Shown here: positions 1 through 60,230 of the stretch, one piece after another
Position numbering within the stretch: position 1 is the first letter of the stretch
How the letters are laid out: every line of letters starts with the position of its first letter
Assembly: GCA_023228045.1 (NCBI GenBank)
Contig: JALOBY010000007.1
Coordinates: 1 to 60,230, forward strand
Source: Endomicrobiales bacterium
GTDB lineage: Bacteria; Elusimicrobiota; Endomicrobiia; Endomicrobiales; JALOBY01
Length of the DNA: 60,230 nt
Reading direction: 5' to 3'
The notes under the pieces: model-generated
What the model saw: the letters and a program-made list of their open reading frames with translations, nothing else
What the model was told of the DNA's origin: nothing
Databases searched by the model: none
Made by a program: the position numbers and the translations under genes

Positions 1-3000
1 GTGTAAAGCTTGCCTGATCTGTTGAATAATAAAGTTTGTATTGCGTTCCATCGGGGTTGGTGTTTTCATACCAGCTTACCCTGATTGTGTCACTTGTTAC
101 TCCAAGGGTGGCAAGTGATGATGGGCTCTTGGAAAGCGTGTAAATGCTAGATGATGTTGAGTCAGTATAGCCAACAGGGTTGTGTGCTCTTGCAAAAGCA
201 GTGTAAGCTTTGTTTGGTAAAAGCCCCGTGCCCATAAAAGAAGTGGTGCCCGCAGGTAATTCCCCGGAAACATCGGTTGTTCCAGAATAGATTGTGTACG
301 ATGTTTCTTCGTTTACATCACTCCAGCTTACTTCAATTGAGTTGTCGCTTAAAGCTCTTCCTGTAAAGAATGTGAAAGCAGATGGAGTGCCCCAGAACAC
401 TACATTATTTGGATCGTTTTCATAAGCATGGCCCGCCTTTGCGCCTGTGGCGTTATCCATTCTTATGTCATTAACGCTTGGAGAAGACATATTTATAGCC
501 GACACATTTACACCTACATTTGCGTCAAACGAACAATTCTGCATTATATAAACACCAGTTGCCGGCATAAATGTAATTGCAGTTGCGCCTGGTTTTGTGT
601 TTAGGAAGTTTATTTTTCTAAAACCAAACATTCCATTAACTATTGTAAAGGTGTCTATTGAAACACCGTTTGACCCGCTTAAAGTTAAACCATTTACATT
701 TAGCGTTGCACCTGAGATAATAAAACCAAAGTAGCCGGCATTTGAAGTTATTGTGTTGTAGGTACCGTAAGTGTTTAGTATGCCGCTTACACTTATAGTT
801 GAACCACCGGCAAGATAAATGCTTCCGTTGCCCATATCAAAGGTACTTGAGTTGTAAGCACCTATGCCGCCTATAGCAGTAAGTGTTGAATCATTTAGGT
901 TAAACTTACCATCAATGTATAGCGTATTAATAACTGTCATTGGTTTTGCACCATAGCAATCAAACTGAGAGTTGCCAGAAACAAGCATACTGCTAATTTG
1001 CACGCTTGCGGCCGGTGTTATTATTTTAGTAAGAGATGTACCATAAACTTCAAAAACATCAAATGTTCCTAAAAGCGGAGATAATGTTTGAGTTTGAATA
1101 CCATGAGTTTGCCATGTGCCGCGAGGGTTAAATGTGGTGCCTGCTTTTTGTGTCATATTGCCACTACCCCTCAGAGACACTTGCGCATTGTTTGTATCAA
1201 AACCGCCGTGGTTTATATCAAAGTTCCCAAAAACATTCATTGTGCCCAAAGTAGAAACCGTACCTGTGCTTTCAATTAACACATTATTAAAACCAGCACT
1301 GCCCGGGTAAATGGTTTGGTCTGTTGTGCCTGCAAAACTAAGCGCTCCAGTGCCCGCGTCAAACCCTGCGCCGCCGCTCACAAGAAAGTTGCCTGTAATT
1401 GTATGAGTGGCAGAGCCGGCAATGAAACTACCTGCATACATTGAAAGAGAACCCATTTGCACTGCGTTATTGTTTGCATTAAAACTTCCGGCACCAGATG
1501 GAAAGTATAAGTCGCCTTTTATGTTCAAGTTTGAATTTGCCTGAACATAGGAAGATGTTATTACGCTGAAGTTGTTAAAGTACGAGTTCTGAGTTTGTAT
1601 AACTTTTTGCGCGAGAGTTCCTGCAAAACTAACACCACCAGTGTTAAGCGTTACAATACCGCCAGTTTGTTTCCAATCACCTTTAATTGTAATTGTACTA
1701 CCACCTTCAGTGCTCATATAACCGCTTTGCATATCTAAATCGCCGTCAATGTTAAGGTCGCTTATCAGCATTATTGTTGAAGCTGATGGGCTTAGAATTG
1801 TCATTGAAGCAATTGAAATATCACTTACCCAATGACAATCTCCGTTACCTGTGCCATCAAATATTATTGTTTCGCCGTTTTGAGGCACACCAGCTGGTTC
1901 CCATGCCTCAGAGTTTAAAGAATTGCTTAACGATGTTGATACCCACTTTCTTGTTTTTACAACCACGAAGGCACTTGCAACATTACTATAATCACCTGCA
2001 ATACCGTCTGAGTTTTGCGCCCTTACTTTAAAATACGAGGTCGCGCCCGGAATAAGTGTGTTAATTAGAACCGTTGTCGTCCTTATGCGTGAAACAAAAG
2101 GTACCGGCGTTGTGTATGAGCCAAAATTACTATCGGTAGATTGAATTACCTCATAAATTGTGGTGGTAGAGGCATTACCATTTGCATCCCAGTTTAGCGT
2201 TGCGCTTGTATAATAAACTTCGCTAAATGATGCACTTTGCGGAGTTCTGGGTAAAGTGAACCTGCCAACTAAATTGGTTGCGCCGCTTTCACCGGAGGAG
2301 TTATACTGTGTTAAATATCTGTAATGTGTTGTATTTAATGCAAGCCCGCTTTCAATGTAAGCCGTAACATCTGATGTTAACCCAAGTGCGATACCATTTC
2401 CCAAACTATCATAAAGGTTGTATCCGCTTACATAAGTAGTGCCGTGGTTCCACTGCCATTTTATTGTGTCTGTGCCAATGGCAATACCAACAAAATCACT
2501 TGGCGATGCCGGCAATGTAAGCACATTTGTAACACTGCTGTATCCCGGTGAAACAACAAGCTCATTATTTATTGCGCCAACCCTATAAGCATAAATTGTA
2601 TCGGCATTTAAACTGGTATCGCTATAACTTGTGGCGGGAACAGTTGCAATAAATACACTATTTCTTTCAAGACGATAAGCGATAGCTCCTGTATCTGCCC
2701 AGCCAAGCGTAACTGAACTTACATTAACGGCGTTAACACTTACCGATGAAGGTATAATTGCATAAGTGTATTTTTGTGTTGCTGTTGCACTGCTTAACCC
2801 AGCGCCATTATATTGTTTTAGCACTCTTGTGTATTGGGTATTTGCATTAAGCCCGGTTTCAATGTAGGCTGTTACATTTGAAACTAAGCCAATCGCTAAC
2901 TCAAATCCCGTTGAAGTATAAAGGTTGTATCCACTTACATAAGTACTGCCATGGTTCCACTGCCATTTTATTGTGTCTGTTCCAATGGCAATACCAACAA

Positions 3001-4830
3001 AACCACTTGGTGATGCCGGCAATGTAAGCACATTTGCAACACTGCTGTATCCCGGTGAAACAACAAGTTCATTATTTATTGCGCCAACTCTATAGGCATA
3101 GTATGTATCGGCACTTAAACTGGTATCGCTATAACTCGTGCCGGTAACACTTGCAACAAATACACTATCTCTTTCAAGGCGATACGAATTTGCCCCAGTA
3201 TTCGCCCAGCTAAGTGTAATTGAACTTACATTAACGGCGTTAACACTTACCGATGAAGGTATAATTGCATAAGTGTATTTAGCATCACTGTTTGATGCAC
3301 CTGATATTCCACTTATGTTACCTGCTTTTACATATCTTGTGTATTGTGTGTTGCTGCTTAAACCAACTTCAAGCCATTGTGTCACACCCTCTACATTTCC
3401 AACTTTACTGTCATCAGTGCCATTGTATATCGCATAGTATGTTGCATTCGCACTTAATGTCCAACTCCATTGTATTGACCCCGTGCTTTGTACTGCTCCA
3501 CTAAATGAGCCTGGCGCAGCTGGCGGAGCGGTGTTTATTGTAATATCAATACCTAAACTATTAAATTGTGATGCTACAGGAACAGAATCTGCGTAAATGC
3601 TGTAATATTCGTTTGAATCTAACCGACCATTTTCGTTTACATCAACAAAAGCAGTCACTTTATAAAAACTATATGGTGTTGAAACCCTTAACGAGTAATC
3701 CCATGCCGGTGTGTTTGGAGTGCTTTCAGTAACATTATAAGGGCTTGCACCGCCAAAAGAAGGAGATGCAATTACAACAATGTTGCCTATTTGTTCAGAG
3801 TTGTTGGTTATATGTCCGCTTATAGCGCCAAAATCAAATAAAGAGAAATCCACATTTGAAGCAGTATGTGATGATGCGCTTAAATATATTGGCGTTGCAT
3901 TCCACCAATTTGACGCTTGCCTAAAATAACCTATCGGCTCATAGCCGTCCGGCACATCATTATCATTTTCATCAATCAGCGCCATAACATAGAAAGTATT
4001 TGGAAGCGACAAATTGCTAAAACTATAATACCCTGCACCAGTGAAAGAAGTTATAGGCGTTACAAAACTCATAACACCATTATCGCCGATAGCGCTTGCT
4101 ATAGCAACTTTATATACGCCGCCAACAAAAGAGCCATTGTAACTCATAATACCGGATATTGTTCCGGAAGTTATCGGCAATGCCTCAGAAGCACAGGCAC
4201 TTGAGATATTTGAAACTGCAGACCAATTACTCACTTCATCCGCGTTCCAAATTGCAAAATAATATGTTACACCCGAAGTAAGCGGGCCGACAATTTGCGA
4301 AACCACATCGCCCGACGTAACATTTGAAGTTGAAACGGTTATTTGCGCAAGCGGATAATTCCAGCCAGAGAGTGAGTCCCCACTTGCCACTGTGGCATAT
4401 TGCACTTTATATTGTGACCCTACCGGCAAACTTCCAAACATTCCATCGTCACCGGGAGCACCCCATGAAAGTTTAACATTGCCACCGAGTGTATCTGCCG
4501 TTCTTGCCACAAGTGTAGTAACCGCCGCTGGAGCTATTGTATCACCAAGCAAAATATAGGCAGAACTCATTGCGGATGTATTTGACCAACAATCAACATT
4601 TTCATCTCTTGTCCAAAGCTTAAAGTAATAGGTAGTATTGCCGCTAAGCGCACTACTGCTAAGTGTAACGCTTTGAGAATCTCCCGGGTTAATTGAACTG
4701 GTTGTTACAATTATAATCTGCGCAGAAGCAGTGCTCCATACAACGCCCTGACTTTGCGAATATTGCAAGGCAAACACACTACCAGCTTGCAATTGGTTTA
4801 ACATACCATCATCACCCGGTGCCCCAGGAC
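1..4830 (-). CDS. Giant cell-surface protein, C-terminal continuation, partial (runs off window start). It is the same gene as 4812..8615 read in the +1 frame. It contains FN3-like repeats with a WQWNHG..GYNLY motif, a parallel beta-helix-like region, and more FN3 repeats.
   Basis: I translated the minus-strand frame by hand and it stays open from ~4830 to the window edge. FN3 domain motifs recur throughout. The frame is open across the upstream stop codon and re-creates the domain motif SW-APGDDGM at the junction. The ORF track lists no such ORF, presumably because there is no stop inside the window. Confidence 0.7.
2250..3270 (-). repeat. Tandem duplication of two ~510 bp units (~170 codons each) inside the giant gene, encoding near-identical FN3 domain pairs.
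   Basis: The strings ttcaatgtaagccgtaac / ttcaatgtaggctgttac and ccactgccattttattgtgtctg recur at an offset of ~508-510 bp. The translated units KYTYAIIPSSVSVNAVNVSS...GTDTIKWQWNHG.TYVSGYNLY are ~90% identical. Confidence 0.8.
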
Positions 4831-7800
4831 ACAATTGCGGTACGAGGAGTTGAGCTTGCAACAGCCACAAAATAAGTCGGGGTTGAAGGTGCGACAAGGC
4901 AATTAGTATTAATTTCTGTGGAATTGTAATTTCCTGCCAAATCATAGCCGCTAAGGGTTAAATTCAAAGAGGTGTTGTCAGTTAAAATATTAAGTGGTGA
5001 ACCATTAAGTGAAACACTATTCTCTCCCGTTATTAACTGGTCACCCAACAATGGAAAGTTTGACCCACTTGCAGAAAACATTGTTGTAGCTACAGGAATT
5101 GTGTAACAATCTTCGCTAAGTGAGTAATCAACATCAAAAAAACCATTTCTAAAAATTAATCGCTCACTGCCAGCTGGGTGTGTAATTTGAAGAGTCGGAT
5201 TTGTGCGGTCAACTGTAATTGCGGCTGTGCTTTTTACGATATGGAGCCCATCAGTAAATTCAAAAATCAAAGTATGCACACCTTCTGAAATTTGCCCATA
5301 CCAACTCCCGTTTTTATCATAGAGGGAACCGTTCATCCATTGCGAACTTCCTAAAGTACCAGTTGTGTATGCAAGGTTGTAAGGTACACTTGAGGAGGCT
5401 GAAGCAGGGAAGTAATCAACCCCATCATCAAACACACCATTGTCGTTCATATCAAAATAAAGCGAGTAATTACCATTTTCGTTGGCACTAAAATCAGACT
5501 GTAAACTGGGCTCAAGTGAACCGGGGTTAGCGTTTAAGTGTTTATCATGATTGCCGTCTAAATCATAACAATTAAATGAAATAACTGGTGTAGATGTATC
5601 AACCCTAAATGTCCAACTTATATTTGAGATATTTGGTATTGTGGCTTTATCGCGAACACTTAGGTAAACAGTGTGGCTTCCCTCGCTAAGGCCAGAGCAG
5701 TCGTAAGAAAGCTCGCCATTTGAAGGGTTAAAGCTTGGGGTTACCGGCGAAGCGTCTAAACTTATAGTTGTTGAAGCGACATTAATACCGGTTCCATCAC
5801 CATCGGATAGGGTTGCAAGTATAGTTGGATTGATATTGCCTATAAGACCGTTTATTGCCGGCGAAATAAAACTTATTACAGGTTTTTGTGTGTCAAGGGA
5901 CGGGTCTGGGGTTAAATATATGTGGTTTAGCGATGCCGTTGAAAGAATTCCAGTCCAAGTATTAAAACCTGTCACATTAACTCTTGCAGAAAATGTGGAA
6001 CTAACTGGCAAGTACTTTACCTGAAAATTTCCTCCAGAATCGCTATTGCTAAAACCAATTAGATAAGCTCCAGATATAATTTCAATAGACGCATCACTTA
6101 TAGTAGAGCTTGAAGCCGCATTTTTAACATCTCCAGAAACGCTAACTCCGGTACTGATTATTATATCAGCGTTAAGTGTGCCTTCAGCTACACCAATTGT
6201 TCGCGCGATTACCTGCTGTTCTGCTTCGTTGAAAATACCAATACCATAAACTAACCCGGTAGCAACATTTATACCATAATGGCCTGTAGAAGTAGCCATA
6301 GAAACAAAATCAGGGTTACTTTTTGGTGCAGGCGAACCCGCAGGTAAGGCAAATATCATAAACGGCCCGCTATGCGTTGTATTATTGATAATATTGCCAG
6401 AAATACCACCTAAGGGCAAAGTTAAAAGAAAATTTTTGGTGTTTGTACCCGGGTGAGTTATAAATGAAAGGTCAGAAGTTTGAGAGATATGACCATCATT
6501 CTTATCTGAAACATGAAGTTCCATCCCTGTGCCAGTTGAAACACCACCAATATAATAGTAACCACCAGTATCGGTTATTACGCTATATTGTGATACCTCT
6601 CTTTGCGTATCTGACCACATAAGATAAACATTAATGTTACCCAAAGGGCCACCGGTATCTGACACAGTACCTTCAATAGCAACAGCTGGAGGTAGGTTAA
6701 TGTTAACATCTGGGTTTACGGAAAAGTTTGTTGTTTGATTTTCAAAAACATCTATATCTGTGTGATATGCAAAACCAAGAGATGAGTCAACACCTGAAGG
6801 GTTTGCCATAACAATATAAGAGCCGGCGGCAAGGTTAGAAAATGTGTAATAACCTTCTGAGTTTGCTTGAGTACTGTTTGAACTGCTGCCATCATGCAAA
6901 TCGTTAAGTGAGTTGTAAAGTGAAACGCTGCAATTTGCAACAGGCATTGTTCCAGAAAGTATCTGACCGTATATTGAGCCACCATATGCAAGCACAAAAT
7001 CAATCTGCGTTGTGGTGCCTGGCAAAAGCGTTCTATTAGCAGTTATATTGCCAAAACCATCTTTAGAAACTGTAATACTTTCACTGCCCGAGCTTACCTG
7101 GTCCACATAATTTCCGGAAGCATCTGTATTAGTTTGCTCCCAAATAGTTGGACTGTTGCTCATCGTTTCTAAGTATGAAGTTATTGTTGCGTCTGCAATT
7201 GGCGCGCCGGTGTAAAAATTTGTTACTGTTCCATGTATTTTTACACCCTTTGTTAGAGTAATAGTGCCAAAATCTACCCCGTAAATATTTCCAATTTGCT
7301 TTGCTGCACTATAAGCGCTTGCATAAGGGCTTGAAACTGCCATTAACATATATGTAGAGTTATCCGCATTTATGCCAAACACTTTAAAGTTACCGCTTGC
7401 ATCGCAAACACCATAGCGGTCCCAACCAGAATAATAACTCTCCGACCACTGCTTGCCAACACTCACAACCGCTCCTGCGCAAGGCAAGCCATTGGCAATA
7501 ACTTTACCAGTTGCAAAACCCGAAACCGCCCAAGCGCCCAAACTTCCTTGCTCAGTTGTGGTATTACCATAGCTATCTGTCACTTTTATCTGAGCGTAAT
7601 AGGTCGTGTTGTTATCTACTATGTTCTTTGATATCATCATCTGGCCTGGATCTGGGGTGCCTGTGTTTTGTTTACTGCCATCCCATTGCACACGCGGGCT
7701 TGCGTATGAATCTGCCCAAATATTACTATTTACTACATAGTCATTTTGGTCAAAAACCCCATCTAAATTTGTATCTATTGTGAAAACATAGCTACCATCT

Positions 7801-8615
7801 ACTGCCGAAAGAAAATCAAAGTATATGTTGTCTTGATTATTATCGTTATTTGGGGTAAAGCCAGCGGTTAAATTACCGGAGTGTGTACCCTGGTCTAAAT
7901 CAGCAGTTAAACCATAAATTCGCCAATCCACAGGTATTGTGTTTGCGGTTTTACCAGAAGAAAGTGTTCCAAAATCAAAGAATTTTGTAAAAGTTGCGGG
8001 ATTGCGGCTGGAAAGATTCTGTTCAGGAAAACAATTCTGCACATTATTTGAAACATCATCTTGTGTAAACACCATAACTTTTATGCTTGTAGCAGAAGTT
8101 ATAGCAAGGTCAGCCATAGGAATTGAAAGCTCATGAATATTTCCAAAAGTTGAGGAAGAAGAAATTAGCGACCCGCTCCAAGATGCCAAAACCCAAGCGT
8201 GCGTAGCAGCATCATATTTGTAAAGGCCTTTTAGAGTATCGGAATCATAAACAAAAGCATAATGCGCGTTAAACGGAAGTGTGTGATATGAACTGCTTGT
8301 GTTCCAATCAAGCGACGAGTTAGTACCACCCGAATTTGATGTGCTAATATAAATAAAGTAGTCATGTAAACAACTTGGAGTATCTTGCAGACCAAAGTAA
8401 ATTGCAGTAGAACTCCATGTGGTATAAATAGATGTTGTTATGCCTGAGTAATTCTCAGTTCCAAGTAGCTCATCACTACTCCAATCCACTGAACTGCCAT
8501 CAACAATATAATTCTTAAACGACGCCGCATTGGCACTTGCGACAAAAAAACAAAACACGAAAAAGAACGACAGAACAGCCCACATTTTAATTTTTTTTGT
8601 CATAAAATTTTCCAT
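4812..8615 (-). CDS. Giant secreted surface protein, N-terminal part (1267 aa). It has a signal peptide, several carboxypeptidase-regulatory-like (prealbumin-fold) domains and Ig/FN3-like domains. It ends at TGA TGA because of a frameshift.
   Basis: The ORF track gives a 1267 aa ORF. The N-terminus MTKKIKMWAVLSFFFVFCFFVASANA is a typical Sec signal peptide, preceded by an AGGAGA ribosome-binding site. Several ASGN[FY].V motifs typical of CarbopepD_reg-like domains are present. The C-terminus TPRTAIVSWGTG* truncates an FN3 motif. Confidence 0.8.
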   Translation of the reverse strand: MENFMTKKIKMWAVLSFFFVFCFFVASANAASFKNYIVDGSSVDWSSDELLGTENYSGITTSIYTTWSSTAIYFGLQDTPSCLHDYFIYISTSNSGGTNSSLDWNTSSSYHTLPFNAHYAFVYDSDTLKGLYKYDAATHAWVLASWSGSLISSSSTFGNIHELSIPMADLAITSATSIKVMVFTQDDVSNNVQNCFPEQNLSSRNPATFTKFFDFGTLSSGKTANTIPVDWRIYGLTADLDQGTHSGNLTAGFTPNNDNNQDNIYFDFLSAVDGSYVFTIDTNLDGVFDQNDYVVNSNIWADSYASPRVQWDGSKQNTGTPDPGQMMISKNIVDNNTTYYAQIKVTDSYGNTTTEQGSLGAWAVSGFATGKVIANGLPCAGAVVSVGKQWSESYYSGWDRYGVCDASGNFKVFGINADNSTYMLMAVSSPYASAYSAAKQIGNIYGVDFGTITLTKGVKIHGTVTNFYTGAPIADATITSYLETMSNSPTIWEQTNTDASGNYVDQVSSGSESITVSKDGFGNITANRTLLPGTTTQIDFVLAYGGSIYGQILSGTMPVANCSVSLYNSLNDLHDGSSSNSTQANSEGYYTFSNLAAGSYIVMANPSGVDSSLGFAYHTDIDVFENQTTNFSVNPDVNINLPPAVAIEGTVSDTGGPLGNINVYLMWSDTQREVSQYSVITDTGGYYYIGGVSTGTGMELHVSDKNDGHISQTSDLSFITHPGTNTKNFLLTLPLGGISGNIINNTTHSGPFMIFALPAGSPAPKSNPDFVSMATSTGHYGINVATGLVYGIGIFNEAEQQVIARTIGVAEGTLNADIIISTGVSVSGDVKNAASSSTISDASIEIISGAYLIGFSNSDSGGNFQVKYLPVSSTFSARVNVTGFNTWTGILSTASLNHIYLTPDPSLDTQKPVISFISPAINGLIGNINPTILATLSDGDGTGINVASTTISLDASPVTPSFNPSNGELSYDCSGLSEGSHTVYLSVRDKATIPNISNISWTFRVDTSTPVISFNCYDLDGNHDKHLNANPGSLEPSLQSDFSANENGNYSLYFDMNDNGVFDDGVDYFPASASSSVPYNLAYTTGTLGSSQWMNGSLYDKNGSWYGQISEGVHTLIFEFTDGLHIVKSTAAITVDRTNPTLQITHPAGSERLIFRNGFFDVDYSLSEDCYTIPVATTMFSASGSNFPLLGDQLITGENSVSLNGSPLNILTDNTSLNLTLSGYDLAGNYNSTEINTNCLVAPSTPTYFVAVASSTPRTAIVSWGTG

Positions 8616-8877
8616 AAACTCTCCTAAAAATCAAATAAAAAAGCCACAGGCACATTTGTCTACGGCTTAATTTTATATGATACTTTTTATTGTCTCCATT
8701 GTAATCTGTTAAATTAGATTTCGCAACATATAAAGTATCCCATAAAAATTTGTTTTTGTCAATAAAAATTTTACAAGTTTTTTTAAAAAATTCCTGAAAA
8801 TTATCACAAATCAAAATACTTTTTGTGTTTTTAACTTTTCAACTGTTAAAATACTGCCCAAAACACCTTATGTTTTG

Positions 8878-8907
8878 TTGACAATATGCACACAATTGGA
8901 ATATAAT
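8878..8907 (+). promoter_or_regulatory. Sigma70-like promoter for the HNH gene (TTGACA, 18 nt spacer, TATAAT).
   Basis: TTGACA sits at 8878-8883 and TATAAT at 8902-8907, about 10 nt upstream of the ATG at 8918. Confidence 0.5.
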
Positions 8908-8917
8908 CAAATAAATT

Positions 8918-9517
8918 ATGAGTGATGTTTTAATTTTAAACAGAAACTTTTATGCAATTCAAATAACCAGCTGGCAAAGAGCGCTTAGCCTGCTTTATAT
9001 TGACCATGCCTCAGTGGTTGATGATGACTACAAAACCTATTCTTTCAACGACTGGAAAGAACTTTCACAAATGGTGGGTTCTACACCTTCGGGCTTTGTT
9101 ACAACACCAAACTTTAAAATTGCCATACCGGATGTAATTGCATTAAAATTTTACGACAAACTCCCTGTTTCCGAGGTAAAATTTACCAGAAGAAACATTT
9201 ACGAACACTTCGGATACAAATGCTGTTACTGCGGCAACAAATTTGAAACAAACAACTTAAATTTAGACCATGTTACCCCAAAAAGCAAGGGCGGTAAAAC
9301 CAACTGGGAAAACATTGTAACCTCTTGTATACCCTGCAACCTAAAAAAAAGCAACCACTTGCCAAGCGAAGCAGGAATGAAACTTCTAACTATCCCATCA
9401 AAACCAAAGTGGCGCGGGCCAATGGCTATTGCATTTAACTCACCAATAAAAATAAAAATATCTTGGCAAAAATTTATAGATAACGCTTACTGGAATACAG
9501 AGTTAGAAAACAGTTAA
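8918..9517 (+). CDS. HNH endonuclease family protein (199 aa).
   Basis: HNH motif [46 protein letters not shown] (C-x2-C ... DH ... N ... C-x2-C). Confidence 0.8.
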
Positions 9518-9579
9518 ACTATACAAAATGCAAAAATAATAGTTTAGCCACAAACAAAATAAAATTACTGGAGAAGAAA

Positions 9580-10938
9580 ATGGAAGACATCAAAATTACA
9601 CTGCCAGAAAAAGAAATGCCAACACATTGGTATAACATTCAGGCCGACTTAGCAAACCCATTGCCTCCTGCAATTCACCCTGGCACAAAAAAACCAATTG
9701 GCCCGCAAGACCTTGCTCCGCTTTTTCCAATGGAAATTATAAAACAAGAAGTAAGCACTGAGCGCTGGATAGAAATACCAGATCAGGTACGCGAAATATA
9801 CCGTCTTTGGAGGCCTGCACCGCTTTTTAGAGCGCATCGCCTTGAAAAATTTTTAGATACCCCCGCAAAAATCTACTACAAATATGAAGGTGTAAGCCCT
9901 GCCGGAAGCCACAAACCAAACACAGCTATCGCACAGGCCTACTACAATATGAAAGAAGGCGTAAAACGCATAACTACAGAAACCGGTGCTGGCCAATGGG
10001 GCTCAGCGCTTGCACTTGCCTGTGACCTATTTGGCATAAAGTGCACGGTATATATGGTAAAGGTCTCATTTGACCAAAAACCATACCGCAAATATATGAT
10101 GCATATGTGGGGTGCCGAAGTATTTTCAAGCCCAACAACAAGAACAGAGGCCGGCCGTGCCATATTAGAAAAATACCCAAACTCAAATGGCTCGCTGGGT
10201 ATAGCAATTTCTGAAGCAATTGAAGATGCTGTTAAAAGCGGTTCAAAGTACTCCCTTGGCAGTGTGCTAAACCATGTACTTATGCACCAAACAATAATCG
10301 GCCTTGAAACAAAAAAACAAATGGAAATGGCTGGCGATTACCCCGACATTATTATCGGCTGCCTTGGTGGCGGCTCAAATTTTGCGGGTATTTCATTCCC
10401 ATTTTTAATGGACAAACTACAAGGTAAAAAGAAAAAACTACGCGCAATAGCCGTTGAACCAGCGGCCTGCCCAAAACTAACAAAAGGGCCTTATGCGTAC
10501 GACTTTGGCGACACAGCAGGAATGACCCCACTTTTAAAAATGTACACACTTGGGCATACTTTTATGCCAGCCGGCATACATGCGGGCGGACTGCGCTACC
10601 ATGGAGCATCGCCGTTAGTATCAATACTCAAACATGAAAACATAATTGAGGCAGTTGCTTACAATCAAAACCCTGTATTTGAAGCCGCGATAAAGTTTTC
10701 AAAGTGCGAAGGCATAATACCGGCACCCGAGTCGGCTCACGCTGTTAAAGCCGCTATGGATGAAGCATTAAAGGCAAAAGAAAGCGGAGAGAAAAAGGTA
10801 ATTTTGTTTAACCTTTCAGGCCACGGGCACTTTGACCTTGCCTCTTACGAATCATATTTAAACGGCGAGTTGGTTGATTTTGAATATCCATCGGAAAAAG
10901 TAACCGAAGCCCTTAAACAACTGCCAAAGATAAGCTAA
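9580..10938 (+). CDS. trpB: Tryptophan synthase beta chain-like PLP enzyme, long TrpB2 type (452 aa), with no adjacent trpA.
   Basis: [11 protein letters not shown]-lysine region and an HxGxxxxG-like [11 protein letters not shown] motif. The ~450 aa length with N-terminal extension is typical of TrpB2. Confidence 0.75.
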
Positions 10939-11296
10939 AAATAAATTAAAAGAGTTCTTAAGTTGGCAAAAATATTGCCGCTAAAGAACTCTTTGTGTGT
11001 ATTTAGCTATTGTAAATCATTAGTGTTTGATTTTGTTATTTCCGACCCCTCCCAGTTTATGTCATTCAATGACAAAATATGTGGGACAATGGTGTAGTCA
11101 TAGCTGTTTGATTAAAAGTTAATCTGCAATCGCATTTAATTTTCAAGTCATTGCGAATCCTGCGAAGCAGGGTGTGGCAATCTGGTGTTAAAATTTTACG
11201 ACGAGATCGCCACGGCCTTTGGCCTCGCGAAGACGCCGTCCGGCGTATTTTAACCGGACAGTTGTGATACAAAATAACTAAAAATTAGGATATTAA

Positions 11297-12124
11297 ATGA
11301 ACGAAATACTTTCAAAACAAACACTCTCCGTAAATGTAAAACGCATGGAAGTTTCGGCGCCTGAAATTGCCAAAGCGACAAAATCTGGCCAGTTTATTGT
11401 CTTAAGGGTCAACGCCTTGGGTGAAAGAATTCCCCTGACCATTGCCGGAATAAATAAAGAAAAGGGCACAATAACTATTGTATTTCAAGAAATTGGCAAA
11501 ACCACAAAATTGCTTGGAACGCTCAATGTAGGCGACTGTATTAAAGACCTGCTTGGCCCGCTTGGGCACCCGACAGAGCCACAAACCGGCAAACATATAG
11601 TTGCCATTGGCGGCGGAGTCGGCGTAGCCGAAATTTTACCTGTGGCTCGCTTTTACAAAGGATTATCAAACACCGTTACCGGCATAATAGGCGCCCGCTC
11701 AAAAGATCTAATAATTTTTGAAGATGAAGTGGCGCACACCTGCGATAATTTTTTTATAACCACCGATGATGGCTCTTACAAAAGAAAAGGTTTTGTTTCC
11801 GATGTTTTAAAAGAGTTAATTGCAGGCCCCAATAAAATTGATATTGTTTACGCCATTGGCCCTGTGCCAATGATGAAATTTATTTGCGATATAACAAAAC
11901 CCCATAACATTAAAACCATTGTTTCACTAAACCCAATTATGCTTGATGGCACCGGAATGTGCGGTGTATGCCGCTGCACGGTTGAAGGCAAAACAAAGTT
12001 TGCCTGTGTTGACGGGCCGGAGTTTGATGGGCACCTTGTAAACTGGGCAGAGTTTTCCACACGGCTTAGCACTTTCAAATCAGAAGAAAAAATTTCAAAT
12101 GATTCCTTTATGGGGCAAAGATGA
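11297..12124 (+). CDS. nfnA: NfnA/SudB-like ferredoxin-NADP(+) reductase small subunit (PyrK-like FAD/NAD-binding fold with a C-terminal 2Fe-2S cysteine cluster).
   Basis: 275 aa. The C-terminal motif GMCGVCRCTVEGKTKFACVDGPEF matches the PyrK/SudB-type 2Fe-2S cluster. It overlaps the downstream gltD-like gene by 4 nt. Confidence 0.65.
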   Translation: MNEILSKQTLSVNVKRMEVSAPEIAKATKSGQFIVLRVNALGERIPLTIAGINKEKGTITIVFQEIGKTTKLLGTLNVGDCIKDLLGPLGHPTEPQTGKHIVAIGGGVGVAEILPVARFYKGLSNTVTGIIGARSKDLIIFEDEVAHTCDNFFITTDDGSYKRKGFVSDVLKELIAGPNKIDIVYAIGPVPMMKFICDITKPHNIKTIVSLNPIMLDGTGMCGVCRCTVEGKTKFACVDGPEFDGHLVNWAEFSTRLSTFKSEEKISNDSFMGQR

Positions 12125-13497
12125 TAGAACGCATACATATGCCAGAGCGTCCGGCAAGCGAACGCAAAAATGATTTTTTAGAAGTAAACAAAGGATATAC
12201 AAAAGAACAAGCCGCTATTGAAGCAAGCAGGTGCCTACAATGCAAAAATCCACTGTGCGTTAGCGGATGTCCGGTAGAGATAAATATACCCGGTTTTATT
12301 AAGGCACTTGCACAAAATAACCCACAACAAGCAATAAAAGTTCTTAAAGACAAAAACAACCTTCCAGGTGTCTGCGGCAGGGTTTGCCCGCAGGAAGAAC
12401 AGTGCGAACTTAAATGTATTCTCGGAAAAAAAGGCAAAAGTGTTGCCATAGGAAACCTTGAACGCTACACCGCAGATTGGGCAATGGAAAATTCCATAAC
12501 ACAAAATGATACTATAAAAAACAATGGCAAAAAAGTTGCAGTAATTGGCTCTGGTCCTGCCGGGCTCACCTGCGCGGGCGACTTGGCAAAAGAAGGTTTT
12601 TTGGTAACTGTTTTTGAATCACTGCACCTTGCAGGCGGTGTTTTGCGCTATGGCATACCTCAGTTTCGCCTGCCTCCAAAAGTATTAAACACAGAGATAA
12701 CAAACCTTGAAAAATCGGGCGTAAAAATAGAGCTAAACTGCCTTGTTGGCAGAACAATCCCTTTAATGGAACTTTTCTCTCAGGGTTTTGATGCTATATT
12801 TGTCGGCACCGGCGCAGGACTTCCAAAATTCTTTAATATATCAGGTGAAAACCTAAACCACATATATTCCGCAAATGAATTTTTAGTGCGTGTAAATTTA
12901 ATGAATGCCTTTAGTTTTCCAAAATACGACACACCAATTTACTCTGGTAAAACCGTGGCTGTTTTCGGCGGCGGCAATACCGCTATGGACAGCGCCCGCA
13001 CAGCACTGCGCCTTGGTGCCCAAAAAGTTTACCTAATTTACAGACGCTCACAAGATGAAATGCCCGCAAGAGCAGAAGAGGCAAAACACGCCAAAGAAGA
13101 AGGCGTTATTTTTACAATGCTTACTAACCCTGTTAAATTTATTGGCGATGAAGCAGGAAAAGTTAGCGCGGTTGAATGCGTAAAAATGGAGCTTACCGAG
13201 CCAGACGCATCGGGCAGAAGAAAGCCAAGAACAATAGAGGGCTCTAACTTTCAAATTGAAATAGATATGGCGGTAATTGCCATTGGGCTTGGGCCAAACC
13301 CCCTGCTTCCCTCCCAGACAGCAAACCTAAAAACAGATAAGTATGGACACTTAATAATTGATGAAAATGCTATGACAAGCATTCCAGGTGTTTTTGCCGG
13401 AGGCGATATTGTAGGTGGTGAAACGGTAATACAAGCAATGGGAATGGGTAAAAAAGCGGCAAGGTCAATAATAAGTTACCTAAACAATCATAGCTGA
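12121..13497 (+). CDS. nfnB: NfnB/SudA/GltD-like NADPH-dependent oxidoreductase large subunit (2x[4Fe-4S] plus FAD/NAD binding).
   Basis: 458 aa. Cysteine motifs CLQCKNPLCVSGCPV and CGRVCPQEEQCELKC. Dinucleotide-binding motifs VAVIGSGPAGLTCA and VFGGGNTAMD. Confidence 0.7.
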   Translation: MIERIHMPERPASERKNDFLEVNKGYTKEQAAIEASRCLQCKNPLCVSGCPVEINIPGFIKALAQNNPQQAIKVLKDKNNLPGVCGRVCPQEEQCELKCILGKKGKSVAIGNLERYTADWAMENSITQNDTIKNNGKKVAVIGSGPAGLTCAGDLAKEGFLVTVFESLHLAGGVLRYGIPQFRLPPKVLNTEITNLEKSGVKIELNCLVGRTIPLMELFSQGFDAIFVGTGAGLPKFFNISGENLNHIYSANEFLVRVNLMNAFSFPKYDTPIYSGKTVAVFGGGNTAMDSARTALRLGAQKVYLIYRRSQDEMPARAEEAKHAKEEGVIFTMLTNPVKFIGDEAGKVSAVECVKMELTEPDASGRRKPRTIEGSNFQIEIDMAVIAIGLGPNPLLPSQTANLKTDKYGHLIIDENAMTSIPGVFAGGDIVGGETVIQAMGMGKKAARSIISYLNNHS

Positions 13498-13719
13498 CCA
13501 AATTAGCCGTCATACCGGCGAAAGCCGGTATCCATGAAACAAAATCAATATTTAACTGGATTGCGGTTGGAATTTACCCTCGAGTGATTTAGTTGGGGGC
13601 CGCAATGACGACAAAGACATTTTAAAATAAAAATATTACTGTTCTAAAAATGACCACTCAACGCAATATGCTGTTCAAATTTGACACATGTAATAAACAA
13701 TAAATTTTAAAACTTCTTT

Positions 13720-14565
13720 TTAAAAGTTCTTCCTAATAAACCCAATCACAGCACAAATGGCGTAACAAGCCACTCCAACAAGCACAATTGCGGCACTAGC
13801 CGAACTTCCAAAGTAAAAAGAAAGCACCAAACCGCACATAGAAGAAAACAACCCAATTGCTAATGCCACGACCGTGTAACTTTTAAAATTTCTACAAATA
13901 TTTCTCGCACTTGCCGCTGGTAAAACCAAAAGGGAACTTGCCAAAAGCACACCTAAAAACTTCACCGCTGATGCTACCGACACCGCAAGCACAAGCATAA
14001 AAATAATTTCAACCGCATTTACATTTACTCCTCGCGAACGCGCCAAAGGCGGGCTTACGCCAACTAAAGTAAGCCGGTTTGAAAATAAAACCCAGTAAAC
14101 AAGCACACAACAAAGCAAAATATACAACCACAAAATCTGACCGGCAGAAACGGCCAATAAATCGCCTGTCAAATAAGCTGTGTACTTCGCAAACCCGCCG
14201 CCGATACTAAGTAAAAAAACACCCAAACCTACAACCGCCGCGAATATAACTCCCAAAACTGTGTCGTAAGAAGCGCCCGTGAATTTTTTTATAAAAATTG
14301 AAAGCAACGCAACAACACAGGCAAAACCCACAACCGCAATATTCATATCAAAAATACCAAATAAAACTCCAAGCGCCACTCCGGAAAGAGCGCTATGTCC
14401 AACCACATCCGAAAAAAACACAAGCCGGTTTCCCACAACAGCCGTACCAAGCAAAGAAAAAATTGGCGCAAGCGCGAAAAGCGCAACTATCGCGTTGCGC
14501 ATAAAATCGTAATGAGCCCAGCTAAATGGGAGTAACCCTATAATATGATTAACATAACTTAACAT
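13720..14565 (-). CDS. Metal (Zn/Mn) ABC transporter permease.
   Basis: 281 aa polytopic membrane protein. Its position and size match the ZnuB/MntB family, downstream of the ATPase and substrate-binding protein genes. Confidence 0.7.
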   Translation of the reverse strand: MLSYVNHIIGLLPFSWAHYDFMRNAIVALFALAPIFSLLGTAVVGNRLVFFSDVVGHSALSGVALGVLFGIFDMNIAVVGFACVVALLSIFIKKFTGASYDTVLGVIFAAVVGLGVFLLSIGGGFAKYTAYLTGDLLAVSAGQILWLYILLCCVLVYWVLFSNRLTLVGVSPPLARSRGVNVNAVEIIFMLVLAVSVASAVKFLGVLLASSLLVLPAASARNICRNFKSYTVVALAIGLFSSMCGLVLSFYFGSSASAAIVLVGVACYAICAVIGFIRKNF

Positions 14566-14582
14566 AACTAATTCTACCTCTA

Positions 14583-15314
14583 TTAAAACCCATGTTTAAG
14601 CATTCTTTGAACATTCTGGTTTTCAAGAACTTCTTTTGGAGTCCCATGAGAAATAACAGTGCGGTTTAAAAAAACCATAGCATCTGCATGCGGCGCAACA
14701 CAGTCAAGGTCATGGGTAACCATAACAACCGATAAATCAAATTTCCTTCTTAACTCATCTACTATTTTATAAAACAGCGAATGTCCTGAGGCATCAACCG
14801 CAGAAACCGGCTCATCTAACAGCATAATTTCAGGTACCGGATTTATAGCAGTTGCAAGTAAAACTTTTTGAAGTTCTCCACCCGAAAGCAATGCAAGCTT
14901 TTTGTTGGCAAGCTCTTTTGCGCCAACAAGTTCAAGCACAGATAAAGCGGTTTTTTTCCAATTTTGTTCAAAACCACTCCATGCCGGCCTTTTTGCACAG
15001 GCACAGGCCATCAAATCCAAAACACTTAAGGGTGAATCGGGTTCTATATGCAATTTTTGTGGTACATACCCAATTTTTGGTTTTTCCCCAAGAGTACCTT
15101 TAACCTTATATGAGATTGTACCGCTGTAAGCTACCTCGCCAAGCAATGCCCTAAGCAAAGTTGTCTTTCCTGCTCCGTTTGGGCCAACAAGCGCAAGCAA
15201 CTGACCACAATTTATATGCAGGTCAACATTTTCAAGCGCGTAAACATCCCCAAACTTAACGGTTAGTTTTTCTATTTTAGTGCAACAGTGAGAACAACTC
15301 GTTTTTTCGTTCAT
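14583..15314 (-). CDS. Metal ABC transporter ATP-binding protein.
   Basis: Walker A GPNGAGKTT, ABC signature LSGGELQ and Walker B LLDEP. Confidence 0.8.
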   Translation of the reverse strand: MNEKTSCSHCCTKIEKLTVKFGDVYALENVDLHINCGQLLALVGPNGAGKTTLLRALLGEVAYSGTISYKVKGTLGEKPKIGYVPQKLHIEPDSPLSVLDLMACACAKRPAWSGFEQNWKKTALSVLELVGAKELANKKLALLSGGELQKVLLATAINPVPEIMLLDEPVSAVDASGHSLFYKIVDELRRKFDLSVVMVTHDLDCVAPHADAMVFLNRTVISHGTPKEVLENQNVQRMLKHGF

Positions 15315-15339
15315 ATTAAATTTCTAAATATTTTCGGTA

Positions 15340-16224
15340 TTATTTTGAAAGCGATTCCTTTAAGGTTTTTAAATTCCCCCGCATTATCTCAATGTAGGCG
15401 TCTGGTTTCAGCTCGCCCGATACTACAGGGTCAAGAATGTAAACTTTGGCACCAGTTTCTTTGGCAATTATGTTTGCCGCATCTGCAGGATACTGCGGCT
15501 CGGCAAAAAGCACTTTTATTTTATTTTTATTGACAGTGTTTATTGTTTCAACCAACTCTTTGGCCGATGGTTTTGATGCTGGTTCGCGCTCAATAACATC
15601 GGCTATCTCTAAGCCAAACTCACTGGCAAAATAAGGAAACGCCTCATGAAAAGTTATAATTTTTCTACCTTTATACTGGTTTAACTGTTGCTTCATTTCT
15701 GTAAGCAACTTGCCAAGTTTTTCTTTATATAAATCCGCGTTTTTTTTATACAGCAAAGAATTCTTCGGGTCAACATTTGATAAGAATTGCGAGAGGTTTT
15801 CTGTCATTAAAATTGCATTTGAAACACTCACCCATGTATGCGAATTTTCAATCCCGTAGCTGTCTTCAATAAGTTTGATACCGTCAGACAACTTTGCAAT
15901 TTTCAAATTCGGATTTGTTTTTGCAACCTTTTCAATAAAGTTTTCCATCCCTGCGCCATTTGCAATAAACAAGTCGGCATTTTGCAACTTTTGCATATCT
16001 TTTGTGTTAAGCGAGTAGTCGTGTAAGCAACCTGAGTAATTTGGAGCAAGGCTATCAACCGAAATACCAGAAACACCATTGGTTACATTCAATAGAATTA
16101 TGCGTATAGGGTAAAATGATGCAATTGCTTTTATTGTTGGCTGTTCTTTGGAGAAAATATTTATAGGTAAAAGAACAAGAAATGATAACAGAAATAATTG
16201 TTTAAATTTAGAACTATTAAACAT
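15340..16224 (-). CDS. Metal-binding periplasmic substrate-binding protein (TroA/ZnuA family). No His-rich loop is visible.
   Basis: 294 aa with a signal peptide. Its similarity pattern and genomic context with the ABC ATPase and permease match cluster-9 substrate-binding proteins. Confidence 0.7.
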   Translation of the reverse strand: MFNSSKFKQLFLLSFLVLLPINIFSKEQPTIKAIASFYPIRIILLNVTNGVSGISVDSLAPNYSGCLHDYSLNTKDMQKLQNADLFIANGAGMENFIEKVAKTNPNLKIAKLSDGIKLIEDSYGIENSHTWVSVSNAILMTENLSQFLSNVDPKNSLLYKKNADLYKEKLGKLLTEMKQQLNQYKGRKIITFHEAFPYFASEFGLEIADVIEREPASKPSAKELVETINTVNKNKIKVLFAEPQYPADAANIIAKETGAKVYILDPVVSGELKPDAYIEIMRGNLKTLKESLSK

Positions 16225-16330
16225 AATAACCTTTTATTATACTTTTTTGCTCTTAGTGTTAGTTGATTATACCGCAGGAAGGTTTTTGTGTCAACAAGGG
16301 AACAAACTTTACAACTTACTTAAAAATAGT

Positions 16331-16388
16331 TAGGGGACATTTCCAAGCGCTTTAGCTTTTTACAAAATTTTTTGGAAATGTCCCCATT
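16331..16388 (-). terminator. Perfect 14-bp inverted repeat (GGGGACATTTCCAA ... TTGGAAATGTCCCC), followed on the minus strand by a T-rich stretch. Likely an intrinsic terminator, possibly an operator, for the small K-rich ORF upstream of the metal transporter operon.
   Basis: Read directly from the sequence. Confidence 0.5.
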
Positions 16389-16393
16389 AAAAA

Positions 16394-16465
16394 CTATTTT
16401 TTTTTCTTTTTTGCACCTTTTTTAGCTTTTTTTGCTGCTTTTTTTGCTGGTTTCTTGCCTGCCAT
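16394..16465 (-). CDS. Small lysine/alanine-rich peptide (23 aa, MAGKKPAKKAAKKAKKGAKKKKK), histone H1/Hc1-tail-like.
   Basis: ATG preceded by AAGGGGTGAG with 5 nt spacing. The stop is followed within 6 nt by a strong hairpin. The peptide is below the ORF-track size cutoff. Confidence 0.4.
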   Translation of the reverse strand: MAGKKPAKKAAKKAKKGAKKKKK

Positions 16466-16750
16466 TAGTACTCACCCCCTTATATTAACTAAATAAAAAT
16501 AAAAAAATCCGAGTAGGGCATTACCCCCGTTTCGGATTATTCTTAAGCCACTTCTTTGTTGGCTTTTTTATTTTCATGCATTTGTATTTTAACACTAATT
16601 TATTTAATTTGCAATTATTTATTGGTTATCCGACGATATATTTTTAAAAACAATTTTTCAATTCTATGTTTTAATTTATTTAAAAATTTAAAACTTCCAA
16701 TGTTCCTTTTTATATTTGAAATTCCCGACGAAATTTTCTAAAATCTACTT

Positions 16751-17452
16751 ATGAAATTTACTGAAGACATAAAGAATGTTTTTTACAGAGACCCCGCGGC
16801 GCGCTCGTGGGTTGAGGTTCTTTTTTGCTACCCAGGACTGCACGCTTTGTGGTTTTATCGTTTTGCAAATTTTTTCTGGAAAGTAAAATTTTATTTTGTT
16901 GCGCGGTTTATTTCTAACATTGCGCGCACGCTAACCGGCATTGAAATTCACCCAGGAGCAAAAATTGGGAAACGCTTTTTCATTGACCACGGTATGGGTG
17001 TAGTAATTGGTGAAACTACCGTAGTAGGCGACGATGTACTTATTTATCAAGGAGTTGTACTTGGCGGCACCTCACTTGAGAAAAAGAAACGCCACCCGAC
17101 GGTAGGCAACAATGTTGTAATTGGCGCAGGCGCTATTGTGCTTGGCGCTATAACACTTGGAGATCATTCGCGGGTAGGTGCTGGTTCGGTTGTTTTTCAC
17201 GATGTGCCGCCACACTCTACTGCCGTTGGTGTACCTGCAAGAATAGGGCTTGGCTTTTCTGATAAAGAACTTGCGGAACTTGAACACAGCAAACTGCCAG
17301 ACCCAATAGCAGATGCAATACAATTTGTTTTAAAAGAACAAGATAAACTTGAAAATAGAATTGTAAAACTTGAAGCAGCGAAAGGCCTACCACAACAATC
17401 CAACCAATCTTTCCAAGACAAGAAAAAAGAGTTGGAAAAAGAATTTGAATAG
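16751..17452 (+). CDS. cysE: Serine O-acetyltransferase with a C-terminal coiled-coil extension.
   Basis: Hexapeptide-repeat left-handed beta-helix core ([44 protein letters not shown]). Confidence 0.8.
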
Positions 17453-17511
17453 ACATGTACACTTCATTAAATAAATTTTTTTAAAAGTCTGCTGCTAATA
17501 GAGGATAATTT

Positions 17512-19449
17512 ATGACACCTAAAAATACACCTATGTCAGTTGCAAAAAAAATAATTTCGGCACATCTTATAAGCGGCAAAATGGAGCCAGGCCAGGAAAT
17601 AGCGCTAAAAATTGACCAAACCCTCACGCAAGATGCAACGGGCACTATGGCATACTTGCAATTTGAAGCGATGGGTGTAGAAAAAACAAAAGCAGAGCTT
17701 TCAGTTAGCTATGTTGACCACAACACACTGCAGACAGGTTTTGAAAATGCCGACGACCATGCCTACTTGCAAAGCGTTGCGGCAAAATACGGAATTTATT
17801 TTTCCCCTGCCGGAAACGGTATATGCCACCAGGTGCACTTAGAGCGCTTTGGAGTGCCTGCTAAAACACTTGCAGGTTCTGATTCGCACACACCCACTGC
17901 CGGTGGAATTGGTATGCTTGCCTTTGGTGTCGGCGGGCTTGATGTGGCATGCGCCATGGCGGCACAACCCTTTTATTTTGCAATGCCAAAAATTGTTAAT
18001 GTAAAACTTACAGGAAAACTTTTAGGATGGGCAAGCGCGAAAGATATAATTCTTGAACTTCTAAGAATTCTTAGCGTTAAAGGTGGCAGAGGAAAGATAT
18101 TTGAGTTTAGCGGCCCAGGAGTTAAAACTCTAAGTGTGCCGGAACGCGCAACAATAACAAATATGGGCGCGGAACTTGGCGCCACAACATCGCTTTTCCC
18201 ATCAGATGAAATTACACTTGCTTTTATGAAACAGCAAAAGCGTCAAAAAAACTGGAAAAAACTCGTTGCAGATGAAAACACACAATACGACGAAACAATT
18301 GAAATTAACCTTTCAAAAATAGAACCACTCATCGCACTGCCTCATAGCCCCGACAATGTAAAAAAAGTAAGAGATGTTGAAGGTATAATAGTTAACCAGG
18401 TAGCTATCGGCTCTTGCACAAACTCTTCGCTTGCCGATATGCTGCTTGTGGCAAAAGTTCTTAAAAACAAAAAAGTTCACCCAAATGTAAGTTTAGTTAT
18501 ATCCCCCGGCTCACGGCAAGTTGTAGCAATGCTTGCGCGAAGCGGCGCTTTAAATGACTTAATTTCGTCGGGTGCGAGAATTATTGAAAATGCCTGCGGG
18601 CCATGTATAGGTATGGGGCAAGCTCCTCAAAGCGGTGCTGTTTCTTTAAGAACTTTTAACAGAAATTTTGAAGGCAGAAGCGGCACAAAAGACGCAAGCG
18701 TTTACCTTTGCTCGCCTCATGTTGCGGTTGCTGCCGCGATAACCGGCAAAATAACTAACCCATTAAAACTTGGGCTTGCGCCTAAAATAAAACTGCCGAG
18801 TAATTTTTTGATTGATGAAAAACTAATAATCGCACCAGAAAAAAAAGCATTTAAAATAGAAATCATTAGAGGACCAAATATAAAGCCCCTGCCAAACTTT
18901 AAGCCAATGGACAAACTTTTTGTACTTGATGTTTGTCTAAAGGTGCAAGATAATATAACAACTGACCACATATTGCCGGCTGGTGCAAAGATATTGCCGC
19001 TTCGCTCAAATTTACCGGCCATTTCGCAATACACTTTTGGAGCGGTTGATAAAGATTTTGTCGCGCGAGCAAAAAGTTCCGGCTCATGTGTTATAGTTGC
19101 CGGTGAAAACTACGGGCAGGGCTCATCGCGCGAGCATGCTGCGCTTGCCCCAAGGTTTTTAGGAGTAAAGGCCGTAATTGCAAAGTCATTTGCGCGCATT
19201 CATCTTGCAAATTTAATTAACTTTGGAATTTTACCGCTTGTTTTTGAAGATGCCGCTGAGTATAATAAAATTTCTCTTAACGATAAAATTATTATAGAAA
19301 ATGTTTCTGCCACAAACCAAAAAATTGAAGCAAAGTTAATTTCTCAGGGCAAAGAAAGCAAAATTCATCTTAATCATCTGCTTAGCGAAAGACAATTTGA
19401 AATAGTGCGTTGCGGCGGTCTTTTAAACTTAATCAAAAATAAAAAGTAA
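17512..19449 (+). CDS. Aconitase-family hydro-lyase (645 aa, catalytic and swivel domains fused).
   Basis: Fe-S ligand motifs IGSCTNSS and CGPCIGMG, and SREHA in the C-terminal small domain. Confidence 0.75.
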   Translation: MTPKNTPMSVAKKIISAHLISGKMEPGQEIALKIDQTLTQDATGTMAYLQFEAMGVEKTKAELSVSYVDHNTLQTGFENADDHAYLQSVAAKYGIYFSPAGNGICHQVHLERFGVPAKTLAGSDSHTPTAGGIGMLAFGVGGLDVACAMAAQPFYFAMPKIVNVKLTGKLLGWASAKDIILELLRILSVKGGRGKIFEFSGPGVKTLSVPERATITNMGAELGATTSLFPSDEITLAFMKQQKRQKNWKKLVADENTQYDETIEINLSKIEPLIALPHSPDNVKKVRDVEGIIVNQVAIGSCTNSSLADMLLVAKVLKNKKVHPNVSLVISPGSRQVVAMLARSGALNDLISSGARIIENACGPCIGMGQAPQSGAVSLRTFNRNFEGRSGTKDASVYLCSPHVAVAAAITGKITNPLKLGLAPKIKLPSNFLIDEKLIIAPEKKAFKIEIIRGPNIKPLPNFKPMDKLFVLDVCLKVQDNITTDHILPAGAKILPLRSNLPAISQYTFGAVDKDFVARAKSSGSCVIVAGENYGQGSSREHAALAPRFLGVKAVIAKSFARIHLANLINFGILPLVFEDAAEYNKISLNDKIIIENVSATNQKIEAKLISQGKESKIHLNHLLSERQFEIVRCGGLLNLIKNKK

Positions 19450-19544
19450 TCTCTGCACTTAAATTGTGCTGTTTATTAAATACTTGTCAATTTGCTTTTG
19501 CGTGTTTAGGTAAAACTTAAAATTTAAGTTTTTAAGGAAGGTTT

Positions 19545-20807
19545 ATGGAAAAAAATGAAATAAAACAGCTAACGGCAAATCAGGCCGCAGGTGCAAAACT
19601 CGCCAGCAGAAAACTTGCGCTTTTGGCTAATGACCAGAAAAATAAGATTTTGGCCGCAATCGCGTCGGCACTTAAAAAACAATCCTGTGAAATTCTTTTT
19701 CAAAATGAAATTGATGTTGAGGCCGCAAAAGAAGCAAAACTTTCCTCTGCGCTTATTGACCGTTTAACACTAAATGAAACTCGCATTGAAGAAATGATTA
19801 GAGGCGTTATGGAAGTTGCCTCATTAGAAGACCCGATAGGTACCATAATTGCTGATTGGACCGTGCCAGCCGGAATGCAAATTCAAAAAGTGCGCGTACC
19901 GCTTGGCGCAATATGTATGATTTACGAATCACGCCCGAATGTTACCATAGACGCCACAGCGCTTTGCCTTAAATCTGGCAATGCGGTAATACTAAAAGGC
20001 GGTTCTGAAGCAATTAATACAAACCGCGCGCTTGTGCATGCAATACTTCCTGCAGCAAAAGAGGCGGGCTTGCCCGATGGCGCGATACAATTTATCGGCA
20101 CAACCGACAGAGAAGCTGTGCTTGACCTTATCAAACTTGACACCCTTATAGACCTTGTTATTGCAAGAGGCGGCGAAGAGATGGTGCGCTTTATAAGGCA
20201 AAACTCCATTGTGCCAGTGCTTGCCCACGGTAAAGGGCTATGCCACACCTATATTGATAAGTCAGCTCAAATTGATATGGCAACTAAAATTTCAATTAAC
20301 GCAAAGTGCCAAAGGCCTGGCGTGTGCAATGCTATGGAAACATTGCTTGTGCATAAAGATATTGCGCAAAAGTTTCTTCCAATTGTTTGCGGCCTTTACA
20401 CAAAAGCCGGCACGCAGGTTCGCGGCTGTGAAATAACAAAAAAAATAGTTCCACAGGTTGTTGAGGCAACCGAAGAGGACTGGTCAAGTGAGTATTTGGA
20501 CAATATAATTTCAATAAAGGTTGTAGAATCTATTGATGAAGCGATACACCATATAAACAAATATGGCTCAGGGCACTCTGAAGCAATTGTTACAGATGAT
20601 AAAGAGGCGGCGCAAAAATTCTTAAAAGAGGTAGATGCAGCGGCGGTGTTTCATAACGCGTCAACACGGCTGCACGACGGCTGGGTGTTTGGGTTTGGCT
20701 CAGAGTTAGGAATATCTACCCAAAAGCTACATGCCAGAGGCGCAATGGGCATTAAGGAAATTACAACTACAAAATATATTGTTTACGGCTCAGGGCAAGT
20801 ACGATAA
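19545..20807 (+). CDS. proA: Gamma-glutamyl phosphate reductase (glutamate-5-semialdehyde dehydrogenase).
   Basis: 420 aa. ALDH-type catalytic Cys region (NAKCQRPGVCNAMETLLVH) and typical ProA length. Confidence 0.85.
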   Translation: MEKNEIKQLTANQAAGAKLASRKLALLANDQKNKILAAIASALKKQSCEILFQNEIDVEAAKEAKLSSALIDRLTLNETRIEEMIRGVMEVASLEDPIGTIIADWTVPAGMQIQKVRVPLGAICMIYESRPNVTIDATALCLKSGNAVILKGGSEAINTNRALVHAILPAAKEAGLPDGAIQFIGTTDREAVLDLIKLDTLIDLVIARGGEEMVRFIRQNSIVPVLAHGKGLCHTYIDKSAQIDMATKISINAKCQRPGVCNAMETLLVHKDIAQKFLPIVCGLYTKAGTQVRGCEITKKIVPQVVEATEEDWSSEYLDNIISIKVVESIDEAIHHINKYGSGHSEAIVTDDKEAAQKFLKEVDAAAVFHNASTRLHDGWVFGFGSELGISTQKLHARGAMGIKEITTTKYIVYGSGQVR

Positions 20808-20838
20808 AATTCAATAATAAATAGCCGGTCACAAAATG

Positions 20839-20898
20839 CCCCTCACCTCAATCCTCTCCCTCGAGGGGAGAGGAAGCCCGAAGGGCAGGTGAGGGTGA
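20839..20898. repeat. Family-D nested hairpin element (cccctcacct ... cctctccctcgaggggagagg ... aggtgagggtg) in the proA-moxR intergenic region.
   Basis: Perfect nested inverted repeats. Related copies lie at 26734-26860 and 35845-35945. Confidence 0.7.
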
Positions 20899-21014
20899 TG
20901 TAAAAGTGTCGTTAGAAGTGGCAAGAAGACAAAAATATTTTGACCTCTGAAATTCTCAACGGAAAATGAGTTTCGTGACAGGCAATTCAATAATAAATTT
21001 GTTGGAGGGTTAAT

Positions 21015-22010
21015 ATGTCCGGCGCACAAGAGATTCGTGAAATCAATGAGAAGGTAAAAAAAGAAAGCGTTTTTGTTGTAGCGCTAATGGCAGAACTTGG
21101 CAAAGTTATTGTTGGCCAAAATTACATATTAGAAAAATTAATAATTGGACTGCTTAGCGATGGCCACATTTTGCTTGAAGGTGTACCGGGCCTTGCAAAA
21201 ACATTGGCTGTTAAAACATTGGCCGGCGCCATTAAAACGAAATTTCAACGCCTGCAATTTACCCCCGATTTACTACCGGCCGACCTGACCGGCACAACAA
21301 TTTACTCTCAACATGATGGAAAATTTACCGTAAAAAAAGGCCCGTTGTTTGCAAACTTCATACTTGCCGACGAAATTAACCGCGCGCCGGCAAAAGTGCA
21401 AAGCGCCTTGCTTGAGGCAATGCAAGAAAGGCAGGTTACTATTGGTGATACAACTTTTCAACTGCCAGACCCATTTTTAGTACTCGCGACCCAAAACCCA
21501 ATTGAGCAAGAAGGTACTTACCCCCTGCCCGAGGCACAGGTAGACCGCTTTATGCTCAAATTAAAGATTACATATCCAAGCAAAGAAGAAGAAAGGCAAA
21601 TTTTAGAACGCATGACATCGGGTGATGAAATTAAAATAAACCCGATTACCACACCAGAAGAAATAAAAACCGCGAAACACACCGTTAGCCAAATTTATGT
21701 TGATGAAAAAATTAAAAACTACATAGTTGATTTAGTTCATGCCACTAGAAACCCAACTGAATACAAACTAAATTCTTTAAAACCACTTATTGCTTTTGGT
21801 GCCTCGCCGCGTGCTACAATAAACTTAACGCTTGCCTCAAAAGCATACGCGTTTATACAAGGGCGCGGCTATGTTACCCCTGAAGATGTAAAAACTATTG
21901 GCCTTGATGTTTTACGCCATAGAATAATACTTACCTACGAAGCAGAAGCCGAGGAAGTTACAACGGAAGATATAGTTAAACAAATATTTGACGGCGTTGA
22001 AGTTCCGTAA
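21015..22010 (+). CDS. MoxR-like AAA+ ATPase.
   Basis: Walker A GVPGLAKT and Walker B ILADEINR. 331 aa, in a bat-locus context. Confidence 0.85.
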   Translation: MSGAQEIREINEKVKKESVFVVALMAELGKVIVGQNYILEKLIIGLLSDGHILLEGVPGLAKTLAVKTLAGAIKTKFQRLQFTPDLLPADLTGTTIYSQHDGKFTVKKGPLFANFILADEINRAPAKVQSALLEAMQERQVTIGDTTFQLPDPFLVLATQNPIEQEGTYPLPEAQVDRFMLKLKITYPSKEEERQILERMTSGDEIKINPITTPEEIKTAKHTVSQIYVDEKIKNYIVDLVHATRNPTEYKLNSLKPLIAFGASPRATINLTLASKAYAFIQGRGYVTPEDVKTIGLDVLRHRIILTYEAEAEEVTTEDIVKQIFDGVEVP

Positions 22011-22078
22011 AAATACATCCTGTGCGTATTTAAAAAACTAAATCATTACTAAAAACCTCTTAAGTATCTTATTGAGTT

Positions 22079-22960
22079 ATGCTTTCATCCGACATCATTA
22101 AAAAAATCAAAAAAATTGAAATTCGCTCCAGAAAACTTGCCAATGAAGTTTTTGCCGGCCAGTATAGCAGCGTTTTTAAAGGCCGCGGTATGGAGTTTTC
22201 TGAAGTGCGCGAATATATGCCCGGCGACGATGTGCGCACTATTGACTGGAATGTTACCGCGCGCTACGGCAAACCATTTGTTAAAAAATTCACCGAAGAA
22301 CGCGAGATGACCGTAATACTGCTTGTTGACGCTTCCGCTTCATTAGGTTTTGGTACAAAGGAAAAGTTTAAAAACGAAATTGCCGCCGAGTTTGCGGCAA
22401 CACTTGCATTTTCTGCCATTAAAAATAATGACCGTGTTGGCATGCTTATTTTTACAGACAGGGTAGAAAAAGTTATACGCCCTAAAAAAGGCAAAAACCA
22501 TATCTTGCGCCTTATTCGTGACATTCTTTTTTTCAAACCTCAAGGGCATAAAACAAACATATCTGACGCTTTAAAACACCTAAATGATATATGGAAAAGA
22601 AAGGCGGTTGTTTTTTTATTATCTGATTTTCAAGATAATAATTTTGAAGCAGCACTTAAAGTTACATCTCGCAAGCACGACCTTATTGCGGTAAAAATTT
22701 CAGACCCGCGCGAAAATAATATGGCAGACATTGGCCTAATTGAGTTTGAAGACCCTGAAAGCGGCTTGTGCCTGCTCTCAGACACATCTGCAAGATCTGT
22801 TATAAATGCTTCTATATTAGTAAAAGAAACCAAAAATATAGCTCTTAAGAAACTTTTCTCTTCATCTGGAGTTGATACAATTTCTGTTTCAACTGACAAG
22901 CCATACACAGCTGAATTAATTGCGTTTTTTAAGCGACGCGAAAAACGAATGACCTGTTGA
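22079..22960 (+). CDS. DUF58 (vWA-like) protein, MoxR partner.
   Basis: LLVDASASLGFG MIDAS-like motif. Canonical position after moxR. Confidence 0.75.
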   Translation: MLSSDIIKKIKKIEIRSRKLANEVFAGQYSSVFKGRGMEFSEVREYMPGDDVRTIDWNVTARYGKPFVKKFTEEREMTVILLVDASASLGFGTKEKFKNEIAAEFAATLAFSAIKNNDRVGMLIFTDRVEKVIRPKKGKNHILRLIRDILFFKPQGHKTNISDALKHLNDIWKRKAVVFLLSDFQDNNFEAALKVTSRKHDLIAVKISDPRENNMADIGLIEFEDPESGLCLLSDTSARSVINASILVKETKNIALKKLFSSSGVDTISVSTDKPYTAELIAFFKRREKRMTC

Positions 22961-22998
22961 ACCCGGATTTTGCAAAATACAGGTTGGATTAATTAAAA

Positions 22999-23934
22999 AT
23001 GAAAAAGCTTTTTATAACACTATTTTTAAGCTTACTTAGCATAGCGGTTTACGCAAGCGAAGTAACCGTAAATACAACCATAAATAAAACAAACATAACT
23101 ATTGGCGACCCGCTAAAAGTTAGCGTAGAAATCTCTTACCCAAATGAACTTAAGCTATCAAGCGTTACAATGCCAAGCGAAATAGGCACATGGGTTTGTA
23201 CAAACCTTTCAACCTCAACTAAAAAAACAAAAGATACTCTTAGCTCGTTGGCTGTATTTGAAGTAGTCCGTTTTTCTACAGGAATGGCTATTATTCCGCC
23301 AATTCCATTTACCCTTGTAAACAGCTCAACTGAGGCATACACTGTTTACTCTTCAAGTAAAAGCGTTAATATTGAAAGCACACTTGCGAAAATTGGAGAT
23401 CTTGGAGACATAAAAGACATAAAAGAACCCTTAAGCATTGGCAATGGGATGTTAGTATACATTCTTGTCACGATTATATTGCTATTAATTGGGGCATATA
23501 TTTACTATCGCAGGAAAACTTTAGCACAAACAATACTGGCCTCTAAACCCAAATTACCACCTTATGAAGTTGCCTTGCTCGCACTTAATGATCTTGCGGC
23601 ATCCGACTTATTATCAAGAGGCCTTATTAAAGAGTATTATATTCGCCTTGCAGAGATAATGCGCAACTATATCTCAAACTCATTTGGCATAGAAACATTT
23701 GAAAAAACCACGCATGAACTCTACCAGGATTTAAAAGGCAGATCGGTAGATAAAAAAATAACATTAAAAATAAAAGAACTCTTTGAAAACTGTGATTTGG
23801 TAAAGTTCGCAAAATTTACCCCTAAAGAAAACCAGTGCACTTACGATATTGAACTAGCAAAAACAATTGTGCTTGAACGAATGCCGAAAGAAAACCCTAT
23901 AGAAAATACCGGTTCTGCTGAAGGTAATTTATGA
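22999..23934 (+). CDS. Bat-locus membrane protein with a signal peptide, an extracytoplasmic BatD-N-like domain, one transmembrane helix and a cytoplasmic tail.
   Basis: 311 aa. The N-terminal domain resembles the BatD N-terminus. Conserved position between DUF58 and batA. Confidence 0.55.
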   Translation: MKKLFITLFLSLLSIAVYASEVTVNTTINKTNITIGDPLKVSVEISYPNELKLSSVTMPSEIGTWVCTNLSTSTKKTKDTLSSLAVFEVVRFSTGMAIIPPIPFTLVNSSTEAYTVYSSSKSVNIESTLAKIGDLGDIKDIKEPLSIGNGMLVYILVTIILLLIGAYIYYRRKTLAQTILASKPKLPPYEVALLALNDLAASDLLSRGLIKEYYIRLAEIMRNYISNSFGIETFEKTTHELYQDLKGRSVDKKITLKIKELFENCDLVKFAKFTPKENQCTYDIELAKTIVLERMPKENPIENTGSAEGNL

Positions 23935-24926
23935 TATTCGCGCACCCTTATTTTCTACTTCTGCTAATTGCTCTTGGGATTTATATATTTATAGAAAGAA
24001 AGTTCAAACTTAATAAAACCGCAACCATTTATTTACCGCAGGCAGAGATATTTAAAAGTGCTGGCTCAACACTTAGGGCTAAACTTTCAAAAATGCTTGT
24101 ATGGATAAAAGTTTTAGCTATCGCGCTTATAATAGTTGCCTTAGCACGCCCGCAGGCCGGACAAAACAAAGAAGAGGTTTATAATCAAGGCATAGATATA
24201 ATGCTTGTAATGGATACATCTAGCAGTATGCAGGCACTTGACTTTCAGCCCGATGACCGGCTGCAGGCAGCAAAAAAAGTTGCAAAAGAGTTTGTAAAAG
24301 GCCGCACTTATGACCGTATTGGCATTGTGGTTTTTTCCGGGCTTGCTTTTACGCAATGCCCTCTAACCATTGACCATGACGCTGTTTTGAATTTTTTGGA
24401 TAAAATTGAAACAAATATGACCGGAGTTGACGGCACAGCAATTGGTTCGGCTATCGCAACTGCCGCAAGCCGGCTAAAAGCAAGCAACGCAAAGAGCAAG
24501 GTTATAATACTTGTAACTGACGGCAGAAATAATATGGGTGAAATTGACCCAATAAGCGCAAGTAAGGCCGCTTTGGCAATGGGTATAAAGATTTATACCA
24601 TAGGAGCTGCCAAACCTGGTGAATCACTTTATCCGATAGATGACCCTGTTTTTGGCAGGCGTTTGGTAAAAATTGAAAATCAGGATTTAGATGAAGCCAC
24701 CCTTGCAAACATTGCAGGTACAACAAATGGCCGTTACTTTAGGGCAACCGACACAAATTCTCTATCTGCAATTTTTAAGCAAATTGACAACATGGAAAAA
24801 ACCAAAATTAAGGCACTTAAATACACCGATTACAAAGAATTATTCGCTTATTTTTTATGGCCGACGCTACTACTGCTGCTTGGCTCCAAGTTTTTAAATA
24901 AAACATATTTAAGAAAATTGCCGTAA
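23931..24926 (+). CDS. batA: BatA, membrane-anchored von Willebrand factor A protein.
   Basis: N-terminal TM helices. MIDAS motif MLVMDTSSSM. Confidence 0.8.
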   Translation: MIFAHPYFLLLLIALGIYIFIERKFKLNKTATIYLPQAEIFKSAGSTLRAKLSKMLVWIKVLAIALIIVALARPQAGQNKEEVYNQGIDIMLVMDTSSSMQALDFQPDDRLQAAKKVAKEFVKGRTYDRIGIVVFSGLAFTQCPLTIDHDAVLNFLDKIETNMTGVDGTAIGSAIATAASRLKASNAKSKVIILVTDGRNNMGEIDPISASKAALAMGIKIYTIGAAKPGESLYPIDDPVFGRRLVKIENQDLDEATLANIAGTTNGRYFRATDTNSLSAIFKQIDNMEKTKIKALKYTDYKELFAYFLWPTLLLLLGSKFLNKTYLRKLP

Positions 24927-24935
24927 AAGGTAAAA

Positions 24936-25943
24936 ATGTTTCAATTTGCTAATCCATCAGCACTCTACTTGCTTTTACTTATCCCCATACTTGCGCTTGG
25001 GTTTGTTGCGGCACAAATATCAAAACGCAAGATTGCCAAGGTTTTTGCCCAGGATGAGCTTTTTAATAAACTTTCTAACGCCAACGAAAGAACAACTGTC
25101 CTTAAAGCTTCATTATTTATTTGCGGAATATTTTTTTTAATACTTGCGCTCGCGCGGCCGCAGTTTGGCACAAAACTTATTGAGTTAGAAAGAACCGGTT
25201 CGGATGTTGTTATCGCGCTGGATGTTTCAAAAAGTATGCTGGCGCAAGACATAAAACCAAGTCGTTTTGAACGCGCAAAAAATGTGTTATCGGAACTTAT
25301 AAACCGCCTTGAAGGCGATCGCATAGGCATTGTGGCATTTGCGGGAGCCTCTTTTTGGCAATGCCCTCTTACGCTGGACCGCTCCGGCGCAGCTATGTTT
25401 TTACAAATTTTAGATACAAACCTAATTCCACTTGCAGGCACCTCCATAGGCAAGGCTATATCGCTTAGCTTATCCGGGCTTGAAAAAACTGCGCCAAAGG
25501 CAAAAGCAATAGTTCTTTTGACCGATGGAGAAGACCACAACAGCGGCCCGATTGATGCGGCAAAGTCAGCCGCGGCAAGCGGTGTTAAGATTTTTGTCAT
25601 CGGTTTTGGCAAGGCAAACGGCGAACCAATTCCAGTTGAAGACGAAAACGGCAACTTTACAGGCTATAAGAAAGATAGCAGCGGACAAGTGGTTATGTCA
25701 AAGCTAAACGAAGAACTACTTTCTCAAATTGCATCAATAACAGGCGGTGCTTATATCAGGTCTGTTGATGGGTATGTTGACACCGATGCCATAGCTCGGG
25801 CAGTAAACGGCTTAGACAAGCAAAAACTATCTTCAAAAATGAATCGGCAGTTAGTTGATAGGTTTCAATATTTTCTTGCGTTGGCACTGCTTTGTTTTCT
25901 TATTGAGTTTATACTTCCACAAAGAAAAAAGAAACAAATATGA
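24936..25943 (+). CDS. batB: BatB, membrane-anchored vWA protein.
   Basis: MIDAS motif VIALDVSKSM. N-terminal TM helices and a C-terminal TM helix. Confidence 0.8.
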   Translation: MFQFANPSALYLLLLIPILALGFVAAQISKRKIAKVFAQDELFNKLSNANERTTVLKASLFICGIFFLILALARPQFGTKLIELERTGSDVVIALDVSKSMLAQDIKPSRFERAKNVLSELINRLEGDRIGIVAFAGASFWQCPLTLDRSGAAMFLQILDTNLIPLAGTSIGKAISLSLSGLEKTAPKAKAIVLLTDGEDHNSGPIDAAKSAAASGVKIFVIGFGKANGEPIPVEDENGNFTGYKKDSSGQVVMSKLNEELLSQIASITGGAYIRSVDGYVDTDAIARAVNGLDKQKLSSKMNRQLVDRFQYFLALALLCFLIEFILPQRKKKQI

Positions 25944-26653
25944 AAAAAATATTTATTTTATTACTTCTCTTATCTATTTTTGGCATACAAAATATTTATG
26001 CCTCAGCGGCATCAAATGTAAACTCAGGCAACCGCCTTTATAAAAACAATAAATACCAGGATGCGCTTAACAAATACCGCAGTGCCCAAATTGATAGCCC
26101 CGCAAACCCTACAATTAACTATAATATTGCTGACGCGCTTTATAAAACACAGGATTATCAGGGTGCCGCAAGCGAGTATGAAAGAGCTATTTCTTCAAAA
26201 AATAAAAAACTTATGGCGCGTTCTTATTATAACCTTGGCAACACAGCGTATAAACTGCAAGACAACGACAAAGCAATTGAATGCTATAAAAATGCTTTGC
26301 GTTTAGATCATACTGATAAAGATACAAAATATAACCTTGAGTATTTACTTAAAGTAAAACAGGAAAATAAAAAACAAGACAAAAATAAAAAAGACCAGCA
26401 AAATAAACAAGAGCAAAAAAATAAAGGTGATGAAAACAAAGATGATAAAAATAAACAAAATCAGCAACAAAACAAAGACGAGACCGGTAAAGACCCACAA
26501 CAAAACCAAAATGACTTAAAACAGGATAAAGATAAAATGTCTAAAGAAGATGCCGAAAGGATTTTAAGCTATTTTGACGAAGCAGATAAAAATGCGGCAA
26601 AAAAACGCAAGATGCAAACACCAAATTTGCCAAAAGTTGAAATGGACTGGTAA
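25940..26653 (+). CDS. batC: BatC, TPR-repeat protein with a K/Q/N/D-rich low-complexity C-terminal linker.
   Basis: Signal peptide. TPR-like repeats (YYNLGNTAYKLQDNDKAIECYKNALRLD). Confidence 0.7.
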   Translation: MKKIFILLLLLSIFGIQNIYASAASNVNSGNRLYKNNKYQDALNKYRSAQIDSPANPTINYNIADALYKTQDYQGAASEYERAISSKNKKLMARSYYNLGNTAYKLQDNDKAIECYKNALRLDHTDKDTKYNLEYLLKVKQENKKQDKNKKDQQNKQEQKNKGDENKDDKNKQNQQQNKDETGKDPQQNQNDLKQDKDKMSKEDAERILSYFDEADKNAAKKRKMQTPNLPKVEMDW

Positions 26654-26733
26654 CTATAAAACACTGTATAATGTATTAATTAAACAATAAATATAAACTT
26701 TCACAGCTGTCTGGTTAAAAAAATGTTATTTTT

Positions 26734-26860
26734 CACCCTCACCCTTACCTCTCCCATCAAGGGAGAGGAGTTTCTGTAGAGAAGTGGTTTCCCTCTCCCC
26801 GTGCGGGTAAGTTTTTGGGCCGAGCCCGCGAGTGAAGAAGAGGATTAAGGTGATGGGAAA
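26734..26860. repeat. Family-D hairpin cluster (cctctcccatcaagggagagg plus partial repeats) between batC and batD.
   Basis: Inverted repeats read from the sequence. Related to 20839-20898 and 35845-35945. Confidence 0.6.
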
Positions 26861-26904
26861 ATGTTGAATGAGACATGGAGATAAAAATAGTTTGTCATCT
26901 TAAA

Positions 26905-27134
26905 ATCCCACTTGGCTGCTTATGAGCGAGTGTTTTTTGGGGTCTTCGTCTGCGGATGTTTGAGACCACCACAAAGTGGTGAGACGAGTTTCCGCAGACG
27001 CAAAAAAACACGAGAGAATAGCCGCGCGGGTGTATTTCTTTTGGTTACTTTTCTTTGGACAGCAAAGAAAAGTATCACGGGGCGCAGGCCGAAGGTCCCG
27101 CCAAAGGCGGTGAGGCAGAATAGCCCCGCGACTT
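26905..27134 (-). mobile_element. Family-A MITE-like repeat, copy 1 (inverted, right end truncated, with a ~30 bp extra hairpin insert).
   Basis: Its reverse complement matches 47974-48190 and 38787-39230 (aagtcgcggggctattctgcc ... gtgatacttttctttg ... taaccaaaagaaat ...). Confidence 0.75.
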
Positions 27135-27269
27135 TGAAAGGTTTTATAGTTACTAATCCAAAGTTTAGCTCTCGCTAAAGGCAGGTTAGCCAAGCGGGAC
27201 TTTAAATAAAAAAGATGCAACACTTATATTTCAAATAATATTTAACTGCAACAATAAATTAATAAGCCA

Positions 27270-29198
27270 ATGAAAAAAACCATAATCGTATTATCATTTA
27301 TTCTAATTTCTTGCGTATCTTATGCCACAGCAGAGCTTAAAGTTTCTGCCGCGGTAGATAAAACAAGCGTTGCTGTTGGTGAAGAAATTTTGCTAACCAT
27401 AGATATATCCGGGCAGTCGGTAAACATACCCAGTATAGAAGTTCCCGCAATAGCAAACTTTTCAATATACTCCTCAGGCCGCTCGCAAAGCATGTCTTTT
27501 GTAAATGGACAGGTTTCAAACTCTATTTCTTTTAGGTATGTTATAATTCCAAATGCTCAGGGGAAATTTACAATCCCGGCTTTAAACTTAAAGTATGACG
27601 GCAAAACATACTCTACACAAAATATAGAAATATCAGTAAGCGCATCGCAAAAAGCGAGTGTTACATCAGCGAACCAAAACGTAACTAAAGTAACAACACA
27701 AGATGCAACTTTGAGCGATAAAGCGATATTTGTTAAAGCCATAACGGATAAATCAAGCGTCTATGTAAATGAACAATTAACTTACTATTTTCACTTATAT
27801 AGAAGGGTAGATTTTTTAAACCAGCCGCAGTTTGCGCCACCCGGCTTCAGTGGTTTTTGGAGTGAGTCATACCCACCCACAAACAATATGACCGAAATAA
27901 ACGGCCGGCAATATATGCTAAGCGAATTAAAATTTGTACTTTTTCCAACATCGCCTGGCAAAATAACAATTGACCCATCAACACTTCAATGCCAAATTGC
28001 ATCAAACAACCCGGATGACTTCTTTGATGGTTTTTTTACCATGGGCAAACCTATTACACTGCGCACAAACTCAATAACAATAAATGTTTACCCTCTACCT
28101 AATAAAGATAAACCGGCTAATTTTTCGGGCGCTGTTGGTCAATACGAAATACAAGCCCAAAGCGATAAATCAAACACAAAAACAAACGACCCTGTAACAT
28201 TCAGCATTATTGTTTCTGGTTCTGGTAACATTAAAACACTGCCCGAGCCACAAATGCCGCAACTTATGGAGTTTAGAAAATTTGACACCGCAAGCACTTA
28301 CGACATTAATAAATCAGCTGGAAAATTTACGGGGTCAAAAACATTTAAAACACTCCTTTCACCGCAAAGCAGTGGAACAAAAATCATACCGGCAATAGAG
28401 TTTTCTTATTTTGACCCACAATCAAAAAGTTATAAAAAGATTTATTCAAAACCTATTTCTATAAATGTTACGCAGGGCACAACCGCAAACACGACAACTA
28501 ATTTTTCTTTTGCCTCCAGTGAAGTAAAACTGTTAAATTCAGACATCCGCTACATTAAAGATACTTTCACCCGGGTAAAAAATTACCCACTAAAAAATAT
28601 TCTGCTTATAATTAATTTATCTGCTCTTATACTGCTAATTCTATCTTTAATATTTGCTACGCGCGCACGCACGCTTCAAGAAAATGTTCACCTTTCAAGA
28701 AAGCTTGGCGCAAGCTCAAAAGCAAAAAAATATTTAAAAGAGGCCTCAAAACTATTCGAATCTGAGTTTTACAATAAGTGTGTGGACCGAGACGAGCGAG
28801 GCCGAGGATTTTTCAACTCAAAAAATGAGAGCGATGTGTTAACATCGGGCAAACTTTTTGAGGAAGAAAAAGTCCGGCATCGTTTGTCAAATCCCGCATC
28901 CTATTGTAAAACCCAGATTAAACATAATCACTCGGGCTTTTATTCCGCACTCAGCCGTGCTTTGCGTAACTTTATTGCGGATAAGCTTAATATATCGGCA
29001 GAGGGCCTTACAACAAAAGAGATATCAGCGACTTTCAAAAAACATAAAGTTCCGATTGAACTTGCCAATAAAACTTTTGAACTAATTGCTGAGTGTGACT
29101 TTGCCTGCTTTGCACCCTACACCCCGCAAAAAACTCAAATGCAAGATGCTTTAAAATCGGCCCAGTTAATTATAAATTCTTTGGAGAAGTTTTTATGA
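27270..29198 (+). CDS. batD: BatD (oxygen-tolerance protein), carrying an in-frame 52-codon family-B MITE insertion.
   Basis: 642 aa. Signal peptide, large extracytoplasmic domain, one TM helix near residue 440 and a cytoplasmic tail. The segment 28761-28916 is a repeat element (see findings). Confidence 0.75.
   Translation: MKKTIIVLSFILISCVSYATAELKVSAAVDKTSVAVGEEILLTIDISGQSVNIPSIEVPAIANFSIYSSGRSQSMSFVNGQVSNSISFRYVIIPNAQGKFTIPALNLKYDGKTYSTQNIEISVSASQKASVTSANQNVTKVTTQDATLSDKAIFVKAITDKSSVYVNEQLTYYFHLYRRVDFLNQPQFAPPGFSGFWSESYPPTNNMTEINGRQYMLSELKFVLFPTSPGKITIDPSTLQCQIASNNPDDFFDGFFTMGKPITLRTNSITINVYPLPNKDKPANFSGAVGQYEIQAQSDKSNTKTNDPVTFSIIVSGSGNIKTLPEPQMPQLMEFRKFDTASTYDINKSAGKFTGSKTFKTLLSPQSSGTKIIPAIEFSYFDPQSKSYKKIYSKPISINVTQGTTANTTTNFSFASSEVKLLNSDIRYIKDTFTRVKNYPLKNILLIINLSALILLILSLIFATRARTLQENVHLSRKLGASSKAKKYLKEASKLFESEFYNKCVDRDERGRGFFNSKNESDVLTSGKLFEEEKVRHRLSNPASYCKTQIKHNHSGFYSALSRALRNFIADKLNISAEGLTTKEISATFKKHKVPIELANKTFELIAECDFACFAPYTPQKTQMQDALKSAQLIINSLEKFL
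28761..28916 (+). mobile_element. Family-B MITE (156 bp, 18-bp imperfect TIRs tctgRgttttacaataRg) inserted in frame within batD.
   Basis: The reverse complement of 38853-39021 matches, including the TIRs. The length is exactly 156 bp (52 codons) and the element starts at codon boundary 498 of batD. Confidence 0.8.
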
Positions 29199-29932
29199 AA
29201 ATTCTACCCATAACGCTTTGTATACTTTTTAGTTTGTCTTGCATTGCTTTTGCGCAAACGCCAAAAGAAGTTTTTAATGATGCAAACAAACAGTATGCGA
29301 AAGGCGACTGGCAAAAAGCCGCGGATTTATACAATCAACTTCTAGAAAACGGTGAAAAGACCCCTGAACTATACTACAACTTAGGTAACGCCAATTTAAA
29401 AATGCAAAAAGTGGGCATTGCCCTTTTAAACTTTGAACGCGCGCTAAGAATGGCTCCCCGGGATACCGACATTAGGTTTAACCTTGAATTTGCAAGAAAG
29501 TTGTGCGGCGAGCCTGAGCCAAGTTTTATTGAAAGCGCACTAATGTTCCTGCCAAATCAGTTTACATTAAACCAGCTTGCCTTACTTTGTTCCACACTAT
29601 TTGTTCTTTTATCGGCGGTGCTCATTATCTACTTTATTACAAACTACAAAAAACTGTTTTTTATGGTTTTGGCTATATTTTGCGCATTGCTTTTATTTTC
29701 ACTATTTTTTGGAATTAAACTAAATGCCGAAAAGTTTTCAAACTTTGCCATTGTAGTAAAAGGTCCGGCAGAGGTACGCAATGGCCCAAGCGAGGGAAAC
29801 TCTGTTGGCTTTAGTTTGCCTGAAGGCAGAAAAGTTTTACTGCTTGGCAAAAGCGGGCAATGGGTGGCCATTGGCCTAAAAGCTGAAGGGTACAAAGGCT
29901 GGGTTCAAAGCCAGTATATTGAAAAAATATAA
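29195..29932 (+). CDS. batE: BatE, TPR plus SH3b domain lipoprotein.
   Basis: Lipobox LSC. TPR motifs. C-terminal SH3_3-like domain (GYKGWVQSQYI). Confidence 0.7.
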   Translation: MKILPITLCILFSLSCIAFAQTPKEVFNDANKQYAKGDWQKAADLYNQLLENGEKTPELYYNLGNANLKMQKVGIALLNFERALRMAPRDTDIRFNLEFARKLCGEPEPSFIESALMFLPNQFTLNQLALLCSTLFVLLSAVLIIYFITNYKKLFFMVLAIFCALLLFSLFFGIKLNAEKFSNFAIVVKGPAEVRNGPSEGNSVGFSLPEGRKVLLLGKSGQWVAIGLKAEGYKGWVQSQYIEKI

Positions 29933-30575
29933 AAAAAATAAAACGAAAAACTCTTTGATTTTACCGGGTGGTTTTGGTAAACTGTGCTTAGTTATGAATG
30001 TAAAAAAAATTGGTATTTTTGGCGGTTCTTTTGACCCTGCACACAACGGACACATAAAACTTGCCCTTTTAGCTCAAAAGCAATTTAACTTAAATGACGT
30101 TATATTTGTACCTGCAAAGCTTGCACCACACAAACAGGAAAGTTTTGCCGCAGTAAAAGACCGCCTTGCAATGTTAAAACTTGCATTAAAACCATATAAA
30201 AATTTAAAAATAAGTTCTTTTGAATTGAATCAAAAAAGCACAACTTACACATACCAAACCGTAGCACATTTTAAAAAACTATTTGCAAGTAAAGAACTTT
30301 TCTTTTTACTCGGGGTTGACTCGTTAAGCGAACTTGTTACCTGGAAAAACCCAGAGGAGATTGTCTCGCAATGCCACATTTTGGCTGCAAAGCGCGGGAA
30401 TTTAAACTTTAATATACCAGCTTTTGCTAAGGACTCCGTGTCTTTTTTAAGCAGAACAATGCCAAACATTTCATCAACACAAATACGCGATAAAGTAAAA
30501 GAAAATAAATCTATTAAAACACTTGTGCCACCTAAAGTTGCGTCATACATTAAAAAAAATAAAATATATCAATGA
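29919..30575 (+). CDS. nadD: Nicotinate-nucleotide adenylyltransferase. The true start is probably the internal Met at ~29994 (MNVKKIGIFGG).
   Basis: GIFGGSFDPAHNGH (HxGH) motif. Confidence 0.85.
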   Translation: MKKYKKNKTKNSLILPGGFGKLCLVMNVKKIGIFGGSFDPAHNGHIKLALLAQKQFNLNDVIFVPAKLAPHKQESFAAVKDRLAMLKLALKPYKNLKISSFELNQKSTTYTYQTVAHFKKLFASKELFFLLGVDSLSELVTWKNPEEIVSQCHILAAKRGNLNFNIPAFAKDSVSFLSRTMPNISSTQIRDKVKENKSIKTLVPPKVASYIKKNKIYQ

Positions 30576-31165
30576 AAATAACTTCTAAAACCATTAAATA
30601 CTATCTTAAAACCCGCCTTTCGCCTGGGCGTTTTAGCCACACACTTGCCACACTCAAACTTGCGCAAGTGCTTGCAAAAAAACATAAAACCAATTTAACA
30701 AATACATTCATTGCCGCACTGTTGCACGACACAGGAAAACAGTTTGATAAAGCTGCTATGAAAGCTTACGCGATTAGTCACAAAGTTAGCGTACCAAACT
30801 TAAAGCAAACAATAAAAAACAGCCCGGCATTACTGCACAGTTTTATAAGCGCGCATATTGCAAAAAATGTTTTCGGCATAAAAAACACATCTGTGCTAAA
30901 TGCCATTGCATTTCACACATTGGGTGACCCAAACATGGACACACTTGCAAAAATTATTTATCTGGCAGATGCCGCCTCGCCTGACCGCTCTTATAAAGGT
31001 GTAAATGATATAAGACAAACTGCTTTAACAAACCTAGATAGCGCCTTGATGATGGCTCAAGGCACAAAGATTGCGCATGTTTTAGAAAAAAAAGCGTGGC
31101 TGCACCCAAAAGCCCTTGAGAGTTGGAATGCTTTTGTACTCACTTGTTCAGAAAACCAAAAATGA
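30572..31165 (+). CDS. yqeK: YqeK-type HD-domain hydrolase.
   Basis: HD motif (HTLATLKLA ... LLHDTGK). Conserved nadD-yqeK pairing. Confidence 0.75.
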   Translation: MKITSKTIKYYLKTRLSPGRFSHTLATLKLAQVLAKKHKTNLTNTFIAALLHDTGKQFDKAAMKAYAISHKVSVPNLKQTIKNSPALLHSFISAHIAKNVFGIKNTSVLNAIAFHTLGDPNMDTLAKIIYLADAASPDRSYKGVNDIRQTALTNLDSALMMAQGTKIAHVLEKKAWLHPKALESWNAFVLTCSENQK

Positions 31166-32334
31166 AAAGCTTAATTTTCAAAGTTCTATTATTACTTTTC
31201 GTATTAGTTATCGTAGTAATATTATATTTTTCGTGGCGAAGCCCTATTGCAAAAGCCCTAAGCACAGGCGAACGCATTAACGCCCTTATCATAGGTACTG
31301 ACCTTGTTGACCGCTCCAGACATACCGACACGCTTGTTTTTATAAGCTATGCCCCATCAACTGGCTTCTTAGACATGATATCTATACCGCGTGACACACA
31401 CTTTAGCCCAACTGGGTACGGCTTTAAAAAAATTAATGAAATTTTTGCCTATAACTACGCTAAAACACAAAACTCTGACTTTGCGGCAGGTCAGGTACGA
31501 GATGGGGTTGAAGAGCTATTTCAAAACAAAGTAAAAATTCCTTACTATTTTCAAATTGATTATAAAAACTTTAAAGATATATTAGATATTATCGGCGGTG
31601 TCCCGTTAGATGTAGAGTTAAATATGGACTATCAAGATAAAACGGGCGACTTAAATATTCATTTAAGTACTGGTACTCAAATTCTTAATGGACAAAAGGC
31701 ACTTGAGTATGTGCGATTTCGCTCCAAAGAAGGCGACCTTGGCAGAATAACCCGTCAGCAAAAATTTATCAAGGCATTTTTAGATAAATTGAAAAATCCG
31801 GCGGTAATTTGGCGCTTACCGCAAATTAGCTCTTTGGTTCTAAGAGATGTTAAAACAAATCTTAATAGCTTTGATATTTTTAGCGCGGCATTAGAATTAC
31901 GCAAACTTCAAAAAAGCAATATACGCACCACACAGGTGCCTGGCAGCACAAAAGGTGCTTACTGGCAGCCAAATACGCAAAATACGATCGGGCTTTTTGA
32001 GAAAATTTTTTCATCTTCGCAAACTGCAACTACAGCTGAAAAATTAACTACAGTTGAAGTTTGGAATGCATCGGGCAGGAAAGCTCTGGCAGAACGCGTT
32101 ATGTGGATGCTGCGCAAAAACGGGTTTGATGTTATTGACTGGGGTACTTTAAAAATAATTCAGGAAAATACCACCATAACAGATTTTAGCGGCAACATTA
32201 AAGCTGCACAGAAACTACAAGGGCTTATAAAATGCGGAGATATAATTTCAAAATACGACTTGGCAAACGGCTTAGTTGAAATAAAGGTAATTTTAGGGAC
32301 TGATTGCCAATTTGAGTACAAAGAGCAAGACTAA
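31123..32334 (+). CDS. LytR-CpsA-Psr (LCP) family protein.
   Basis: N-terminal TM helix. LCP core (INALIIGTDLVDRSRHTDTLVFISY ... ISIPRDT). Confidence 0.8.
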   Translation: MECFCTHLFRKPKMKSLIFKVLLLLFVLVIVVILYFSWRSPIAKALSTGERINALIIGTDLVDRSRHTDTLVFISYAPSTGFLDMISIPRDTHFSPTGYGFKKINEIFAYNYAKTQNSDFAAGQVRDGVEELFQNKVKIPYYFQIDYKNFKDILDIIGGVPLDVELNMDYQDKTGDLNIHLSTGTQILNGQKALEYVRFRSKEGDLGRITRQQKFIKAFLDKLKNPAVIWRLPQISSLVLRDVKTNLNSFDIFSAALELRKLQKSNIRTTQVPGSTKGAYWQPNTQNTIGLFEKIFSSSQTATTAEKLTTVEVWNASGRKALAERVMWMLRKNGFDVIDWGTLKIIQENTTITDFSGNIKAAQKLQGLIKCGDIISKYDLANGLVEIKVILGTDCQFEYKEQD

Positions 32335-32352
32335 TAAATTGATAGGCATGGA

Positions 32353-32715
32353 GTGCAAATGGAAAATAAAAAAGGAAGATTTCTCAAGTTAGCAAGAGCT
32401 GCGGCAAGAATTGCGGATGATAAAAAAGCATCAGAGGTAACCGTATTAAGCGTAACGAAGCTTACTACTGAAACCGATTATGTGGTAATTGCTACAACCG
32501 AATCGGCCCCGCAAACAAGCGCGATTTACCAGGAAATTAAAGGAATTTTTAAAAAAGATTTCGCTATTTTGCCATTGCATTTTGAAATGAGCGCAACTTC
32601 ATCGTGGTCGGTGTTGGATTTTGGCGGTGTGTTAGTTCACATAATGCCCGCAAGGTTAAGAGAGCTTTACGCTTTAGATAAAATTTGGGCTAATGCCGGT
32701 AAGATTAAGTATTAA
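32353..32715 (+). CDS. rsfS: Ribosome silencing factor RsfS (Iojap).
   Basis: 120 aa. DUF143/Iojap pattern (TDYVVIATTESAPQTSAIYQEI). Confidence 0.8.
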   Translation: MQMENKKGRFLKLARAAARIADDKKASEVTVLSVTKLTTETDYVVIATTESAPQTSAIYQEIKGIFKKDFAILPLHFEMSATSSWSVLDFGGVLVHIMPARLRELYALDKIWANAGKIKY

Positions 32716-32729
32716 TCAATTTTCTAATT

Positions 32730-33983
32730 TTATTCTAGGCACTTTTTTTGTGTATCATCAATTGAAAGCACTTCTTGTTTGCCTGTTTTCATATCCCTTA
32801 AAAGCACTTTATCTTCTTTTAACTCTTCTTCGCCAAAAATAACCGCATAAGCGGCTTGCACTTTATCGGCCAAACGCAACTGTGCCTTTAATTGAACTCC
32901 TGCAAGAGGGCCTTCTACAATTAGTTTAGTGTTTGCGCTTGCCCTAAGCAGAGCTGCAAAGTTAAATGCCTTTAATATGGTATCCCCTGCAGTTGCGACA
33001 AAAATAGTTTTAACATCCTTATTTGCCTTAAATGCCTGCAACATATCTGAGACCATAATAACCCTCTCGCTGCCAAGAGCAAAACCAACAGCGGCAATGT
33101 TTGGGCCGCCTATTTCATTAACTAACTTATCATACCTGCCGCCAGCGGCAACGGCATCTTGCGCCCCAAGCTTTGATGAGCGCACCTCAAAAACTGTACG
33201 ATTATAATAATCTAACCCTCTCACAAGTTTACTATCTACGCTAAACTTACAACCAGCCGCGTTAAGCAATGCTTTGACCATTTCAAAGTGATCTTTACAC
33301 TCAGCACACAAAAACTCCTCCATTATAGGAAGCGTGGTAATTTTTGGAGAGTCAATTTTACAATCTAATACACGCAGGGGGTTTCTTTCAATTCTTTTTG
33401 CGCAATCATCACAAAGCTCGCCCTCTTTTGCTTTTAGGCAATCAAGTAACGCTTGGCGAAAAGCAGGCCTGCATGCTGGGCATCCTAATGAGTTAATTAA
33501 AACCGTTGCATCTTTCACACCCGCGCTTTCTAAAAGCTGCATGGCAAGTAATATTATCTCGGCATCGGCGCTTGGCCCACTAACACCAAAATACTCCGCG
33601 CCTATCTGAAAAAACTCTCTATACCTGCCTGCTTGCGGGCGTTCGTAACGAAACATTGAACCCATATAAAAAAGTTTCGCGCTGGCAAGCGTTCTGTCTA
33701 AATTATTTTCTATGAGGGACCTTACAACCGATGCCGTGCCCTCAGGCCTTAGCGCAAGTTTTCGGCCCTTGCGGTCACTAAATACATACATTTCTTTTTC
33801 AACTATGTCGCTGGTTTCGCCTATTGAGCGCGTAAAAAGCCCGGCATCTTCAAATGTAGGCACACGGATTTCAGAGTAGTTATATTTTTTAAATACTGCC
33901 CGGGCTATGCTTTCTAACTTTGTAATTTTTGCAGCATTATCACCGTAAAGATCATGTGTGCCGCGCGGCGCGTTAAATTTCAT
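32730..33983 (-). CDS. hisS: Histidyl-tRNA synthetase.
   Basis: Class II aaRS motifs (FRYERPQAGRYREFFQIG). 417 aa. Confidence 0.9.
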   Translation of the reverse strand: MKFNAPRGTHDLYGDNAAKITKLESIARAVFKKYNYSEIRVPTFEDAGLFTRSIGETSDIVEKEMYVFSDRKGRKLALRPEGTASVVRSLIENNLDRTLASAKLFYMGSMFRYERPQAGRYREFFQIGAEYFGVSGPSADAEIILLAMQLLESAGVKDATVLINSLGCPACRPAFRQALLDCLKAKEGELCDDCAKRIERNPLRVLDCKIDSPKITTLPIMEEFLCAECKDHFEMVKALLNAAGCKFSVDSKLVRGLDYYNRTVFEVRSSKLGAQDAVAAGGRYDKLVNEIGGPNIAAVGFALGSERVIMVSDMLQAFKANKDVKTIFVATAGDTILKAFNFAALLRASANTKLIVEGPLAGVQLKAQLRLADKVQAAYAVIFGEEELKEDKVLLRDMKTGKQEVLSIDDTQKKCLE

Positions 33984-34064
33984 TAATACCCCTGTTTAAT
34001 AATCAATTTAAGTTTATTTATATCTTTTACTAAAATATTTCCATTGGAAGCTGAAAGAATTGCA

Positions 34065-35564
34065 TTATTGTTTTGTAGTTTTATCCAACATAAGTTTGGA
34101 ACCATAAATAAAAAGTTTCTTTAACTTTTCATTGCTTTCTGCTTCCGCGTAAAAGCGCACCACCGGCTCTGTACCTGAAGGTCTGATGCCTACCCATGAA
34201 CCGTCTGAAAGAATAAATTTAAAGCCATCAATGGTAATTGTGCTTACCACAGATAGCCCCGCAAAACTTTTAAGACCGCACCCAAGTTCACACTCAAGTT
34301 GCTCAATGCGGCTTTGTGTCAGATGAAAGTTTTTTCTGCCCGAAACAACTCTACCCACTAAAGCAAAAATTTCCTCAAGGGTTTTTCTAAGAGGTTTTCT
34401 TGTATGCGCATACATTTCGGCCATTAACAGGCAGGCGGCAATTCCGTCTTTTTCCGGCACATGGTCTGTAATTGTAAGCCCGCCCGACTCTTCTCCGCCT
34501 ATTATAAAGTTCTTGCCTTCTTTCACCATTATCTCGCCAATGTATTTAAAGCCGACCGGGGTTTCTTTTACCTCAATGCCAAACTTTTGCGCGACTTTAT
34601 CTACAAGATGAGTTGTCATAACACTTCTTGCGACAACACCGCTCTTTAAACCACGCGATTTTATCATGTGATAAAGCAAAAGAGCGATTGTTTCATTTGG
34701 GTTAATAAAAGATCCGTCTGTATCTAAAATTCCGAAGCGGTCTGCATCGCCATCAGTTGCAAGCCCCAGATGGCACGACTCTTTTTTTACAAGAGCGCAA
34801 AGCTCGCTTAAGTTTTCTTCCGATGGTTCCGGCGCGTGGCCGCCAAAAAGTACATCTCTTTGTTTGTTTATCACCTTCTGCATGGTTCCGGCAGTGTCTA
34901 ATAAATCGTCTAAATACCCGGCCCCAGTGCCATAAAGCACATCGGTAGCAATTTTTAAGTTGGCTTTTTTTATTGCCTTAAAATCTATCAATTGTTTTAT
35001 TCTTTTTAAGTATTGCGGCCTTGGGTTTATTATCTCAATAAGCCCTGACTTTTGGGCACTTTCAAAGCTGATTTCTTTTGACCCGGATTGCATCGGAGCG
35101 TTGGCAAGTGTTTCAATAACCTTAGTTGTCTCAGGTAAAGCCGGGCCACCCCAAGTGGGTGAAAATTTTATACCGTTGTAGTTTGATGGATTGTGGCTTG
35201 CTGTAAAATTTATGCCACCTGCTATCTTCCTGCGTATTATTTCATAAGATATTACCGGAGTGGGTGTATTTCTGCTGCAAAATAATGCTTTTATGCCGTT
35301 TGATGCAAGTATACAAGATGCGGTCTTTGCGAACTCATCTGACAAAAACCTTGTGTCATAACCAACTATAACTTCATTGTTTGGGTTGTTTTGTTTTTTT
35401 ATGTACTGGCTTATGGCATGCGTTACACGCCGCACTCCATCAAATGTAAAGTCCTCTGCTATAACGCCTCTCCAACCAGATGTTCCAAATTTAATCATAT
35501 TCTTTCTTCTCCAATATTGCCCACCCTTTGGGTATTTCGGGGACACAATACTTATATCCGCCAT
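34065..35564 (-). CDS. Phosphoglucomutase/phosphomannomutase.
   Basis: GTSGWRG, the catalytic loop TASHNP, and the Mg site DGDADR. Confidence 0.85.
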   Translation of the reverse strand: MADISIVSPKYPKGGQYWRRKNMIKFGTSGWRGVIAEDFTFDGVRRVTHAISQYIKKQNNPNNEVIVGYDTRFLSDEFAKTASCILASNGIKALFCSRNTPTPVISYEIIRRKIAGGINFTASHNPSNYNGIKFSPTWGGPALPETTKVIETLANAPMQSGSKEISFESAQKSGLIEIINPRPQYLKRIKQLIDFKAIKKANLKIATDVLYGTGAGYLDDLLDTAGTMQKVINKQRDVLFGGHAPEPSEENLSELCALVKKESCHLGLATDGDADRFGILDTDGSFINPNETIALLLYHMIKSRGLKSGVVARSVMTTHLVDKVAQKFGIEVKETPVGFKYIGEIMVKEGKNFIIGGEESGGLTITDHVPEKDGIAACLLMAEMYAHTRKPLRKTLEEIFALVGRVVSGRKNFHLTQSRIEQLECELGCGLKSFAGLSVVSTITIDGFKFILSDGSWVGIRPSGTEPVVRFYAEAESNEKLKKLFIYGSKLMLDKTTKQ

Positions 35565-35640
35565 TTTAGATTCCCGCTAATCCCGCCATCGGCGGGACGG
35601 GAATGACATGCTCTTTTGTTTGGACCGGCACTTCTTTTTC

Positions 35641-35790
35641 ATTGTCATCTCGATGAGCGAAGCGACGAAACAATCTTGGTGTCATTGCGAGCGAAGCGTG
35701 GCAATCTAATAATCAGGACGAGATTGCTTCACCCCTGATGGGTTTTCGCCTTTGGCGAGATCTAGCCCCTTGGGCTGACGCAATGACAGT
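35641..35790 (-). mobile_element. Family-C MITE-like repeat copy (ctgtcattgcgtcagccc ... gaagcaatct ... cgcttcgctcgcaatgacac).
   Basis: Its reverse complement aligns with 43417-43640 and 59947-60125. Confidence 0.7.
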
Positions 35791-35804
35791 AAAACCAAGA
35801 TCCC

Positions 35805-35979
35805 CCGCCCAGCAAGCTGGGCGGTATCAATGGTGCTAATTCTTCTTCCTCTCCCTCGATGGGAGAGGATTGAGGTGAGGGTGGACATTCGATAACAGGT
35901 CTCATTTGACCCCTCATCCTAACCTTCTCCCGCAAAGGGGAGAAGGAATTATTTGGTAACCGCCCAGCAAGCTGGGCGG
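35805..35979. repeat. Composite of two identical 20-bp palindromes (ccgcccagcaagctgggcgg at 35805-35824 and 35960-35979) flanking family-D hairpins (cctctccctcgatgggagagg and ccttctcccgcaaaggggagaagg).
   Basis: Read directly from the sequence. Confidence 0.8.
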
Positions 35980-36002
35980 AATTATCAAGTTAAAAGAACA
36001 TT

Positions 36003-38501
36003 CTATAACTGCCACTTTTTTACTTTTTCGCTATATTGCTCCAAATAATCTTTTGCTACTTTTTCCTTATCCGACTCTACCCAGACATGAAAGAATGCTT
36101 CATCGGGGTCTGGCAATAACAACACCCAACCGCCTTTTAAGAAAATCTTAACACCGTCTATAAGTTCAGCTTTTGCTTTTGATGCTTCTTGCATAGCATA
36201 GCGCATCGTCTGGCCTTTTTTATCCCATGCGCAAGGAATTTTTTTGTGCAATACCTCAAAAGCAGGTATCTCGCGGCTAAGACGGTTTAGCCGGTTTTTT
36301 TCTTTTGCCATTAGCTCAAGAATTTTTGCGGTTGCGTACATTGCGTCAAAAGCAGGCTGGAACTCCGGGAAAATAAAACCGCCGGAGCAATCACCAACAA
36401 AGCAAACACCTTTGATGCGCGACGCGGAAATTATCTGCCTTGGGCTTGTTGCAGTTCTTATAACCGTGGCATTATACTTTCGCGCCAGCTCATCAATTAC
36501 TGATGATACTGTAACCGGCACTGCAATTGTGGCATTTGGAGTACTTCTCATAACCAAATCTGCCACCAAAATGAGTGCGAGATTGTTTGGCACTATTCTG
36601 CCGCGCTCATCAATTAAAAAAATCTTTTCCGCGCCATTGTCAATTAAAAATCCGGCATCGGCCTTGAGAGTTGTAACTATGTCGGAAAGTTGTTCAAGAG
36701 AGTGCTTAAACTCGTGTTCTGTTTTTGTTATTTTGTATGGGTTAACATAGGCGTTTAAGGCAACAACCTCTGCCTCAAGCGGCCCTAAAATTGCAGGGAA
36801 AATCATTGACGCGGAGGAATACGAATAGTCAAAAACAATTTTAAAGTTGGCTTTTTTTATCTCATCTTTATTTATAGCCTTAAAAAAACCTGTTTTATAA
36901 TACTCCTGAGCTCTTGATGGCACAGTTATATCACCAACATCGTCCAAACTGGCTCGTTTAAAATCCTCTCTTAGAAAAAGTTGTTCTATGGATTTTTCTT
37001 TAGAAATTGGCAGGTCGCCGCCATCAGAGTCAAAAATTTTTATATCCATAAGCCGTTTGTCAAACGGAGATAAGCGCACATGTATTCCGCCAACTTCGCC
37101 TTCCTTTCCAATTTCGTAACGCACAACCGGAATTGGCGCGGTTTGCAAATCGCCAACTTTTACGCCAGCGCTAAGCAGCCCCGATATCATTGTGCGCTTT
37201 ATCATTCGCGACGAACCATGGGCATCTCTTGAAGTTACCACATAAGCGCCGGCACCAATAAATGCCCCGTATGCCGCACCAACTTTGGTGGCAAACTCAG
37301 GTGTTATTTCTATGTTGCCAAGGCCTGTAATGCCATAGGCGCCAAAAAGCTCTTTATTCCATTTTTCTCCCCACACCAAACTTGTGGCAAGTGTCGCGCC
37401 TTCTTCTACTGTTTTATCGGGCCAGATTTTTATGTATGCCCTGATTACGGCCTCGTTGCCTATTTTGCAATTATCGGCAACCACTGTACCAACTTGTAAA
37501 ACAGCCCTGTCGCCTATTGAGGTATTTTTTGCAACAACACTTTCTTTTAAGCGTGCCTCGCGCCCAACGCTAACACCATCCCAAAGTATTGAACCGTAAA
37601 GGTTCGCGCCTTCACCAACTTTTACACTGTTGCCAATTACACAGTTGCCTACAACAACGCCTTTGGCAATAAAGCAATTACTGCCTATTATAACCCGTTC
37701 ATTTATTTCGGCACCTTCTTCTATGGTAGTACCTTCTCCAACTATAAAACTTTTGGCGCCCGATATAACCTTTCTGCCGCTTATGCTAAGGTTTATTTTA
37801 CCTTCTAAAATATCGTAATGGCCGGTACGGTATTCGTCTAAATTGCCAATATCTTTCCAGTAACCGCCTGCGGTATGACCATAAAGCCCTTTACCTTGCA
37901 AAAGAAGCGATGGGTATAAATCTTTTGAGAAATCAAATGGTTTCTCATCCGGTATCTCTTCTAATACTTTCGGCTCTAAAATGTAAATGCCAGTATTTAT
38001 TGTGTCAGAAAAAACTTCACCCCAAGAGGGTTTTTCTAAAAATCTTTCAATTTTGCCATCTGGCTGCGTTATTACAACACCGTACTGCAAAGGGTTTGCA
38101 ACACGGGTAAGCACCATGGTGGCAACAGCATTTTTTTTCTTATGATAATCAAGCGCCTCGGTGATATCTATGTCCGTTAAAACATCGCCTGAAATAACAA
38201 TAAATGTGTCTTTTAAGTGGTCTTTCGCGCAACGCACACTGCCGGCAGTTCCCAAATCTGCTTTTGGGGTTATGTATTTTAGTTTTACCCCAAACTCAGA
38301 ACCATCGCCAAAGTAGTCAGTAATAACATCTGGCTGATAGTAAAGCATCATTACAATGTCTGTAATTTGGTGTTTTTTTAGAAGGTTTATAATGTGATAA
38401 AGGATTGGCCTGTTTGCTACAGGTACCATGGGCTTTGGGAGATTACAGCTTAAAGGTCTTAACCGTGTTCCAAAACCACCGGCCATAATTACGGCTTGCA
38501 T
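36003..38501 (-). CDS. Bifunctional sugar-1-phosphate nucleotidyltransferase (N-terminal NTP-transferase plus left-handed beta-helix) fused to a C-terminal PGM/PMM-like domain (832 aa).
   Basis: MAGGFGTRLRPLS motif. Hexapeptide repeats. The C-terminal half aligns to the PGM superfamily (VVTSRDAHGSS ~ GRDTRxSS) but shows RLSPFD where TASHNP is expected. Confidence 0.75.
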   Translation of the reverse strand: MQAVIMAGGFGTRLRPLSCNLPKPMVPVANRPILYHIINLLKKHQITDIVMMLYYQPDVITDYFGDGSEFGVKLKYITPKADLGTAGSVRCAKDHLKDTFIVISGDVLTDIDITEALDYHKKKNAVATMVLTRVANPLQYGVVITQPDGKIERFLEKPSWGEVFSDTINTGIYILEPKVLEEIPDEKPFDFSKDLYPSLLLQGKGLYGHTAGGYWKDIGNLDEYRTGHYDILEGKINLSISGRKVISGAKSFIVGEGTTIEEGAEINERVIIGSNCFIAKGVVVGNCVIGNSVKVGEGANLYGSILWDGVSVGREARLKESVVAKNTSIGDRAVLQVGTVVADNCKIGNEAVIRAYIKIWPDKTVEEGATLATSLVWGEKWNKELFGAYGITGLGNIEITPEFATKVGAAYGAFIGAGAYVVTSRDAHGSSRMIKRTMISGLLSAGVKVGDLQTAPIPVVRYEIGKEGEVGGIHVRLSPFDKRLMDIKIFDSDGGDLPISKEKSIEQLFLREDFKRASLDDVGDITVPSRAQEYYKTGFFKAINKDEIKKANFKIVFDYSYSSASMIFPAILGPLEAEVVALNAYVNPYKITKTEHEFKHSLEQLSDIVTTLKADAGFLIDNGAEKIFLIDERGRIVPNNLALILVADLVMRSTPNATIAVPVTVSSVIDELARKYNATVIRTATSPRQIISASRIKGVCFVGDCSGGFIFPEFQPAFDAMYATAKILELMAKEKNRLNRLSREIPAFEVLHKKIPCAWDKKGQTMRYAMQEASKAKAELIDGVKIFLKGGWVLLLPDPDEAFFHVWVESDKEKVAKDYLEQYSEKVKKWQL

Positions 38502-38786
38502 AACTTTCTCCTGGTATAATATTCATTATACCTTTTGTTTCCAAAATTGCATTTTGATATATTTTTTCAGTTAACGGATCTATTTGTTCCATCCGTGTAG
38601 TCAAGACATCCTGAATCTTACAGAATGTCTATAAGAAATTATTGTGATAAAAAATGCTAATTGATGGTACAAAATTCGCCATCAAAAGGCAAGATTATTG
38701 TTTTATGGGTAATTTGTTCTTTAAGTCGGAGATTTTTGTTTTTTTGCCACAACTGCCCAAATTAATTTTGACTACTGAAAATCAAA

Positions 38787-39230
38787 GTCGCGGGGCTATC
38801 CTGTCAGCCTCGGGCTGACGCCCCCGTAATACTTTTCTTTGCATGCCCAAAGTTACACCCAGAGTTTACAATAGGATGCGGGATTCGACAAACGATGCCG
38901 GACTTTTTCTTCCTCAAAAAAGCTCGACCGATGTTCACACATCGCTCTCTCTTTTTGAGTTGAAAAACCCTCGGCCTCGCTCGTCTCGGTCCACACACCT
39001 ATTGCAAAATCTGGGTTGAAGTAACCAAAAGAAATGCACCCACGGTGGCTATTCACTCACATTTTTTTGGCGGCTGCGGAACTCGCCTCGCCACTTTGTG
39101 GCGGGCTCAGGCAGTCCTCACCGAAAACTCCACAAAAATGCTCGTTCATTATCAGCCAAAGTGGGGATAAAGTTAGTAAGGCAAAAAATTTGTCACCTCG
39201 ACGAGTGAAGTGAGGCAGGATAGCCCCGCC
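38787..39230 (+). mobile_element. Family-A MITE, full-length copy with terminal inverted repeats (gcggggctatcctg ... caggatagccccgc). It carries a nested family-B MITE at 38853-39021. The M48 protease stop codon falls inside the right-hand TIR.
   Basis: Alignment with the copy at 47974-48190. The extra internal ~165 bp is the family-B element, with TIRs cccagagtttacaatagg / cctattgcaaaatctggg. Confidence 0.8.
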
Positions 39231-39231
39231 A

Positions 39232-40467
39232 TTATTTTCTATCTATAAGTGCTTGTATTCGCATAAGCACAGGAGGGTGGGTGTAGTCAAATAATACTTT
39301 AACACTGTGGGGTGTGAGGTTTGAAAGGTTATCCACGCTAAGTTTTTTTAAGGCGTTTAGCATATCACTACTGTTTCCAACACTACTTGCAGCAAAGGCA
39401 TCGGCTTCGTACTCATGTTTTCTTGAAAAGTAATTACTAATCGCAGAAAAAAACAAATTAATAACAGGATAAAGGATCATAAATGCAAATAACCCCGCAT
39501 AAATAGAATAGGTTTTAACATTCAATGCGTATGAGAAATTTTCATTTGTTGCGAAATACCCTGCTAAAAAAAGACCAATAGCGGAAAATATAAGTGATAG
39601 GGCAAACTGTTTTATAATATGTCGTTTTTTGTAATGCCCAATCTCATGTGCAAGTATGGAAACAATTTCAGTTGTTGTGTGTTTTGCAATTAGAGTGTCA
39701 AAAAGAGCAATTTTTCTAAATCTGCCAAAACCTGTAAAAAAAGCGTTTGTTTTAGCCGACCGGCGCGAGCCGTCCATTTTGTAAATTCCCTGCATTTTAA
39801 AGTTTTCTGATTTTGCAAAATTTAACACTGCGTTTTTTAACTCTCCCTCTTCTAATGGAATAAATTTATTAAATAACGGCATAATTAACGCAGGCCAGAT
39901 ATATATAAGCAGAACCTCAAAAATAAGCATAAATACCCAGCATAAAATCCAGCCGGAAAAACCAAATTTTTGAAAAATATAAAGTACACCAAAAAGCAAT
40001 ATAGCTCCTAAAACTGTTTGAAGAATAAAGCTCTTAATGAAATCTCCAATAAAAGTTCGTGCGTTCATTTTATTAAAACCATACTTTTCCTCTAAGACAA
40101 AAACCTTGTATAGTGAAAATGGCAAACTTAACAACTCTGAAATTAAAAAAATTATCCCAAAGAAAATTAAACCGGTTAATATTGGATTTAAGGCAAAACC
40201 TCTTGCCATAATATCTATTTTTTCAAAAAAACCAAACATTAACGCTAAAACAGTAATAACTCCCATAAAAACTGTGTTAAATACTGTAAACTTTGTGTTG
40301 TCTTTAAGGTAACCTTGAGCTTTCGCGTAGCGCTCATTATCATAAACACCAATAAATTCATCGGGCACTTCTTTTTTTAGCGCAGAGATGTTTAGCGCTT
40401 CAACAAGTAAGCGCACAATCAAAGATAAAACTATTGAACTTATAATCACCACTGTAAAAATAGACAT
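39232..40467 (-). CDS. M48 family (Ste24/HtpX-like) zinc metalloprotease.
   Basis: HEIGHYKKRH HEXXH motif. N-terminal multi-TM region. Confidence 0.8.
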   Translation of the reverse strand: MSIFTVVIISSIVLSLIVRLLVEALNISALKKEVPDEFIGVYDNERYAKAQGYLKDNTKFTVFNTVFMGVITVLALMFGFFEKIDIMARGFALNPILTGLIFFGIIFLISELLSLPFSLYKVFVLEEKYGFNKMNARTFIGDFIKSFILQTVLGAILLFGVLYIFQKFGFSGWILCWVFMLIFEVLLIYIWPALIMPLFNKFIPLEEGELKNAVLNFAKSENFKMQGIYKMDGSRRSAKTNAFFTGFGRFRKIALFDTLIAKHTTTEIVSILAHEIGHYKKRHIIKQFALSLIFSAIGLFLAGYFATNENFSYALNVKTYSIYAGLFAFMILYPVINLFFSAISNYFSRKHEYEADAFAASSVGNSSDMLNALKKLSVDNLSNLTPHSVKVLFDYTHPPVLMRIQALIDRK

Positions 40468-40535
40468 ATTTTCTCCAGTTAAAATAAAAAAGCACCGCCT
40501 CAGGTTTCTTGAGACAGTGCCTTATAAACTACCTA

Positions 40536-42116
40536 TTAAAGCGCAACATGCTTAACACTTGTTATACCCGGGAGTGTTGCAATTTGTTTTATAACATCTG
40601 CCTCTACACAGCTGTCTATGCTAATTATGGTTGTTGCTTCCCCGCCCGACTGCGTTCTGCCAACCTGCATACCTGCTATATTGATGTTACTCTTACCCAA
40701 AAATGTACCAATTTGACCTATAATACCTGGTTTATCTACATTTTTTACCAAAAGCAAGCAACCAGAAAGTGGTATATCTACGCTTACGCCGTCAACAATA
40801 ACAAGGCGCGCCATTTTGCTGCCAAATATAGTGCCAGATGCTTTAAGTGTACCTTTTTGTGTTGACACGCTTGCGCTTACAAGCTCTGTGTAATCATCCG
40901 AAACATCTGTTTTAAGTTCTTTTATTTTTATACCCCTTTCTTTTGCAAGCAAAGGAGCATTTACAAAGTTAACTTCTATGTCTAACATTGGAGATAGCAG
41001 GCCTTTTAAATAAGCTACAAGCAGCGGGTTCGTATTTAATTTGCTTATGGTTCCTGCGTATTCAAGCTCAACTTCTACAACCCCGCCGCTAACAAGCTGG
41101 CTTTGAAATGAACCAAGCTTTTCGCAAAGCGCTATGTATGGTTCAATCTGTTTATATTCTTCCCAGTTGACAGTTGGCACATTTACGGCATTTCTAATAA
41201 GGCCTTTTGTAAAAAAATCAACAAGCACTTCGCCAAGTTCTTGCGCAATTTTTACCTGTGCCTCTTCAGTTGACGCGGCAAGATGCGGCGTTACAACTGT
41301 GTTCTCGCATTCAATTATAGTCCAGTCAACCGGCGGTTCTTTTGCAAATACATCTATGGCGGCACCTCTTACATGACCATCTTTTATGGACTGGGCGAGA
41401 GCTTTTTCATCTATAATTCCACCTCTGGCACAATTTACAATTCTAACGCCTTTTTTCATTTTTTTAAGTGCTTCAGCGTTGATCATATTTCTTGTGCTGT
41501 CATTAAGCGGAGAATGAATTGAAATATAATCGGCCTCGGCGTAAATTTCTTCGGGTGTTTTTATTTCTATACCTAAACTTTTGCCAAATTCTTCAGTTAC
41601 AAAAGGGTCATACGCCACAATTCTCATACCAAACGAACGCATTCTATGAGAGACCTCTCTGCCAATCCTGCCAAGTCCAATAAGCCCAAGCGTTTTGCCA
41701 TATAACTCAGTACCCATAAACTTTTCGCGTTTCCACTCTTTATTTTTTAGCAAAGCATGTGCCTGAGGAATGTTCCGTGCCATTGCCATTATTAAACCAA
41801 TTGTATGTTCTGCGGCCGAAATTGTATTTCCTCCGGGAACATTTGCCACTACAATGCCTTTTTGTGTGGCAGCCATAATGTCTATATTATCAACACCTGT
41901 GCCTGCCCTTCCGATAAATTTTAACTTTTTTGCTGCCCCAATTATTTCGGCTGTTACCTTTACTTCTGAACGAATAAGCAAGCCATCATAGTTGGCAATT
42001 AATTCTTTGAATTGCTCTGGAGTCGGTTTTGCGTGTATTTCTATAGCGAAGTTCTTATTCTCAAGAACTTTCTCAAGCCCTTCGGTACTGTCGTATGTCA
42101 TAAGTATTTTAAACAT
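40536..42116 (-). CDS. serA: D-3-phosphoglycerate dehydrogenase with a C-terminal ACT domain.
   Basis: 526 aa. NAD-binding GLIGLGRIGREV. 2-Hacid_dh catalytic domain and ACT domain. Confidence 0.85.
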   Translation of the reverse strand: MFKILMTYDSTEGLEKVLENKNFAIEIHAKPTPEQFKELIANYDGLLIRSEVKVTAEIIGAAKKLKFIGRAGTGVDNIDIMAATQKGIVVANVPGGNTISAAEHTIGLIMAMARNIPQAHALLKNKEWKREKFMGTELYGKTLGLIGLGRIGREVSHRMRSFGMRIVAYDPFVTEEFGKSLGIEIKTPEEIYAEADYISIHSPLNDSTRNMINAEALKKMKKGVRIVNCARGGIIDEKALAQSIKDGHVRGAAIDVFAKEPPVDWTIIECENTVVTPHLAASTEEAQVKIAQELGEVLVDFFTKGLIRNAVNVPTVNWEEYKQIEPYIALCEKLGSFQSQLVSGGVVEVELEYAGTISKLNTNPLLVAYLKGLLSPMLDIEVNFVNAPLLAKERGIKIKELKTDVSDDYTELVSASVSTQKGTLKASGTIFGSKMARLVIVDGVSVDIPLSGCLLLVKNVDKPGIIGQIGTFLGKSNINIAGMQVGRTQSGGEATTIISIDSCVEADVIKQIATLPGITSVKHVAL

Positions 42117-42157
42117 TTTATACTCTCCAAATATGTCTTTTATAGTAATCTAAATTG

Positions 42158-43300
42158 TCAGATATTATTTTTCAAAAGCACTTCTTCCGCTGCCGCAACA
42201 GCTTTGCCTTTTTGCACATTGTACCCAAGTTTTGTAAGCACCATTTCAAGACAGGCAAAACCAACAAGCAAATCTGCTTTTGTGATGTAACCCATATGAG
42301 CAAAACGAATTATTTTTCCTTTAAGTATGCCCTGCCCACCTGCTATTGATATACCAAATTCTTCTCTTAACAACTTTACAATTTTGCCGCCTTCAATACC
42401 ATCTGGAACACGGGCACTTGTAACAACTTCACAAGGTCTTTGCGCAAAAAGTTCCATTCCAATAGCTTGCATACCTGCTCTTGTGGCGGCCGCCATTACC
42501 TTATACTCTTTTTGCATATTTTCAAGCCCCGTGGCCTCAATCATTTTTATTGCCTCTGCAAGTGAAACTATAAGAGTAATTGCCGGCGTAAATGGAGTTT
42601 CGTTATCAGCAAGCGATTTTTTCATTTTGCGCCAGTCCCAGTAAAACCTTGGGAGCTTTGCATTTTCTGCCAAAAGCCACGCTTTCTTACTTATTGAAAC
42701 AAACGCAAGGCCGGGTGCGAGCATAAGGCCCTTTTGAGAACCGGTTACAACAACATCAATATGCCAAGCATCGGTTTTAAGCTCTTGGCCGACCAAACCA
42801 GATATTGCATCTACCACAAGCACTGCCTGCGATGAATGAACAATTTTACCTATTGTTTCTATGTCGTTTACAACACCTGTTGAGGTTTCAACATGAGTGG
42901 TATAAACAACCTTAACACCCGGGTTTGCCTTGAGCGCTTTTTCAATTTCATTTGGATTGACAGCTTTGCCCCACTCTGTGTCAACAATTATCGGATTTAT
43001 TCCGTAAGCACTTAAAAGTTTTACCCAACGTTCTCCAAAATTTCCACTTTGGGCAACTATTACATCATCGCCCGGGCTAAGCAGATTTACAACTGACGAC
43101 TCCATTGCACCCGTACCGGAAGATGCCATTATCAGCACATCGTTTTGAGTACAAAAAACATATTTAAGGCCTTCTATAACTTTACCAAATATTGCCGCAA
43201 ATTCTGCTGTGCGATGGTGAATAATTGGTTTTGCTCCTGCTAAAGCAACCTCTGTTGGAATGGGTGTTGGTCCAGGTGTTAAAAGATAATGTTTTTTCAT
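42158..43300 (-). CDS. Class V aminotransferase (phosphoserine / serine-glyoxylate aminotransferase type).
   Basis: 380 aa. PLP lysine region TGSQKGLMLAPG. Adjacent to serA. Confidence 0.75.
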   Translation of the reverse strand: MKKHYLLTPGPTPIPTEVALAGAKPIIHHRTAEFAAIFGKVIEGLKYVFCTQNDVLIMASSGTGAMESSVVNLLSPGDDVIVAQSGNFGERWVKLLSAYGINPIIVDTEWGKAVNPNEIEKALKANPGVKVVYTTHVETSTGVVNDIETIGKIVHSSQAVLVVDAISGLVGQELKTDAWHIDVVVTGSQKGLMLAPGLAFVSISKKAWLLAENAKLPRFYWDWRKMKKSLADNETPFTPAITLIVSLAEAIKMIEATGLENMQKEYKVMAAATRAGMQAIGMELFAQRPCEVVTSARVPDGIEGGKIVKLLREEFGISIAGGQGILKGKIIRFAHMGYITKADLLVGFACLEMVLTKLGYNVQKGKAVAAAEEVLLKNNI

Positions 43301-43416
43301 TCTGCCTCCAATACAAAAATTATTTTACACTCAATAAAAACATTGTGAAATATTTCACAATGAAATACTATTAAAAAAAATTTGTTCTGTCAAATTAAAA
43401 TTTGAGACATGGTTTC

Positions 43417-43640
43417 TTTTTTAGCTGTCATTGCGTCAGCCCCCGCCTTTGGCGAGGTCTAGACAAGACTCAGGCTGACAAGGGGCTAGATCTCGCCAAA
43501 GGCGGAAATCCCGAATGGGTGAAGCAATCTTTTATTAACTGTTAGATTGCTTCGTCGCTATGCTTCTCGCAATGACAAAACACATTGAAAGAAACATTGC
43601 CTCGGGCTGATTCGCTTCGCTCACCCGAGATGACACACCA
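43417..43640 (+). mobile_element. Family-C MITE-like repeat copy, with an internal inverted duplication.
   Basis: Alignment to 59947-60125 and to the reverse complement of 35641-35790. Confidence 0.7.
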
Positions 43641-43653
43641 AGAAAAAAATAGC

Positions 43654-46044
43654 TTACTTTGTTGCCTTTTCAAGCCCAAGCGATAACACTTCGTCCATAT
43701 GCGCTACAGGTATCATTTTTATTTTTTTTAAAATATCTTTTGGAATTTCAATAAGGTCTTTTTTGTTGCCCTCCGGAAAAAGAATTGTTGTTATGCCATC
43801 ACGGTAAGCGGCAAGTGTTTTTTCTCTTAGTCCGCCTATGGCAAGCACCCTGCCACGCAAAGTAATTTCACCTGTCATTGCAAGATCTTTTTTTACCGCC
43901 CTGCCGGTGCTTACCGATGCAAGAGCGGTTGCCAGCGCTATACCGGCACTTGGCCCGTCTTTAGGAACAGCACCTTCGGGCACATGAATATGAAAATCTA
44001 AGTCCTTAAAGCTGTCTTCGTCAATTTTTAATTTTTTTGCGGAAGAACGCACATAAGATAACGCTGCCTGAGCCGACTCCTTCATAACATCTCCAAGTTT
44101 GCCGGTTAAGCTTAATATGCCTTTACCTTTCATTTTATTTACTTCAATTGTAAGGGTTTCCCCTCCGGCTTCCGTCCAGGCAAGGCCAGTTGCCACACCA
44201 ATGTTGTTTGCAGCTACACTGTCTTTTGAAAACTTTGGTATACCCAAAAACTTTTCTAAGTTTTCAGGGGTTATTTTAATAGAAGTTTTTTTCTCCAAGT
44301 CCATTGCTTTTGTAGCTTTTCGGCAGAGGTTCGCGCTTTCTCTCTCCAGATTTCTTACACCTGCCTCGTGCGTATAGTTTTTAATTAGCAGTTCCATGGT
44401 TTTAGGTGTAATAACAAGCTCTCCATCTTTTAAACCGTGTTCTTTCATTTGCTTTGGCAGTAGAAATTTTTCTGCTATTTTTAACTTTTCTTCTAATGTA
44501 TAACCCGGGAACCTTATAACCTCCAAACGGTCTAATAGAGTGCTTGGAATGTTGTAAAGCGTGTTTGCGGTTGTAATAAACATTACCTTTGAAAGGTCGT
44601 AGTCAAGGTCAAGGTAGTGGTCTACAAAAGCATAGTTCTGCTCTGGGTCAAGCACTTCAAGCAATGCCGAAGAAGGGTCGCCCCTAAAATCGCTGCCCAT
44701 TTTGTCAATTTCATCTAAAATAAATACAGGGTTGTTTGATTTTGCTTTGCGCATAGATTGTATTATTCTGCCGGGCAATGCGCCAATGTAAGTTCTTCTA
44801 TGTCCTCTTATTTCGGCCTCATCTCGCACACCACCCATAGATATGCGTACAAAATTTCTGCCTAAACTTCTGGCAATTGATTTAGCTATAGATGTTTTGC
44901 CGACACCCGGAGGCCCGACAAAACAAAGAATAGGGCCTTTTATTTTTTGAACGCGTTTAAGTACAGCCAGGTATTCAGTAACTCGTTCTTTTACTTTTTC
45001 TAAACCAAAGTGGTCTTGGTCTAATATAGTTTGTGCTTGCCTAAGGTCGTAGTTATCTTTTGTACTTTCGTGCCACGGAAGTGCTATAAGCCAGTCAATA
45101 TATGTTCTTATTACCGTTGCCTCAGGTGAAAAAGGCATCATTTTTTCTAATCTGGCAATTTCTTTATCGGCCGCTTCCTGTGCCTCTTTAGACATTTTTG
45201 CGGCTTTAATTTTTGCTTTTAATTCTTCTAACTCCTTGGCATAATCATCTTTTTGTCGCAGTTCTTTTTGTATGGCCTTCATCTGTTCTGTAAGGTAGTA
45301 CTCTTTTTGGCTTTTCTCTATTTGAGTACGCACGCGGCTTTGTATGCGCCTATCAATATTTAAAATTTCAATTTCAGAACTTAAAATTTGCACAAGCTTT
45401 TCAAGGCGTTCACTTGGGTTTGCAAGTTCAAGAATAGATTGTTTTTCAAAAACTTTTACGGACATGTGAGAAGCAATTGTATCTGCCAGGCGGCCCGCGT
45501 CGTTTATGTTTGCAACGGCAACACCTATTTCAAGCGGGATTCTTGCGTTTAATTTAACATACTGTTCAAAAAGTGAAACCGAACGGCGCATAAGCGCTTG
45601 CGTTTCAGGAGTTAGCACCGAAACTTCGCTAAGCAGGTTCAACCCAACTTCCACATAGCCCCTTTCGTGCATATGAAAGTCGGTCCAACGAGCGCGCAAC
45701 AAACCCTCTACCAAAACTTTCAAAGTGCCATCGGGCATTTTTAGTAACTGCAACACATCGGCAACAGTACCTATTTGGTAAATATCATCAGGAGAAGGGT
45801 CTTCTATTTGCAGTTGTTTTTGCGTTGCAAGAAATATTAAGCGATTACCCGACATTGCCTCTTCAAGCGCTTTTATAGATTTATCGCGGCCAACGGCAAG
45901 TGGCACAACCATGGCAGGGAAAACAATCAAATCACGCACCGGTAATAATGGAAGCTTATTTGGTATATCTTCTAATTTGCTTGTTTTGGTTTGTCTATCT
46001 ACTTCGCTCATATTTTCACTCCACTCTAAACCCGGCTTTTGCAA
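43654..46044 (-). CDS. lon: ATP-dependent Lon protease.
   Basis: Walker [10 protein letters not shown]. Ser-Lys dyad region DGPSAG. 796 aa. Confidence 0.9.
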
Positions 46045-46052
46045 CAGCTGGG

Positions 46053-47312
46053 TTAAACAGCCTTATTAAGTTTAACATTATCGTTTATATTTTTTTTATA
46101 AGTTAATTTTACTGCCGAACTGCCGCGCACAACGTCTTCATCAACTATAGCGCTTTTAAGATCTTTTTTATCGGGTAATTCATACATAACATCTATTAAA
46201 AGCTTCTCCATTATTGAACGAAGCCCTCTAGCTCCTGAGCCACGCACTAATGTGGCTTTGGCAATTTCAACTAATGCACCGTCGGTAAAATCTAATTCAA
46301 CACCTTCTATTGAAAACATTTTTTTATACTGTTTAATAAGCGCGTTTTTTGGCTCTTTAAGCACACGCACAAGGTCCGCCTCTTTTAACTGCTCAAGCAC
46401 CGCAACACTGTGCAACCTGCCGACAAACTCAGGTATAAGCCCGTATTTTATTAAGTCCTCGCTTTGCAATGAAGTCATAAGCTGGCTGTAAGCATAATCT
46501 TTTCTTGTTTTTATTTCCGAATTAAAGCCCATATTTTTTGTTGTTAAACGCGCCTGCACCACTTTATCTAAACCCTCAAACGCGCCGCCGCAAATGAATA
46601 GTATATTGGTGGTATCTACCTTTATGTATTCCTGTTGAGGGTGTTTTCTGCCTCCTTGCGGTGGCACATTGGCAATAGTGCCTTCAAGTATTTTTAAAAG
46701 TGCCTGCTGAACACCTTCGCCCGATACATCGCGGGTTATTGACGGATTATCGGATTTTCTTGAAATTTTATCAATTTCATCTATGTAGATAATGCCTTTT
46801 TCGGCGCGTTTTACATCAAAATTCGCATTTTGCAATAAACGAAGAATTATGTTTTCTACATCTTCCCCAACATAACCGGCCTCGGTAAGCGTGGTTGCGT
46901 CCGCTATGGCAAATGGCAAATGTAAAAGCTTTGCAAGCGTTTGGGCAAGCAGTGTTTTTCCTGTGCCTGTCGGCCCAATTAAAAGTATGTTTGATTTTTG
47001 AATTTCAACATCTGATTTTTTGTCTTTGGCGCAATCAAGGCGTTTATAATGATTGTACACAGCCACACTGAGAACTTTCTTTGCGTGCTCCTGGCCTATA
47101 ACAAATTCATCTAAGAATTTTTTTATGCCGCTTGGGCTTGGCAAGGTGGTGATGTTCTTTTTTTCTTCTTCACTTTCAAGCTTATTAAGAAGTTCTATAG
47201 AGCTCCTTAGGCACTCTTCGCACACATACGCCCCGTTACCACCTATCATTTTGCCATTGCCATTTTCCACGGAACCGCAAAAAATACAGCTTGTTTTTTT
47301 TATGTTGTCCAT
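46053..47312 (-). CDS. clpX: ClpX ATP-dependent protease ATPase subunit.
   Basis: N-terminal zinc finger C-x2-C ... C-x2-C. Walker A GPTGTGKT. Confidence 0.9.
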
Positions 47313-47313
47313 A

Positions 47314-47922
47314 TTATTTTTTCCTGCTTTCTATTACTTCATCAATTATGCCGTAACTTAGTGCTTCCTGCGCAGACATATAATAATTACGCTCGGTGTC
47401 TTGCTTTATCCTGTCCACACTTTGACCTGTGTGCTTTGACATAATTTCTATAAGTTTTTCTTTGGTTTTAAAAAGTTCTTTTGCCTCAATATCTATATCT
47501 GTAACCTGACCAGAAAGTCCCTCGCCATAAATTAGCGGCTGGTGTATCATAATCCGGCTACGCGGCAGAGCATAGCGTTTACCTTTAGTGCCGGCGGCCA
47601 ATAAAAGCGCACCAAAAGACATTGCCATACCCATACATATAGTTGTAATGGGGCATTTTATGTATTGCATTGTATCGTAAACGGCAAGGCCCGCGCTAAC
47701 TAAACCACCAGGTGAGTTGATGTATAGGTTTATATCTTTTTCGGGGTCTTCGGCTTCAAGGTAAAGCAATTGGGCAATTATTAGATTTGCTGAATCGGTG
47801 CTTACCGCGCCGCCAACACCACCAACAAAAATAATGCGGTCTTTTAATAACCTGGAATATATATCATAGCCAACGGCCGAACCCTGGTTCCATCTTTCTA
47901 TAATTGTTGGAATAATGCTCAT
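47314..47922 (-). CDS. clpP: ClpP proteolytic subunit.
   Basis: 202 aa. Catalytic region [11 protein letters not shown], with the His and Asp residues present. Confidence 0.9.
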
Positions 47923-47973
47923 AAGAACTCCTATGTTACATTTGCCATCTGTTTTTTACTAAAACATTTTTAA

Positions 47974-48190
47974 GTCGCGGGGCTATTCTGCCCCTGCACC
48001 CCTGTGATACTTTTCTTTGTATGCCCAAAGAAAAGTAACCAAAAGAAATGCACCCCCTGATGGCTATTCACTCGTTTTTTTTGGCGGCTGTGGAACTCGC
48101 CTCGCCACTGCGTGTCGGACTCAGACAGTCCTCGCCGAAACCTCCAAAAAAATACTCGTTCATTATCAGCCAATGGGGAATAACAAGCGA
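47974..48190 (+). mobile_element. Family-A MITE copy (right end truncated, no B insert) in the tig-clpP intergenic region.
   Basis: Alignment to 38787-39230. Confidence 0.75.
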
Positions 48191-48228
48191 GGACGTAAAA
48201 AGAACTTATTAAGAAAATATTTCTGTGT

Positions 48229-49521
48229 TTATTTTATTTTTGCTTTTTCTATAAGGAACTTAAATATTTTTTCTTCTTTTAAGTGTGCTGTTATTTTGTC
48301 TGAATTTTCCGAAAAATATTTAATTGTCTGTTCTTTACTTGAGTGGTTTGCGGCTAAGAGGCGTTCTTTTTCCGCGTTCATATCATTCGAAGTAACTTCA
48401 AGCTTTTCTTTCTCTGATATTATATTGAGTATGTAAGAAAGCCTTACTGTTTTTTCGGCTTCTTTTTTATAATTTTCTTTTTCTGCCTCTATCTTTTTTT
48501 TGCGTTCAGGTTCCGGCATTCCATAAGAACGCATATACTCATCGGCCTTTGATGAGATAAAGCTCATTTGCTCCTCTATAAGCACAGCTGGAACTTCAAA
48601 GCTGTTGGCTGCAAGAAGCTCGTCCACTATTTGTTTTTCCAAGTCAGATTCAACACGGCTCTTTTCTTGCGCTTCGAGCGATTGTTTTAGTTTTTCTTTA
48701 AGCTCAGAGATATCTTTTAAACCAAGGTCTTTGGCAAATTCGTCATCAATATTTGGCAGTATCTTATCTTTTATCTGGTTTACCTTTGCCTTAATAAGTA
48801 CTTTTTTGCCAGCCGCTTTCTTAATCGGTGAATCTGCAGGAAAGCTTACTTCAACTTGGCGCTCATCGCCTTTTTTTGCCCCAAGCAGGCCTTCTTGCAA
48901 ACCCTCTATAAGCTGTTTTGAAGAAAGATCTATTAACTGATTTTTGGCGGATAATTCTTTAAGGGGTTCATTATCAACAAACGAATCGTAATCTAATAAA
49001 GCAAAACTGTTTGTGCCAATCACAGTGTCCTGTGATGCATCTTTTAAGCGCGCATTTCTTTCGCACTGTTCTTGCAACAACTTTTCAACCATTTCGTCGG
49101 TGACTGGCTTATCTTCTTTTTTTATTTTTATGCCTGTATAGTCATTTATAGTAACTTTTGGATGAACCTGCGCCGTAATATTAAAAACACATGGTTTATT
49201 AAATTCAAAACTAAACTCGCCAATTTGCGGATATGTTATAGGGTCAATATTTTTCTCTTTAAAAGCGGAGAAAACAGCCGCCTGAATAACTTTTTCAGAC
49301 GCGCGTTCTTTTGCAAGCCCTTCAAAGTTTTTTCTTACAAACTCTTTTGGTGCCTTGCCTACCCTAAAACCGGGAACCCTTGCCTCATTTTGTATTTGGG
49401 TGAATACTTTTTCAACGGTATTAACAACTTCCCCTTCCGGCACCTCTACTTTTAAAGTTACTGAACATGGCTTACTTTCAACAACGCTAACTTTCAGGTT
49501 TTCCATTACAATTGGCTCCAA
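48229..49521 (-). CDS. tig: Trigger factor.
   Basis: 430 aa. Ribosome-binding N-terminal domain, FKBP-like PPIase region and C-terminal domain. Confidence 0.85.
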   Translation of the reverse strand: MEPIVMENLKVSVVESKPCSVTLKVEVPEGEVVNTVEKVFTQIQNEARVPGFRVGKAPKEFVRKNFEGLAKERASEKVIQAAVFSAFKEKNIDPITYPQIGEFSFEFNKPCVFNITAQVHPKVTINDYTGIKIKKEDKPVTDEMVEKLLQEQCERNARLKDASQDTVIGTNSFALLDYDSFVDNEPLKELSAKNQLIDLSSKQLIEGLQEGLLGAKKGDERQVEVSFPADSPIKKAAGKKVLIKAKVNQIKDKILPNIDDEFAKDLGLKDISELKEKLKQSLEAQEKSRVESDLEKQIVDELLAANSFEVPAVLIEEQMSFISSKADEYMRSYGMPEPERKKKIEAEKENYKKEAEKTVRLSYILNIISEKEKLEVTSNDMNAEKERLLAANHSSKEQTIKYFSENSDKITAHLKEEKIFKFLIEKAKIK

Positions 49522-49545
49522 TTAATTTAATTAACATAACAATTA

Positions 49546-49627
49546 TGCGGACGGAGGGAGTTGAACCCACAAGCCTTGCGGCACTAGATCCTAAGTCTAG
49601 CGCGTCTGCCAGTTCCGCCACGTCCGC
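49546..49627 (-). tRNA. tRNA-Leu (anticodon TAG), with a long variable arm.
   Basis: Cloverleaf built by hand. Acceptor stem GCGGACG/CGTCCGC. Anticodon loop CTTAGGA. T-loop GGTTCAACTCC. Confidence 0.8.
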
Positions 49628-49688
49628 AAAATTTGACTATAAAAACACCAAACCTTTGAGTATACCCAAAGGTCTTTGTAAAGAAGAG

Positions 49689-49761
49689 TGCGCCGCATAG
49701 GATTTGAACCTATAACCTGACGATTAAGAGTCGCCTGCTCTACCAATTGAGCTAGCAGCGC
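49689..49761 (-). tRNA. tRNA-Lys (anticodon CTT).
   Basis: Acceptor stem GCGCTGC/GCGGCGC. D-arm GCTCAATTGGTAGAGC. Anticodon loop CTCTTAA. T-arm TAGGTTCAAATCCTA. Confidence 0.75.
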
Positions 49762-49853
49762 ATTAGTAAATATTGTTTGGGGTTATGTATTCTATCAAAC
49801 GCTTAGGTGTATAGTCAATAAAATCTAATGCCAACAAAGTTTCATACAGACAA

Positions 49854-51083
49854 TCAAAGATAAACTATATTTTCATTATGATAAAGCGAGAGAAATAATA
49901 GCAAGTATTCCTTCAGATGCCGTGTTATAAGAAAATTATTTCTTATATGTTCTTTGCCATTCTGCCCAAGTTTTTTGGCATATTCAGGATTATTCAAAAA
50001 CTGTTTTACGGCAAATGCCATACCTTCCGTTGAATAACTTAAAAGACCGGAAAACTTGTGAGTTATTTGAAGCGGTATCCCGCCGACATTTGACGCAACA
50101 ACAGGTTTCCCCTTCCAAAGAGCTTCTGTAACAGTCAGCCCAAACCCTTCCCTGACCGACTTTTGAAGAATTACCGATGACGCTCTTTGTATAGCATTAA
50201 CCGCAATATCATCCTGGGGAAGAAGCAACAGATGTATGTCCGGGTCATTTCCTGCTTTTTCTTTTACTTCTTCAAAAACTTGTACCCCTTCAGGGTCATC
50301 CGCGGCAAGCCCACCAGCCAAAATTAATCGGCAATCCACATATTTTTTGACGAGTTTGTAAACTTCAATTACCCCTATTGGATCTTTGAGCCGGTCAAAC
50401 CGGGAAAGTTGGGCTATAATCGGCTTATCTTGGGGAACATCATATTTTTGAAGAACGGCATTAATTTCATGCTGCTCAAGCTCTTTATTCTTGTCACTTA
50501 ACGGATCTATTGAAGGAGCAATAAGAAATTGCCTAATCGGAAGTTTATGCGAATATTTTGGCGAAGAAAAAACCGAGGCATCATATTTTTGAATATAGTC
50601 CAAAAGAAAATCCCATACTTTCATATCAGGTTGAGAAACATCTACATGGCATCGCCATATCCACTTATTTCCTTTCTTTTTTTTGATAAGGCCTATCGGT
50701 TGAGGATCATGGACAAATACTATATCACCTATGATTTCAAATTCCCGCGCATTTTTTTCATTAGTTTCAGCAAATATCTCAAAATCTCTTTCCTTTAATT
50801 TAGCATCTTTTCCGTGCAGTGCATTATGAAATTTCTTTGTTACTTCAAAAAACTGTTCCCCTCCCTTTATTACATCCCAGCGAGAATTTACTCCTAAATC
50901 CAATAACAAAGGTACCATTCGGTTAAGTATCTCGGCAACACCTCCACCAACCGCAGCAGAATTAAAGTGCTGTATAAGCTTCCCTTTAAGTTTTTGGGCG
51001 AGCAAATGCAAGTCATCAATGTTGACCTGGCCGACAATTGGTATATAATCATTTATTTTCGGCATTTTACACCGCCTTTTCAA
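49854..51083 (-). CDS. treT: Trehalose glycosyltransferring synthase (GT4).
   Basis: The N-terminal region NSAAVGGGVAEILNRMVPLL ... RWDVIKGGEQFFEVTKKFHNALHG closely resembles archaeal TreT. 409 aa. Confidence 0.7.
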   Translation of the reverse strand: MKRRCKMPKINDYIPIVGQVNIDDLHLLAQKLKGKLIQHFNSAAVGGGVAEILNRMVPLLLDLGVNSRWDVIKGGEQFFEVTKKFHNALHGKDAKLKERDFEIFAETNEKNAREFEIIGDIVFVHDPQPIGLIKKKKGNKWIWRCHVDVSQPDMKVWDFLLDYIQKYDASVFSSPKYSHKLPIRQFLIAPSIDPLSDKNKELEQHEINAVLQKYDVPQDKPIIAQLSRFDRLKDPIGVIEVYKLVKKYVDCRLILAGGLAADDPEGVQVFEEVKEKAGNDPDIHLLLLPQDDIAVNAIQRASSVILQKSVREGFGLTVTEALWKGKPVVASNVGGIPLQITHKFSGLLSYSTEGMAFAVKQFLNNPEYAKKLGQNGKEHIRNNFLITRHLKEYLLLFLSLYHNENIVYL

Positions 51084-51726
51084 CTAATTTAATTACAATT
51101 TTTCTTAAATCTTCCATGGCAAAGGTGTAAGGATCAATATTTGAAATTGCGCTGGCAAGTTCTTTGTTTCCTAACGACATTTCAACCCACCTAGAAAAAT
51201 CGTTGCTTTCATTTTCAAGCCGCAGACGCGATTCAAATATATGAAAGTATAAAGAATTTATTGAGATTTTTTTTAATGCTTCACAAAACTCATTTAGGTT
51301 ATTTACAACATAGGGAGTGCGAATAATAAAACTAGTAGATTTGACAAAGTAAAATATTTTATTGCTTTTAACTACTCTGTTCGCTGTTGTTGTGTTTTGG
51401 TTAATATATTTTTCAACTCTTGAAATTATTTCTTCTCTCAATTCCCGTATAGTGCTAAATTGAACAATATCAATAGAAGCAACACTTTCCGCAAGTTCAT
51501 CTTCGCCAAGGGCATCACGCACCCAATAAGCAAAATCATTTGGAGGTTCCGGAGAATAAAATTGGTGCTGCTGTAAAAAACGGTGAGTATGATGATAAAT
51601 GCTTGAGCCCGGAACAATTTTTAGCATCTCAAGCAACTCATTTAGTGTCTCAGCTTTTAGGCCAGTTGCCTCAGATAAATGCAATCGGGTATAGAATTGA
51701 AATGAATTTTTTGCTTTTTTGCCCAT
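51067..51726 (-). CDS. Uncharacterized protein made of two internally duplicated ~90 aa units, embedded in the trehalose operon.
   Basis: 219 aa. Repeated pattern NDFA.WV..ALG.[DN]ELA..[VI]..ID ... LR..I. Overlaps treT by 17 nt and abuts otsB. Confidence 0.5.
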   Translation of the reverse strand: MGKKAKNSFQFYTRLHLSEATGLKAETLNELLEMLKIVPGSSIYHHTHRFLQQHQFYSPEPPNDFAYWVRDALGEDELAESVASIDIVQFSTIRELREEIISRVEKYINQNTTTANRVVKSNKIFYFVKSTSFIIRTPYVVNNLNEFCEALKKISINSLYFHIFESRLRLENESNDFSRWVEMSLGNKELASAISNIDPYTFAMEDLRKIVIKLVEKAV

Positions 51727-51727
51727 T

Positions 51728-52516
51728 TCATTTACTCCTTATTGCAACCATTTTTAGAAACTCTAAAACTTGACTGACATTTTTTAGCGCGTATTTGGCA
51801 GAAGAATTTTTTTTGTATCCAACCCGCACCGTTAAACCATTTTTTTTAAGAGCACTAAAGGCCGATTCATCGGTGCGATCGTCGCCAATATAAACAGGAA
51901 TTATTTTTTTACCGGAATACATAATTTTGTATTTTTTCACTAACCACAGCGCGGCTTTCCCCTTATCCCATGCTACATTTGGCCTTATTTCAATAACCTT
52001 TTTCCCATAATGAATTTTAATTAACTGTTTTTGCACTGCCTTTGAAACAATGTCTTTTATTATTTTTTTTATTGCAGAAACATTTTTTTTATCTACCAAA
52101 CGGTAGTGAACACTCAATGTAAAACCTTTGTTTTCAAAAATTACACCCTTTTTACCAATAACCGCAGTTTCCATTTCCTGCGCGATATCTTGTATTTTTT
52201 TTTGCATTGGCGCATTTAGCATAGAGTTAAATTTAAAATGCGGTGTCGTAATTTCTAAACCGTGGTTACCCACATAAATTGCTTTTTTAATATTTATTAC
52301 TTTACTTATTTGCTCACGGGCTCTTCCGCTTATTACAGAGAAAATTACTCTCTGAGATTTGGCTACAGAAGACAGAATTTTTTTTGTTGACTCGGGCAAT
52401 ATAGCAAGTTCAGGCTTTGGATATATTGGAACTATTGTTCCATCATAATCAAGCATCAATAAAATAATATTATCGGAAAGTTTTTCAACAAGATACTCTG
52501 GCGTAATTTGGCGCAT
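51728..52516 (-). CDS. otsB: Trehalose-6-phosphate phosphatase (HAD family).
   Basis: HAD motif I LDYDGTIVP. 262 aa. Immediately downstream of otsA. Confidence 0.8.
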   Translation of the reverse strand: MRQITPEYLVEKLSDNIILLMLDYDGTIVPIYPKPELAILPESTKKILSSVAKSQRVIFSVISGRAREQISKVINIKKAIYVGNHGLEITTPHFKFNSMLNAPMQKKIQDIAQEMETAVIGKKGVIFENKGFTLSVHYRLVDKKNVSAIKKIIKDIVSKAVQKQLIKIHYGKKVIEIRPNVAWDKGKAALWLVKKYKIMYSGKKIIPVYIGDDRTDESAFSALKKNGLTVRVGYKKNSSAKYALKNVSQVLEFLKMVAIRSK

Positions 52517-52517
52517 T

Positions 52518-54812
52518 TTATTCCTTTTTTAATGAAATCAGGTCAGAAATAATTGTTCCTGCCCATTTATATACATTATTGTTTTCAATTATAGAACGCA
52601 TTGCTTTCATGCGTTTTTCTTTTTCTTCTTGAGGCATTTCTACCGCAAGTTTGAATGCTTCGGCAAACTCTTCAATTGAATATGGGTTTATAAGAATTGC
52701 ATCAGTAAGTTCCCTTGACGCGCCGGCAAACTCTGAAAGTATAAGCGTTCCATTTAAATCATTTTTTGCGGCAACATATTCTTTGGCAACAAGGTTCATA
52801 CCATCGTGCAACGAACTTACAACACAAATATCGGCAAGCTGATAATATGGTTTAATTTCTTCACTTGAAAAATGCTGTTTAAAGTAAATTATCGGCTTCC
52901 ACGAGTTTTCGGAGTGTTTCCAGTTTATTTTTTCAACCAATTCATCTATTTCGGCTATCAAATCGTGATATTTTTTTATTTGAGTTCTGCTTGGAGCCGC
53001 CAACTGAACTAAAACAAACTTGCCTTTATATTGAGGATATTTTTCAAGAAATCTGTCTATGGCAAGCATTCGCTCAGCAAGGCCTTTTGTGTAATCTATT
53101 CTTTCAACACCAAGGGCAACAATTTTACCTTCCAGGTTTAACTCACTTATTATTTTTTCTTTTTGACTGGTAATTGCGCCTGCCAATTTTGGGTCGGCAA
53201 AATTATCAACGCTAATTGGGTACTGCTTAATAAATGTTTCCTTGCCCGAACGCACTACCGAGAATCTTTCGGCATCTACCCTGCTTTCAAGAAAGCGGTT
53301 TGCGGTATCTAAGAAATTGTTGCAATGGTACTGTATATGAAACCCTATAAGGTCGCAACCAAGCATACCATCTAAAATTTCTTTTTGATAAGGGCAAATT
53401 GCGAATACTTCGGGGTTTGGCCATGGTATGTGCCAAAACATTGCAATTTTAGCATCCGGTCTTTTCTTTTTAATCATTCTGGCAAGCAACGTAAAGTGAT
53501 AGTCCTGAATAAAAATAAAAGGCGCGCTTTTTGGCAGTTCTTCAATAATAGAGTCCGCAAACTTTTGATTTACTTTCTTATACATCTGCCAGTCAGATTC
53601 ACGGAAAGTAGGGCGATTGTGCGTTATATGGCATAACGGCCACAAACCTTCATTAGAGAAACCAAAATAATACCCCTTCTCTTCTTCTTTTGATAGCCAG
53701 ATTCTTTTGAGAATGTAATGGATATCGTTTGGCGGGACACCAAGTTTATCTCTGGAATTTACAAATTGTTTGTCGGCATTGCCGCTTCCATGAGCTATCC
53801 ACATACCGCCGCAAGAGCGCATAACAGGGTCAAGCGCCGTAACAACACCGCTTGCAGGGCTTACACACTTTGCTTTACCTTTGTGTTCATCGGAAACATG
53901 CATATAAGGTTCCCTGTTTGAAACAACAAAGAGAGAATCTTCGCCAAGTTTCGCATTAACTAAATCTTTAAGTTTTGACGGCGTCCACTTTTTTTCATCT
54001 TTAATTCGTTCTTTCGCGCTTTCTGACACAGATTTTCGCGCAATTCGTAAGTTTAATGCAACCTGTTCTATTTCACTGGCAAATTTACCCAGTTCATCGG
54101 TATATTTATAATTAAGATTCTCGTCGGTTTCACCTTTATAAAATTTTTGCAGCCAAAAGGTAATTCTTCTAACCGGCAATAGAAATATCTGCCTTTGAAG
54201 CACAATTATAATTATAGAGATTAAACTTATTAAAAAAATAAGCCCTATACTCATCTTTTTCCAAAAAACAACAAGAAGCTCATTTACATAAGAAACATCA
54301 TACACAACCTCAACAACTCCCAAAAACTGGCCACTTTCATCAGTAACCGGCAATGCATAAGTATATAGATTATATTTGCCGTAATTATTAAAACCTTCAT
54401 ATACTTTCTTTTCAGAAAATATTTTTTTAACATAAGATTTTTCTTCTTTTATCCAATTAGATAATCTTTCGGTAAAAGCAAATATATTTCCATCCTTTGT
54501 ATAAAAAATCCCACCCTGAAACCGCTCTCTCTTCTGAAATGTACCGACCAGCTTCTGGGCAGTCTTTTTGTCTTTAGATTCCAACACACTGCCCGCTGAA
54601 ACCTCAATACTTTCAGCCACATTTTTGGTTTTTCTTTTTATATCGTCAATGAGTTTTTCTTTTTGAAACTCAATCTGGAAAAACCCGGCAATAATAAAGC
54701 CGGCAGTAATGACTATCAGTATGGGTAATAAGAATATCAGAATTTTTTTCATTACATCCCCTTTTAATATAAATGCCACTTTATGGCTTTTGTCAAACAG
54801 CAACCCGACCAT
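52518..54812 (-). CDS. otsA: Trehalose-6-phosphate synthase (GT20) fused to an N-terminal membrane sensor module (TM, Cache-like periplasmic domain, TM, HAMP-like linker). The likely true start is the Met at 54752 (MKKILIF), which has an AAAAGGGG ribosome-binding site.
   Basis: The C-terminal ~480 aa align to OtsA (LFVVSNREP ... HDYH-like IQDYHF ... GFHIQYH). The N-terminal 250 aa have two hydrophobic helices that flank a ~145 aa domain. Confidence 0.75.
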   Translation of the reverse strand: MVGLLFDKSHKVAFILKGDVMKKILIFLLPILIVITAGFIIAGFFQIEFQKEKLIDDIKRKTKNVAESIEVSAGSVLESKDKKTAQKLVGTFQKRERFQGGIFYTKDGNIFAFTERLSNWIKEEKSYVKKIFSEKKVYEGFNNYGKYNLYTYALPVTDESGQFLGVVEVVYDVSYVNELLVVFWKKMSIGLIFLISLISIIIIVLQRQIFLLPVRRITFWLQKFYKGETDENLNYKYTDELGKFASEIEQVALNLRIARKSVSESAKERIKDEKKWTPSKLKDLVNAKLGEDSLFVVSNREPYMHVSDEHKGKAKCVSPASGVVTALDPVMRSCGGMWIAHGSGNADKQFVNSRDKLGVPPNDIHYILKRIWLSKEEEKGYYFGFSNEGLWPLCHITHNRPTFRESDWQMYKKVNQKFADSIIEELPKSAPFIFIQDYHFTLLARMIKKKRPDAKIAMFWHIPWPNPEVFAICPYQKEILDGMLGCDLIGFHIQYHCNNFLDTANRFLESRVDAERFSVVRSGKETFIKQYPISVDNFADPKLAGAITSQKEKIISELNLEGKIVALGVERIDYTKGLAERMLAIDRFLEKYPQYKGKFVLVQLAAPSRTQIKKYHDLIAEIDELVEKINWKHSENSWKPIIYFKQHFSSEEIKPYYQLADICVVSSLHDGMNLVAKEYVAAKNDLNGTLILSEFAGASRELTDAILINPYSIEEFAEAFKLAVEMPQEEKEKRMKAMRSIIENNNVYKWAGTIISDLISLKKE

Positions 54813-54860
54813 CTAAGTCCTCAGAATGCTTAAAAGCTCTAGAACCCATTGGTTTGCTAT
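54804..54860 (-). promoter_or_regulatory. Conserved ~57 nt upstream motif X, copy 1, 5' of otsA.
   Basis: About 75% identical to 56368-56425 in the same orientation relative to the downstream gene. Confidence 0.45.
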
Positions 54861-54911
54861 ATGTTTAATTATAATTTATTGAATGTTGATATGCGAATAA
54901 ATGCCAAGTAC

Positions 54912-55975
54912 TTATGAAAATATCAGGGAAAAAACAATAAAATAGACAACCATAAAAACAAAACCAATCGGCAACCCTATTTTCGCCCATTCCCAACTTG
55001 TTATCTTAAGCCTTCCTGCAGAAATTATATTTGGAATATTCCCGGGAATAAGCATTCCACCTGATATCAAAAACCCTATAAGTATATACTTAATTTGAGG
55101 CAAATTCATTTTAGGGCTTATTTCTGCAGCAGCCAAAGTTGCATTGTCTAAAACAGCCGAAAGAGAATTTATCCAGTAAAGTAGCGTAGTCGGAAATTTT
55201 ATTATGTACATATCAACAATAGGTTTGAAGCCGGAACCAAGAAGTATCAAAGCCATGATAAAGATATAAACTTTCCCAGCATAAACAAAAATTTCTTTAA
55301 TATTACTGCTTTTTTCTTCTACTAATCCTTTTATGTTTTCTCCTTTTTTAACAGAAGGGTTTATTATACTGCCTATTATTGCTAAAAGCAAAATGCCCGG
55401 CAAGACATATAGGCCAAGCTCCCTGAATAAGAAAAAGAAATCGGCATTGAATGGCTCTCCTTTTAGCTTTGCTATAGTAATGGTTGATAGCGGTTCTCCT
55501 ATAGGGGTAAGCACTGCGCCCAGCCCAATAGAAAAGCAAGAGAGTACCGTAAGCTTTATTTCATATTTCTTGTCCAATTTTAATGCACTAATAATTTCAA
55601 CAAGTATTATAGCTGCCATAATAGCCGTAATAATACTTGAAAGCAATCCTAAAACCATAATCAACACAAAACAGAATAATTTTGAACCGATTTTACGCTC
55701 TATATTAACGACGGTATTTGTTATTTTATTTCTGAAAAAATAAACTAAAAACCCTATCGTAATAACAGCCAAAGTTATCATTATTGGTTCAACTAATGAT
55801 TCCCTAATAAGGTGCATTGACCACGCCGGTTCTATTCCCCAAAAATGCGAAATACTTACCACTAACACACCCATGATAAAAAGAAATATTTCCAAATTTT
55901 TTTCTATAACATGCAATGTAAGAGGTAAAATTAATACAAGAATAATGGCACTGATCAACCCTATTTCTATCACTA
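54912..55975 (-). CDS. Polytopic membrane protein, transporter-like (possibly the DUF1646 cation-transporter family). It starts at a GTG codon.
   Basis: 353 aa with ~10 predicted TM helices. The first codon is GTG at 55973-55975. Confidence 0.5.
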
Positions 55976-56145
55976 TAAATTTTCCTTGTCCAGCTTTTTC
56001 ATTTCTATTGACTTGCTATTGTCTTTTAATATTCTGCTACAACAGAATATCGCCAAGCTTATAATAGCCGACCAAAACATCAGCATAATTATCCAGCCGC
56101 TAATTTTCACAATAATATTTCAAATGTTTTTGTGTTATGATTCTT

Positions 56146-56268
56146 TTACTTTTTATTTTTATCTTTATCCTTCATAGAGTTTTTTCTGCTGTTTTGATAA
56201 ACATAAACAATAAACCCGGCAAATATTATCATAACAACAATCACCGGCCAATCTTGCGCAAAATTCAT
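56146..56268 (-). CDS. Small single-TM protein (40 aa, MNFAQDWPVIVVMIIFAGFIVYVYQNSRKNSMKDKDKNKK).
   Basis: GGGAGG lies 10 nt upstream of the ATG. Hydrophobic core followed by a basic tail. Upstream of the transporter gene and below the ORF-track cutoff. Confidence 0.4.
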   Translation of the reverse strand: MNFAQDWPVIVVMIIFAGFIVYVYQNSRKNSMKDKDKNKK

Positions 56269-56298
56269 GTGTTATATACCTCCCTGTTAAAATTAAAA

Positions 56299-56365
56299 GC
56301 CACCCCTGAATTTTTATCCAGTAAGTGGCAATAAAAAACCGCCCACTGGTTATAAACCAGATGGC
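56299..56365 (-). terminator. Two tandem stem-loops with U-tracts on the minus strand (CCGCCATCTGG ... CCAGTGGGCGG-TTTTTT and GCCAC ... GTGGC-TTTTAATTTT), lying between motif X copy 2 and the small ORF.
   Basis: Read directly from the sequence. Confidence 0.5.
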
Positions 56366-56367
56366 GG

Positions 56368-56425
56368 CCCGACCATCCAAATCCTCCGAAAGCATTAAAG
56401 CTTTCGAACCCTGTTGGTTTGCTAT
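56368..56425 (-). promoter_or_regulatory. Conserved upstream motif X, copy 2 (contains the perfect hairpin cgaaagc-attaaa-gctttcg).
   Basis: Alignment with 54804-54860. Confidence 0.45.
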
Positions 56426-56520
56426 TAAGTTATGTGGATTTTACAACTTTTCTCACTAAATGCGCAATCTCTTGAAAATATAAAAATAAGTACTGCAAAG
56501 AGTTTCTAAGCTATATCAGC

Positions 56521-56880
56521 TCATTTTTCATTACAATCCGAAAATTCAAACAACAATGTTATACCCTCTTTTATTCCATATATGTCTACAAGACCAGCTT
56601 TTAACTCAAGCACCGAGCTGGCACTACTTACCGGCATAACTACATGCCATGACTTTAGGTTTTTAACAACCCTTAAGACTTTATATGTTTTATCTAAAAA
56701 AACCACATCTATGTAAAAACGCATAAAAAAAGTGTGTATTGAAGAACACTTTAGTATCAGCAACGCACCACAGAAAAATTCTTGCGGCATAAACATAAGG
56801 CCTAAAAATTTACTAAAAAAAGTTTTCGCAACACAAATTTCAAGTGTACCATTTGGGCAAATTAATTTATTCACGCTCAC
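56521..56880 (-). CDS. DUF192 domain protein.
   Basis: 119 aa. DUF192 pattern (VAKTFFSKFLGLMFMPQ ... HTFFMRFYIDVVFLD ... SVLELKAG). Confidence 0.65.
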   Translation of the reverse strand: MSVNKLICPNGTLEICVAKTFFSKFLGLMFMPQEFFCGALLILKCSSIHTFFMRFYIDVVFLDKTYKVLRVVKNLKSWHVVMPVSSASSVLELKAGLVDIYGIKEGITLLFEFSDCNEK

Positions 56881-57002
56881 CCCACAATAATTTTGATTTT
56901 AAAAAGTAACATATTATTGCAATTAATAAGTAAAAAAATAAAAATAAAAAACTTCATTGCATTTTGCAATAAACCTTTAAGCTATTATATAATAAATATG
57001 TT

Positions 57003-58016
57003 ATGCAATTATCTACCACAAAAACTTCAACTATCTTATTTATTGTTCTTATATCACTTTTCGCAGGGGCAATAATTTATTTTCAAACATTGCCTTTCAC
57101 GCAAAAAACTATGCAGAGCGCATTGGAGCAAAGAATTAATGCCATAGCAAAAATTTCTACCCCGGAAATCCAACAAGCACTTAATGCAAAAGATGATATA
57201 GCCTTGCTTATTGCACTTGAAAAACTTTCAAAACAAGAAAGTATTGAGAGCATTTTTGTATTAGATAAAGAATCTCTCGTAATTGCGCACACAAACACTC
57301 AAGAATGGGGCAAAAAATACCCAATTGTAACAAGCGATATATTTGAAAAGTTAAAGGCGCAAGCGTATGTTAAAACCAAAATTGCTCAAAACCCTTATTA
57401 CGCTTTCTCACTTTCAAATGAACATTTGCTTTTTTTGCGCGCATCTACCAAAGAGCAAGCTGCGGCATTAGACACCTTTTTAAGAACGACCCTACTTTTA
57501 TGCGTTATACTGATAATTGTACTTTCTTTTGTATTTTACTACATCTCAAAGTTGAGCGTAACAAATGCAAGAAACAAATTGCTTAAAGCTCTTACTAACT
57601 CTTCGCAACAACTGCCAAAAGACCTATCAAGAATGCTCGGTGAAATTAAACTTCGCCTAAACCCAATTGCTCAAGATACAAAAGCAAAAACAAATCAAAG
57701 TAAATTTTTTGCATCTTGTATGGAACATATTTGCAACAAAGCAAACGGGCTGATTATTTTTGACATAGATAACACCCTGATTTTTGCAAACCAAAACGCA
57801 ATGAAGACATTTGGAATAAAGGAACAATGCAGCATCCACCTGCTTGATGCAATAAAAAATACACAAACACTATCGCAAATTGAAAGTGCAATTAAAACAA
57901 AAAAACCAATATCTCTATTTGACGCTCAAAATAATTTAAACATAAAAACCACAGCATTTTTTGACGAGCACACCTTTATTGGCTTAGCCATAGAAACACA
58001 AACACCCTGCAAGTAA
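57003..58016 (+). CDS. Membrane sensor-like protein (TM, periplasmic domain, TM, cytoplasmic PAS-like domain) with no output domain.
   Basis: 337 aa. Two hydrophobic helices. The C-terminal GLIIFDIDNTLIFANQNAMKTFG resembles a PAS core. Confidence 0.55.
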   Translation: MQLSTTKTSTILFIVLISLFAGAIIYFQTLPFTQKTMQSALEQRINAIAKISTPEIQQALNAKDDIALLIALEKLSKQESIESIFVLDKESLVIAHTNTQEWGKKYPIVTSDIFEKLKAQAYVKTKIAQNPYYAFSLSNEHLLFLRASTKEQAAALDTFLRTTLLLCVILIIVLSFVFYYISKLSVTNARNKLLKALTNSSQQLPKDLSRMLGEIKLRLNPIAQDTKAKTNQSKFFASCMEHICNKANGLIIFDIDNTLIFANQNAMKTFGIKEQCSIHLLDAIKNTQTLSQIESAIKTKKPISLFDAQNNLNIKTTAFFDEHTFIGLAIETQTPCK

Positions 58017-58116
58017 CCACAAACATTAAGCTGTTGGTAAAAAAGCGCTGCAGGTTAGTATCTAACCCGCAGCGCTTTTTGTTTTAGCGCAAAAGTTTTT
58101 TACTGCTTCTTATATT

Positions 58117-58935
58117 CTATTGCTCATCTTTACTTGTTTTTGGAGTGAACAATATATTTGATTTATCACCAAGCATAGTACTTGGCAACTTGCCATCCCA
58201 TTTGTCAATCCACTTATAAGCTATTGTTTTTTCGTTAACCGACTCGCGCAGGAGCTGTTGCGCTTTAGCCTCGCCCTCTGCTTTTAAAATAGTTGCGGCT
58301 TTATTTTGTTCGGCCTGTTGCTTAACATACTCGGCTGTTTTTATTTTTTGCTCTTCTATTTGTTTTTGTTCTACAACTTTTTCAAACTCAGTATCAAACC
58401 TTATGTTCACCAAACTTACATTCTCAACTATTATATTATAGGTGGCAAGTTTCGTTTTCAATGCCCCTTCAATTTTATTTTTTAAATCTTCGCGCTGCAC
58501 TATAATCTGCTCAACAGGAAACTGCGCTGTCGCAGATTTAACCGCTTCGTTTACCGCGGGGTCTATAACTTTTTCCCTGTAATCTTTCCCGACTTTTACA
58601 AACAACTCATTAACCTTTGTGTAATCTAAATGATAATTTAGCGCGATATCTACTTGAACTTTTTGAAGATCTTTTGACGCGGATTCGGCTGAAACATCTA
58701 TCCTCTGCGTTTTTACATCAAACTTTGTTACGGATACAACAAACGGGAACTTTGTGTGAAAACCCTGCTGATATGACTGCGTTGCCCCAGATATGCTGTT
58801 AAATGTAACACCTACTTGCCCTGCACCAACAACAAAAAACCAGCTTGAAAGCAATGGCACCGCAATTATCAAAGCTATCAAACCAACTACTGCCATAAAA
58901 ACCATTTTATTTTCTTTAGCGCCAAAATTTTCCAC
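58117..58935 (-). CDS. SPFH/band-7 (prohibitin/HflC-like) membrane protein.
   Basis: 272 aa. N-terminal TM helix and SPFH domain pattern. Confidence 0.75.
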   Translation of the reverse strand: MENFGAKENKMVFMAVVGLIALIIAVPLLSSWFFVVGAGQVGVTFNSISGATQSYQQGFHTKFPFVVSVTKFDVKTQRIDVSAESASKDLQKVQVDIALNYHLDYTKVNELFVKVGKDYREKVIDPAVNEAVKSATAQFPVEQIIVQREDLKNKIEGALKTKLATYNIIVENVSLVNIRFDTEFEKVVEQKQIEEQKIKTAEYVKQQAEQNKAATILKAEGEAKAQQLLRESVNEKTIAYKWIDKWDGKLPSTMLGDKSNILFTPKTSKDEQ

Positions 58936-59021
58936 TTAACACTCCTTTATTTTTATATGTACGACTGTGCGGCATTATAACATAGTTTGGCGTTAAATAC
59001 GCAAAACAGGTCTTGCAATAA

Positions 59022-59924
59022 TTAAAATAAATTTCCACCCATAAAAGATAAAAATATTGGCCCAAATAATATTATAAATATGGTTGGAAATATTAGTAAA
59101 GCAAGAGGGAACATTAACTTAAGAGGCGCCTCAGACGCACTCTTTTCTGCCATTCTAAGCTGCTCTTCGCGCAATTGCGCGGCAAGTGTTTTAAAATTAT
59201 CAGCAATTGCTGAGCCGGTTTTAAGAGAAACCAACAAAGTGTTTACAAACAAACCAATTTGCGCGATATTTAATTTCCCCGACAAACTTTTAAACGCTTC
59301 CTCACGATTTTTTCCCAAATTTATCTCTTTTTGCGTCATGGCGAGTTCATAATGTAGCGGGTTTTGAAAGCAAGAAATTACCTTTGAAAAAGCACTGTTA
59401 AAATCTAATCCGGCACCCATAAGCAAAGCTATTAAACCAATTGTGTCTGGCATAGCGGTTATAATTTTTTCTTTTCTTAAACGCGACTGCTCCGCAAGCA
59501 TTGCGTATGGCGCCGCGCCAAAAAGCAACCCCACCCCTAAAAAATATACCGGGTTAGAAAATCCAAATAAAAGCACCATAAGAAAAGAAACACTTAAAAA
59601 AATCAATATCATAAAACCGCTTAGTGTATTTAAATCCATATCATTAAATTTGCCACCCATAAGCGTAAGGTTTGCCTGCACTTTTTTGATGTATATTTTA
59701 ACCCATGGGTGTTTGTTTTTAAGCAAATACTGCCCAAGCTTTTCTGAGAAGAAATACACAAAACCAATAATTCCTTGGCTGTACGCTTTATTTTGAGCAC
59801 TATGTGTTTGCTTTAAACGGTGCGATACGGCTTTTCTAACCTTTAATTCCATAATAAAAAGCGCAGCACTATAAACAATTAGCGCTACGCTTACACCAAC
59901 CAGCAATGAAACTATAATAACCAC
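59022..59924 (-). CDS. Type II secretion system F-family protein (TadB/TadC-like pilus assembly membrane protein).
   Basis: 300 aa. T2SSF domain region (IITAMPDTIGLIALLMGAGLDFNSAF ... EEAFKSL). Three TM segments. Confidence 0.65.
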   Translation of the reverse strand: MVIIVSLLVGVSVALIVYSAALFIMELKVRKAVSHRLKQTHSAQNKAYSQGIIGFVYFFSEKLGQYLLKNKHPWVKIYIKKVQANLTLMGGKFNDMDLNTLSGFMILIFLSVSFLMVLLFGFSNPVYFLGVGLLFGAAPYAMLAEQSRLRKEKIITAMPDTIGLIALLMGAGLDFNSAFSKVISCFQNPLHYELAMTQKEINLGKNREEAFKSLSGKLNIAQIGLFVNTLLVSLKTGSAIADNFKTLAAQLREEQLRMAEKSASEAPLKLMFPLALLIFPTIFIILFGPIFLSFMGGNLF

Positions 59925-59946
59925 AAAATTTATTTTTCCTTATAGT

Positions 59947-60125
59947 CGTCTTTTCGTCAGCCCAAGAGGCTAGACCTCGCCAAAAGCGGGAAATCCGAAG
60001 GGATGAAGCAATCTCATCTTAACTGTTAGATTGCCACGGGCTAAAGCCCTCACAATGATTTTAGATTGCTTCGTCACTAATGACACCAGATTGCCACGCT
60101 TCGCTCGCAATGGGCATAATACTCA
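59947..60125 (+). mobile_element. Family-C MITE-like repeat copy.
   Basis: Alignment with 43417-43640 (cgtcagccc ... ctcgccaaaagcgggaaatccgaagggatgaagcaatct ... cgcttcgctcgcaatg). Confidence 0.7.
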
Positions 60126-60230
60126 AAAAGTGTTGCTATTTTTGATAGTTTTGAAGTAGCAAAACCATTTTAAGTAACTAATTTTATGATTTTCAGAAAG
60201 ACCACGATGGTTTCTATATTGATGCTTTAA

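Follow-up and report, generated by a model that had tools for sequence, protein, structure and literature searches.

Giant cell-surface adhesins of the SprB type, called after a repeat-rich T9SS cargo protein of Flavobacterium johnsoniae, are thousands of residues long and combine an N-terminal signal peptide and long arrays of Ig- or FN3-type domains with a C-terminal beta-sandwich of the T9SS kind. The giant protein described here shares this general plan. It differs from them in its host, which belongs to the Elusimicrobiota (Endomicrobiales) and not to the Bacteroidota, and in its C-terminal domain, which lies just below the curated cut-offs; sequence similarity to these adhesins is limited to generic domains. 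The gene is interrupted by a frameshift. The splitting of gene annotations by single indels is familiar from draft genomes and MAGs, and nothing essential distinguishes the present case from those, the size of the gene alone being conspicuous.

In-frame G/C runs whose length varies, with truncation of the product as the result, are also known from phase-variable systems. Examples are, in Bordetella pertussis, the C6 run of bvgS (PMC1891110) and, in Campylobacter jejuni, the polyG loci, which PMC4965091 presents as contingency loci and counts from 7 repeats upwards. The run considered here resembles those tracts in lying in frame and in truncating the product when its length changes. Unlike them, it is found as G6 or G4, occurs at chance-level frequency, is not conserved, lies mid-gene and has changed by 2 bp. 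Reversible switching at a raised rate would be hypothetical for it.

One Gene Interrupted by a Frameshift

The window, i.e., the whole stretch of DNA analysed, is one complete contig (60,230 bp) from a MAG that NCBI lists as "Endomicrobiales bacterium." Two adjacent open reading frames in it are pieces of one giant surface-protein gene (Table 1). At their junction the coding strand reads GTG TCC TGG GGC ACC GGG TGA TGA, and the upstream frame of 1267 aa ends with TAIVSWGTG and two stops, in agreement with the preliminary description of this DNA. The +1 frame starts at CCT (4828-4826) and its translation opens with PGAPGDDGMLNQLQAGSVFALQYSQ. It had been said to stay open past the stop up to the window edge, and 1609 codons were indeed counted down to position 2; an open frame of this length directly past a stop cannot have arisen by chance. 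The tandem stops are the GAT GAT (Asp-Asp) codons of a GDDG motif read out of frame, the same bases being translated as G-D-D-G in the two intact sequences L001 and L004 (see below). The later intact copy of the module start reported for the same protein was also found (a paralogous module start with the sequence KLSWGAPGDDGMFGSLPVGSQYKVQY, at about 4470-4440).

Table 1. Features of the giant gene in the window (positions of the forward strand).
Feature	Position	Strand	Basis
Share of the giant gene held by the window, 2872 codons after repair	1..8615	-	Repaired frame
Probable Sec signal peptide MENFMTKKIKMWAVLSFFFVFCFFVASANA, likely cleavage after ANA	8526..8615	-	Translation read by eye
5' piece of the gene (1267 codons and a stop); MCK9582483.1	4812..8615	-	ORF and NCBI annotation
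FN3-like (Pur_ac_phosph_N-type) module across the junction	4577..4897	-	Pfam match on the intact allele
3' continuation in the +1 frame, 1609 codons, leaves the contig end; MCK9582482.1	2..4828	-	Open frame
G4 run (CCCC on the + strand), contracted G6, frameshift site	4822..4825	-	Sequence and contig comparison
TGA TGA premature stops from the frameshift	4809..4814	-	Junction sequence and translation

The window was compared with contig k141_2091023 (L001) of an independent MEGAHIT assembly, ENA ERZ27247363. Over window positions 1..57922 the two are 100% identical except for the G run, which has six bases (G6) in the ENA contig and four (G4) in the window; the number of further mismatches or indels in these 57.9 kb is zero. 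On the + strand, the C6 at 4848-4853 of L001 corresponds to the C4 of the window. A G4 run had been described for this site and is present, though one position away from the 4823-4826 originally given. In the G6 allele the codons TGG GGG GCA encode W G A, the junction becomes VSWGAPGDDGM, which is the module motif, and the gene is open in one frame for 2881 codons or more. This bears out the proposal of a giant gene, of more than 2,850 codons, which a frameshift at a short homopolymer of G/C has broken in two. The repair suggested with it has to be corrected, however: the removal of one G (G3, VSWAPGDDGM) had been envisaged, and the attested intact allele carries two G more, not one fewer.

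The window MAG and the ENA assembly may share one read set, in which case the disagreement between G4 and G6 would amount to read heterogeneity or an assembler artefact. The Logan contig L002 terminates at window position 4986, 160 bp off the tract, and is uninformative on heterogeneity at the tract itself; a search inside the window gave no 31-mer repeat that would explain this break. The Logan contigs of SRR8542065 have matches in each of the two assemblies.

The interruption falls within a module. On the intact allele (L001) the Pfam family Pur_ac_phosph_N matches across the junction over profile positions 6-88 of 93, and on the downstream fragment of the window alone it matches positions 30-88 only. 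The FN3-like module is therefore whole only on the intact allele, and it is this domain that the frameshift disrupts. Neither a promoter-like nor a terminator-like site was found near the junction. The last ~843 codons of the gene are located on a further contig of this MAG, as protein P0117 (MCK9583168.1), which overlaps the end of the window exactly by 38 aa, and the full protein is estimated at ~3715 aa.

Architecture of the Encoded Protein

The gene product is probably a secreted cell-surface protein of ~3,700 aa. Behind a probable signal peptide come an N-terminal region with no fold assignment, CarboxypepD_reg domains of the transthyretin-like type and Ig-like domains; the rest consists of many FN3 modules, a central region that matches no family and, at the C-terminus, a beta-sandwich similar to a T9SS sorting domain. 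In the 5' fragment Pfam recognizes four CarboxypepD_reg domains and gives weak matches to Big_3_3 and SdrD_B. The probable signal peptide, MENFMTKKIKMWAVLSFFFVFCFFVASANA with AS directly after the likely cleavage point, is nearly invariant across three lineages. As for the C-terminal domain, carried by P0117, it scores 22.7 bits against TIGR04183 (cut-off 23), shows a local match to the PorZ C-terminus (E = 9e-15), and in Pfam reaches 25.2 for CHU_C (cut-off 27) and 18 for FlgD_ig. No genes for T9SS machinery (PorK/L/M/N, Sov, PorU/V) were noticed on the 60-kb contig. Searches of PDB sequences with the N-terminal and central regions gave no meaningful match.

Orthologs and Selection

Orthologs were obtained via look-ups of neighbouring genes and a metagenome scan. 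L004 is one ORF of 3550 aa with G6 at the site. In L008 and L009 the frame is also open across the site, where TGG ACT GCT yields VSWTAPGDDGM and no G run exists; these two sequences, from a JGI and an ENA assembly respectively, are 100% identical over 11,251 bp without gaps. Orthologs terminating after VSWGTG had been named as part of what would refute the preliminary description, and there were none in the three lineages examined. With one ORF on the ENA contig and both orthologous lineages intact across the site, the two ORFs of the window are not independent genes, as the preliminary description had maintained.

Measured against L004, dN/dS is 0.216 for the upstream half of the gene and 0.224 for the downstream half, purifying selection being the same in both. 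The nucleotide identity of the giant gene is 84% versus 92-93% for the neighbour genes, i.e., it evolves faster than they do. Beyond these lineages, a search of 5.8 billion proteins gave no orthologs, returning only distant FN3 proteins of at most 1048 aa with at most 51% identity over short stretches, and the GTDB species representatives, scanned with the junction region and with the N-terminal alignment, contained no relative. Exact-product look-ups of the 1267-aa ORF (with two start codons), of a guessed 67-aa Logan fragment and of P0117 gave no match, and a literature search on the identifiers of the sample and of the accessions returned no paper.

Possible Origins of the G4 Run

The account that we prefer, with roughly even confidence, is that of one gene with a functional G6 ancestor, in which G4 represents a real, very recent and non-programmed loss-of-function contraction. 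The single gene, the 2-bp difference in the run and the intact relatives are observations; a biological origin of G4, the effects on the protein and its location at the surface are inferred. The ancestral state is the G6 in TGG GGG GCA, coding for the W-G-A of the SWGAPGDDGM module start, and slipped-strand contraction to G4 would have taken place very recently in part or all of the sampled population. With two bases fewer the frame is shifted, and translation meets TGA TGA after codon 1267. One product would be a truncated 1267-aa fragment, presumably devoid of the C-terminal sorting domain. A second could at best result from re-initiation at the ATG at 4804, and this signal-less C-terminal piece would probably not be exportable.

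A real null allele, presumably of biological origin, is slightly favoured over a consensus error. The possibility that G4 is an artefact of sequencing, error correction or assembly of the MAG, and that the organism itself carries G6 with the gene intact, the split being confined to the deposited sequence, nonetheless deserves serious weight, although it falls clearly short of an even chance. It is consistent with the intact gene of the ENA assembly and of both other lineages and with the look-ups by exact product, which found no second independent sequence with G4. Moreover, the sole discrepancy between the window and the ENA contig is situated at a run which, as G6, would be the sole G/C homopolymer of at least 6 bases in the 60 kb, the kind of place where technical length errors concentrate. 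On the other hand, the window contains 27 A/T runs of 8 or more (8-9) and 14 G/C runs of 5, none of which differ between the assemblies, and this speaks against errors at homopolymers in general; the lack of any other indel or mismatch in 57.9 kb excludes a platform-wide homopolymer problem. For another lineage the JGI assembly and the ENA assembly agree perfectly over 11,251 bp, which points in the same direction. All of the 10 other window genes checked fit their family models, five of them with equivalog-level hits of nearly full model length. For a consensus to be off by two bases most reads must be wrong, which is unlikely with short reads, and 2-bp consensus errors are unusual in short-read assemblies. 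Slippage, in turn, mostly alters runs by one base, and the comparative rarity of 2-bp contractions counts against a real G4. To our knowledge, no phase-variable surface protein has been documented in Elusimicrobiota. An evolved contingency tract, ON with G6 and OFF with G5, G4 or G7, of which the two assemblies caught two states, is improbable in our estimation, and equally doubtful is its ecological extension, in which ON (G6) and OFF (G4) sub-populations of one clone of free-living, uncultivated Endomicrobiales would differ in a giant T9SS-type surface protein, perhaps under pressure from phages or grazers. Such a switch would fit a tract whose length differs between 58-kb sequences without any SNP difference, in a gene that evolves faster than its neighbours and encodes a surface protein, a class that phase variation usually affects; even runs no longer than C6 can be phase-variable, as bvgS illustrates. 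Length does alter the frame (G6 open, G4 with a stop after codon 1267). The clonal length polymorphism, however, consists of one G4/G6 pair of possibly technical origin, and G4 is two steps away from the ON state. With G6 at most, the tract is shorter than the usual hypermutable G/C tract (7 or more) and does not exceed chance: G/C runs of 3, 4 and 5 bases number 674, 131 and 14, respectively, in the window, those of 6 or more number 0, and by this distribution a 60-kb stretch should contain about one G6. Nor is the tract kept in orthologs, since it is present in L004 and absent from L008 and L009, and the paralogous module reads TGG GGT GCT. It also lies mid-gene (codon ~1265 of ~3700), far from the 5' end. 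As G6 is neither conserved nor longer than chance would give, an evolved switch or a programmed frameshift is unsupported.

Programmed +1 ribosomal frameshifting or transcriptional slippage, by which the G4 sequence would still yield the full-length protein, is highly improbable. The +1 frame does stay open past the stop, a 0-frame stop codon follows closely downstream, and shifting immediately behind TGG would produce VSW-APGDDGM. Nevertheless, this product would lack the Gly/Thr residue found in all intact copies, a 4-base tract is too short for slippage of RNA polymerase, and inspection by eye revealed no recognised +1 motif of the prfB type. The ENA contig and the two orthologous lineages are single-frame with no conserved shift site, and these in-frame orthologs effectively refute the idea. 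It is just as improbable that the ORFs are truly separate genes or that the locus is an old decaying pseudogene. Separate genes were called by NCBI PGAP (MCK9582483.1 and MCK9582482.1), and an ATG does occur 7 nt past the stop; against this, the downstream piece has no signal peptide, the surroundings have no promoter-like or terminator-like site, and the notion is refuted by the single ORF in all relatives examined and by the one FN3-like domain that the junction divides. Decay, for its part, is contradicted by the presence of just one lesion, followed by 1609 open codons, by zero divergence from the intact allele, and by a dN/dS of 0.22 in both halves against L004. Of the three causes put forward at the outset, an error is the less favoured alternative to a recent real frameshift allele, the old decaying pseudogene is excluded and the evolved switch is left unsupported.

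Implications for Annotation and for the Protein Family

The interruption is a homopolymer frameshift of the ordinary kind, with a wrong annotation as its chief consequence. The automatic pipeline turned one interrupted gene into two "hypothetical-type" proteins: MCK9582483.1, a "carboxypeptidase-like regulatory domain-containing protein," and MCK9582482.1, a "fibronectin type III domain-containing protein, partial," of 1601 aa, taken from the ATG at 4804. A third piece, MCK9583168.1, was split off by a contig break in the repeat array. The three entries ought to be joined, or else marked as one frameshifted gene; kept apart, they inflate gene counts and conceal the giant gene.

With the pieces joined, a giant, fast-evolving family of Endomicrobiales surface proteins is documented, with FN3, transthyretin-like and T9SS-CTD-like domains; at least three co-sampled lineages carry orthologs that are intact. 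If the G4 allele is real, it would add a small case of loss-of-function variation in a surface protein of a natural population, which is expected biology and would call for no new mechanism.

The Frameshift Junction

On the minus strand, positions 4832 down to 4809 read GTG TCC TGG GGC ACC GGG TGA TGA, and the 1267-aa ORF ends here as ...TAIVSWGTG*. A second frame, entered from the CCT at 4828-4826, is translated as PGAPGDDGMLNQLQAGSVFALQYSQ... and stays open for 1609 codons, reaching window position 2; a paralogous motif, ...KLSWGAPGDDGMFGSLPVGSQYKVQY, lies about 120 codons further along this downstream frame, in which the tandem TGA TGA represents GAT GAT (Asp-Asp) codons read out of frame. 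All three elements on which the preliminary description had based a giant gene split at this point (the ORF end, the open frame and the paralogous motif) were re-found in the sequence, which confirms that description. The G run is likewise present, one base away from the position first proposed, at 4822-4825.

The split also falls inside a protein module. The FN3-like Pfam domain Pur_ac_phosph_N aligns across the junction of the intact allele (profile positions 6-88 of 93) and begins at profile position 30 on the window's downstream fragment alone; in the domain profile comparison, the 37 residues before the stop gave no match on their own. One domain is divided in two by the frameshift. Ortholog proteins match the upstream frame as far as …VSW, and they have no correspondence to the 43 codons of the downstream frame that precede the junction (…MIWQEITIPQKLILIALSHLQ…). 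No promoter-like or terminator-like site was found within 4500-5100.

Intact Copies of the Giant Gene

An independent assembly matching the window (ENA contig ERZ27247363 k141_2091023, 61,446 bp; hereafter L001) was found by exact look-up of the neighboring TrpB-like protein. In BLAST comparisons of three overlapping pieces, it is 100% identical to window 1..57922 except for one 2-base gap at the G run, which is CCCCCC in L001 (4848-4853) and CCCC in the window. With six G (G6 instead of G4), the junction becomes TGG GGG GCA CCG GGT GAT GAT GGT ATG, its translation ...TAIVSWGAPGDDGML... is exactly the module motif, and gene calling gives one ORF of 2881 residues for the giant gene, open to the edge of the contig. 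The frame is thus properly repaired by adding two G. The removal of one G, as proposed earlier, also restores the frame, but at the cost of one residue that all intact copies have. A third assembly of the strain may exist, since look-ups with TrpB, BatD, and ClpP each point to an additional long contig in which the neighbors are the same; the HNH look-up reports no such contig, and the 1267-aa product is absent from these records.

When the repaired junction region was searched against metagenomes, an orthologous lineage emerged (L004, JGI Ga0247841_10005257), with 93-95% DNA identity, the same HNH-endonuclease neighbor, a single 3550-aa ORF from ATG to stop, and a junction that likewise contains G6 (TCT TGG GGG GCA). 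A second look-up, with a TrpB cluster member, gave a third lineage, represented by L008 (JGI Ga0247840_10006160) and L009 (ENA ERZ27250570), which are mutually identical over 11,251 bp. The housekeeping genes on either side are 92-93% identical to the window, the giant gene itself ~84%. The two ORFs, truncated at the contig edges to 2224 and 1837 residues, are uninterrupted across a junction lacking any G run, TCT TGG ACT GCT CCC GGT GAT GAT GGT, translated as VSWTAPGDDGM. Orthologs ending after VSWGTG, which would have spoken against a split gene, were looked for, and no relative (L001, L004, L008, L009) ends there. As a separate observation, divergence is much faster in the giant gene than in its neighbors, and the giant gene's repeat copy number differs too (versus L008 and L004).

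The view that the two ORFs are not independent genes is thus supported by the single ORF of L001 and L004, the open junction of L008/L009 and the divided domain. By exact-sequence look-up, the window is an entire 60,230-bp contig of a GenBank MAG recorded as "Endomicrobiales bacterium". One gene stands as three proteins in the public record: the frameshift makes one split, and the end of the MAG contig, inside the repeat array, makes the other. The third protein, P0117, overlaps with the final 38 residues that the window encodes.

Features of the giant gene and of the remaining contig
Feature	Position	Strand	Details
5' piece, 1267 aa	4812..8615	-	MCK9582483.1, "carboxypeptidase-like regulatory domain-containing protein" (exact-sequence look-up)
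Downstream piece, 1601 aa	from ATG 4804	-	MCK9582482.1, "fibronectin type III domain-containing protein, partial"
Third piece, P0117, 941 aa	separate 17.6-kb contig		MCK9583168.1; holds true C-terminus
Domain 1			signal-peptide-like N-terminus, conserved
Domain 2, N-terminal ~430-aa region	7236-8525	-	no Pfam/family or PDB sequence match
Domain 3			four CarboxypepD_reg (transthyretin-like) domains, weak Ig-like matches
Domain 4			FN3 and FN3-like modules
Domain 5, central ~520-aa region	389-1948	-	no Pfam or PDB sequence match
Domain 6			further FN3 modules
Domain 7, C-terminal ~100 aa			T9SS sorting domain-like
Internal repeats	2342-2773, 2849-3280		87% identical
HNH endonuclease, 199 aa	8918-9517	+	stand-alone
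Bat-like operon	21015-29932	+	MoxR-DUF58-VWA-BatA-BatA-TPR-BatD-TPR
BatD-like ORF	27270-29198		first hairpin copy in 3' part
Hairpin copies, ~145-150 nt	28767-28910, 38865-39009		92% identical, inverted orientation
Intergenic gap, 730 bp	38501 to 39232		second hairpin copy
DUF1646 gene	54912-55973	-	nhaA-I RNA match upstream
nhaA-I RNA (Rfam)	56359-56411	-	52.2 bits, gathering score 37

Origin of the Four-G Form

Compared with L004, dN/dS is 0.216 upstream of the junction (1264 codons) and 0.224 downstream of it (1447 aligned codons), so both gene parts have been maintained as coding sequence. Since the giant gene carries a single lesion and matches the intact allele everywhere else, the frameshift either arose extremely recently or has no biological basis; together with the constraint on both parts, this excludes an old pseudogene. 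The one place where the two assemblies disagree is the single longest G/C run, a pattern that slippage would explain, be it in vivo, at the bench or in silico. That G4 is an artefact is possible, if somewhat less likely than a real allele. No second sequence with G4 was found in database look-ups, and the Logan contigs of run SRR8542065, which show 100% identity to either version in the shared stretch, end at window 4986, short of the run. Several findings speak against a general error process: neither the 27 A/T runs of 8-9 nor the 14 G/C runs of 5 differ between the two assemblies, the ten other window genes checked all fit their family models (five of them, TrpB-like, GltA, aconitase, ProA, and Lon, with equivalog-level matches near full model length), and for the third lineage there is no disagreement between the JGI assembly and the ENA assembly. 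A consensus off by two bases is hard to obtain with short reads, and for this reason we lean slightly to a genuine allele, one probably carried by a substantial share of the material from which the MAG derives. We give a real, non-programmed allele an even chance.

An evolved phase switch at the G run, the remaining possibility raised in the preliminary description, is improbable. The window contains 674 G/C runs of length 3, 131 of length 4, 14 of length 5 and none of at least 6 over its whole 60,230 bp; the junction G6 is the only run of at least 6 in L001 and in L004, and none occurs in L008 or L009. The customary lower limit for contingency loci is 7 G/C (PMC4965091), with C6 in bvgS as a known exception to that length (PMC1891110). 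Of the five features in the definition of such loci, the G run has one, a length change that alters the frame, and lacks at least two, a length beyond chance and retention in orthologs; a length difference between near-identical sequences is seen in one pair, the window and L001. The decay of run lengths leads one to expect about one G6 per 60 kb. The run is also below 7 G/C, absent from both the third lineage and the paralogous module (TGG GGT GCT), and placed mid-gene (codon ~1265 of ~3700), so there is no positive evidence for an evolved switch. The junction also lacks the conservation expected of programmed frameshifting. All other readings of G4 are very improbable.

Other Features of the Contig

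The HNH endonuclease is oriented divergently to the adjoining giant gene, an arrangement kept in all three lineages, and its HNH region resembles IscB/Cas9d (E = 1e-10 to 1e-12), far below family cut-offs. The Bat (Bacteroides aerotolerance)-like operon occurs here in an Endomicrobiales genome. The hairpin element forms a single long, almost perfect stem (MFE -73.8 kcal/mol, z = -8.9) and looks like a MITE/REP-type element. The nhaA-I RNA is of the riboswitch-type cis-regulatory class.

Protein Architecture and Probable Effect of the Frameshift

The full protein has ~3715 aa in the window strain versus 3550 aa in L004, which is without one 169-aa repeat unit. The C-terminal ~100 aa match the PorZ C-terminus (E = 9e-15) and score 22.7 bits with TIGR04183 (cut-off 23) and 25.2 with CHU_C (cut-off 27); the giant protein resembles T9SS cargo adhesins and is a candidate member of that group. 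G/N/T/S repeats abound in the central region, whose composition allows the guess that it may be a beta-helix.

The putative signal peptide and sorting domain would, with G4, lie on separate polypeptides. The first 1267 aa could still cross the inner membrane but would be without the sorting domain, and a product re-initiated at ATG 4804 (7 nt past the stop) would lack the signal peptide. With the two signals parted, the G4 form should be a null allele for surface display. It would work in the same way as the mutational inactivation of many surface genes, and the case is, overall, a homopolymer frameshift of the standard kind, here in a very large, repeat-rich gene for a surface protein. Its main yield is a correction of the annotation.

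Follow-up and report, generated by a model that had tools for sequence, protein, structure and literature searches.

In-frame insertion of a probable palindromic MITE into the batD gene of an environmental Elusimicrobiota-like bacterium

Rickettsia palindromic elements (RPEs) are palindromic units of approximately 105-150 bp that lie in frame within unrelated housekeeping genes and are read through, and the peptides they add occupy positions compatible with the protein fold (PMC10969869, PMC3184786). In-frame internal fusions of small repeats have been described not only in Rickettsia, but also in pneumococcus (BOX/RUP), beta-proteobacteria (BRE), enterobacteria (ERIC), Anabaena and Coxiella (PMC10969869, PMC3184786, PMC5896051). 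Here we describe how a repeat of this kind lies within batD in a 60,230-nt stretch of environmental Elusimicrobiota-like DNA (the window), a case in which both empty and filled sites document that a conserved membrane protein gained a peptide from a mobile repeat. The original prediction had likened this repeat to RPEs and called it a second example of their lifestyle. While the resemblance holds, the latter does not, since in-frame fusions were already documented in several lineages; batD adds a new, well-documented instance to those known from Rickettsia and several other bacteria. For Elusimicrobiota, a phylum that has received little study, we found no MITE description in the literature.

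The batD ORF (27270-29198, + strand) encodes 642 amino acids including the insert, and its product matches Pfam BatD with E = 3.6e-46. Compared with five syntenic contigs that carry an empty site (L001-L005, 90-95% nucleotide identity), it holds exactly 162 extra bases, from 28761 to 28922, which correspond to a 157-bp unit plus a 5-bp target duplication, or 54 residues. The empty sites read …CTATTTGAA followed directly by CATAAC…, with TTGAA as the target, and the BatD orthologues nearest in sequence, of 588-590 amino acids, lack exactly 54 residues. An in-frame MITE within batD, read through without a stop, had been predicted, and is borne out by these empty sites and the intact ORF; the palindromic segment also starts where it was said to, at 28761, the first base of codon 498. 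Its size had to be revised, however. The unit tctgag…cccaga, taken to be 156 bp long, ends at 28917 and hence measures 157 bp, which is not a multiple of three. It is therefore not a codon-aligned unit that keeps the frame, but the sum of 157 bp and the 5-bp duplication: 162 bp equal 54 codons, so the downstream frame of batD is maintained. Likewise, alignment of BatD orthologues confirms the expected indel, at 54 residues as opposed to 52.

Any comparison of this type is formally symmetrical, and it could be argued that batD had the segment from the outset and the relatives lost it by precise deletion, or that the repeat family derives from batD. This symmetry is the one point in its favor. 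The segment is absent from all 68 aligned BatD homologues, from the nearest (94-95% nucleotide identity) to progressively more distant ones, and its sequence recurs in unrelated settings, namely another repeat, a glycosylase gene, a methyltransferase gene and intergenic DNA. The element moreover has terminal inverted repeats and flanking direct repeats, and we consider an ancestral origin effectively refuted. Orthologues free of the segment and further copies of it thus both exist, as the original prediction of an insertion anticipated. Could the insert instead have been created when the metagenome contig was assembled (MEGAHIT)? The window and ENA metagenome contig ERZ27247363 k141_2091023 are identical, and repeats are well known to cause misassembly. 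Yet the junctions carry a target duplication, the insert keeps the frame exactly, no repeat common to both flanks is there to bridge an assembly graph, and two contigs on record encode the exact 642-aa product, which leaves an artefact extremely improbable. A non-autonomous transposable element (MITE) that inserted into batD is, in our view, very probably the correct explanation.

The MITE core (28761-28917, + strand) is palindromic from end to end and was recovered by nhmmer with E = 5e-48. Its left terminal inverted repeat, TCTGAGTTTTACAATAAG (28761-28778, + strand; family consensus CCCGGATTTTGCAATAGG in a nine-copy alignment), and its right one, CCTATTGTAAAACCCAGA (28900-28917, + strand; placed by sequence, alignment and nhmmer), are identical at 16/18 positions, in agreement with the imperfect 18-bp repeats reported before. 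Relative to the consensus, the terminal hexamer of the batD copy carries paired transitions that keep the inverted repeat intact (alignment columns 12/190, 14/188 and 17/185). RNA folding, proposed earlier as a check, yields a single long hairpin over the whole element, with a dG of -63.8 kcal/mol (z = -7.9) that none of 200 shuffled sequences attained; it is nevertheless the weakest hairpin among the 157-bp members. At the center lies the stem-loop CGATGT-GTTA-ACATCG (28832-28847, + strand; located by six-frame translations and alignment). Its loop provides the codon TTA (28839-28841, Leu524), where four of the eight other copies have TGA or TAG: the loop reads GTGA in win_c2 and L092a, ATAG in L091 and L092b, and is of a GGG type in L093, L094 and L095. 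As a result, the reading frame through the batD insert contains zero stops. The unique G-to-T change in the loop (TGA to TTA) would either have been present in the source copy, or have been selected for removing an in-frame stop.

A search with nhmmer across the window and related metagenome contigs gave ten family members of 157-211 bp, with a GC content of 0.43-0.56; the length of 157 bp is common to L092a, L094 and L095. Sixty-one hairpin pairs are conserved in the family, 18 of them with compensatory changes. Two copies are located in the window itself. The second (38858-39015, - strand) is 158 bp long owing to one extra T and is the reverse complement of the batD copy with 92% identity over 145 bp, nested inside a different repeat just as predicted. 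This outer repeat (38790-39235, + strand, limits approximate) was delimited by alignment with its un-nested copies at 47969-48183 and 26900-27223. Where these read AAAG-AAAA-GTAAC, the nested form reads AAAG-TTACA, the element, and then TTGAA-GTAAC. The same nested composite is found in L091 and L092, and is missing in its entirety from L097 and L099. Insertions of the family are absent from orthologous sites of contigs that are 90-97% identical. Inverted repeats, target duplication, small size, lack of a transposase gene, dispersal, and presence/absence differences are among the features that define a MITE, and all of these are found here.

Family members have the general form TTNAA-CCCGGATTTTGCAATAGG…CCTATTGCAAATTCCGGG-TTNAA, and a 5-bp duplication at TTNAA-like targets is shown most cleanly by a copy that inserted independently into a MagIII-like glycosylase gene (L092, 6644-6800). 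This copy is flanked by TTTAA on both sides, while a single TTTAA is present at four syntenic empty sites (L097-L100). Similarly, a 211-bp relative lies in frame within rsfS of L001, between TTAAA and TTAAA; neither the window nor L002 has it. At batD, the left target copy now reads TCGAA (28756-28760, + strand; TTGAA at the empty site of relatives) and the right one TTAAA (28918-28922, + strand; assigned by the empty-site comparison). Either copy differs from TTGAA by one substitution, and the two agree with each other at only 3/5 positions. The BLAST alignments to the left and right of the insert share five bases of L001 (3616-3620). Because the two copies at batD are imperfect, we infer the duplication there from the other insertion pairs.

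That TTAAA differs from the TTGAA target would also be expected if the element moved in single-stranded form by means of an IS200/IS605- or RAYT-type Y1 transposase, in a REPIN-like manner, inserting 3' of TTNAA without duplication, with the right TTNAA being the element's own cleavage site. The entire element being a hairpin fits such mobility, as does the + strand folding 15-25 kcal/mol better than the - strand in 7/10 copies, a bias that arises from G·U/G·T pairs. A cleavage site belonging to the element is at odds with the right pentamer, which varies among copies and whose central base equals that of the left flank in 5/8 of them, and with the filled site of L092 having two TTTAA where the empty site has one. 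Furthermore, long and near-perfect terminal inverted repeats are typical for substrates of DDE transposases, and we consider the Y1 route very unlikely. REPs also differ from the present family in being short GC-rich hairpins in inverted pairs, with an associated RAYT gene and without a duplication, in contrast to a single AT-moderate hairpin of 157 bp with one of 5 bp. More plausibly, the element, which entered batD at a TTGAA site in the lineage that this metagenome contig represents, would have been transposed in trans by a DDE transposase making 5-bp staggered cuts at AT-rich TTNAA-like sites.

What enzyme could have performed this? ISEcp1 generates 5-bp AT-rich direct repeats and has CCTAGATTCTACGT as its left inverted repeat (PMC6061673). 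The family described here likewise makes a 5-bp AT-rich duplication, and its ends read CCCAGATTTTGCAA or CCCGGATTTTGCAA, the CCCAGATTTTGCAA form being identical to ISEcp1 at 9/14 positions when anchored at the tip. The IS1380 family, of which we take ISEcp1 to be a member, typically produces a duplication of 4-5 bp. An IS1380-derived MITE would be expected to have ends starting with CC, an AT-rich duplication of 4-5 bp and a cognate IS1380-type DDE transposase; the ends and duplication of this family fit, and an IS1380/ISEcp1-like enzyme may serve as a lead to the transposase. Within approximately 190 kb, comprising the window and related loci, neither a parent transposase nor a full-length IS with the family ends was found, and no transposase signal was seen near the family copies.

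BatD is anchored in the membrane by a stretch that is hydrophobic from residue 443 onwards, which AlphaFold models as a helix spanning residues 441-471. The insert begins about 30 residues past the end of this helix, and not about 50 as first estimated, and separates the first helix on the cytoplasmic side of the anchor from the C-terminal helical bundle. It adds 54 hydrophilic residues (SEFYNK…CKTQIK; junction-spanning peptides …ASKLFESEFYNK… and …CKTQIKHNHSGF…), at a position where length varies among homologues in the BatD alignment. AlphaFold models this segment as a low-confidence loop at a helix-helix junction, with pLDDT below 50 at residues 503-541 and confident flanking helices at 473-501 and 542-572.

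Introducing 54 unrelated residues into a helical cytoplasmic domain, and a hairpin of -64 kcal/mol into the mRNA, might in effect inactivate BatD, either through misfolding or by blocking its expression, in which case the gene would be an incipient pseudogene. We deem this unlikely, however, as all 642 codons are intact without frameshift or stop, the stop codon to be expected from the closest copies is missing, and the overlap of the batD stop with the start of the next gene (ATGA) is conserved. Moreover, only one of the ten substitutions downstream of the insert relative to L001 is non-synonymous; dN/dS against L001 amounts to 0.155 upstream and 0.027 downstream of the insert, values that average over both lineages since their split and include the time before insertion. 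Conversely, the peptide could have been recruited for a function, as a gain of domain rather than a neutral passenger. The unique loop substitution that leaves the copy stop-free, the paired transitions in its terminal hexamers and its hairpin being the weakest of the 157-bp group could all reflect adaptation after insertion. But the allele exists in this lineage only, the peptide is predicted to be disordered and matches no Pfam or NCBIfam family, and other genes read this DNA in other frames, so that recruitment seems highly improbable. Instead, the batD copy is frame-neutral, stop-free and situated in a length-variable loop, which argues for a tolerated passenger and not a functional domain; these same properties would explain why the copy survived, with BatD presumably translated straight through the 54-residue segment.

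Like RPEs, the family recurs in frame within genes (batD, the MagIII-like glycosylase gene, rsfS and a SAM-methyltransferase gene), and its site in BatD is structurally tolerant. The two differ in several respects. At the level of peptide matches to Pfam and NCBIfam models, and of matches to Rfam, no sequence relationship is seen. The host is an environmental Elusimicrobiota-like bacterium, as opposed to an obligate intracellular alphaproteobacterium. The present family is set apart by clear terminal inverted repeats and by a target duplication demonstrated to be 5 bp long, and its DNA is read in frames that differ between host genes, whereas each RPE family encodes one conserved peptide. Neither are stop codons depleted overall: in the 157-bp family, both the total number of stops and the count of open frames match those of dinucleotide shuffles, and only the 211-bp relative in rsfS departs from this. 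A further parallel is offered by the MITEs for which in-frame fusions are known (ERIC, BOX/RUP, BRE, Anabaena MITEs, Coxiella QMITE1/2 and Correia), which are small, have inverted repeats and target duplications, form long RNA/DNA hairpins, occasionally fuse to ORFs in frame and differ in presence between strains, all as seen here. They constitute other sequence families in another phylum and are reported to be mostly intergenic, while the in-frame internal share of the present family is unusually high, albeit in a very small sample: among four independent solo insertions from the DNA search, three (batD, MagIII-like glycosylase and rsfS) are in frame inside genes, and copies occur in intergenic DNA as well.

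It is conceivable, though on balance rather doubtful, that the family is specifically suited to life inside genes, as RPEs are, in which case 'protein-coding palindromes' would have arisen independently in a free-living lineage. Since 157 bp plus 5 bp make 162 bp, or 54 codons, any insertion would then be frame-neutral and a copy would be lost only when the frame in which it is read contains a stop, which would account for three of four solo insertions being internal and in frame. If the family were biased toward gene interiors, insertions within genes would be far more common than for ordinary MITEs. The 211-bp relative in rsfS, which spans 216 bp with its duplication and has 11/14 of its stop codons in one of six frames (P < 0.0005), fits this suitability as well. 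Separately, two further proteins were rejected as clean internal insertions: in P0122 (rhodanese) the element precedes what is probably the true start, and in P0123 (6-phosphogluconolactonase) it makes up the C-terminus, up to a stop at its end. For P0124, the alignment to the PDB covers only the part downstream of the insert, so its insertion boundaries were placed by sequence inspection alone.

Wider searches returned little. One exact GC-rich 20-mer, CCGAGACGAGCGAGGCCGAG, queried against a genome collection, hit 85 loci, all chance matches of 20-26 nt in which a few neighboring bases extend the seeded word; the genomes hit are unrelated and, judging by their titles, belong mostly to high-GC taxa. 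A scan of viral contigs with an 18-mer gave no match. Rfam held nothing relevant, either for the window at the gathering threshold or for the element at E <= 1; four element-encoded peptides yielded only noise against Pfam and NCBIfam (E <= 10), and a promoter/terminator scan of the region remained within shuffle expectation. For annotation, copies of the family give rise to spurious small ORFs, extend real genes at their 5' ends and produce length outliers among orthologues (e.g. P0122 and P0126-P0130), and masking them in annotation pipelines is advisable. Two such spurious ORFs in the window, 28858-29085 (+ strand) and 38804-38998 (- strand), indeed have the peptide RKKKSGIVC[QR]IPHPIV in common, as had been pointed out in the original prediction.

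The batD gene is an intact ORF at 27270..29198 (+); its 642-aa product matches the Pfam BatD model strongly. Among the 1165 homologues retrieved with its product, the four closest (588-590 aa; 77-87% local identity, or 85-96% without the gap) lack exactly SEFYNK…CKTQIK, a stretch of 54 residues, and the segment is present in none of the 68 aligned homologues (0/68), so that no ortholog free of the repeat carries these residues. At the DNA level, we compared the window with five syntenic metagenome contigs of common gene order, namely its closest relative L001 (94-95% nucleotide identity) and L002-L005 (90-91%). All five show an empty site, …CTATTTGAA followed directly by CATAAC…, where the window reads …CTATTCGAA, 162 bp, and CATAAT…. 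The BLAST alignments flanking the insert share five overlapping bases of the relative, the hallmark of a 5-bp duplication of the target, and the insert therefore comprises a 157-bp element plus 5 bp, or 162 bp and 54 codons. The two target copies now read TCGAA and TTAAA, each one substitution from the TTGAA of the empty site. That the insert is an assembly artefact is unlikely, because ENA contig ERZ27247363 k141_2091023 has the same sequence as the window and two contigs on record encode the 642-aa product. [quoted passage not shown] The original prediction was right about the indel, about the preserved frame and about the start at 28761, the first base of codon 498. Its 156-bp unit (28761-28916) and 52 added residues fall short, since the string tctgagttttacaataag … cctattgtaaaacccaga ends at 28917, giving 157 bp, and it is 157 + 5 = 162 bp that keeps the frame.

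The solo copy of contig L092, which lies inside the HhH-GPD protein P0121, gives a second test of insertion, cleaner than batD. Its filled site, TTTAA(157 bp)TTTAA, stands against a single TTTAA in syntenic empty contigs; the orthologues, at 92% and 86% protein identity, lack exactly 54 residues, and their fully syntenic contigs are 97% and 92% identical in DNA to L092. Within rsfS of L001, a 211-bp relative (7244-7454) is inserted between TTAAA and TTAAA, and the gene is uninterrupted in the window and L002. Family alignment gives the consensus ends CCCGGATTTTGCAATAGG … CCTATTGCAAATTCCGGG, bordered on either side by TTNAA. Inverted ends, the 5-bp duplication and presence or absence among near-identical genomes together define a MITE, which would be mobilised by a transposase whose cuts, staggered by 5 bp, fall at AT-rich, TTNAA-like sites. 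No transposase was found in the window and related contigs. An IS1380-type enzyme is a reasonable lead as candidate mobiliser, because the family tip CCCAGATTTTGCAA matches the left end of ISEcp1, CCTAGATTCTACGT, at 9/14 anchored positions, and ISEcp1 makes 5-bp AT-rich duplications (PMC6061673). Movement by a single-strand mechanism (IS200/IS605 or RAYT) is less likely, given the true duplication at the L092 site and a variable right pentamer that tracks the left one in 5/8 copies.

The family extends beyond batD, as predicted: with a family profile, nhmmer detects ten members across the window and related contigs, two of them in L001 (the rsfS relative and a copy near nadD). The reverse-complement copy expected in the window lies at ~38858-39015 (92% identity over 145 bp), and the two window copies do give rise to the spurious ORFs with the common peptide RKKKSGIVC[QR]IPHPIV. 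Scanning metagenome contigs with one exact word returned two, L091, whose copy sits within the outer repeat that also houses the second window copy, and L092, with one nested and one solo copy. A protein search with six translated frames of the element recovered P0121 and placed further copies in or beside a rhodanese gene (L093), a 6-phosphogluconolactonase gene (L094) and a SAM-methyltransferase gene (L095, an NCBI Elusimicrobia MAG). The window has no counterpart, at 29988/29990, to a diverged intergenic copy upstream of nadD in L001 (4683-4852), which shows recent copy gain or loss between genomes ~95% identical. Against 1.84 billion representative proteins, a fully sensitive search with the 54-residue peptide matched only seven clusters, mostly short ORFs within family copies, which makes this a narrow family. 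The element-encoded peptides have no match among Pfam or NCBIfam models, nor does the DNA have one in Rfam. Since the L093 element precedes what is probably the true start of the rhodanese gene, the 220-aa protein called there (P0122) probably extends too far at its 5' end. P0125, of 166 aa in the representative protein library, is an ORF with a family copy translated in the batD frame; its N-terminal part resembles how a transposase or integrase begins, a likeness that neither Pfam nor any other source confirmed.

The interval 28761-28916 (156 nt) folds into a single long hairpin of -63.8 kcal/mol (shuffle mean -32.9; z = -7.9; equally stable shuffles, 0/200), and the opposite strand folds nearly as well. 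Across family copies the hairpin is kept, 18 of its 61 pairs showing compensatory changes. In 7/10 copies conserved G·U pairs make one strand fold better as RNA, by 15-25 kcal/mol; within the 157-bp group the batD copy has the lowest stability, and its strands are symmetric (-65.6 vs -63.6 kcal/mol). Its terminal hexamers, TCTGAG (28761-28766) and CCCAGA (28912-28917), are seven transitions from the consensus CCCGGA and TCCGGG, yet the inverted repeat is kept because three of the six pairs are altered on both sides; the interior is >90% identical to other copies. The L093 copy (394-571) has an extra 21-bp insert in one arm, containing a GC-rich stem-loop (CCCGCCTCTTCGGCGGG) whose loop is of the UUCG type.

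So how does batD survive the insertion? Since the canonical 162 bp is divisible by three, each such insertion keeps the downstream frame. Among the family copies compared, the batD reading frame is open in the batD copy only: in the central stem-loop CGATGT-NNNN-ACATCG, the loop holds TGA in the two closest copies and TAG in two others, where batD has TTA (28839-28841), a change that either preceded insertion or was selected afterwards. The site is length-variable in the BatD alignment, and in the AlphaFold model the insert region lies in the cytoplasmic tail past membrane helix 441-471, with residues 503-541 (pLDDT <50) flanked by the confidently modelled helices 473-501 and 542-572; alignment and model together point to a tolerant site. 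Between the window and L001, dN/dS is 0.155 upstream of the insert and 0.027 downstream, which is consistent with continued function, the figure not being specific to the post-insertion period.

DNA criteria alone yielded seven elements, three of which are the same nested composite, leaving four independent solo insertions; three of these four, in batD, the L092 glycosylase gene and rsfS, are internal to coding sequence and in frame. When the glycosylase is aligned with H. pylori MagIII (1pu6), its insert falls as a ~55-residue gap between aligned blocks. Because stop codons are not depleted in the 157-bp family relative to shuffles, and usually only one or two of six frames are open, the survival of intragenic copies looks like filtering of frame-neutral insertions, not design. 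The rsfS relative is likewise in frame, giving an RsfS of 190 aa vs 118 aa; 11/14 of its stops fall in one of six frames, the other five holding 0-1 each (P < 0.0005 vs shuffles).

In its behaviour the family is like the Rickettsia palindromic elements (RPEs), and batD was originally proposed as a second example of their lifestyle. This does not hold, as reviews call it 'not unusual' for intragenic MITEs to fuse in frame with host ORFs and list ERIC, BOX, QMITE1 and Anabaena MITEs, the RPEs being the extreme case (PMC10969869; PMC3184786; PMC5896051); several lineages are thus already known to show such fusion. The family itself is previously undescribed, and full-text literature searches returned no account of MITEs in Elusimicrobia.

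Other repeats are present too. A second, larger family (start AAGTCGCGGGGCTATYCTG) occurs in the window (38790-39235, 47969-48183 and 26900-27223 (-)), L001 (1793-1972, 7799-8036 and 9375-9591), L091 (949-1349) and L092 (7977-8339). One form hosts the 158-bp element nested inside it, and the resulting composite has itself moved on, occupying at least three loci. Two inverted copies in L001 enclose 1.8 kb that holds three small ORFs; the window lacks this segment at 32714/32718. A third family of ~72-91 bp, CAAGGGGCTAGATCTCGCCAAAGGCGG…TTAACTGTTAGATTGC, is found in both orientations at window 35697-35787, 43479-43550 and 59948-60038 (80-85% identity). The window also holds an Rfam nhaA-I riboswitch (56359-56411 (-); 52 bits vs a gathering score of 37) and adjacent tRNA-Leu and tRNA-Lys genes (49545-49761 (-)). 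Finally, a 300-nt direct repeat (2331-2630 and 2838-3137; 85% identity, copies 507 bp apart) probably reflects a gene or domain duplicated in tandem.

Follow-up and report, generated by a model that had tools for sequence, protein, structure and literature searches.

The window, by which we mean the whole 60,230-nucleotide stretch of DNA analysed here, belongs to an Endomicrobiales bacterium known from a metagenome-assembled genome (MAG), and its sequence is matched by the ENA contig ERZ27247363:k141_2091023, which is 61,446 bp long. All of its open reading frames (ORFs) that were checked have housekeeping functions (the bat operon, lon/clpX/clpP/tig, serA, hisS and the trehalose genes). Scattered among them are copies of two repeat families, A (end sequence GTCGCGGGGCTATTCTG) and B (end sequence CCCGGAATTTGCAATAGG), with a GC content of 43-52% against 39% for the window. 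The segment of primary interest, 38787-39230, is a copy of A with a copy of B inside it, situated between the genes for an M48 metallopeptidase and for a mannose-1-phosphate guanylyltransferase/phosphomannomutase fusion protein (Table 1).

Table 1. Genes, proteins and repeat features in the window, with the parts of the nested element in order
Feature	Position	Strand	Accession or remark
BatD			Protein MCK9582500.1, Endomicrobiales bacterium MAG
M48 peptidase			Protein MCK9582509.1, Endomicrobiales bacterium MAG
Family-A copy 1	26886-27146	-	Between batC and batD; no right inverted repeat; orthologous copy in L004
Family-B MITE in batD	28756-28922	-	Core of 157 bp, 28761-28917; batD ORF 27270-29198 (+)
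Mannose-1-phosphate guanylyltransferase/phosphomannomutase fusion gene	36003-38501	-	Downstream of the M48 gene and the element
Left end of family A	38787-38803	+	Canonical AAAGTC followed by GCGGGGCTATCCTG; terminus common to most other A copies
Variable GC-rich hairpin module	38804-38820	+	tcagcctcgggctgacg; missing from some A copies and of another kind in others
Conserved AT-rich hairpin of A	38831-38852	+	5' arm ACTTTTCTTTG, loop, start of 3' arm CAAAG
Family-B MITE	38853-39020	+	TTACA, 158-bp core at 38858-39015, TTGAA
Right half of family A	39021-39172	+	Imperfect palindrome CCCACGGTGGCT...AGCCAAAGTGGG
Right-end module of A	39173-39215	+	AAGGCAAAAAATTTGTCACCTCGACGAGTGAAGTGAGG; homologous modules in L004, L026, L043 and L045
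Right-hand inverted repeat of A	39216-39229	-	CAGGATAGCCCCGC on the + strand; at no other A locus
M48 metallopeptidase gene	39232-40467	-	Stop codon 39232-39234, 2 nt beyond the inverted repeat of A
Family-A copy 3	47974-48190	+	Between tig and clpP; no right inverted repeat

The A copy carries GCGGGGCTATCCTG at 38790-38803 on the forward strand and its exact reverse complement at 39216-39229, the two forming a perfect 14-nt inverted repeat. With up to two mismatches, this 14-mer has five matches in the window against 0.34 expected, a count reached by none of 100 shuffles. The initial annotation described the copy as bounded by terminal inverted repeats (TIRs), which is right for these 14 nt but not for the ‘gtc’ at 38787-38789, which lacks a right-side partner; it had also placed the stop codon of the M48 gene within the right-hand TIR, when the codon actually lies just outside it. 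The copy is collinear, as had been proposed, with the one at 47974-48190, from which two stretches align, of 103 nt (88%) and of 32 nt (91%), and also with copy 1, at 26886-27146 on the reverse strand. Its interior is interrupted by a block with its own TIRs of about 18-20 nt (CCCAGAGTTTACAATAGG and CCTATTGCAAAATCTGGG), which stands in place of the ‘aaaa’ of the canonical A sequence caaagAAAAgtaacc and splits the 3' arm of A's AT-rich hairpin. This block is indeed the element that also occupies batD, being ~88-90% identical to the core there, and the alignments of the copies bear out that small hairpin inserts inside the left end of A vary from copy to copy. Rfam covariance models gave no match at E <= 1 in 38600-39300, and none in A or B at gathering score.

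Several other features of the window and of the related loci retrieved from metagenomes (L numbers) may be recorded here. An nhaA-I (Na+) riboswitch match of 52 bits lies on the reverse strand at 56359-56411, upstream of the gene for a DUF1646 membrane protein (54912-55973). A lone HNH endonuclease gene (199 aa, 8918-9517, forward strand) stands among housekeeping genes and is also present in L044. Positions 2331-2630 and 2838-3137 form a 300-nt direct repeat with 85% identity and 507 nt spacing, in a region for which no complete ORF is listed, possibly part of a repetitive gene that continues beyond the start of the window. In one sister strain (L043, 7909-9103) the M48 gene is present as two ORFs, apparently through a frameshift. 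L043 (3128-4670) and L047 (2876-4418) have a 221-aa ORF and an N6/N4 DNA methyltransferase between lon and an aminotransferase gene, both of which the window lacks.

Family B as a MITE

The invariant 19-mer AACGATGCCGGACTTTTTC was used to scan metagenomes for copies of B, and nhmmer was applied next; retrieval by an exact 19-mer biases the resulting sample, which comprises 21 copies at no fewer than 17 independent loci from many metagenomes. They can be aligned end to end, with a core running from CCCGGAATTTGCAATAGGA to CCTATTGCAAAATCCGGG that is usually 157 bp long (range 156-178 bp). Each of the 17 aligned copies has TIRs of ~20 nt, the arms of which have changed in a compensatory manner. 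RNAalifold predicts that the family folds as a single long hairpin extending over the entire element; of its 52 pairs, 24 show compensatory double changes, some of them in the central stem. On either side of the core lie 5 nt that are direct duplications of TTNAA-like targets. Left and right flanks agree at 63 of 80 positions, compared with 55.8 by random re-pairing, and 15 of 20,000 re-pairing shuffles reach 63. Flank pairs off the consensus are matched too, such as ATGAA/ATGAA and ATTAA/ATTAA. The element is of MITE size, under about 600 bp, and has no transposase ORF; translation in four frames gave no Pfam match. With its clear TIRs, 5-bp target-site duplications (TSDs) and an exact empty site in batD, B behaves like a classical MITE, and we conclude that it is a genuine one.

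In mechanistic terms, B is a non-autonomous DNA transposon of ~157 bp that folds into one long imperfect hairpin; a DDE-type transposase making 5-bp staggered cuts at TTNAA-like targets presumably mobilises it in trans. The 5-bp TSD at TTNAA and the TIRs beginning with CC recall the IS1380 family, to which the cognate insertion sequence of B may belong. A cognate transposase with matching TIRs, which the initial annotation had envisaged, was found neither in the 60-kb window, where none of 26 ORFs searched encodes a transposase or recombinase, nor in the retrieved loci, where a fuzzy TIR search detected no autonomous B or A element. Scans of viral contigs for A and B likewise gave 0 matches.

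Both families are dispersed, as had been supposed, and are not segmental duplications: A occupies 9 loci and B at least 17, with occupied and empty sites distinguishing strains that are 94-96% identical. It is true that repeats can give rise to chimeras in short-read MAG contigs and that one Logan contig ends within the element. However, the loci that hold copies are numerous and non-orthologous, have unrelated flanks and come from different samples and assemblers (JGI, ENA, Logan and NCBI); exact empty sites exist and TSDs are present; and a 14-nt repeat cannot mislead an assembly with k=141. The reading of the repeats as segmental duplications or metagenome-assembly artefacts instead of mobile families is extremely improbable, and we regard it as effectively refuted.

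The batD copy provides the empty site. Core and duplication together add 157 + 5 = 162 bp, that is 54 codons in frame, and the BatD ortholog P0005 (JGI 3300029286), which is 96% identical, is without exactly residues 498-551 (54 aa). The same is seen at the level of DNA, where L004 has CTATTTGAA directly followed by CATAAC, as against CTATTCGAA, 157 bp and TTAAACATAAT in the window. Peptides derived from B were sought more widely by six-frame and profile searches of a protein collection. Internal in-frame copies were found in an HhH-GPD/EndoIII-like protein, an M24 peptidase and a membrane protein, and C-terminal ones in a GATase, a Fic protein, an RRM protein and a 6-phosphogluconolactonase. 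The M24 Xaa-Pro peptidase, from Elusimicrobia bacterium RIFOXYB2_FULL_50_12, has an insertion of 160 + 5 bp with the TSD ATTAA, and exactly the same protein or allele recurs on 8 contigs. Four different frames of B are used across the host proteins. Genic copies are a minority, and copies with a length not divisible by three lie between genes. With core and duplication making 162 or 165 bp together and as many as four open frames, B is able to sit in genes and be translated; going by these reading frames, it is read through within real proteins in the manner of the Rickettsia palindromic elements (RPEs).

Three further loci show variations on this arrangement. L038 (655-1009) contains two B copies in direct tandem with a single TTAAA common to both. 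In L029 (2433-2602, the same locus as L040), an mnmA-like gene has its apparent ATG start doubled by the target duplication ATGAA, and translation could begin before B, reading through 55 extra codons. In the sister strain L004 (7214-7786), RsfS is called as 190 aa versus 118-120 aa, and a diverged, longer B-like element at its 5' end (7238-7461) is open in frame (peptide ...NRFENRDERDGGSFD...).

Family A and the A::B chimera

Family A is known from 9 distinct loci and is dispersed, modular, intergenic and non-coding. A six-frame protein search for it found nothing, and among GTDB representative contigs of species other than its own the left end had 9 chance-level matches, none homologous beyond the pattern; two Elusimicrobiota matches to the left end proved to be coding or 5'-UTR sequence. 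Occupancy varies between strains that are 94-96% identical (the window versus L004, L044 and L049): a copy lies downstream of manCB in L004 and L049, another between lon and the aminotransferase gene in L044 and L048, and between rsfS and hisS L004 has A copies on either side of a 1.8-kb insert where the window has 15 bp.

The copies are built from a conserved GC-hairpin terminus (AAAGTC-GCGGGGCTATTCTGCCCC), GC hairpins that some copies lack, an invariant AT hairpin with a 12-bp stem kept in all of them, and a palindromic right half. At the variable module position, a 40-nt block of GC hairpins distinguishes the copy in L043 from its ortholog in L045, and the identities of the A cores are star-like (82-93%). 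The right-hand inverted repeat is absent at eight of the nine loci, being perfect only at the M48 locus and degenerate there in the sister strains, and comparisons of filled and empty sites at rsfS-hisS and lon-aminotransferase, both of them complex, gave no clear TSD. On account of these two features the initial view that both repeats are MITEs, which stands for B with its TIRs, TSDs, size and empty site, applies to A only in part. A is a mobile or at least copied repeat, for which the status of a transposase-driven MITE is unproven: a modular intergenic element of ~215-280 bp. Its units are hairpins, with a REP-like one rich in GC at the terminus, small GC ones that vary between copies, the conserved 12-bp AT hairpin and the palindromic right half.

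A serious alternative, which we hold to be possible though short of probable, is that A is a REP/BIME-like mosaic of hairpin modules and not a transposase-driven MITE. It would then have spread by a Y1/HUH single-strand mechanism (of the RAYT or IS200/IS605 type) acting on the GC-rich terminal hairpin, or else by recombination between common hairpin modules. Its terminus, GT(C/A)GCGGGGC-TATTCT-GCCCC, has a GC hairpin after a GTAG-like tetranucleotide, a likeness that we take to be one to REPs; the left flank is always A-rich (..AAA/GTC); most copies have neither TIR nor TSD; and modules are shuffled between copies, with the L044 copy joining its flank at a common hairpin module and lacking a left end. 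Yet no RAYT or TnpA gene occurs in about 100 kb of related sequence, the inverted repeat at the M48 locus is clean, and A is about ten times the length of a REP.

Around the A copies there are smaller repeats and rearrangements. The L044 copy just mentioned (1727-2226, compared with window 43300-43654) has GAAT joined to TAGCCTTGGGCTGAC where the window has GAAT joined to CAGCCCGAGGC, which hints at recombination between hairpin modules. In L004 (7799-9596), the two A copies bounding the 1.8-kb rsfS-hisS insertion, which the window lacks, are in inverted orientation, and inner inverted repeats (GTGTCCCC.AGAATTC / AACATTCTAACTCCGTCCC) flank two lipoprotein-like ORFs of 113 and 203 aa; this segment was considered as an autonomous element and rejected, having only these two small ORFs and occurring nowhere else. 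A fixed orientation of A relative to the flanking genes, on which all three window copies agree, was also ruled out, six other loci being opposite. A third repeat family of ~72-91 nt (80-85% identity) is present at 35697-35787, 43479-43550 and 59948-60038 of the window, with 35683-35707 and 60088-60112 as further intervals, and adjoins hairpin modules of the GTCATTGCGAGCGAAGCGTGGCAATCT type. Modules of the similar form GTCAT...GA(A/G)ATC come after many of the A copies, the right end of A2 among them. Finally, CCCTCACCTCAATCCTCTCCCTCGAGGGGAGAGGAAG forms a 37-nt inverted pair at 20840-20876 and 35845-35881 (86% complementary), a small GC-rich palindromic repeat.

The nested arrangement recurs beyond the window. 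L026 and L032 have B at the identical position and in the same orientation within A, with identical junctions (CCCAAAG/TTACACC...GGGTTGAAG/TAACC), and the flanks of the three chimeras are unrelated. The copy at 38787-39230 is one of at least three A::B chimeras at non-orthologous loci. L026 and L032 come from one JGI metagenome (Ga0265297), and L032, a contig of 30,607 bp, is probably from the same NCBI MAG as the window. All three nested B copies combine mismatched TTACA/TTGAA flanks, an AGAG variant and a 158-nt core, a combination found in no other B copy. Identical junctions and common derived traits at three or more non-orthologous loci argue that A::B was copied as a unit. The simplest reading of the alignments is that B entered the 3' arm of the AT hairpin of A once and that the chimera was then copied by whatever copies A. 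Against it stand the target in A (caaagAAAAgtaacc), which is not TTNAA-like, and the TTACA/TTGAA flanks there, which match at only 3 of 5 positions. At 38787-39230 itself, B may have entered the resident A or have arrived by recombination with another chimera.

Were the AT hairpin of A a hotspot for B, the three cases could instead be independent, with local nesting in situ and a chimera that was never copied. The orthologous A in the sister strains is without B, as expected if B entered recently; the A modules around B differ among the three chimeras, L026 having a different middle hairpin; and the A-core identities define no chimera clade. Nevertheless, we consider this unlikely: all three chimeras agree in orientation and in their unusual, mismatched pair of flanks, their B copies have the AGAG variant and the 158-nt core in common, and the site within A is not TTNAA-like, unlike other B targets. 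Under copying of the chimera as a unit, the successive waves of activity that the initial annotation read from the nesting need qualification. B is indeed nested in A, but the same A::B junctions at two other loci, probably in the same genome, indicate that A was still being copied after B had entered it, which points to overlapping periods of activity.

Orientation of A at the M48 site

At the M48 site itself, the sister strains (L043/L049 and L045/L046/L047) have a B-less A in the opposite orientation, inserted at the same site, 2 nt after the same M48 stop codon. The inverted repeat forming the M48-side junction is identical in the window and in all of them, and the far repeat of the sister strains is degenerate, with an interruption of 5-6 nt (AGGATAG[TAACAG]CCCCGC). 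All strains have the non-canonical flank AATAATG on the M48 side and a canonical-type flank on the far side (AAAGTC in the window, AAATCT in the sisters). An independent Logan assembly agrees with the orientation of the window beside M48. As the outer flanks are unchanged across strains, inversion in situ, with breakpoints within the repeats, fits better than independent insertions, and an in-situ inversion of the A interior is the most likely explanation of the comparison: the interior would have flipped between the same two inverted repeats in the window relative to the sister strains.

This inversion bears on the proposal that the element supplies the terminator of the M48 gene. The right-end module of A contains, on the reverse strand, a 7-bp hairpin (39213-39193) followed by the T-run CAAATTTTTT, 19 nt after the M48 stop. 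The proposal is thus borne out as far as the presence of a hairpin and T-run goes, but the match is weak and at the level of consensus only. In the orientation of the sister strains the right-end module is at the far end and has decayed. In the orientation of the window, the element thus puts a weak terminator-like hairpin directly behind M48, and it may affect expression.

Segments that invert between short repeats also invite comparison with invertons (fimS, the Bacteroides polysaccharide promoters), which 38790-39229 resembles in its length of ~430 bp, its short inverted repeats, its occurrence in both orientations across strains and its position upstream of a polysaccharide-related gene. 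It could be an active DNA switch, flipped between the 14-nt repeats by a distant site-specific recombinase with the nested MITE as cargo. In that case flipping would gate the read-through from M48 into the mannose-activating guanylyltransferase/phosphomannomutase gene and vary the surface polysaccharide by phase variation, and the solo A copies would be dispersed half-sites. The perfect 14-nt repeats, the opposite interior at an identical site between unchanged outer flanks, the sugar-nucleotide enzyme encoded downstream, the strand-specific terminator-like hairpin within the segment and the break of an independent assembly inside the element all accord with such a switch. Unlike invertons, however, 38787-39230 has no promoter-like (sigma-70-like) site on either strand, the one at 38544-38516, before the guanylyltransferase/phosphomannomutase gene, lying outside the element; no recombinase is encoded nearby in the 60-kb window; each sample has one orientation, which differs only between strains; the far repeat is degenerate in all sister strains, suggesting an old, fixed event; and inversion is impossible at the other eight A loci, which have one repeat each. 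A present-day switch is therefore quite unlikely.

Taken as a whole, the account that we favour, and consider likely, combines a MITE (B), a modular repeat (A), copying of A::B as a unit, an inversion in situ and a weak terminator-like hairpin after M48.

Relation to known repeats and significance

Both A and B are new, but of known kinds of element. In its functional class B comes closest to the RPEs, which a review describes as palindromes of ~150 bp inserted in frame in unrelated housekeeping genes, read through as an extra peptide, with several open frames and no known transposase (Ogata et al., 2000; Ogata et al., 2002; PMC10969869). B shares with them the palindromic form, the in-frame insertion into genes, the read-through and the several open frames. 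It differs in its clear TIRs, 5-bp TSDs and exact empty site, and in its host phylum, Elusimicrobiota, as opposed to Rickettsia. To our knowledge, the Elusimicrobiota that harbour B are not obligate intracellular parasites. B equally resembles classical MITEs in being small, with TIRs, TSDs and hairpin-forming transcripts, in its intergenic and occasional in-frame intragenic insertions, and in possible terminator or sRNA effects. Such prokaryotic MITEs include Correia/NEMIS, ERIC and the Coxiella QMITEs (PMC10969869; PMC5896051).

For A, the resemblance to REP/BIME and REPIN-RAYT systems lies in the GC-rich terminal hairpin, the GTAG-like tetranucleotide and the intergenic mosaic of short hairpin motifs, and the differences in its much greater length and in that no RAYT was found. 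The pneumococcal BOX, RUP and SPRITE repeats, according to the same review, are modular, with variable numbers of hairpin modules, cluster between genes and insert into one another, some with terminator-like hairpins (Croucher et al., 2011; PMC10969869). A and B match them in modular hairpins, intergenic location and nesting, with no sequence relationship. A::B differs in that the nested product has been multiplied, with identical junctions at no fewer than three loci; we found no description of a copied nested product with identical junctions for BOX/RUP/SPRITE in that review (PMC10969869), and none of MITEs in Elusimicrobia in the literature searched.

In practical terms, the A and B repeats break short-read assemblies and inflate ORF calls, and they provide strain markers for Endomicrobiales populations. 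If the reading of A::B given above is correct, it shows that a nested product can itself become a replicating unit, which would complicate the dating of nested repeats by ‘successive waves’. Finally, B is a clean and datable example of a MITE that lengthens housekeeping proteins, by 54-55 residues in BatD, a DNA glycosylase-like protein and a PepP-like peptidase; and, since filled and empty alleles of B co-occur in related strains, the family offers a natural experiment on the tolerance of proteins to selfish insertions in bacteria other than Rickettsia.

What the first reader, a model, noticed from the sequence alone, without database searches (positions are those of the whole stretch)
52518..54812. 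OtsA fused to a two-TM periplasmic sensor (Cache-like) and a HAMP-like linker: a signal-gated trehalose-6-phosphate synthase?
The GT20 OtsA catalytic region begins near residue 280. It is preceded by TM1 (ILIFLLPILIVITAGFIIAGFF), a ~145-aa extracytoplasmic domain whose pattern resembles Cache/PAS-like sensor domains of histidine kinases (GGIFYTKDGNIFAFTERL ... YALPVTDESGQFLGVVEVVYDVSYV), TM2 (IGLIFLISLISIIIIVL) and a ~50-aa amphipathic HAMP-like segment. This is the topology of a transmembrane receptor with the kinase replaced by a metabolic enzyme. It suggests direct control of trehalose synthesis by an extracellular or membrane signal such as osmolarity or a ligand. The neighbouring gene at 57003..58016 has the same TM-periplasmic-TM layout with a PAS-like tail.
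Basis: partly seen in the sequence, partly recalled or inferred. Interest (0 to 1): 0.7.

Follow-up and report, generated by a model that had tools for sequence, protein, structure and literature searches.

The report
Membrane receptor fused to trehalose-phosphate synthase
This gene encodes a trehalose-6-phosphate synthase whose N-terminus is a complete membrane-receptor module (periplasmic Cache sensor, two membrane helices, HAMP relay) of the kind normally attached to histidine kinases; the fusion is conserved in at least about 180 mostly uncultured bacterial species, which suggests that an outside signal switches synthesis of the stress-protectant sugar trehalose directly.

Summary
The ORF (52518..54812, minus strand; true start almost certainly M21 at 54752, giving 744 aa) has the layout TM1, single Cache/PDC domain, TM2, HAMP, conserved adaptor helix, then a GT20 OtsA domain with its catalytic motifs intact. 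Fold searches match WalK, CitA and DctB sensor domains. A profile-profile comparison puts the linker on Pfam-verified HAMP domains (probability 96.8%). The nearest non-OtsA relatives of the N-terminal module are histidine kinases whose HisKA starts where GT20 starts here. It is not a misassembly: 78 of 80 related genomic loci carry the same continuous ORF, and the 68 full-length orthologs among them are 742-752 aa apart from two start-trimmed ones. The path from sensor to active site is indel-free in 139 sequences. The gene heads a conserved cassette (sensor-OtsA, OtsB, DUF5752, TreT-like GT4), joined by an MscS channel in 24 of 80 loci. Databases call it only "trehalose-6-phosphate synthase", and I found no paper describing the architecture. 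The best reading is a dimeric receptor-enzyme in which a periplasmic signal gates T6P synthesis. Gating, ligand and direction of signalling are inferred, not shown. I rate it a new variant of a known kind, of moderately high interest.

The parts
52518..54752 (-). Sensor-OtsA gene, 744 aa from the likely true start M21. The mechanical ORF extends to an upstream ATG at 54812 (764 aa).
   Evidence: ORF; SD AAAGGGG and start position of homologs; NCBI's 744-aa call MCK9582519.1 on a 60,230-base contig.
54758..54764 (-). Shine-Dalgarno AAAGGGG, 5 nt upstream of the M21 ATG.
   Evidence: Read directly from the sequence.
54868..54897 (-). Sigma-70-like promoter match (TTCGCA-18-TATAAT) upstream of the gene. 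This is a consensus match only.
   Evidence: The number of matches in the region is not above the shuffled expectation, so this is weak.
54678..54743 (-). TM1 (residues 4-25), preceded by a cytoplasmic MKK.
   Evidence: Kyte-Doolittle peak 3.0; helix in both AF2 models; charge distribution fits an N-in topology.
54255..54677 (-). Periplasmic single Cache/PDC sensor domain (residues 26-166): long helix, short helix, then a five-stranded sheet with two helices between strands 2 and 3.
54198..54254 (-). TM2 (residues 167-185), followed by a cytoplasmic QRQ...RR.
   Evidence: Kyte-Doolittle peak 3.0; a continuous helix 154-205 in the models; 3 positive and 0 negative charges after TM2.
54033..54197 (-). 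HAMP domain (residues 186-240): AS1 LLPVRRITFWLQKFYKG, connector, AS2 ELGKFASEIEQVALNLRIARK. AS2 carries a family-specific EVEQVAL motif in place of the usual FNxMA.
   Evidence: hhalign probability 96.8%, E 2.5e-10 against Pfam-verified HAMPs of homologous kinases, reversed control 0.1%; Af1503 HAMP hits at 191-238; helix-connector-helix in the models; most conserved part of the N-terminus at 70% pairwise identity.
53937..54032 (-). Linker (residues 241-272): an extension of AS2 to about residue 251, a short break (KDEKKWT), then a conserved adaptor helix WTxxKLxDLxxAKLG that leads straight into GT20 strand 1.
   Evidence: Secondary structure; invariant A246, R249, W256, L261, A267, G270; the span from AS2 to the catalytic Arg is 52 residues in 136 of 139 sequences.
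52521..53936 (-). GT20 (OtsA-type) trehalose-6-phosphate synthase catalytic domain (residues 273-744).
   Evidence: Pfam PF00982 E 6.6e-127; PDB Tps1 5huv E 2e-79 and E. coli OtsA E 1e-72; 34% identity to verified E. coli OtsA with the SNR, YY..LWP, DYH, WHIP, RxDYxKG, PSR and DGMNLVAKEY motifs kept and invariant in the family.
51728..52516 (-). OtsB, trehalose-6-phosphate phosphatase. Its start codon follows the otsA stop after a 1-nt gap.
   Evidence: Pfam Trehalose_PPase E 3.8e-45; TIGR00685 164.7 bits against a cutoff of 68; follows sensor-otsA on the same strand in most related loci.
51067..51726 (-). DUF5752 protein, an internally duplicated 219-aa cytoplasmic protein and a conserved third gene of the cassette.
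   Evidence: Pfam PF19027 E 2e-70; the two halves are 35% identical, E 4e-13; conserved position in related loci.
49854..51083 (-). TreT-like GT4 glycosyltransferase, the conserved fourth gene of the cassette. The start codon is uncertain.
   Evidence: Pfam TreT_GT1 E 4.5e-55 plus Glycos_transf_1; NF041139 TreT at 392 bits, below its cutoff of 775; conserved in related loci.

Best explanation
The protein is a receptor-enzyme. It is very probably a homodimeric inner-membrane protein whose periplasmic single-Cache domain detects a small molecule or a physicochemical cue. The signal would pass through TM2 into a HAMP four-helix bundle, and from there through a fixed-length linker and a conserved adaptor helix into the first strand of a catalytically competent GT20 trehalose-6-phosphate synthase. 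This would switch T6P synthesis on or off with no phosphorelay and no transcription. OtsB, encoded next, would convert T6P to trehalose. With the TreT-like GT4, DUF5752 and, in many genomes, an MscS channel, the cassette would act as a self-contained osmotic or stress module. Shown here: the domain architecture, its homology to kinase sensor modules, intact catalytic motifs, conservation of the fusion, of the linker length and of the cassette. Inferred: dimerisation, that the sensor regulates activity, the direction and sign of regulation, and the nature of the signal.
For: Architecture: two TM segments; Cache/PDC fold; HAMP; GT20 with its catalytic motifs. Module swap: homologous kinases have the same TM-Cache-TM-HAMP layout with HisKA starting at ~266, where GT20 starts (~273) in this protein. 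Selection on the sensor: HAMP has 70% and the Cache core 58% mean pairwise identity across 69 species from several phyla, against 74% for GT20. About 30 periplasmic positions are at least 90% conserved, many of them polar or aromatic residues on the sheet and the helix after strand 2 (Y84, T94, R96, W100, Y130, Y132, E148, D152). Rigid coupling: there are no indels from TM1 to the HAMP Pro in 139 sequences, and the AS2-to-catalytic-Arg span is 52 residues in 136 of 139, while a GT20 surface loop varies from 131 to 137. The adaptor helix runs directly into strand 1, which carries the SNR arginine; from my recollection of the OtsA structural literature this is the glucose-6-phosphate-binding Arg of E. 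coli OtsA. Context: 48 of 58 loci with enough flank have OtsB, DUF5752 and TreT downstream, and MscS is adjacent in 24 of 80 loci. This parallels the experimentally studied T. tenax msc-gt-tpsp stress operon (PMC3634074).
Against: There is no experimental evidence of any kind. No ligand can be named. The window protein does not reach Pfam's thresholds for Cache and does not match Pfam HAMP at E <= 0.1, so both assignments rest on fold and profile-profile evidence. The linker is not one continuous signalling helix: both models show a break at residues 252-257, so the way a HAMP output would reach a GT-B enzyme has no precedent. The GT20 N-lobe (residues 281-379) is modelled with low confidence. 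The GT20 score is below NCBIfam's OtsA equivalog cutoff (436 against 565 bits), so donor and acceptor specificity are not certain. The high conservation and lack of indels could partly reflect recent horizontal spread of the cassette and not mechanical constraint.
Confidence: 0.6

Rival explanations
1. The N-terminal module is only a membrane anchor or scaffold. It places OtsA at the inner membrane, for example next to MscS, a transporter or a lipid-linked acceptor. The Cache and HAMP parts are evolutionary leftovers of a kinase ancestor and no longer signal.
For: The module clearly derives from a kinase-type sensor. The helix break between HAMP and GT20 is unlike the continuous signalling helices of kinases. 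Co-occurrence with the membrane protein MscS would fit a localisation role.
Against: A mere anchor does not need a 140-residue periplasmic domain with about 30 near-invariant polar and aromatic positions. It also does not need a HAMP that is the best-conserved part of the N-terminus, or a strictly length-invariant linker across phyla. Vestigial domains normally decay or are lost, yet nearly all 68 full-length orthologs are 742-752 aa (two are shorter after start trimming).
Confidence: 0.17
2. Signalling runs inside-out, as in LapD. The GT20 domain acts as a cytoplasmic sensor of UDP-glucose, G6P or T6P occupancy, and the HAMP relays that state outward, so that the periplasmic Cache-like domain binds or releases a periplasmic partner.
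Against: The catalytic motifs are fully conserved and OtsB follows immediately, which points to an active biosynthetic enzyme. No conserved periplasmic or secreted partner gene was found around the cassette in 80 loci. WalK, CitA and DctB input domains match as well as or better than LapD.
Confidence: 0.06
3. The architecture is as described, but the GT20 domain does not make trehalose-6-phosphate. It would make a related phosphorylated glycoside such as glucosylglycerol-phosphate, or use an unusual NDP-sugar, so the regulated product is a different compatible solute.
For: All NCBIfam equivalog models score below their cutoffs (OtsA 436 of 565 bits; glucosylglycerol-phosphate synthase 340 of 569). 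The motif corresponding to E. coli GGL reads SG(V) and is invariant in the family.
Against: OtsA models score clearly higher than GgpS. The best solved homologs are all T6P synthases. The acceptor- and donor-binding motifs match OtsA. The next gene passes the T6P phosphatase equivalog cutoff (164.7 against 68 bits), and the cassette also carries a TreT-like trehalose synthase.
Confidence: 0.08

Closest known systems
WalK/YycG-type and related TM-sCache-TM-HAMP sensor histidine kinases
   Same: Same N-terminal module. It has two TM helices flanking a single Cache/PDC domain, then a HAMP. Full-length WalK is the best structural match over 270 columns. Homologous kinases found with the module's profile have a Pfam HAMP at ~186-237 and the same overall spacing.
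   Different: There is no HisKA or HATPase_c domain, and no response-regulator gene was found conserved next to the cassette in 80 related loci. The output is a GT-B metabolic glycosyltransferase. AS2 of the HAMP carries a family-specific EVEQVAL motif in place of FNxMA, and the post-HAMP linker has a helix break and a conserved adaptor helix instead of a continuous helix into a DHp bundle.
Canonical soluble OtsA/OtsB trehalose pathway (E. coli OtsA, fungal Tps1)
   Same: A GT20 catalytic domain with conserved substrate-binding and catalytic motifs, 34% identical to E. coli OtsA, followed by an otsB gene.
   Different: Characterised OtsA enzymes are soluble. By my recollection they are regulated mainly at the transcriptional level or by cytoplasmic effectors; the abstract of PMC6879718 (listed) reports allosteric regulation of mycobacterial OtsA by 2-oxoglutarate and 2-phosphoglycerate. 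This protein adds a 272-residue transmembrane receptor module in front of the enzyme.
Thermoproteus tenax msc-gt-tpsp trehalose stress operon (PMC3634074)
   Same: A GT20 trehalose-phosphate synthase is encoded together with a GT4 glycosyltransferase and a mechanosensitive channel (an MscS family member in 24 of 80 related loci here). In that system enzyme activity is controlled post-translationally, because the GT4 activates TPS by complex formation.
   Different: In T. tenax the TPS is fused to TPP and has no membrane sensor, and control comes from the GT4 partner. Here TPS is fused to a Cache-HAMP receptor, OtsB is separate, the GT4 is TreT-like, and a DUF5752 gene is always present. This window itself has no MscS.
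Receptor-type nucleotide cyclases and other enzymes gated through Cache/HAMP modules (diguanylate cyclases, class III adenylate cyclases)
   Same: The principle is the same: an extracytoplasmic sensor and a HAMP directly control a fused cytoplasmic catalytic domain in a dimer. Two GGDEF proteins share this very sensor module.
   Different: Those outputs make second messengers, and, from general knowledge of those families, are active as dimers whose active sites form at the dimer interface. Here the output is a primary-metabolism GT-B enzyme whose active site lies between two lobes of one chain, so the gating geometry must be different.
LapD-type inside-out receptors
   Same: A TM-PAS/Cache-like-TM-HAMP layout. 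The periplasmic domain of a LapD ortholog is among the matches.
   Different: There are no GGDEF or EAL domains, no LapG-like partner is nearby, and the cytoplasmic domain is an apparently active enzyme.

Membership tests
GT20 trehalose-6-phosphate synthase (OtsA/Tps1) | A GT20 domain match above Pfam's gathering score | tested here: met
   PF00982 at 424.5 bits against a cutoff of 32.5, covering profile positions 3-471 of 473.
GT20 trehalose-6-phosphate synthase (OtsA/Tps1) | A score above NCBIfam's OtsA equivalog cutoff | tested here: not met
   TIGR02400 at 435.8 bits against 564.85; PRK14501 at 486.8 against 634. This is a divergent subfamily, and OtsA models still score higher than GgpS.
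GT20 trehalose-6-phosphate synthase (OtsA/Tps1) | Conserved acceptor, donor and catalytic residues of E. coli OtsA (recalled literature numbering: R9, Y76, W85, D130, H154, R262, K267, R300, D361, E369) | tested here: met
All are invariant in 70 homologs. The residue roles themselves come from my recollection of the OtsA structural literature.
GT20 trehalose-6-phosphate synthase (OtsA/Tps1) | A partner trehalose-6-phosphate phosphatase | tested here: met
   The adjacent gene 51728..52516 scores 164.7 bits on TIGR00685 against a cutoff of 68, and it is conserved downstream in related loci.
GT20 trehalose-6-phosphate synthase (OtsA/Tps1) | Enzymatic formation of T6P from an NDP-glucose and G6P | not testable with these tools
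   This needs a biochemical assay.
HAMP domain | A match to Pfam HAMP (PF00672) | tested here: not met
   No PF00672 hit at E <= 0.1 for the window protein. Among the 120 best homologs, only P0239 carries a precomputed PF00672 hit.
HAMP domain | Profile-level homology to bona fide HAMP domains, with the hallmark Pro (AS1), Gly (end of AS1) and (D/E)ELGxLA (start of AS2) | tested here: met
   hhalign of the 69-ortholog profile against Pfam-verified HAMPs of homologous kinases gives probability 96.8%, E 2.5e-10 over 60 ungapped columns; the reversed control gives 0.1%. Af1503 HAMP chains match profile positions 191-238 at E 0.06 to 0.8.
HAMP domain | Two amphipathic helices joined by a connector, directly after the last TM helix | tested here: met
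   AF2 shows a helix continuous from TM2 to residue 205, a connector, and a helix 220-251. Both helices are amphipathic with heptad-like hydrophobic spacing.
HAMP domain | A parallel four-helix bundle in a homodimer | not testable with these tools
   Only monomer prediction was available.
Cache (sCache/PDC) extracytoplasmic sensor domain | A PDC fold: long N-terminal helix followed by an alpha/beta sandwich with a five-stranded antiparallel sheet | tested here: met
Cache (sCache/PDC) extracytoplasmic sensor domain | A score above the gathering threshold of a Pfam Cache family | tested here: not met
   dCache_1 at 27.9 bits against 45; dCache_3 at 18.4 against 25.7. Some homologs carry precomputed sCache_3_2, dCache or CHASE8 hits.
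Cache (sCache/PDC) extracytoplasmic sensor domain | A location between two TM helices, outside the cytoplasm | tested here: met
   The two hydrophobic segments flank the domain, and the charge distribution fits an N-in, C-in topology.
Cache (sCache/PDC) extracytoplasmic sensor domain | Binds a ligand | not testable with these tools
   The conserved polar and aromatic positions are compatible with a pocket, but no model coordinates were available and no ligand can be named.
Two-component sensor histidine kinase | HisKA/DHp and HATPase_c domains | tested here: not met
   No such hits in the window protein. Only more distant relatives of the sensor module have them.
T. tenax-type trehalose synthase complex operon (MSC-GT-TPSP) | GT20 TPS fused to TPP, a GT4 activator and a mechanosensitive channel in one operon | tested here: inconclusive
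   GT20 and a GT4 are present. TPP is a separate gene. No MscS is present in the window, but one is adjacent in 24 of 80 related loci. Whether the GT4 activates the synthase cannot be tested here.
LapD-like inside-out receptor | A cytoplasmic c-di-GMP receptor (degenerate GGDEF-EAL) and a periplasmic protease partner | tested here: not met
   No GGDEF or EAL domain, and no conserved periplasmic partner gene in 80 loci.

The most novel reading that the evidence does not exclude
Cache-HAMP receptors can directly gate a GT-B metabolic glycosyltransferase. This would be a previously unrecognised output class for HAMP signalling and a transcription-independent 'receptor-enzyme' route that sets compatible-solute (trehalose) synthesis from outside the cell. 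Together with OtsB, TreT/DUF5752 and MscS it would form a portable osmostat cassette that has spread across Omnitrophota, Planctomycetota, Elusimicrobiota and other uncultured lineages. A more exotic variant that is also not excluded is bidirectional or inside-out signalling, in which the sugar-nucleotide or T6P state is reported to the periplasm.
Probability: 0.45. Interest if true: 0.8.

Novelty: new variant of a known kind. Interest (0 to 1): 0.66.

Why it matters
In studied bacteria, trehalose synthesis is thought to be controlled mostly by transcription and by cytoplasmic effectors. A receptor fused to the committed enzyme would be a different principle: an extracytoplasmic cue acting allosterically on a primary-metabolism enzyme across the membrane. 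For the signalling field it would add a GT-B glycosyltransferase to the short list of HAMP outputs. It would also give a simple enzymatic read-out (UDP release or T6P formation) for studying HAMP mechanics. For microbial ecology it concerns stress physiology in phyla with few or no cultured members (Omnitrophota, Elusimicrobiota and others). The family is present in at least 184 species-level genomes and in many metagenomic clusters, yet it is annotated only as 'trehalose-6-phosphate synthase'. The conserved partners DUF5752 and TreT-like GT4 also become candidates for a regulated trehalose synthase complex, like the one shown in Thermoproteus tenax.

Tried and rejected
1. Misassembly or frameshift fusion: rejected. 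78 of 80 independent loci have sensor and GT20 in one ORF, and the other two are cut by contig ends.
2. The upstream ATG at 54812 as the start: rejected in favour of M21.
3. A double Cache domain, as the Pfam dCache hits might suggest: rejected. The domain has one PDC module of about 130 residues.
4. A histidine kinase: rejected, because there is no HisKA or HATPase_c.
5. The word-indexed search with the N-terminus found only 6 fragments and gave a false impression of rarity. The exhaustive profile search, the genome scan and the full-length search corrected this.
6. DUF1646 (upstream gene) and the 57003..58016 membrane protein as parts of the system: rejected. They do not co-occur with the cassette in related loci; DUF1646 appears in 1 of 80 and the other in none.
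7. A search for further conserved neighbours gave mostly antisense shadow ORFs in GC-rich genomes. The only real addition was MscS.
8. A fold search against AlphaFold DB (afdb50), intended to find named organisms, was not possible because the library was unavailable.
9. Eight literature searches found no paper on a Cache/HAMP-OtsA fusion or on DUF5752. Absence from the searchable library does not prove absence from the literature.
10. My first regex-anchored linker-length measurement missed 53 of 139 sequences, so I replaced it with an alignment-based count.
11. Naming a ligand from the conserved residues: not attempted beyond noting their polar and aromatic character. No model coordinates were available, and the pattern did not match the dCache amino-acid-binding motif as I recall it.
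Full report
**Observation**

The window has an uninterrupted ORF at 52518..54812 on the minus strand, 764 codons long. Pfam places a GT20 domain at residues 294-758 with E 6.6e-127.

The annotated start needs correcting:
- The ATG at 54752 (M21) has a Shine-Dalgarno AAAGGGG 5 nt upstream.
- The homologs aligned start at the position of M21.
- An exact-sequence look-up shows that this window is a 60,230-base contig of an Endomicrobiales bacterium MAG, on which NCBI calls the protein as 744 aa (MCK9582519.1, "trehalose-6-phosphate synthase").

All residue numbers below count from M21.

**The N-terminal 272 residues are a receptor module**

Pfam gives only sub-threshold Cache hits (dCache_1 E 2e-6, dCache_3 E 1.7e-3). 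NCBIfam aligns residues 21-270 of the 764-aa ORF with the N-terminus of the kinase WalK.

I built a profile from seven orthologous N-termini (alignment A2). It hits WalK extracellular domains at profile positions 30-150 (5is1, E 0.003) and Af1503 HAMP chains at positions 191-238 (E 0.06 to 0.8) in the PDB. These hits are weak but fall exactly where expected.

An AF2 model of the module has mean pLDDT 77; the full-length model from a 70-sequence alignment has the Cache and TM regions at about 80-88. Both show:
- a long helix running from TM1 into the periplasm, then a short helix;
- a five-stranded sheet with two helices between strands 2 and 3;
- a long helix running through TM2 to residue 205;
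- a connector, then a helix 220-251, a short break, a helix 258-269, and GT20 strand 1 at 274-278.

For the HAMP, I compared the orthologs' profile (residues 183-245) with the Pfam-verified HAMP regions of homologous histidine kinases. hhalign gives probability 96.8% and E 2.5e-10 over 60 ungapped columns, against 0.1% for a reversed control. The hallmark Pro, Gly and (D/E)ELGxLA positions line up. AS2 has a family-specific EVEQVAL where HAMPs usually have FNxMA.

**The kinase really has been replaced**

An exhaustive profile search of 1.84 billion cluster representatives with the N-terminal module found 294 hits at E <= 1e-10.
- Of the best 150 hits, 36 carry a detectable GT20 segment. Full-length examples are 739-761 aa, with GT20 starting at residue ~272-276.
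- The weaker hits include classical sensor kinases with the same layout: TM, Cache, TM, HAMP at ~186-237, HisKA from ~266. There are also two GGDEF proteins.

GT20 thus sits at the junction where HisKA sits in the relatives.

**The enzyme looks active**

The GT20 domain matches solved T6P synthases: C. albicans Tps1 at E 2e-79 and E. coli OtsA at E 1e-72.

Our domain is 34% identical to it. The motifs that carry the substrate-binding and catalytic residues are all aligned: SNR, YY..LWP, DYH, WHIP, RxDYxKG, PSR and DGMNLVAKEY. They are invariant in 70 homologs. The residue roles themselves come from my recollection of the OtsA structural literature.

NCBIfam's OtsA equivalog cutoffs are not reached (436 against 565 bits). 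This is therefore a divergent subfamily, and donor specificity is open. The next gene passes the T6P phosphatase equivalog cutoff.

**Not an artefact, and not rare**

A scan of one genome per GTDB species found 184 species encoding a relative of the module. The best 80 loci are all MAGs. By the submitters' labels (my tally of the record titles; these labels may be imprecise):

| Label | Loci |
|---|---|
| Omnitrophota | 43 |
| Planctomycetota | 10 |
| Unclassified "bacterium" | 9 |
| Syntrophales / Deltaproteobacteria | 4 |
| Krumholzibacteriota | 3 |
| Elusimicrobiota | 2 |
| Spirochaetota | 2 |
| Proteobacteria | 2 |
| Nitrospirota, Kiritimatiellae, Victivallis, Actinomycetota, Clostridia | 1 each |

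In 78 of the 80 loci, the sensor and GT20 lie in one continuous reading frame. The other two are cut by contig ends. The 68 full-length orthologs are 742-752 aa, apart from two that came out shorter (702 and 712 aa) after start trimming.

A full-length database search returned 120 best hits that are all 734-864 aa (nearly all 740-770), with 92-100% coverage (97-100% for all but one) and 62-98% identity. Sources name them only "trehalose-6-phosphate synthase". Precomputed Pfam annotation shows GT20 (often with the generic GT1-group model PF00534) in most, with sporadic Cache or CHASE8 hits and a single HAMP hit.

**Evidence that the sensor is functional and coupled to the enzyme**

Mean pairwise identity across the 68 orthologs plus the window protein:

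| Region | Mean pairwise identity |
|---|---|
| GT20 | 0.74 |
| HAMP | 0.70 |
| Linker | 0.62 |
| TM1 | 0.61 |
| Periplasmic helices | 0.58 |
| Cache core | 0.58 |
| TM2 | 0.51 |

About 30 periplasmic positions are at least 90% conserved. Many are polar or aromatic residues on strands 1, 4 and 5 and on the strand 2/helix 3 segment: Q79, G80, Y84, T94, R96, W100, Y130, Y132, P135, G145, E148 and D152. An FQxRER motif just before strand 1 is also conserved.

Segment lengths in 139 sequences:

| Segment | Length |
|---|---|
| TM1 end to strand 1 | 54 residues in all |
| Strand 1 to strand 5 | 74 residues in all |
| Strand 5 to the HAMP Pro | 42 residues in all |
| HAMP Pro to AS2 Glu | 37 residues in 134 of 139 |
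| AS2 Glu to the active-site Arg of SNR | 52 residues in 136 of 139 |
| A GT20 surface loop, for comparison | 131 to 137 residues |

An invariant linker length, a conserved adaptor helix (WTxxKLxDLxxAKLG) and its direct entry into the strand carrying the acceptor-binding Arg are what a phase-sensitive mechanical connection would predict. Shared ancestry with horizontal spread could also contribute to this pattern.

**Context**

In the window, the sensor-otsA, otsB, DUF5752 and TreT-like GT4 genes abut or overlap (1-nt gaps and a 17-nt overlap).
- The same order follows on the same strand in 48 of the 58 related loci that have at least 3 kb downstream.
- Clustering of all other neighbouring ORFs found one further recurrent gene, an MscS-family mechanosensitive channel (Pfam MS_channel_1st, 2nd and 3rd). 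It lies directly upstream or between otsA and otsB in 24 of 80 loci. The window itself has none.
- This recalls the Thermoproteus tenax msc-gt-tpsp operon. There, a GT20 TPSP needs a GT4 partner for synthase activity, and a stress-response model involves the channel (PMC3634074).
- DUF5752 is an internal tandem duplication, with the two halves 35% identical at E 4e-13. It has no hits in the searchable literature.

**Mechanism proposed**

Shown here:
- the architecture;
- homology of the module to kinase sensors;
- intact catalytic motifs;
- conservation of the fusion, the linker and the cassette.

Inferred:
- the protein is a homodimer, as HAMP receptors are;
- a periplasmic ligand or physicochemical cue changes the Cache domain;
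- TM2 and the HAMP transmit this change;
- the adaptor helix alters the acceptor site, lobe closure or the oligomeric state of GT20, which switches T6P synthesis;
- OtsB completes trehalose synthesis;
- TreT/DUF5752 and MscS provide, respectively, a second or regulatory trehalose activity and release on osmotic downshock.

I put this reading at about 0.6.

Rivals:
- A mere membrane anchor with a vestigial sensor (about 0.17). The conservation data argue against it.
- A different GT20 product (about 0.08). OtsB, the TreT-like gene and the catalytic motifs argue against it.
- LapD-like inside-out signalling (about 0.06). There is no conserved periplasmic partner, and the enzyme looks active.

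**Comparison with what is known, and novelty**

The parts are all known: sCache, HAMP, OtsA and OtsB. The principle of a receptor fused to a catalytic output is known from kinases and nucleotide cyclases. What appears to be undescribed is a HAMP output that is a GT-B metabolic glycosyltransferase, and extracytoplasmic control of compatible-solute synthesis at the enzyme level.

Eight full-text searches found nothing on this architecture. A paper on Antarctic-lake Omnitrophota lists trehalose synthesis among the capacities of its MAGs in the passages I read, with no mention of a sensor. I therefore class it as a new variant of a known kind. The caveat is that the library does not cover subscription journals.

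The gene at 57003..58016 does have two TM-like segments (residues 6-33 and 153-187) and weak Cache, CHASE8 and DcuS-like hits in between. Its C-terminal "PAS-like tail" got no support from Pfam or PDB sequence searches, and the gene does not accompany the cassette elsewhere.

Noticed in passing
window 51067..51726 (-): The DUF5752 protein is an internal tandem duplication: its two halves of about 100 aa are 35% identical (E 4e-13). It has no TM segment or signal peptide. It always sits between otsB and the TreT-like GT4 in related loci. No paper in the searchable library mentions DUF5752. It is a candidate regulator or partner of the GT4 or GT20 enzymes.
   Followed up: partly
L001 4916..6001, L074 4859..6001, L049 4909..5997 (upstream); L011 8216..9316, L073 8048..9316, L009 3409..4464 (between otsA and otsB): An MscS-family mechanosensitive channel gene (about 350 aa, Pfam MS_channel domains) is joined to the cassette on the same strand in 24 of 80 related loci. 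None is present in this window.
   Followed up: yes
window 49854..51083 (-): A TreT-like GT4 (TreT_GT1 N-terminal domain E 4.5e-55, but below the NCBIfam TreT equivalog cutoff) shares an operon with OtsA and OtsB. It could be a second trehalose route, a trehalose-mobilising enzyme, or an activating partner as in T. tenax. The ORF's TTG start overlaps the DUF5752 gene by 17 nt, so the real start is uncertain.
   Followed up: partly
window 54693..54695 (residue 81 of the sensor, M21 numbering): A Cys on Cache strand 1 (the QGC motif) is present in 67 of 69 species orthologs but is Gly in the window protein and in its closest relative P0001. It may relate to a disulfide or to metal or ligand contact in most family members.
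   Followed up: no
window 54775..54787 (-): A small GC-rich hairpin followed by a T-rich run (GCCATAAAGTGGC ATTTATATTA) lies inside the 60-nt stretch between the upstream ATG (54812) and the M21 start. This fits that stretch being 5' leader and not coding sequence.
   Followed up: partly
window 57003..58016 (+): A 337-aa membrane protein with two TM-like segments (residues 6-33 and 153-187), weak sCache_3_2, CHASE8 and DcuS-like hits between them, and a C-terminal region of about 150 aa with no recognisable output domain. It contains an FDIDNTL string that resembles HAD motif I, but the region is too short for a HAD domain. It is not linked to the cassette in other genomes.
   Followed up: partly
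window 54912..55973 (-): A DUF1646 polytopic membrane protein (E 2e-112) lies directly upstream of sensor-otsA on the same strand. It is not conserved with the cassette: it was seen in only 1 of 80 related loci, and downstream there.
   Followed up: partly
window 36003..38501 (-): An 832-aa fusion of a sugar-1-phosphate nucleotidyltransferase (NTP_transferase plus a left-handed beta-helix) with a phosphoglucomutase/phosphomannomutase (PGM_PMM domains I-III). It could supply an NDP-hexose from hexose-6-phosphate, which may be relevant to the donor substrate for trehalose synthesis.
   Followed up: no
P0017 (913 aa; representative-library hit): A family member has about 170 extra N-terminal residues before the sensor module (profile positions 24-270 match residues 175-430), followed by a complete GT20. 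It is a longer architectural variant that I did not examine.
   Followed up: no
window 43654..49761 (-): Directly downstream of the cassette lie tRNA-Lys(CTT) and tRNA-Leu(TAG), then a housekeeping tig-clpP-clpX-lon cluster. This indicates an ordinary chromosomal location with no sign of a mobile element nearby.
   Followed up: no

Follow-up and report, generated by a model that had tools for sequence, protein, structure and literature searches.

Does a sequence that recurs upstream of two related sets of genes mark a regulatory RNA used twice, an operator in the DNA, or a working element and its remnant? We addressed this question in a window of 60,230 nt (the whole stretch of DNA analysed) from an Endomicrobiales bacterium. 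An original prediction, made from the sequence alone, had placed a conserved motif upstream of otsA (copy 1) and again upstream of a small-ORF and transporter operon (copy 2), and had treated the two as equivalent. We consider it likely that copy 2 belongs to the nhaA-I (Li+-I/Na+-II) riboswitch family and acts as a transcriptional ON switch, and that copy 1 is its decaying relic.

Two copies of a motif in a cation-transport and trehalose locus

Both segments, of ~58 nt each, were found where they had been predicted. Their pairwise alignment has 48 identical columns out of 58 (~83%), so the reported similarity holds and the figure of ~75% given earlier is slightly too low. All genes concerned are on the minus strand, and both copies lie on this coding strand in 5′ leaders, in agreement with the predicted noncoding location ahead of start codons: the distance from the end of the motif to the ATG is 100 nt for copy 2 (40-aa ORF, ATG at 56268) and 52 nt for copy 1 (otsA, ATG at 54752). 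In a search of the window, the 20-mer ATAGCAAACCAAYRGGGTTC, allowing up to 3 mismatches (0.02 occurrences expected by chance), and the core GATGGTCGGG were found nowhere but at the two copies. When the whole window was scanned with a covariance model, filters off, copy 2 ranked first (62.1 bits) and copy 1 second (17.8 bits), the next site scoring 9.6 bits. A dispersed repeat with dozens of copies away from gene starts, which the original prediction had set against a regulatory role, does not describe the motif: the window has just two copies, and the elements of relatives are located at gene starts.

Copy 2 heads the genes s40, s45, DUF1646, Cache-otsA, otsB, DUF5752 and treT, all on the minus strand. 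The s40 gene (56268-56146) is a 40-aa single-pass membrane ORF with a weak FixQ-like Pfam match (E = 9e-4), and the end of s45 (55973..56110), a 45-aa membrane ORF, overlaps the start of DUF1646 (54912..55973), which encodes a predicted Na+/H+-type cation transporter of 353 aa (Pfam PF07854, E = 2e-112). Downstream are Cache-OtsA (54752-52518), in which a Cache domain is joined to a trehalose-6-phosphate synthase (GT20, E = 6e-127), and, by Pfam, OtsB (52516-51728), DUF5752 (51726-51067) and TreT (51083-49854). Pfam thus agrees with the earlier description of a putative cation transporter and a trehalose-synthesis gene. The gene order of the trehalose operon (49854..54752) is kept in most of 80 genome loci. 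Small ORFs in the position of s40 ahead of DUF1646 are called in three other loci (L163, L164 and L165). By tblastn, 12 relatives have ORFs resembling s45 (39-62% identity); these mostly lie directly after treT, and in one locus such an ORF is also near a DUF1646 gene.

An nhaA-I aptamer followed by terminator-like hairpins

An Rfam scan had been proposed as a check, and it identified copy 2 (56359..56411, minus strand) as nhaA-I (RF03057): copy 2 scores 52.2 bits, where the gathering score is 37, and matches model positions 1-55 of 55. On R1, a covariance model that we built from 46 Omnitrophota relatives only, copy 2 also scores 62.1 bits. It has all conserved blocks of the family on the minus strand: GGGU (56411-56408) before P1, AGG (56385-56383) after P1, and the loop CGGGCC (56371-56366) in P2. 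P1 (56407-56400 with 56393-56386) is the perfect hairpin UCGAAAGC/GCUUUCGG already seen in the original prediction, and P2 pairs GAUGGU with GCCAUC (56377-56372 with 56365-56360). At minimum free energy (MFE), copy 2 folds into the family consensus (-19.8 kcal/mol, z = -2.24). The helices covary in the alignment of the 46 relatives, another of the checks proposed earlier: 8 out of 8 pairs of P1 covary, and 95.6% of cells are paired. None of 500 shuffles reaches the observed percentage paired, the number of cells changed on both sides, the further pair types or the covariation score; the number of pairs that changed on both sides discriminates less clearly, being reached by 27 of 500 shuffles. 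Copy 2 is a member of the published nhaA-I family.

Its location also fits this family, in the coding-strand 5′ leader of cation-transport and osmotic-stress genes (s40, s45, DUF1646 and otsA). DUF1646, otsA and mscS are all published gene associations of nhaA-I (PMC9646797, Supplementary Table I), DUF1646 being also a published association of Na+-I riboswitches. The osmotic-stress regulon suggested earlier is supported at copy 2, as an osmotic or cation-stress regulon.

We also considered a DNA operator bound by a protein regulator of both transcription units, which the original prediction had regarded as equally possible. Two similar sequences upstream of two functionally related units would suit such an operator, as would the overlap of copy 1 with promoter-like hexamers. 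Nonetheless we judge it very improbable, because the motif is homologous to an RNA aptamer family that has covarying helices and is matched over its full length; this explains the similarity and makes an operator unnecessary. In addition, the similarity begins near the probable transcription start and not upstream of a promoter, changes in copy 1 have accumulated at the neutral rate between the window and its nearest strain (see below), and by eye there is no overall dyad symmetry, the only inverted repeats being the arms of P1 and P2. The two copies share a 5′ extension, AUAGCAAACCAACA (56412..56425 at copy 2, minus strand), with 12 of 12 positions identical, which was not found in the 5′ flanks of the relatives' elements and with which the transcribed leader probably begins. 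A promoter scan upstream of copy 2 returned nothing at threshold. By eye, TTGCGC and TAAAAT separated by 18 nt are promoter-like at this place, below the threshold of the scan.

Two other riboswitch identities were rejected. For the ydaO/yuaA (c-di-AMP) riboswitch, a guess of the original prediction, Rfam gave no match, either at the gathering score (whole window) or at E ≤ 10 (54700-56560). The Na+-I riboswitch (DUF1646 motif) is like copy 2 in its target genes, which include DUF1646 besides others for sodium and osmotic stress, and in having a published consensus similar to that of nhaA-I; the two classes are separated by the lower P1 and the P2 loop (Na+-I paper). However, nhaA-I is the only riboswitch family matched in the window, and no other Rfam family was matched at the copy sites even at E ≤ 10 (54700-56560, 1861 nt).

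The two stem-loops with U-tracts expected after copy 2 are present. The first, T1 (56333..56367, minus strand; stem 56367-56339 plus U6), is a predicted intrinsic terminator and candidate expression platform in which CCGCCAUCUGGUU is paired with AACCAGUGGGCGG and followed by UUUUUU. The T1 region (56380-56326) folds at -21.5 kcal/mol (z = -2.6), and a comparable arrangement of aptamer and terminator is found in about 45 relatives. Because the 5′ arm of T1 includes GCCAUC, the 3′ arm of P2, the two helices are mutually exclusive. The second, T2 (56289..56329, minus strand; stem 56329-56299), is a terminator-like hairpin in which GCCACUUACUGGAU is paired with AUUCAGGGGUGGC and followed by UUUUAAUUUU (-15.5 kcal/mol, z = -4.29). 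The ribosome-binding site GGGAGG (56284-56279) and s40 are both 3′ of T2, so the predicted riboswitch or attenuator layout, a structured RNA followed by a terminator and then by a ribosome-binding site, is borne out.

Based on these pairings, we propose that the nascent leader would fold into P1 and P2 and that a bound monovalent cation would stabilise P2. Stabilised P2 would keep GCCAUC from T1, and RNA polymerase would continue into s40, s45 and DUF1646; when the ion is absent, T1 would form and transcription would end. Both ligand binding and termination are thus predictions from sequence and folding models. The unconstrained leader (-52.3 kcal/mol, z = -5.35) forms T1 and T2. With P1 and P2 enforced, the 3′ arm of T1 pairs with the 5′ arm of T2 (-15.4 kcal/mol) and neither terminator forms. 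T2 may act as a fail-safe terminator; alternatively, the 3′ arm of T1, once freed, may capture the 5′ arm of T2. In one distant relative (L166), the riboswitch ahead of DUF1646 also has a hairpin comparable to T2 behind it, whereas none was found in the other 16 relatives' leaders that we folded. Constitutive termination at T2 would make the simple ON model incomplete.

Among the closest known systems is the Na+-II riboswitch, the terminator-bearing variant of the nhaA-I family, which is published as Li+-I/Na+-II (White et al. 2022, Sci Rep 12:19145, PMC9646797). The validated Na+-II riboswitch of D. propionicus is an ON switch composed of an aptamer and a terminator (PMC9646797). It shares with copy 2 the two-hairpin aptamer (GGGU, P1, AGG, linker, and P2 with the loop CGGGCC), an intrinsic terminator that uses the 3′ arm of P2 and hence the ON logic, and the same orientation of the first P1 pairs (CC...GG in D. 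propionicus, UC...GG in copy 2). It differs in its host, a Deltaproteobacterium compared to what looks like an Omnitrophota-type bacterium for the window, in its downstream genes, which are unnamed hypotheticals instead of DUF1646 and trehalose genes, and in T2, an extra hairpin of the copy 2 leader. It also differs at the P2-closing position, which is C in D. propionicus (GUUAGC|CGGGCC) and U in copy 2 (GAUGGU|CGGGCC) and in 46 of 46 relatives. This C (C54 of the construct) has been linked to Na+ selectivity, and the C54U mutant responded to Li+, Na+ and NH4+ (PMC9646797).

Li+-I, the other side of the family (RF03057), is like copy 2 in the U at the P2-closing position, and copy 2 passes the gathering score over the full model. 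Unlike copy 2 with its terminator, most Li+-I members are probably translational and are located before nhaA (PMC9646797). The first P1 pairs of three validated Li+-I RNAs are GC...GC or GU...AC, and their lower P1 has G-C followed by C-G or U-A, again unlike copy 2. The ion sensed is ambiguous; we think that Na+ is most likely, because osmotic-stress genes lie downstream, with Li+ as the alternative.

The copy upstream of otsA

Copy 1 (54795..54860, minus strand; aptamer remnant 54848-54795) is a degenerate paralogue of copy 2, which we describe as a pseudo-riboswitch. Among 59 aptamers, its nearest sequence is copy 2. It keeps GGGU (54847-54844), AGG (54821-54819), GAUGGU (54813-54808) and the CGGG of a loop CGGGUU (54807-54802), followed by GCUGUU (54801-54796), and by eye all P2 pairs are possible as standard or G-U pairs. 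The variant sequence is GGGUUGCUGUU, with a broken P1.

The two copies are nonetheless far from equivalent. Copy 1 has no Rfam match even at E ≤ 10 (1861-nt search), and its alignment to R1 (17.8 bits) has non-standard pairs and two gaps marked in P1; the elements of relatives score 37-74 bits, except a few degenerate copies at 11-23 bits. Its consensus fold has an energy of +1.6 to -1.0 kcal/mol, while the MFE of -11.6 kcal/mol (z = -0.12) belongs to a different fold. By comparison, the consensus folds of relatives are at -18.8 ± 3.0 kcal/mol and at most 0.4 kcal/mol from their own MFE. Four positions of copy 1 depart from the relatives, where one of them is invariant and the other three are nearly so. 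Downstream, it is without an expression platform coupled to P2: the remnant of such a platform (54766..54801, minus strand) contains a weak 5-bp hairpin (GCCAUAAAGUGGC, 54787-54775) that does not overlap P2, followed by AUUUAUAUU. Folding of the leader revealed no helix that competes with P2 or sequesters the ribosome-binding site. The remnant was aligned to the terminators of relatives by eye.

Evolution points in the same direction. In L083, the closest strain, with an OtsA 98% identical to that of the window, copy 1 has 4 substitutions in 54 nt (7.4%, a small sample), compared to 8.1% at third codon positions of otsA and 8.7% in a DUF1646 pseudogene remnant, taken as neutral yardsticks. Three of the 4 changes are at invariant or nearly invariant aptamer positions; the loop changes from UCGGG to UUGGA and the R1 score drops to 5.8 bits. 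The conserved nucleotides of copy 1 thus appear to evolve without purifying selection, at a neutral rate given by only 4 substitutions. Because all three core changes are derived in the L083 lineage, the copy 1 of the window could be less decayed than that of L083. Copy 1 is structurally incompetent as an aptamer and changes at the neutral rate, and it is probably a decaying, non-functional duplicate of copy 2 according to its sequence and folding. Similar degenerate copies are found in four relatives (L016, L041, L019 and L009).

Could copy 1 instead be a functional but divergent riboswitch, with an altered ligand specificity or mechanism, that gives otsA its own ion-responsive control? Natural specificity changes are documented in the nhaA-I family (PMC9646797), and the signature blocks and possible P2 pairs of copy 1 are accompanied by further features that would fit a working element. 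Its loop variant GGGUUG is also found in a high-scoring aptamer (L068), a promoter-like site lies directly upstream, and its aptamer end is 43 nt from the otsA ATG, compared to 41-51 nt in most otsA-proximal riboswitches of relatives. We find such a function unlikely: the lower P1, highly conserved in relatives, is unable to form, the consensus fold is 10-13 kcal/mol above the MFE, and a P2-competing terminator or RBS-sequestering helix is missing, all in addition to the neutral rate. Moreover, both the C and the third G of the loop are mutated in L083, and the nearby loop mutation CG to UU (M3) abolished the response of the D. propionicus construct (PMC9646797).

The distribution of riboswitches in relatives supports the assignment of copy 2. 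Among 72 Omnitrophota otsA loci, a strong riboswitch precedes otsA by 41-87 nt in 28, and in 17 one heads a preceding gene such as mscS; 14 of these elements, in 10 loci, were confirmed above the Rfam gathering score. On the relic reading, which we prefer, copy 1 sits where many relatives carry a working otsA-proximal riboswitch, and it has lost P1, the canonical P2 pairs and the terminator. With the trehalose genes placed behind the riboswitch-controlled operon, supplied with a promoter of their own, or both, copy 1 was probably no longer needed. Tandem Li+-I-type riboswitches have been reported from environmental sequences (PMC9646797), and true tandem aptamer pairs are found in four relatives (L035, L114, L139 and L155). 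The window resembles them in having two related aptamers in one locus with cation and osmotic-stress genes, but 1.5 kb and three ORFs separate its copies, of which one is degenerate, so that they are not a cooperative tandem.

Promoter-like sites and transcription of the trehalose genes

A terminator scan from the DUF1646 stop to copy 1 found no terminator-like site, the weak hairpin lying only after copy 1. Because no strong terminator intervenes, transcription from the operon controlled by copy 2 would probably read through into Cache-otsA, otsB, DUF5752 and treT.

Two promoter-like hexamer pairs flank copy 1 on the minus strand. The TTGACA/TATATT pair reported earlier (54796-54791 and 54771-54766) is present 3′ of the copy 1 motif, but with a spacer of 19 nt, and a better pair is located 8 nt upstream of copy 1 (54868..54897; TTCGCA, 18 nt, TATAAT; 10 of 12 consensus matches). 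From this consensus match, 54868..54897 may provide the trehalose genes with a promoter of their own, and it could make otsA independent of copy 2.

The main role of the copy 1 region may now be that of a promoter and leader for the trehalose operon, its likeness to copy 2 being historical. This reading is compatible with copy 1 as a relic, and we hold it tentatively, as a real possibility somewhat short of even. The promoter-like sites are consensus matches, in a phylum whose promoter rules are not established, and they are no commoner than in shuffled sequence (10 found, 9.1 expected). On the other hand, the upstream DUF1646 module has been deleted in L083, yet otsA is intact and both hexamer pairs are unchanged, and the spacer outside the aptamer remnant has diverged by only ~2% between the window and L083.

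The nhaA-I riboswitch upstream of DUF1646

Every gene in the part of the window discussed here lies on the minus strand. In the direction of transcription, a DUF192 gene is followed by the first of two similar segments (copy 2, 56425-56368), two hairpins with U-tracts, a GGGAGG, the 40-aa membrane ORF s40 (56268-56146), the 45-aa ORF s45 (56110-55973) and DUF1646 (55973-54912). The other segment (copy 1, 54860-54804) precedes otsA (54752-52518), whose product joins a trehalose-6-phosphate synthase to a transmembrane segment and a Cache domain; otsB, DUF5752, treT and two tRNA genes come next. The original prediction of a motif in two copies was borne out at both sites, with ~83% identity between them (48 of 58 columns, counted on the pairwise alignment). 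Based on a pattern search and an unfiltered covariance-model scan, these are the only copies in the window, and with just two in 60 kb a dispersed repeat family is ruled out.

A cmscan search against Rfam, as originally proposed, identifies 56411-56359 (minus strand) as nhaA-I (RF03057), with the whole model covered and a score of 52.2 bits compared to a gathering score of 37. The nhaA-I motif has been validated as the Li+-I riboswitch, and rare terminator-bearing variants that respond to Na+ have been named Na+-II (White et al. 2022, PMC9646797). Copy 2 carries all signature blocks of the family: GGGU, the 8-bp helix P1, AGG, a short linker, the helix P2 (GAUGGU/GCCAUC) and the loop CGGGCC. 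Its minimum free energy (MFE) fold is exactly this signature structure (-19.8 kcal/mol), and P1 is the 'perfect hairpin' noticed earlier. The first hairpin downstream, T1, is a strong terminator, CCGCCAUCUGGUU/AACCAGUGGGCGG followed by U6, whose 5′ arm includes the 3′ arm of P2. This combination of an aptamer and a terminator sharing P2 is the same design as in the D. propionicus Na+-II riboswitch, in which ion binding activates transcription (PMC9646797).

The family match and the shared arm uphold the proposal of a riboswitch-type leader at copy 2. The c-di-AMP (ydaO) class suggested for it finds no support, with no Rfam ydaO match at the gathering score or at E <= 10; at the same thresholds, neither copy matches any family other than nhaA-I. 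Likewise, the alternative of a DNA operator for a shared regulator is unsupported, given the RNA family match and the covarying helices described below. No sigma-70-type promoter was found upstream of copy 2 at the scan threshold. Copy 2 is an ordinary member of a curated, experimentally validated family with published gene associations, and our results leave the known working of this riboswitch class unchanged. What they add is a specific annotation of a 5′ leader from an uncultured bacterium whose closest OtsA relatives are Omnitrophota MAGs.

Related elements in Omnitrophota and the ion sensed

An OtsA protein scan with one genome per species yielded 80 loci, nearly all from Candidatus Omnitrophota MAGs, at 59-71% identity. 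The order otsA-otsB-DUF5752-treT is kept in most of them, so that DUF5752 (51067-51726, minus strand), an uncharacterised protein tightly linked to two trehalose pathways, is sandwiched between otsB and treT. The fusion of an N-terminal transmembrane segment, a Cache-like domain and GT20 in OtsA is itself conserved at 59-71% identity in ~160 loci (L001-L162), mostly Omnitrophota, which suggests that the Cache-like sensor domain provides a second, protein-level input into trehalose synthesis.

Covariation, proposed originally as a check, was assessed on the elements of 46 relatives, from which a covariance model (R1) was built with both window copies left out. All 8 pairs of P1 covary in this alignment and 95.6% of cells are paired, compared to 39-59% in slid-partner controls. 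None of 500 shuffles reaches the observed percentage paired, number of cells changed on both sides, number of further pair types or covariation score; less telling is the number of pairs with changes on both sides, which 27 of the 500 shuffles reach.

Among the 72 loci with enough upstream sequence, 28 have a strong element 41-87 nt before otsA, 3 have a weak proximal element, 17 have an element heading a preceding gene and 24 have none. The preceding gene is mscS in both distal loci checked (L010 and L068), where a single riboswitch precedes it and it adjoins or overlaps the start of otsA. In all, 14 elements in 10 loci score above the Rfam gathering threshold for nhaA-I. A terminator sharing the 3′ arm of P2 follows nearly all of the relatives' elements. 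The gene associations of the window and its relatives are not new: Supplementary Table I for nhaA-I already lists otsA (16), DUF1646 (4) and mscS (3), and the authors discuss otsA-associated members as possibly sensing Na+ in an osmotic response (PMC9646797). Terminator-type elements, which that study found only in Deltaproteobacteria (PMC9646797), are common outside this group, in Omnitrophota, and this goes modestly beyond the published work.

P1 of copy 2 starts with U-G and then C-G, like the Na+-responsive D. propionicus RNA (most relatives have C-G), whereas the three validated Li+-I RNAs start with G-C. Terminator use by the aptamers of the window and its relatives also resembles the D. 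propionicus RNA. In contrast, the U closing P2 is shared with Li+-I; D. propionicus has a C at this position, and changing it to U (C54U) gave an RNA that responded to Li+, Na+ and NH4+ (PMC9646797). By these features, the aptamers of the window and of Omnitrophota are hybrids of the two published subtypes, with a Li+-I-type U and Na+-II-type features, which is another modest step past published work. The gene content, namely trehalose synthesis, MscS and DUF1646, favours Na+ or osmotic stress as the signal.

True tandem pairs of nhaA-I aptamers, with starts ~120-145 nt apart, are found in L035 (5187-5382), L114 (2241-2413), and L139 and L155 (779-975 in both), each aptamer of L035 having its own terminator. 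PMC9646797 mentions such tandem arrangements in its concluding remarks. We also found a conserved AU-rich stretch, UUUUAUAAAGAUAAAUUUUAGCCAUAG, after a riboswitch of the nhaA-I family in five loci (L009, L027, L035, L066 and L075). At L075 (12013-12427), the riboswitch and UUUUAUAAAGAUAAAUUUUAGCCAUAG are followed by a 96-aa P-II-like protein (Pfam PF00543, E = 1e-10), and a similar protein seems to be encoded in L009 and L035. The table of PMC9646797 does not name P-II as an associated gene.

A second terminator-like hairpin

The second hairpin after copy 2, T2 (56329-56299 plus UUUUAAUUUU), resembles T1 in sequence and is real (-15.5 kcal/mol, z = -4.29). Enforcing P1 and P2 in the fold frees the 3′ arm of T1, which then pairs with the 5′ arm of T2 (-15.4 kcal/mol), and both terminators are lost; this suggests that one aptamer could gate the two. 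In such a relay, P2 stabilised by the ion would free the 3′ arm of T1, which would capture the 5′ arm of T2, and both terminators would be disabled only with the ion bound.

A comparable T2 recurs in L166 after an nhaA-I riboswitch and before DUF1646, and there the full-length fold retains it even when the aptamer is enforced; the other 16 relatives' leaders that were folded have none. For the window, the modelled folds leave a relay through T2 possible but unproven. The combined reading, a relay gating T1 and T2 behind an aptamer of the hybrid subtype, which is widespread in Omnitrophota and would couple direct cation sensing to trehalose synthesis, seems to us rather improbable.

Copy 1 and its operon context

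Copy 1 has no Rfam match in a 1861-nt search, even at E <= 10. On R1 it scores 17.8 bits (E = 2.4e-4), enough for homology, compared to 37-74 bits for the relatives' elements apart from a few degenerate copies at 11-23; its alignment to the model has non-standard pairs and two gaps in P1. While GGGU, AGG, GAUGGU and CGGG are retained, pairing is impossible in the conserved lower part of P1, the loop reads CGGGUU and the P2 3′ arm, GCUGUU, pairs only through G-U wobbles. Imposing the consensus structure gives +1.6 to -1.0 kcal/mol compared to -18.8 +/- 3.0 in the 46 relatives, whose consensus folds average within 0.4 kcal/mol of their own MFE. Copy 1 has another structure as its MFE fold (-11.6, z = -0.12), one that buries GGGU and AGG. 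We found no terminator competing with its P2, just a 5-bp hairpin further downstream (54787-54775). Its mutated P2 3′ arm (UUGCUGU) is complementary to its own 5′ end (AUAGCAA); we set this aside because C-to-U drift would yield it and the 108-nt fold is not unusual (z = -1.74).

Among 59 aptamers, the closest to copy 1 is copy 2 (score 36; no relative exceeds 24). Shared by these two copies, and absent from relatives, are a 12-nt 5′ extension and P1-loop residues. In MFE folds the extension, AUAGCAAACCAA, pairs with UGGU of P2. Since it is missing from relatives, a conserved extra helix is ruled out, and we read AUAGCAAACCAA as shared ancestry of the two copies and no family feature. We conclude from this closeness and these shared residues that copy 1 is a paralogue of copy 2 within the same genome, or arose from it by gene conversion, and decayed afterwards. 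Similar degenerate elements in L016, L041, L019 (at 11966) and L009 (at 9684) indicate that riboswitch loss recurs in this group. The locus overall is an ordinary, already-explained riboswitch with its decayed copy; the recurring second terminator and the riboswitch relic go modestly beyond published work, and the relic cautions against calling each conserved-looking repeat a regulator.

Two contigs, L081 and L082, are 100% identical to the window and uninformative on micro-evolution. Constraint can be tested directly with the metagenome contig L083 (OtsA 98% identical), which differs from copy 1 at 4 of 54 positions (7.4%), compared to 8.1% at otsA third codon positions, 8.7% in a DUF1646 pseudogene remnant and ~2% elsewhere in the spacer. 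Of the four changes, three fall on positions that relatives keep invariant or nearly so (the loop C, the third loop G and the C of GCC), and the R1 score falls to 5.8 bits. L083 lacks a segment of ~1.5 kb that spans copy 2, s40, s45 and the 5′ 900 nt of DUF1646; ~400 nt of unrelated, partly G+C-rich sequence (1522-1922) with inverted repeats, e.g. cccgaggcgaggtctcgcctcggg, stand in its place, and just a 150-nt DUF1646 remnant is left. An insertion, a deletion or a join made in assembly could account for the replacement; with copy 2 replaced, the L083 locus has no intact riboswitch.

The DUF1646 module lies downstream of treT in the loci of its closest homologues, and we found no riboswitch before it in L163 and L164, so there it is probably part of the trehalose operon. 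DUF1646 upstream of otsA was not found in relatives, the ~1-kb intervening gene of L010 and L068 being mscS. Taken together, the DUF1646 and mscS arrangements indicate that a single riboswitch heading a combined cation and trehalose operon is normal, and that the position of the module in the window is a lineage-specific rearrangement. Scanning from the DUF1646 stop (54912) to copy 1 detected no terminator-like site; read-through could thus plausibly place the trehalose genes under the control of copy 2. A site resembling a promoter (TTCGCA, 18 nt, TATAAT; 54897-54868) may add expression independent of copy 2. Either would relax selection on copy 1, and this layout makes its decay plausible. 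With such read-through, a cation-sensing riboswitch of a published class would head an operon joining a DUF1646 transporter to the whole trehalose pathway, in support of a published suggestion that certain nhaA-I variants link ion sensing with compatible solute synthesis.

The closest homologues of DUF1646 (54912-55973), at 67-70% identity, are for the most part metagenome proteins without a name. Those with names derive from Elusimicrobia-labelled MAGs, while proteins from Omnitrophota-labelled MAGs reach just ~57-59%. These identities hint at horizontal transfer of the module or inconsistent MAG taxonomy. In L164, an Elusimicrobia MAG, a fluoride riboswitch (RF01734, 46 bits, 4369-4437) lies upstream of an Na_H_Exchanger gene adjoining DUF1646.

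Finally, gene callers place the OtsA start of L081 and L082 at ATG 54812, giving 764 aa. In copy 1, this ATG is the AUG inside the GAUGGUCGGG block. The alignment with homologues from relatives begins at ATG 54752 (MKKILIF...), which is preceded by a GGGG ribosome-binding site, and the 20 extra codons (54812 to 54752) are probably an over-extension.
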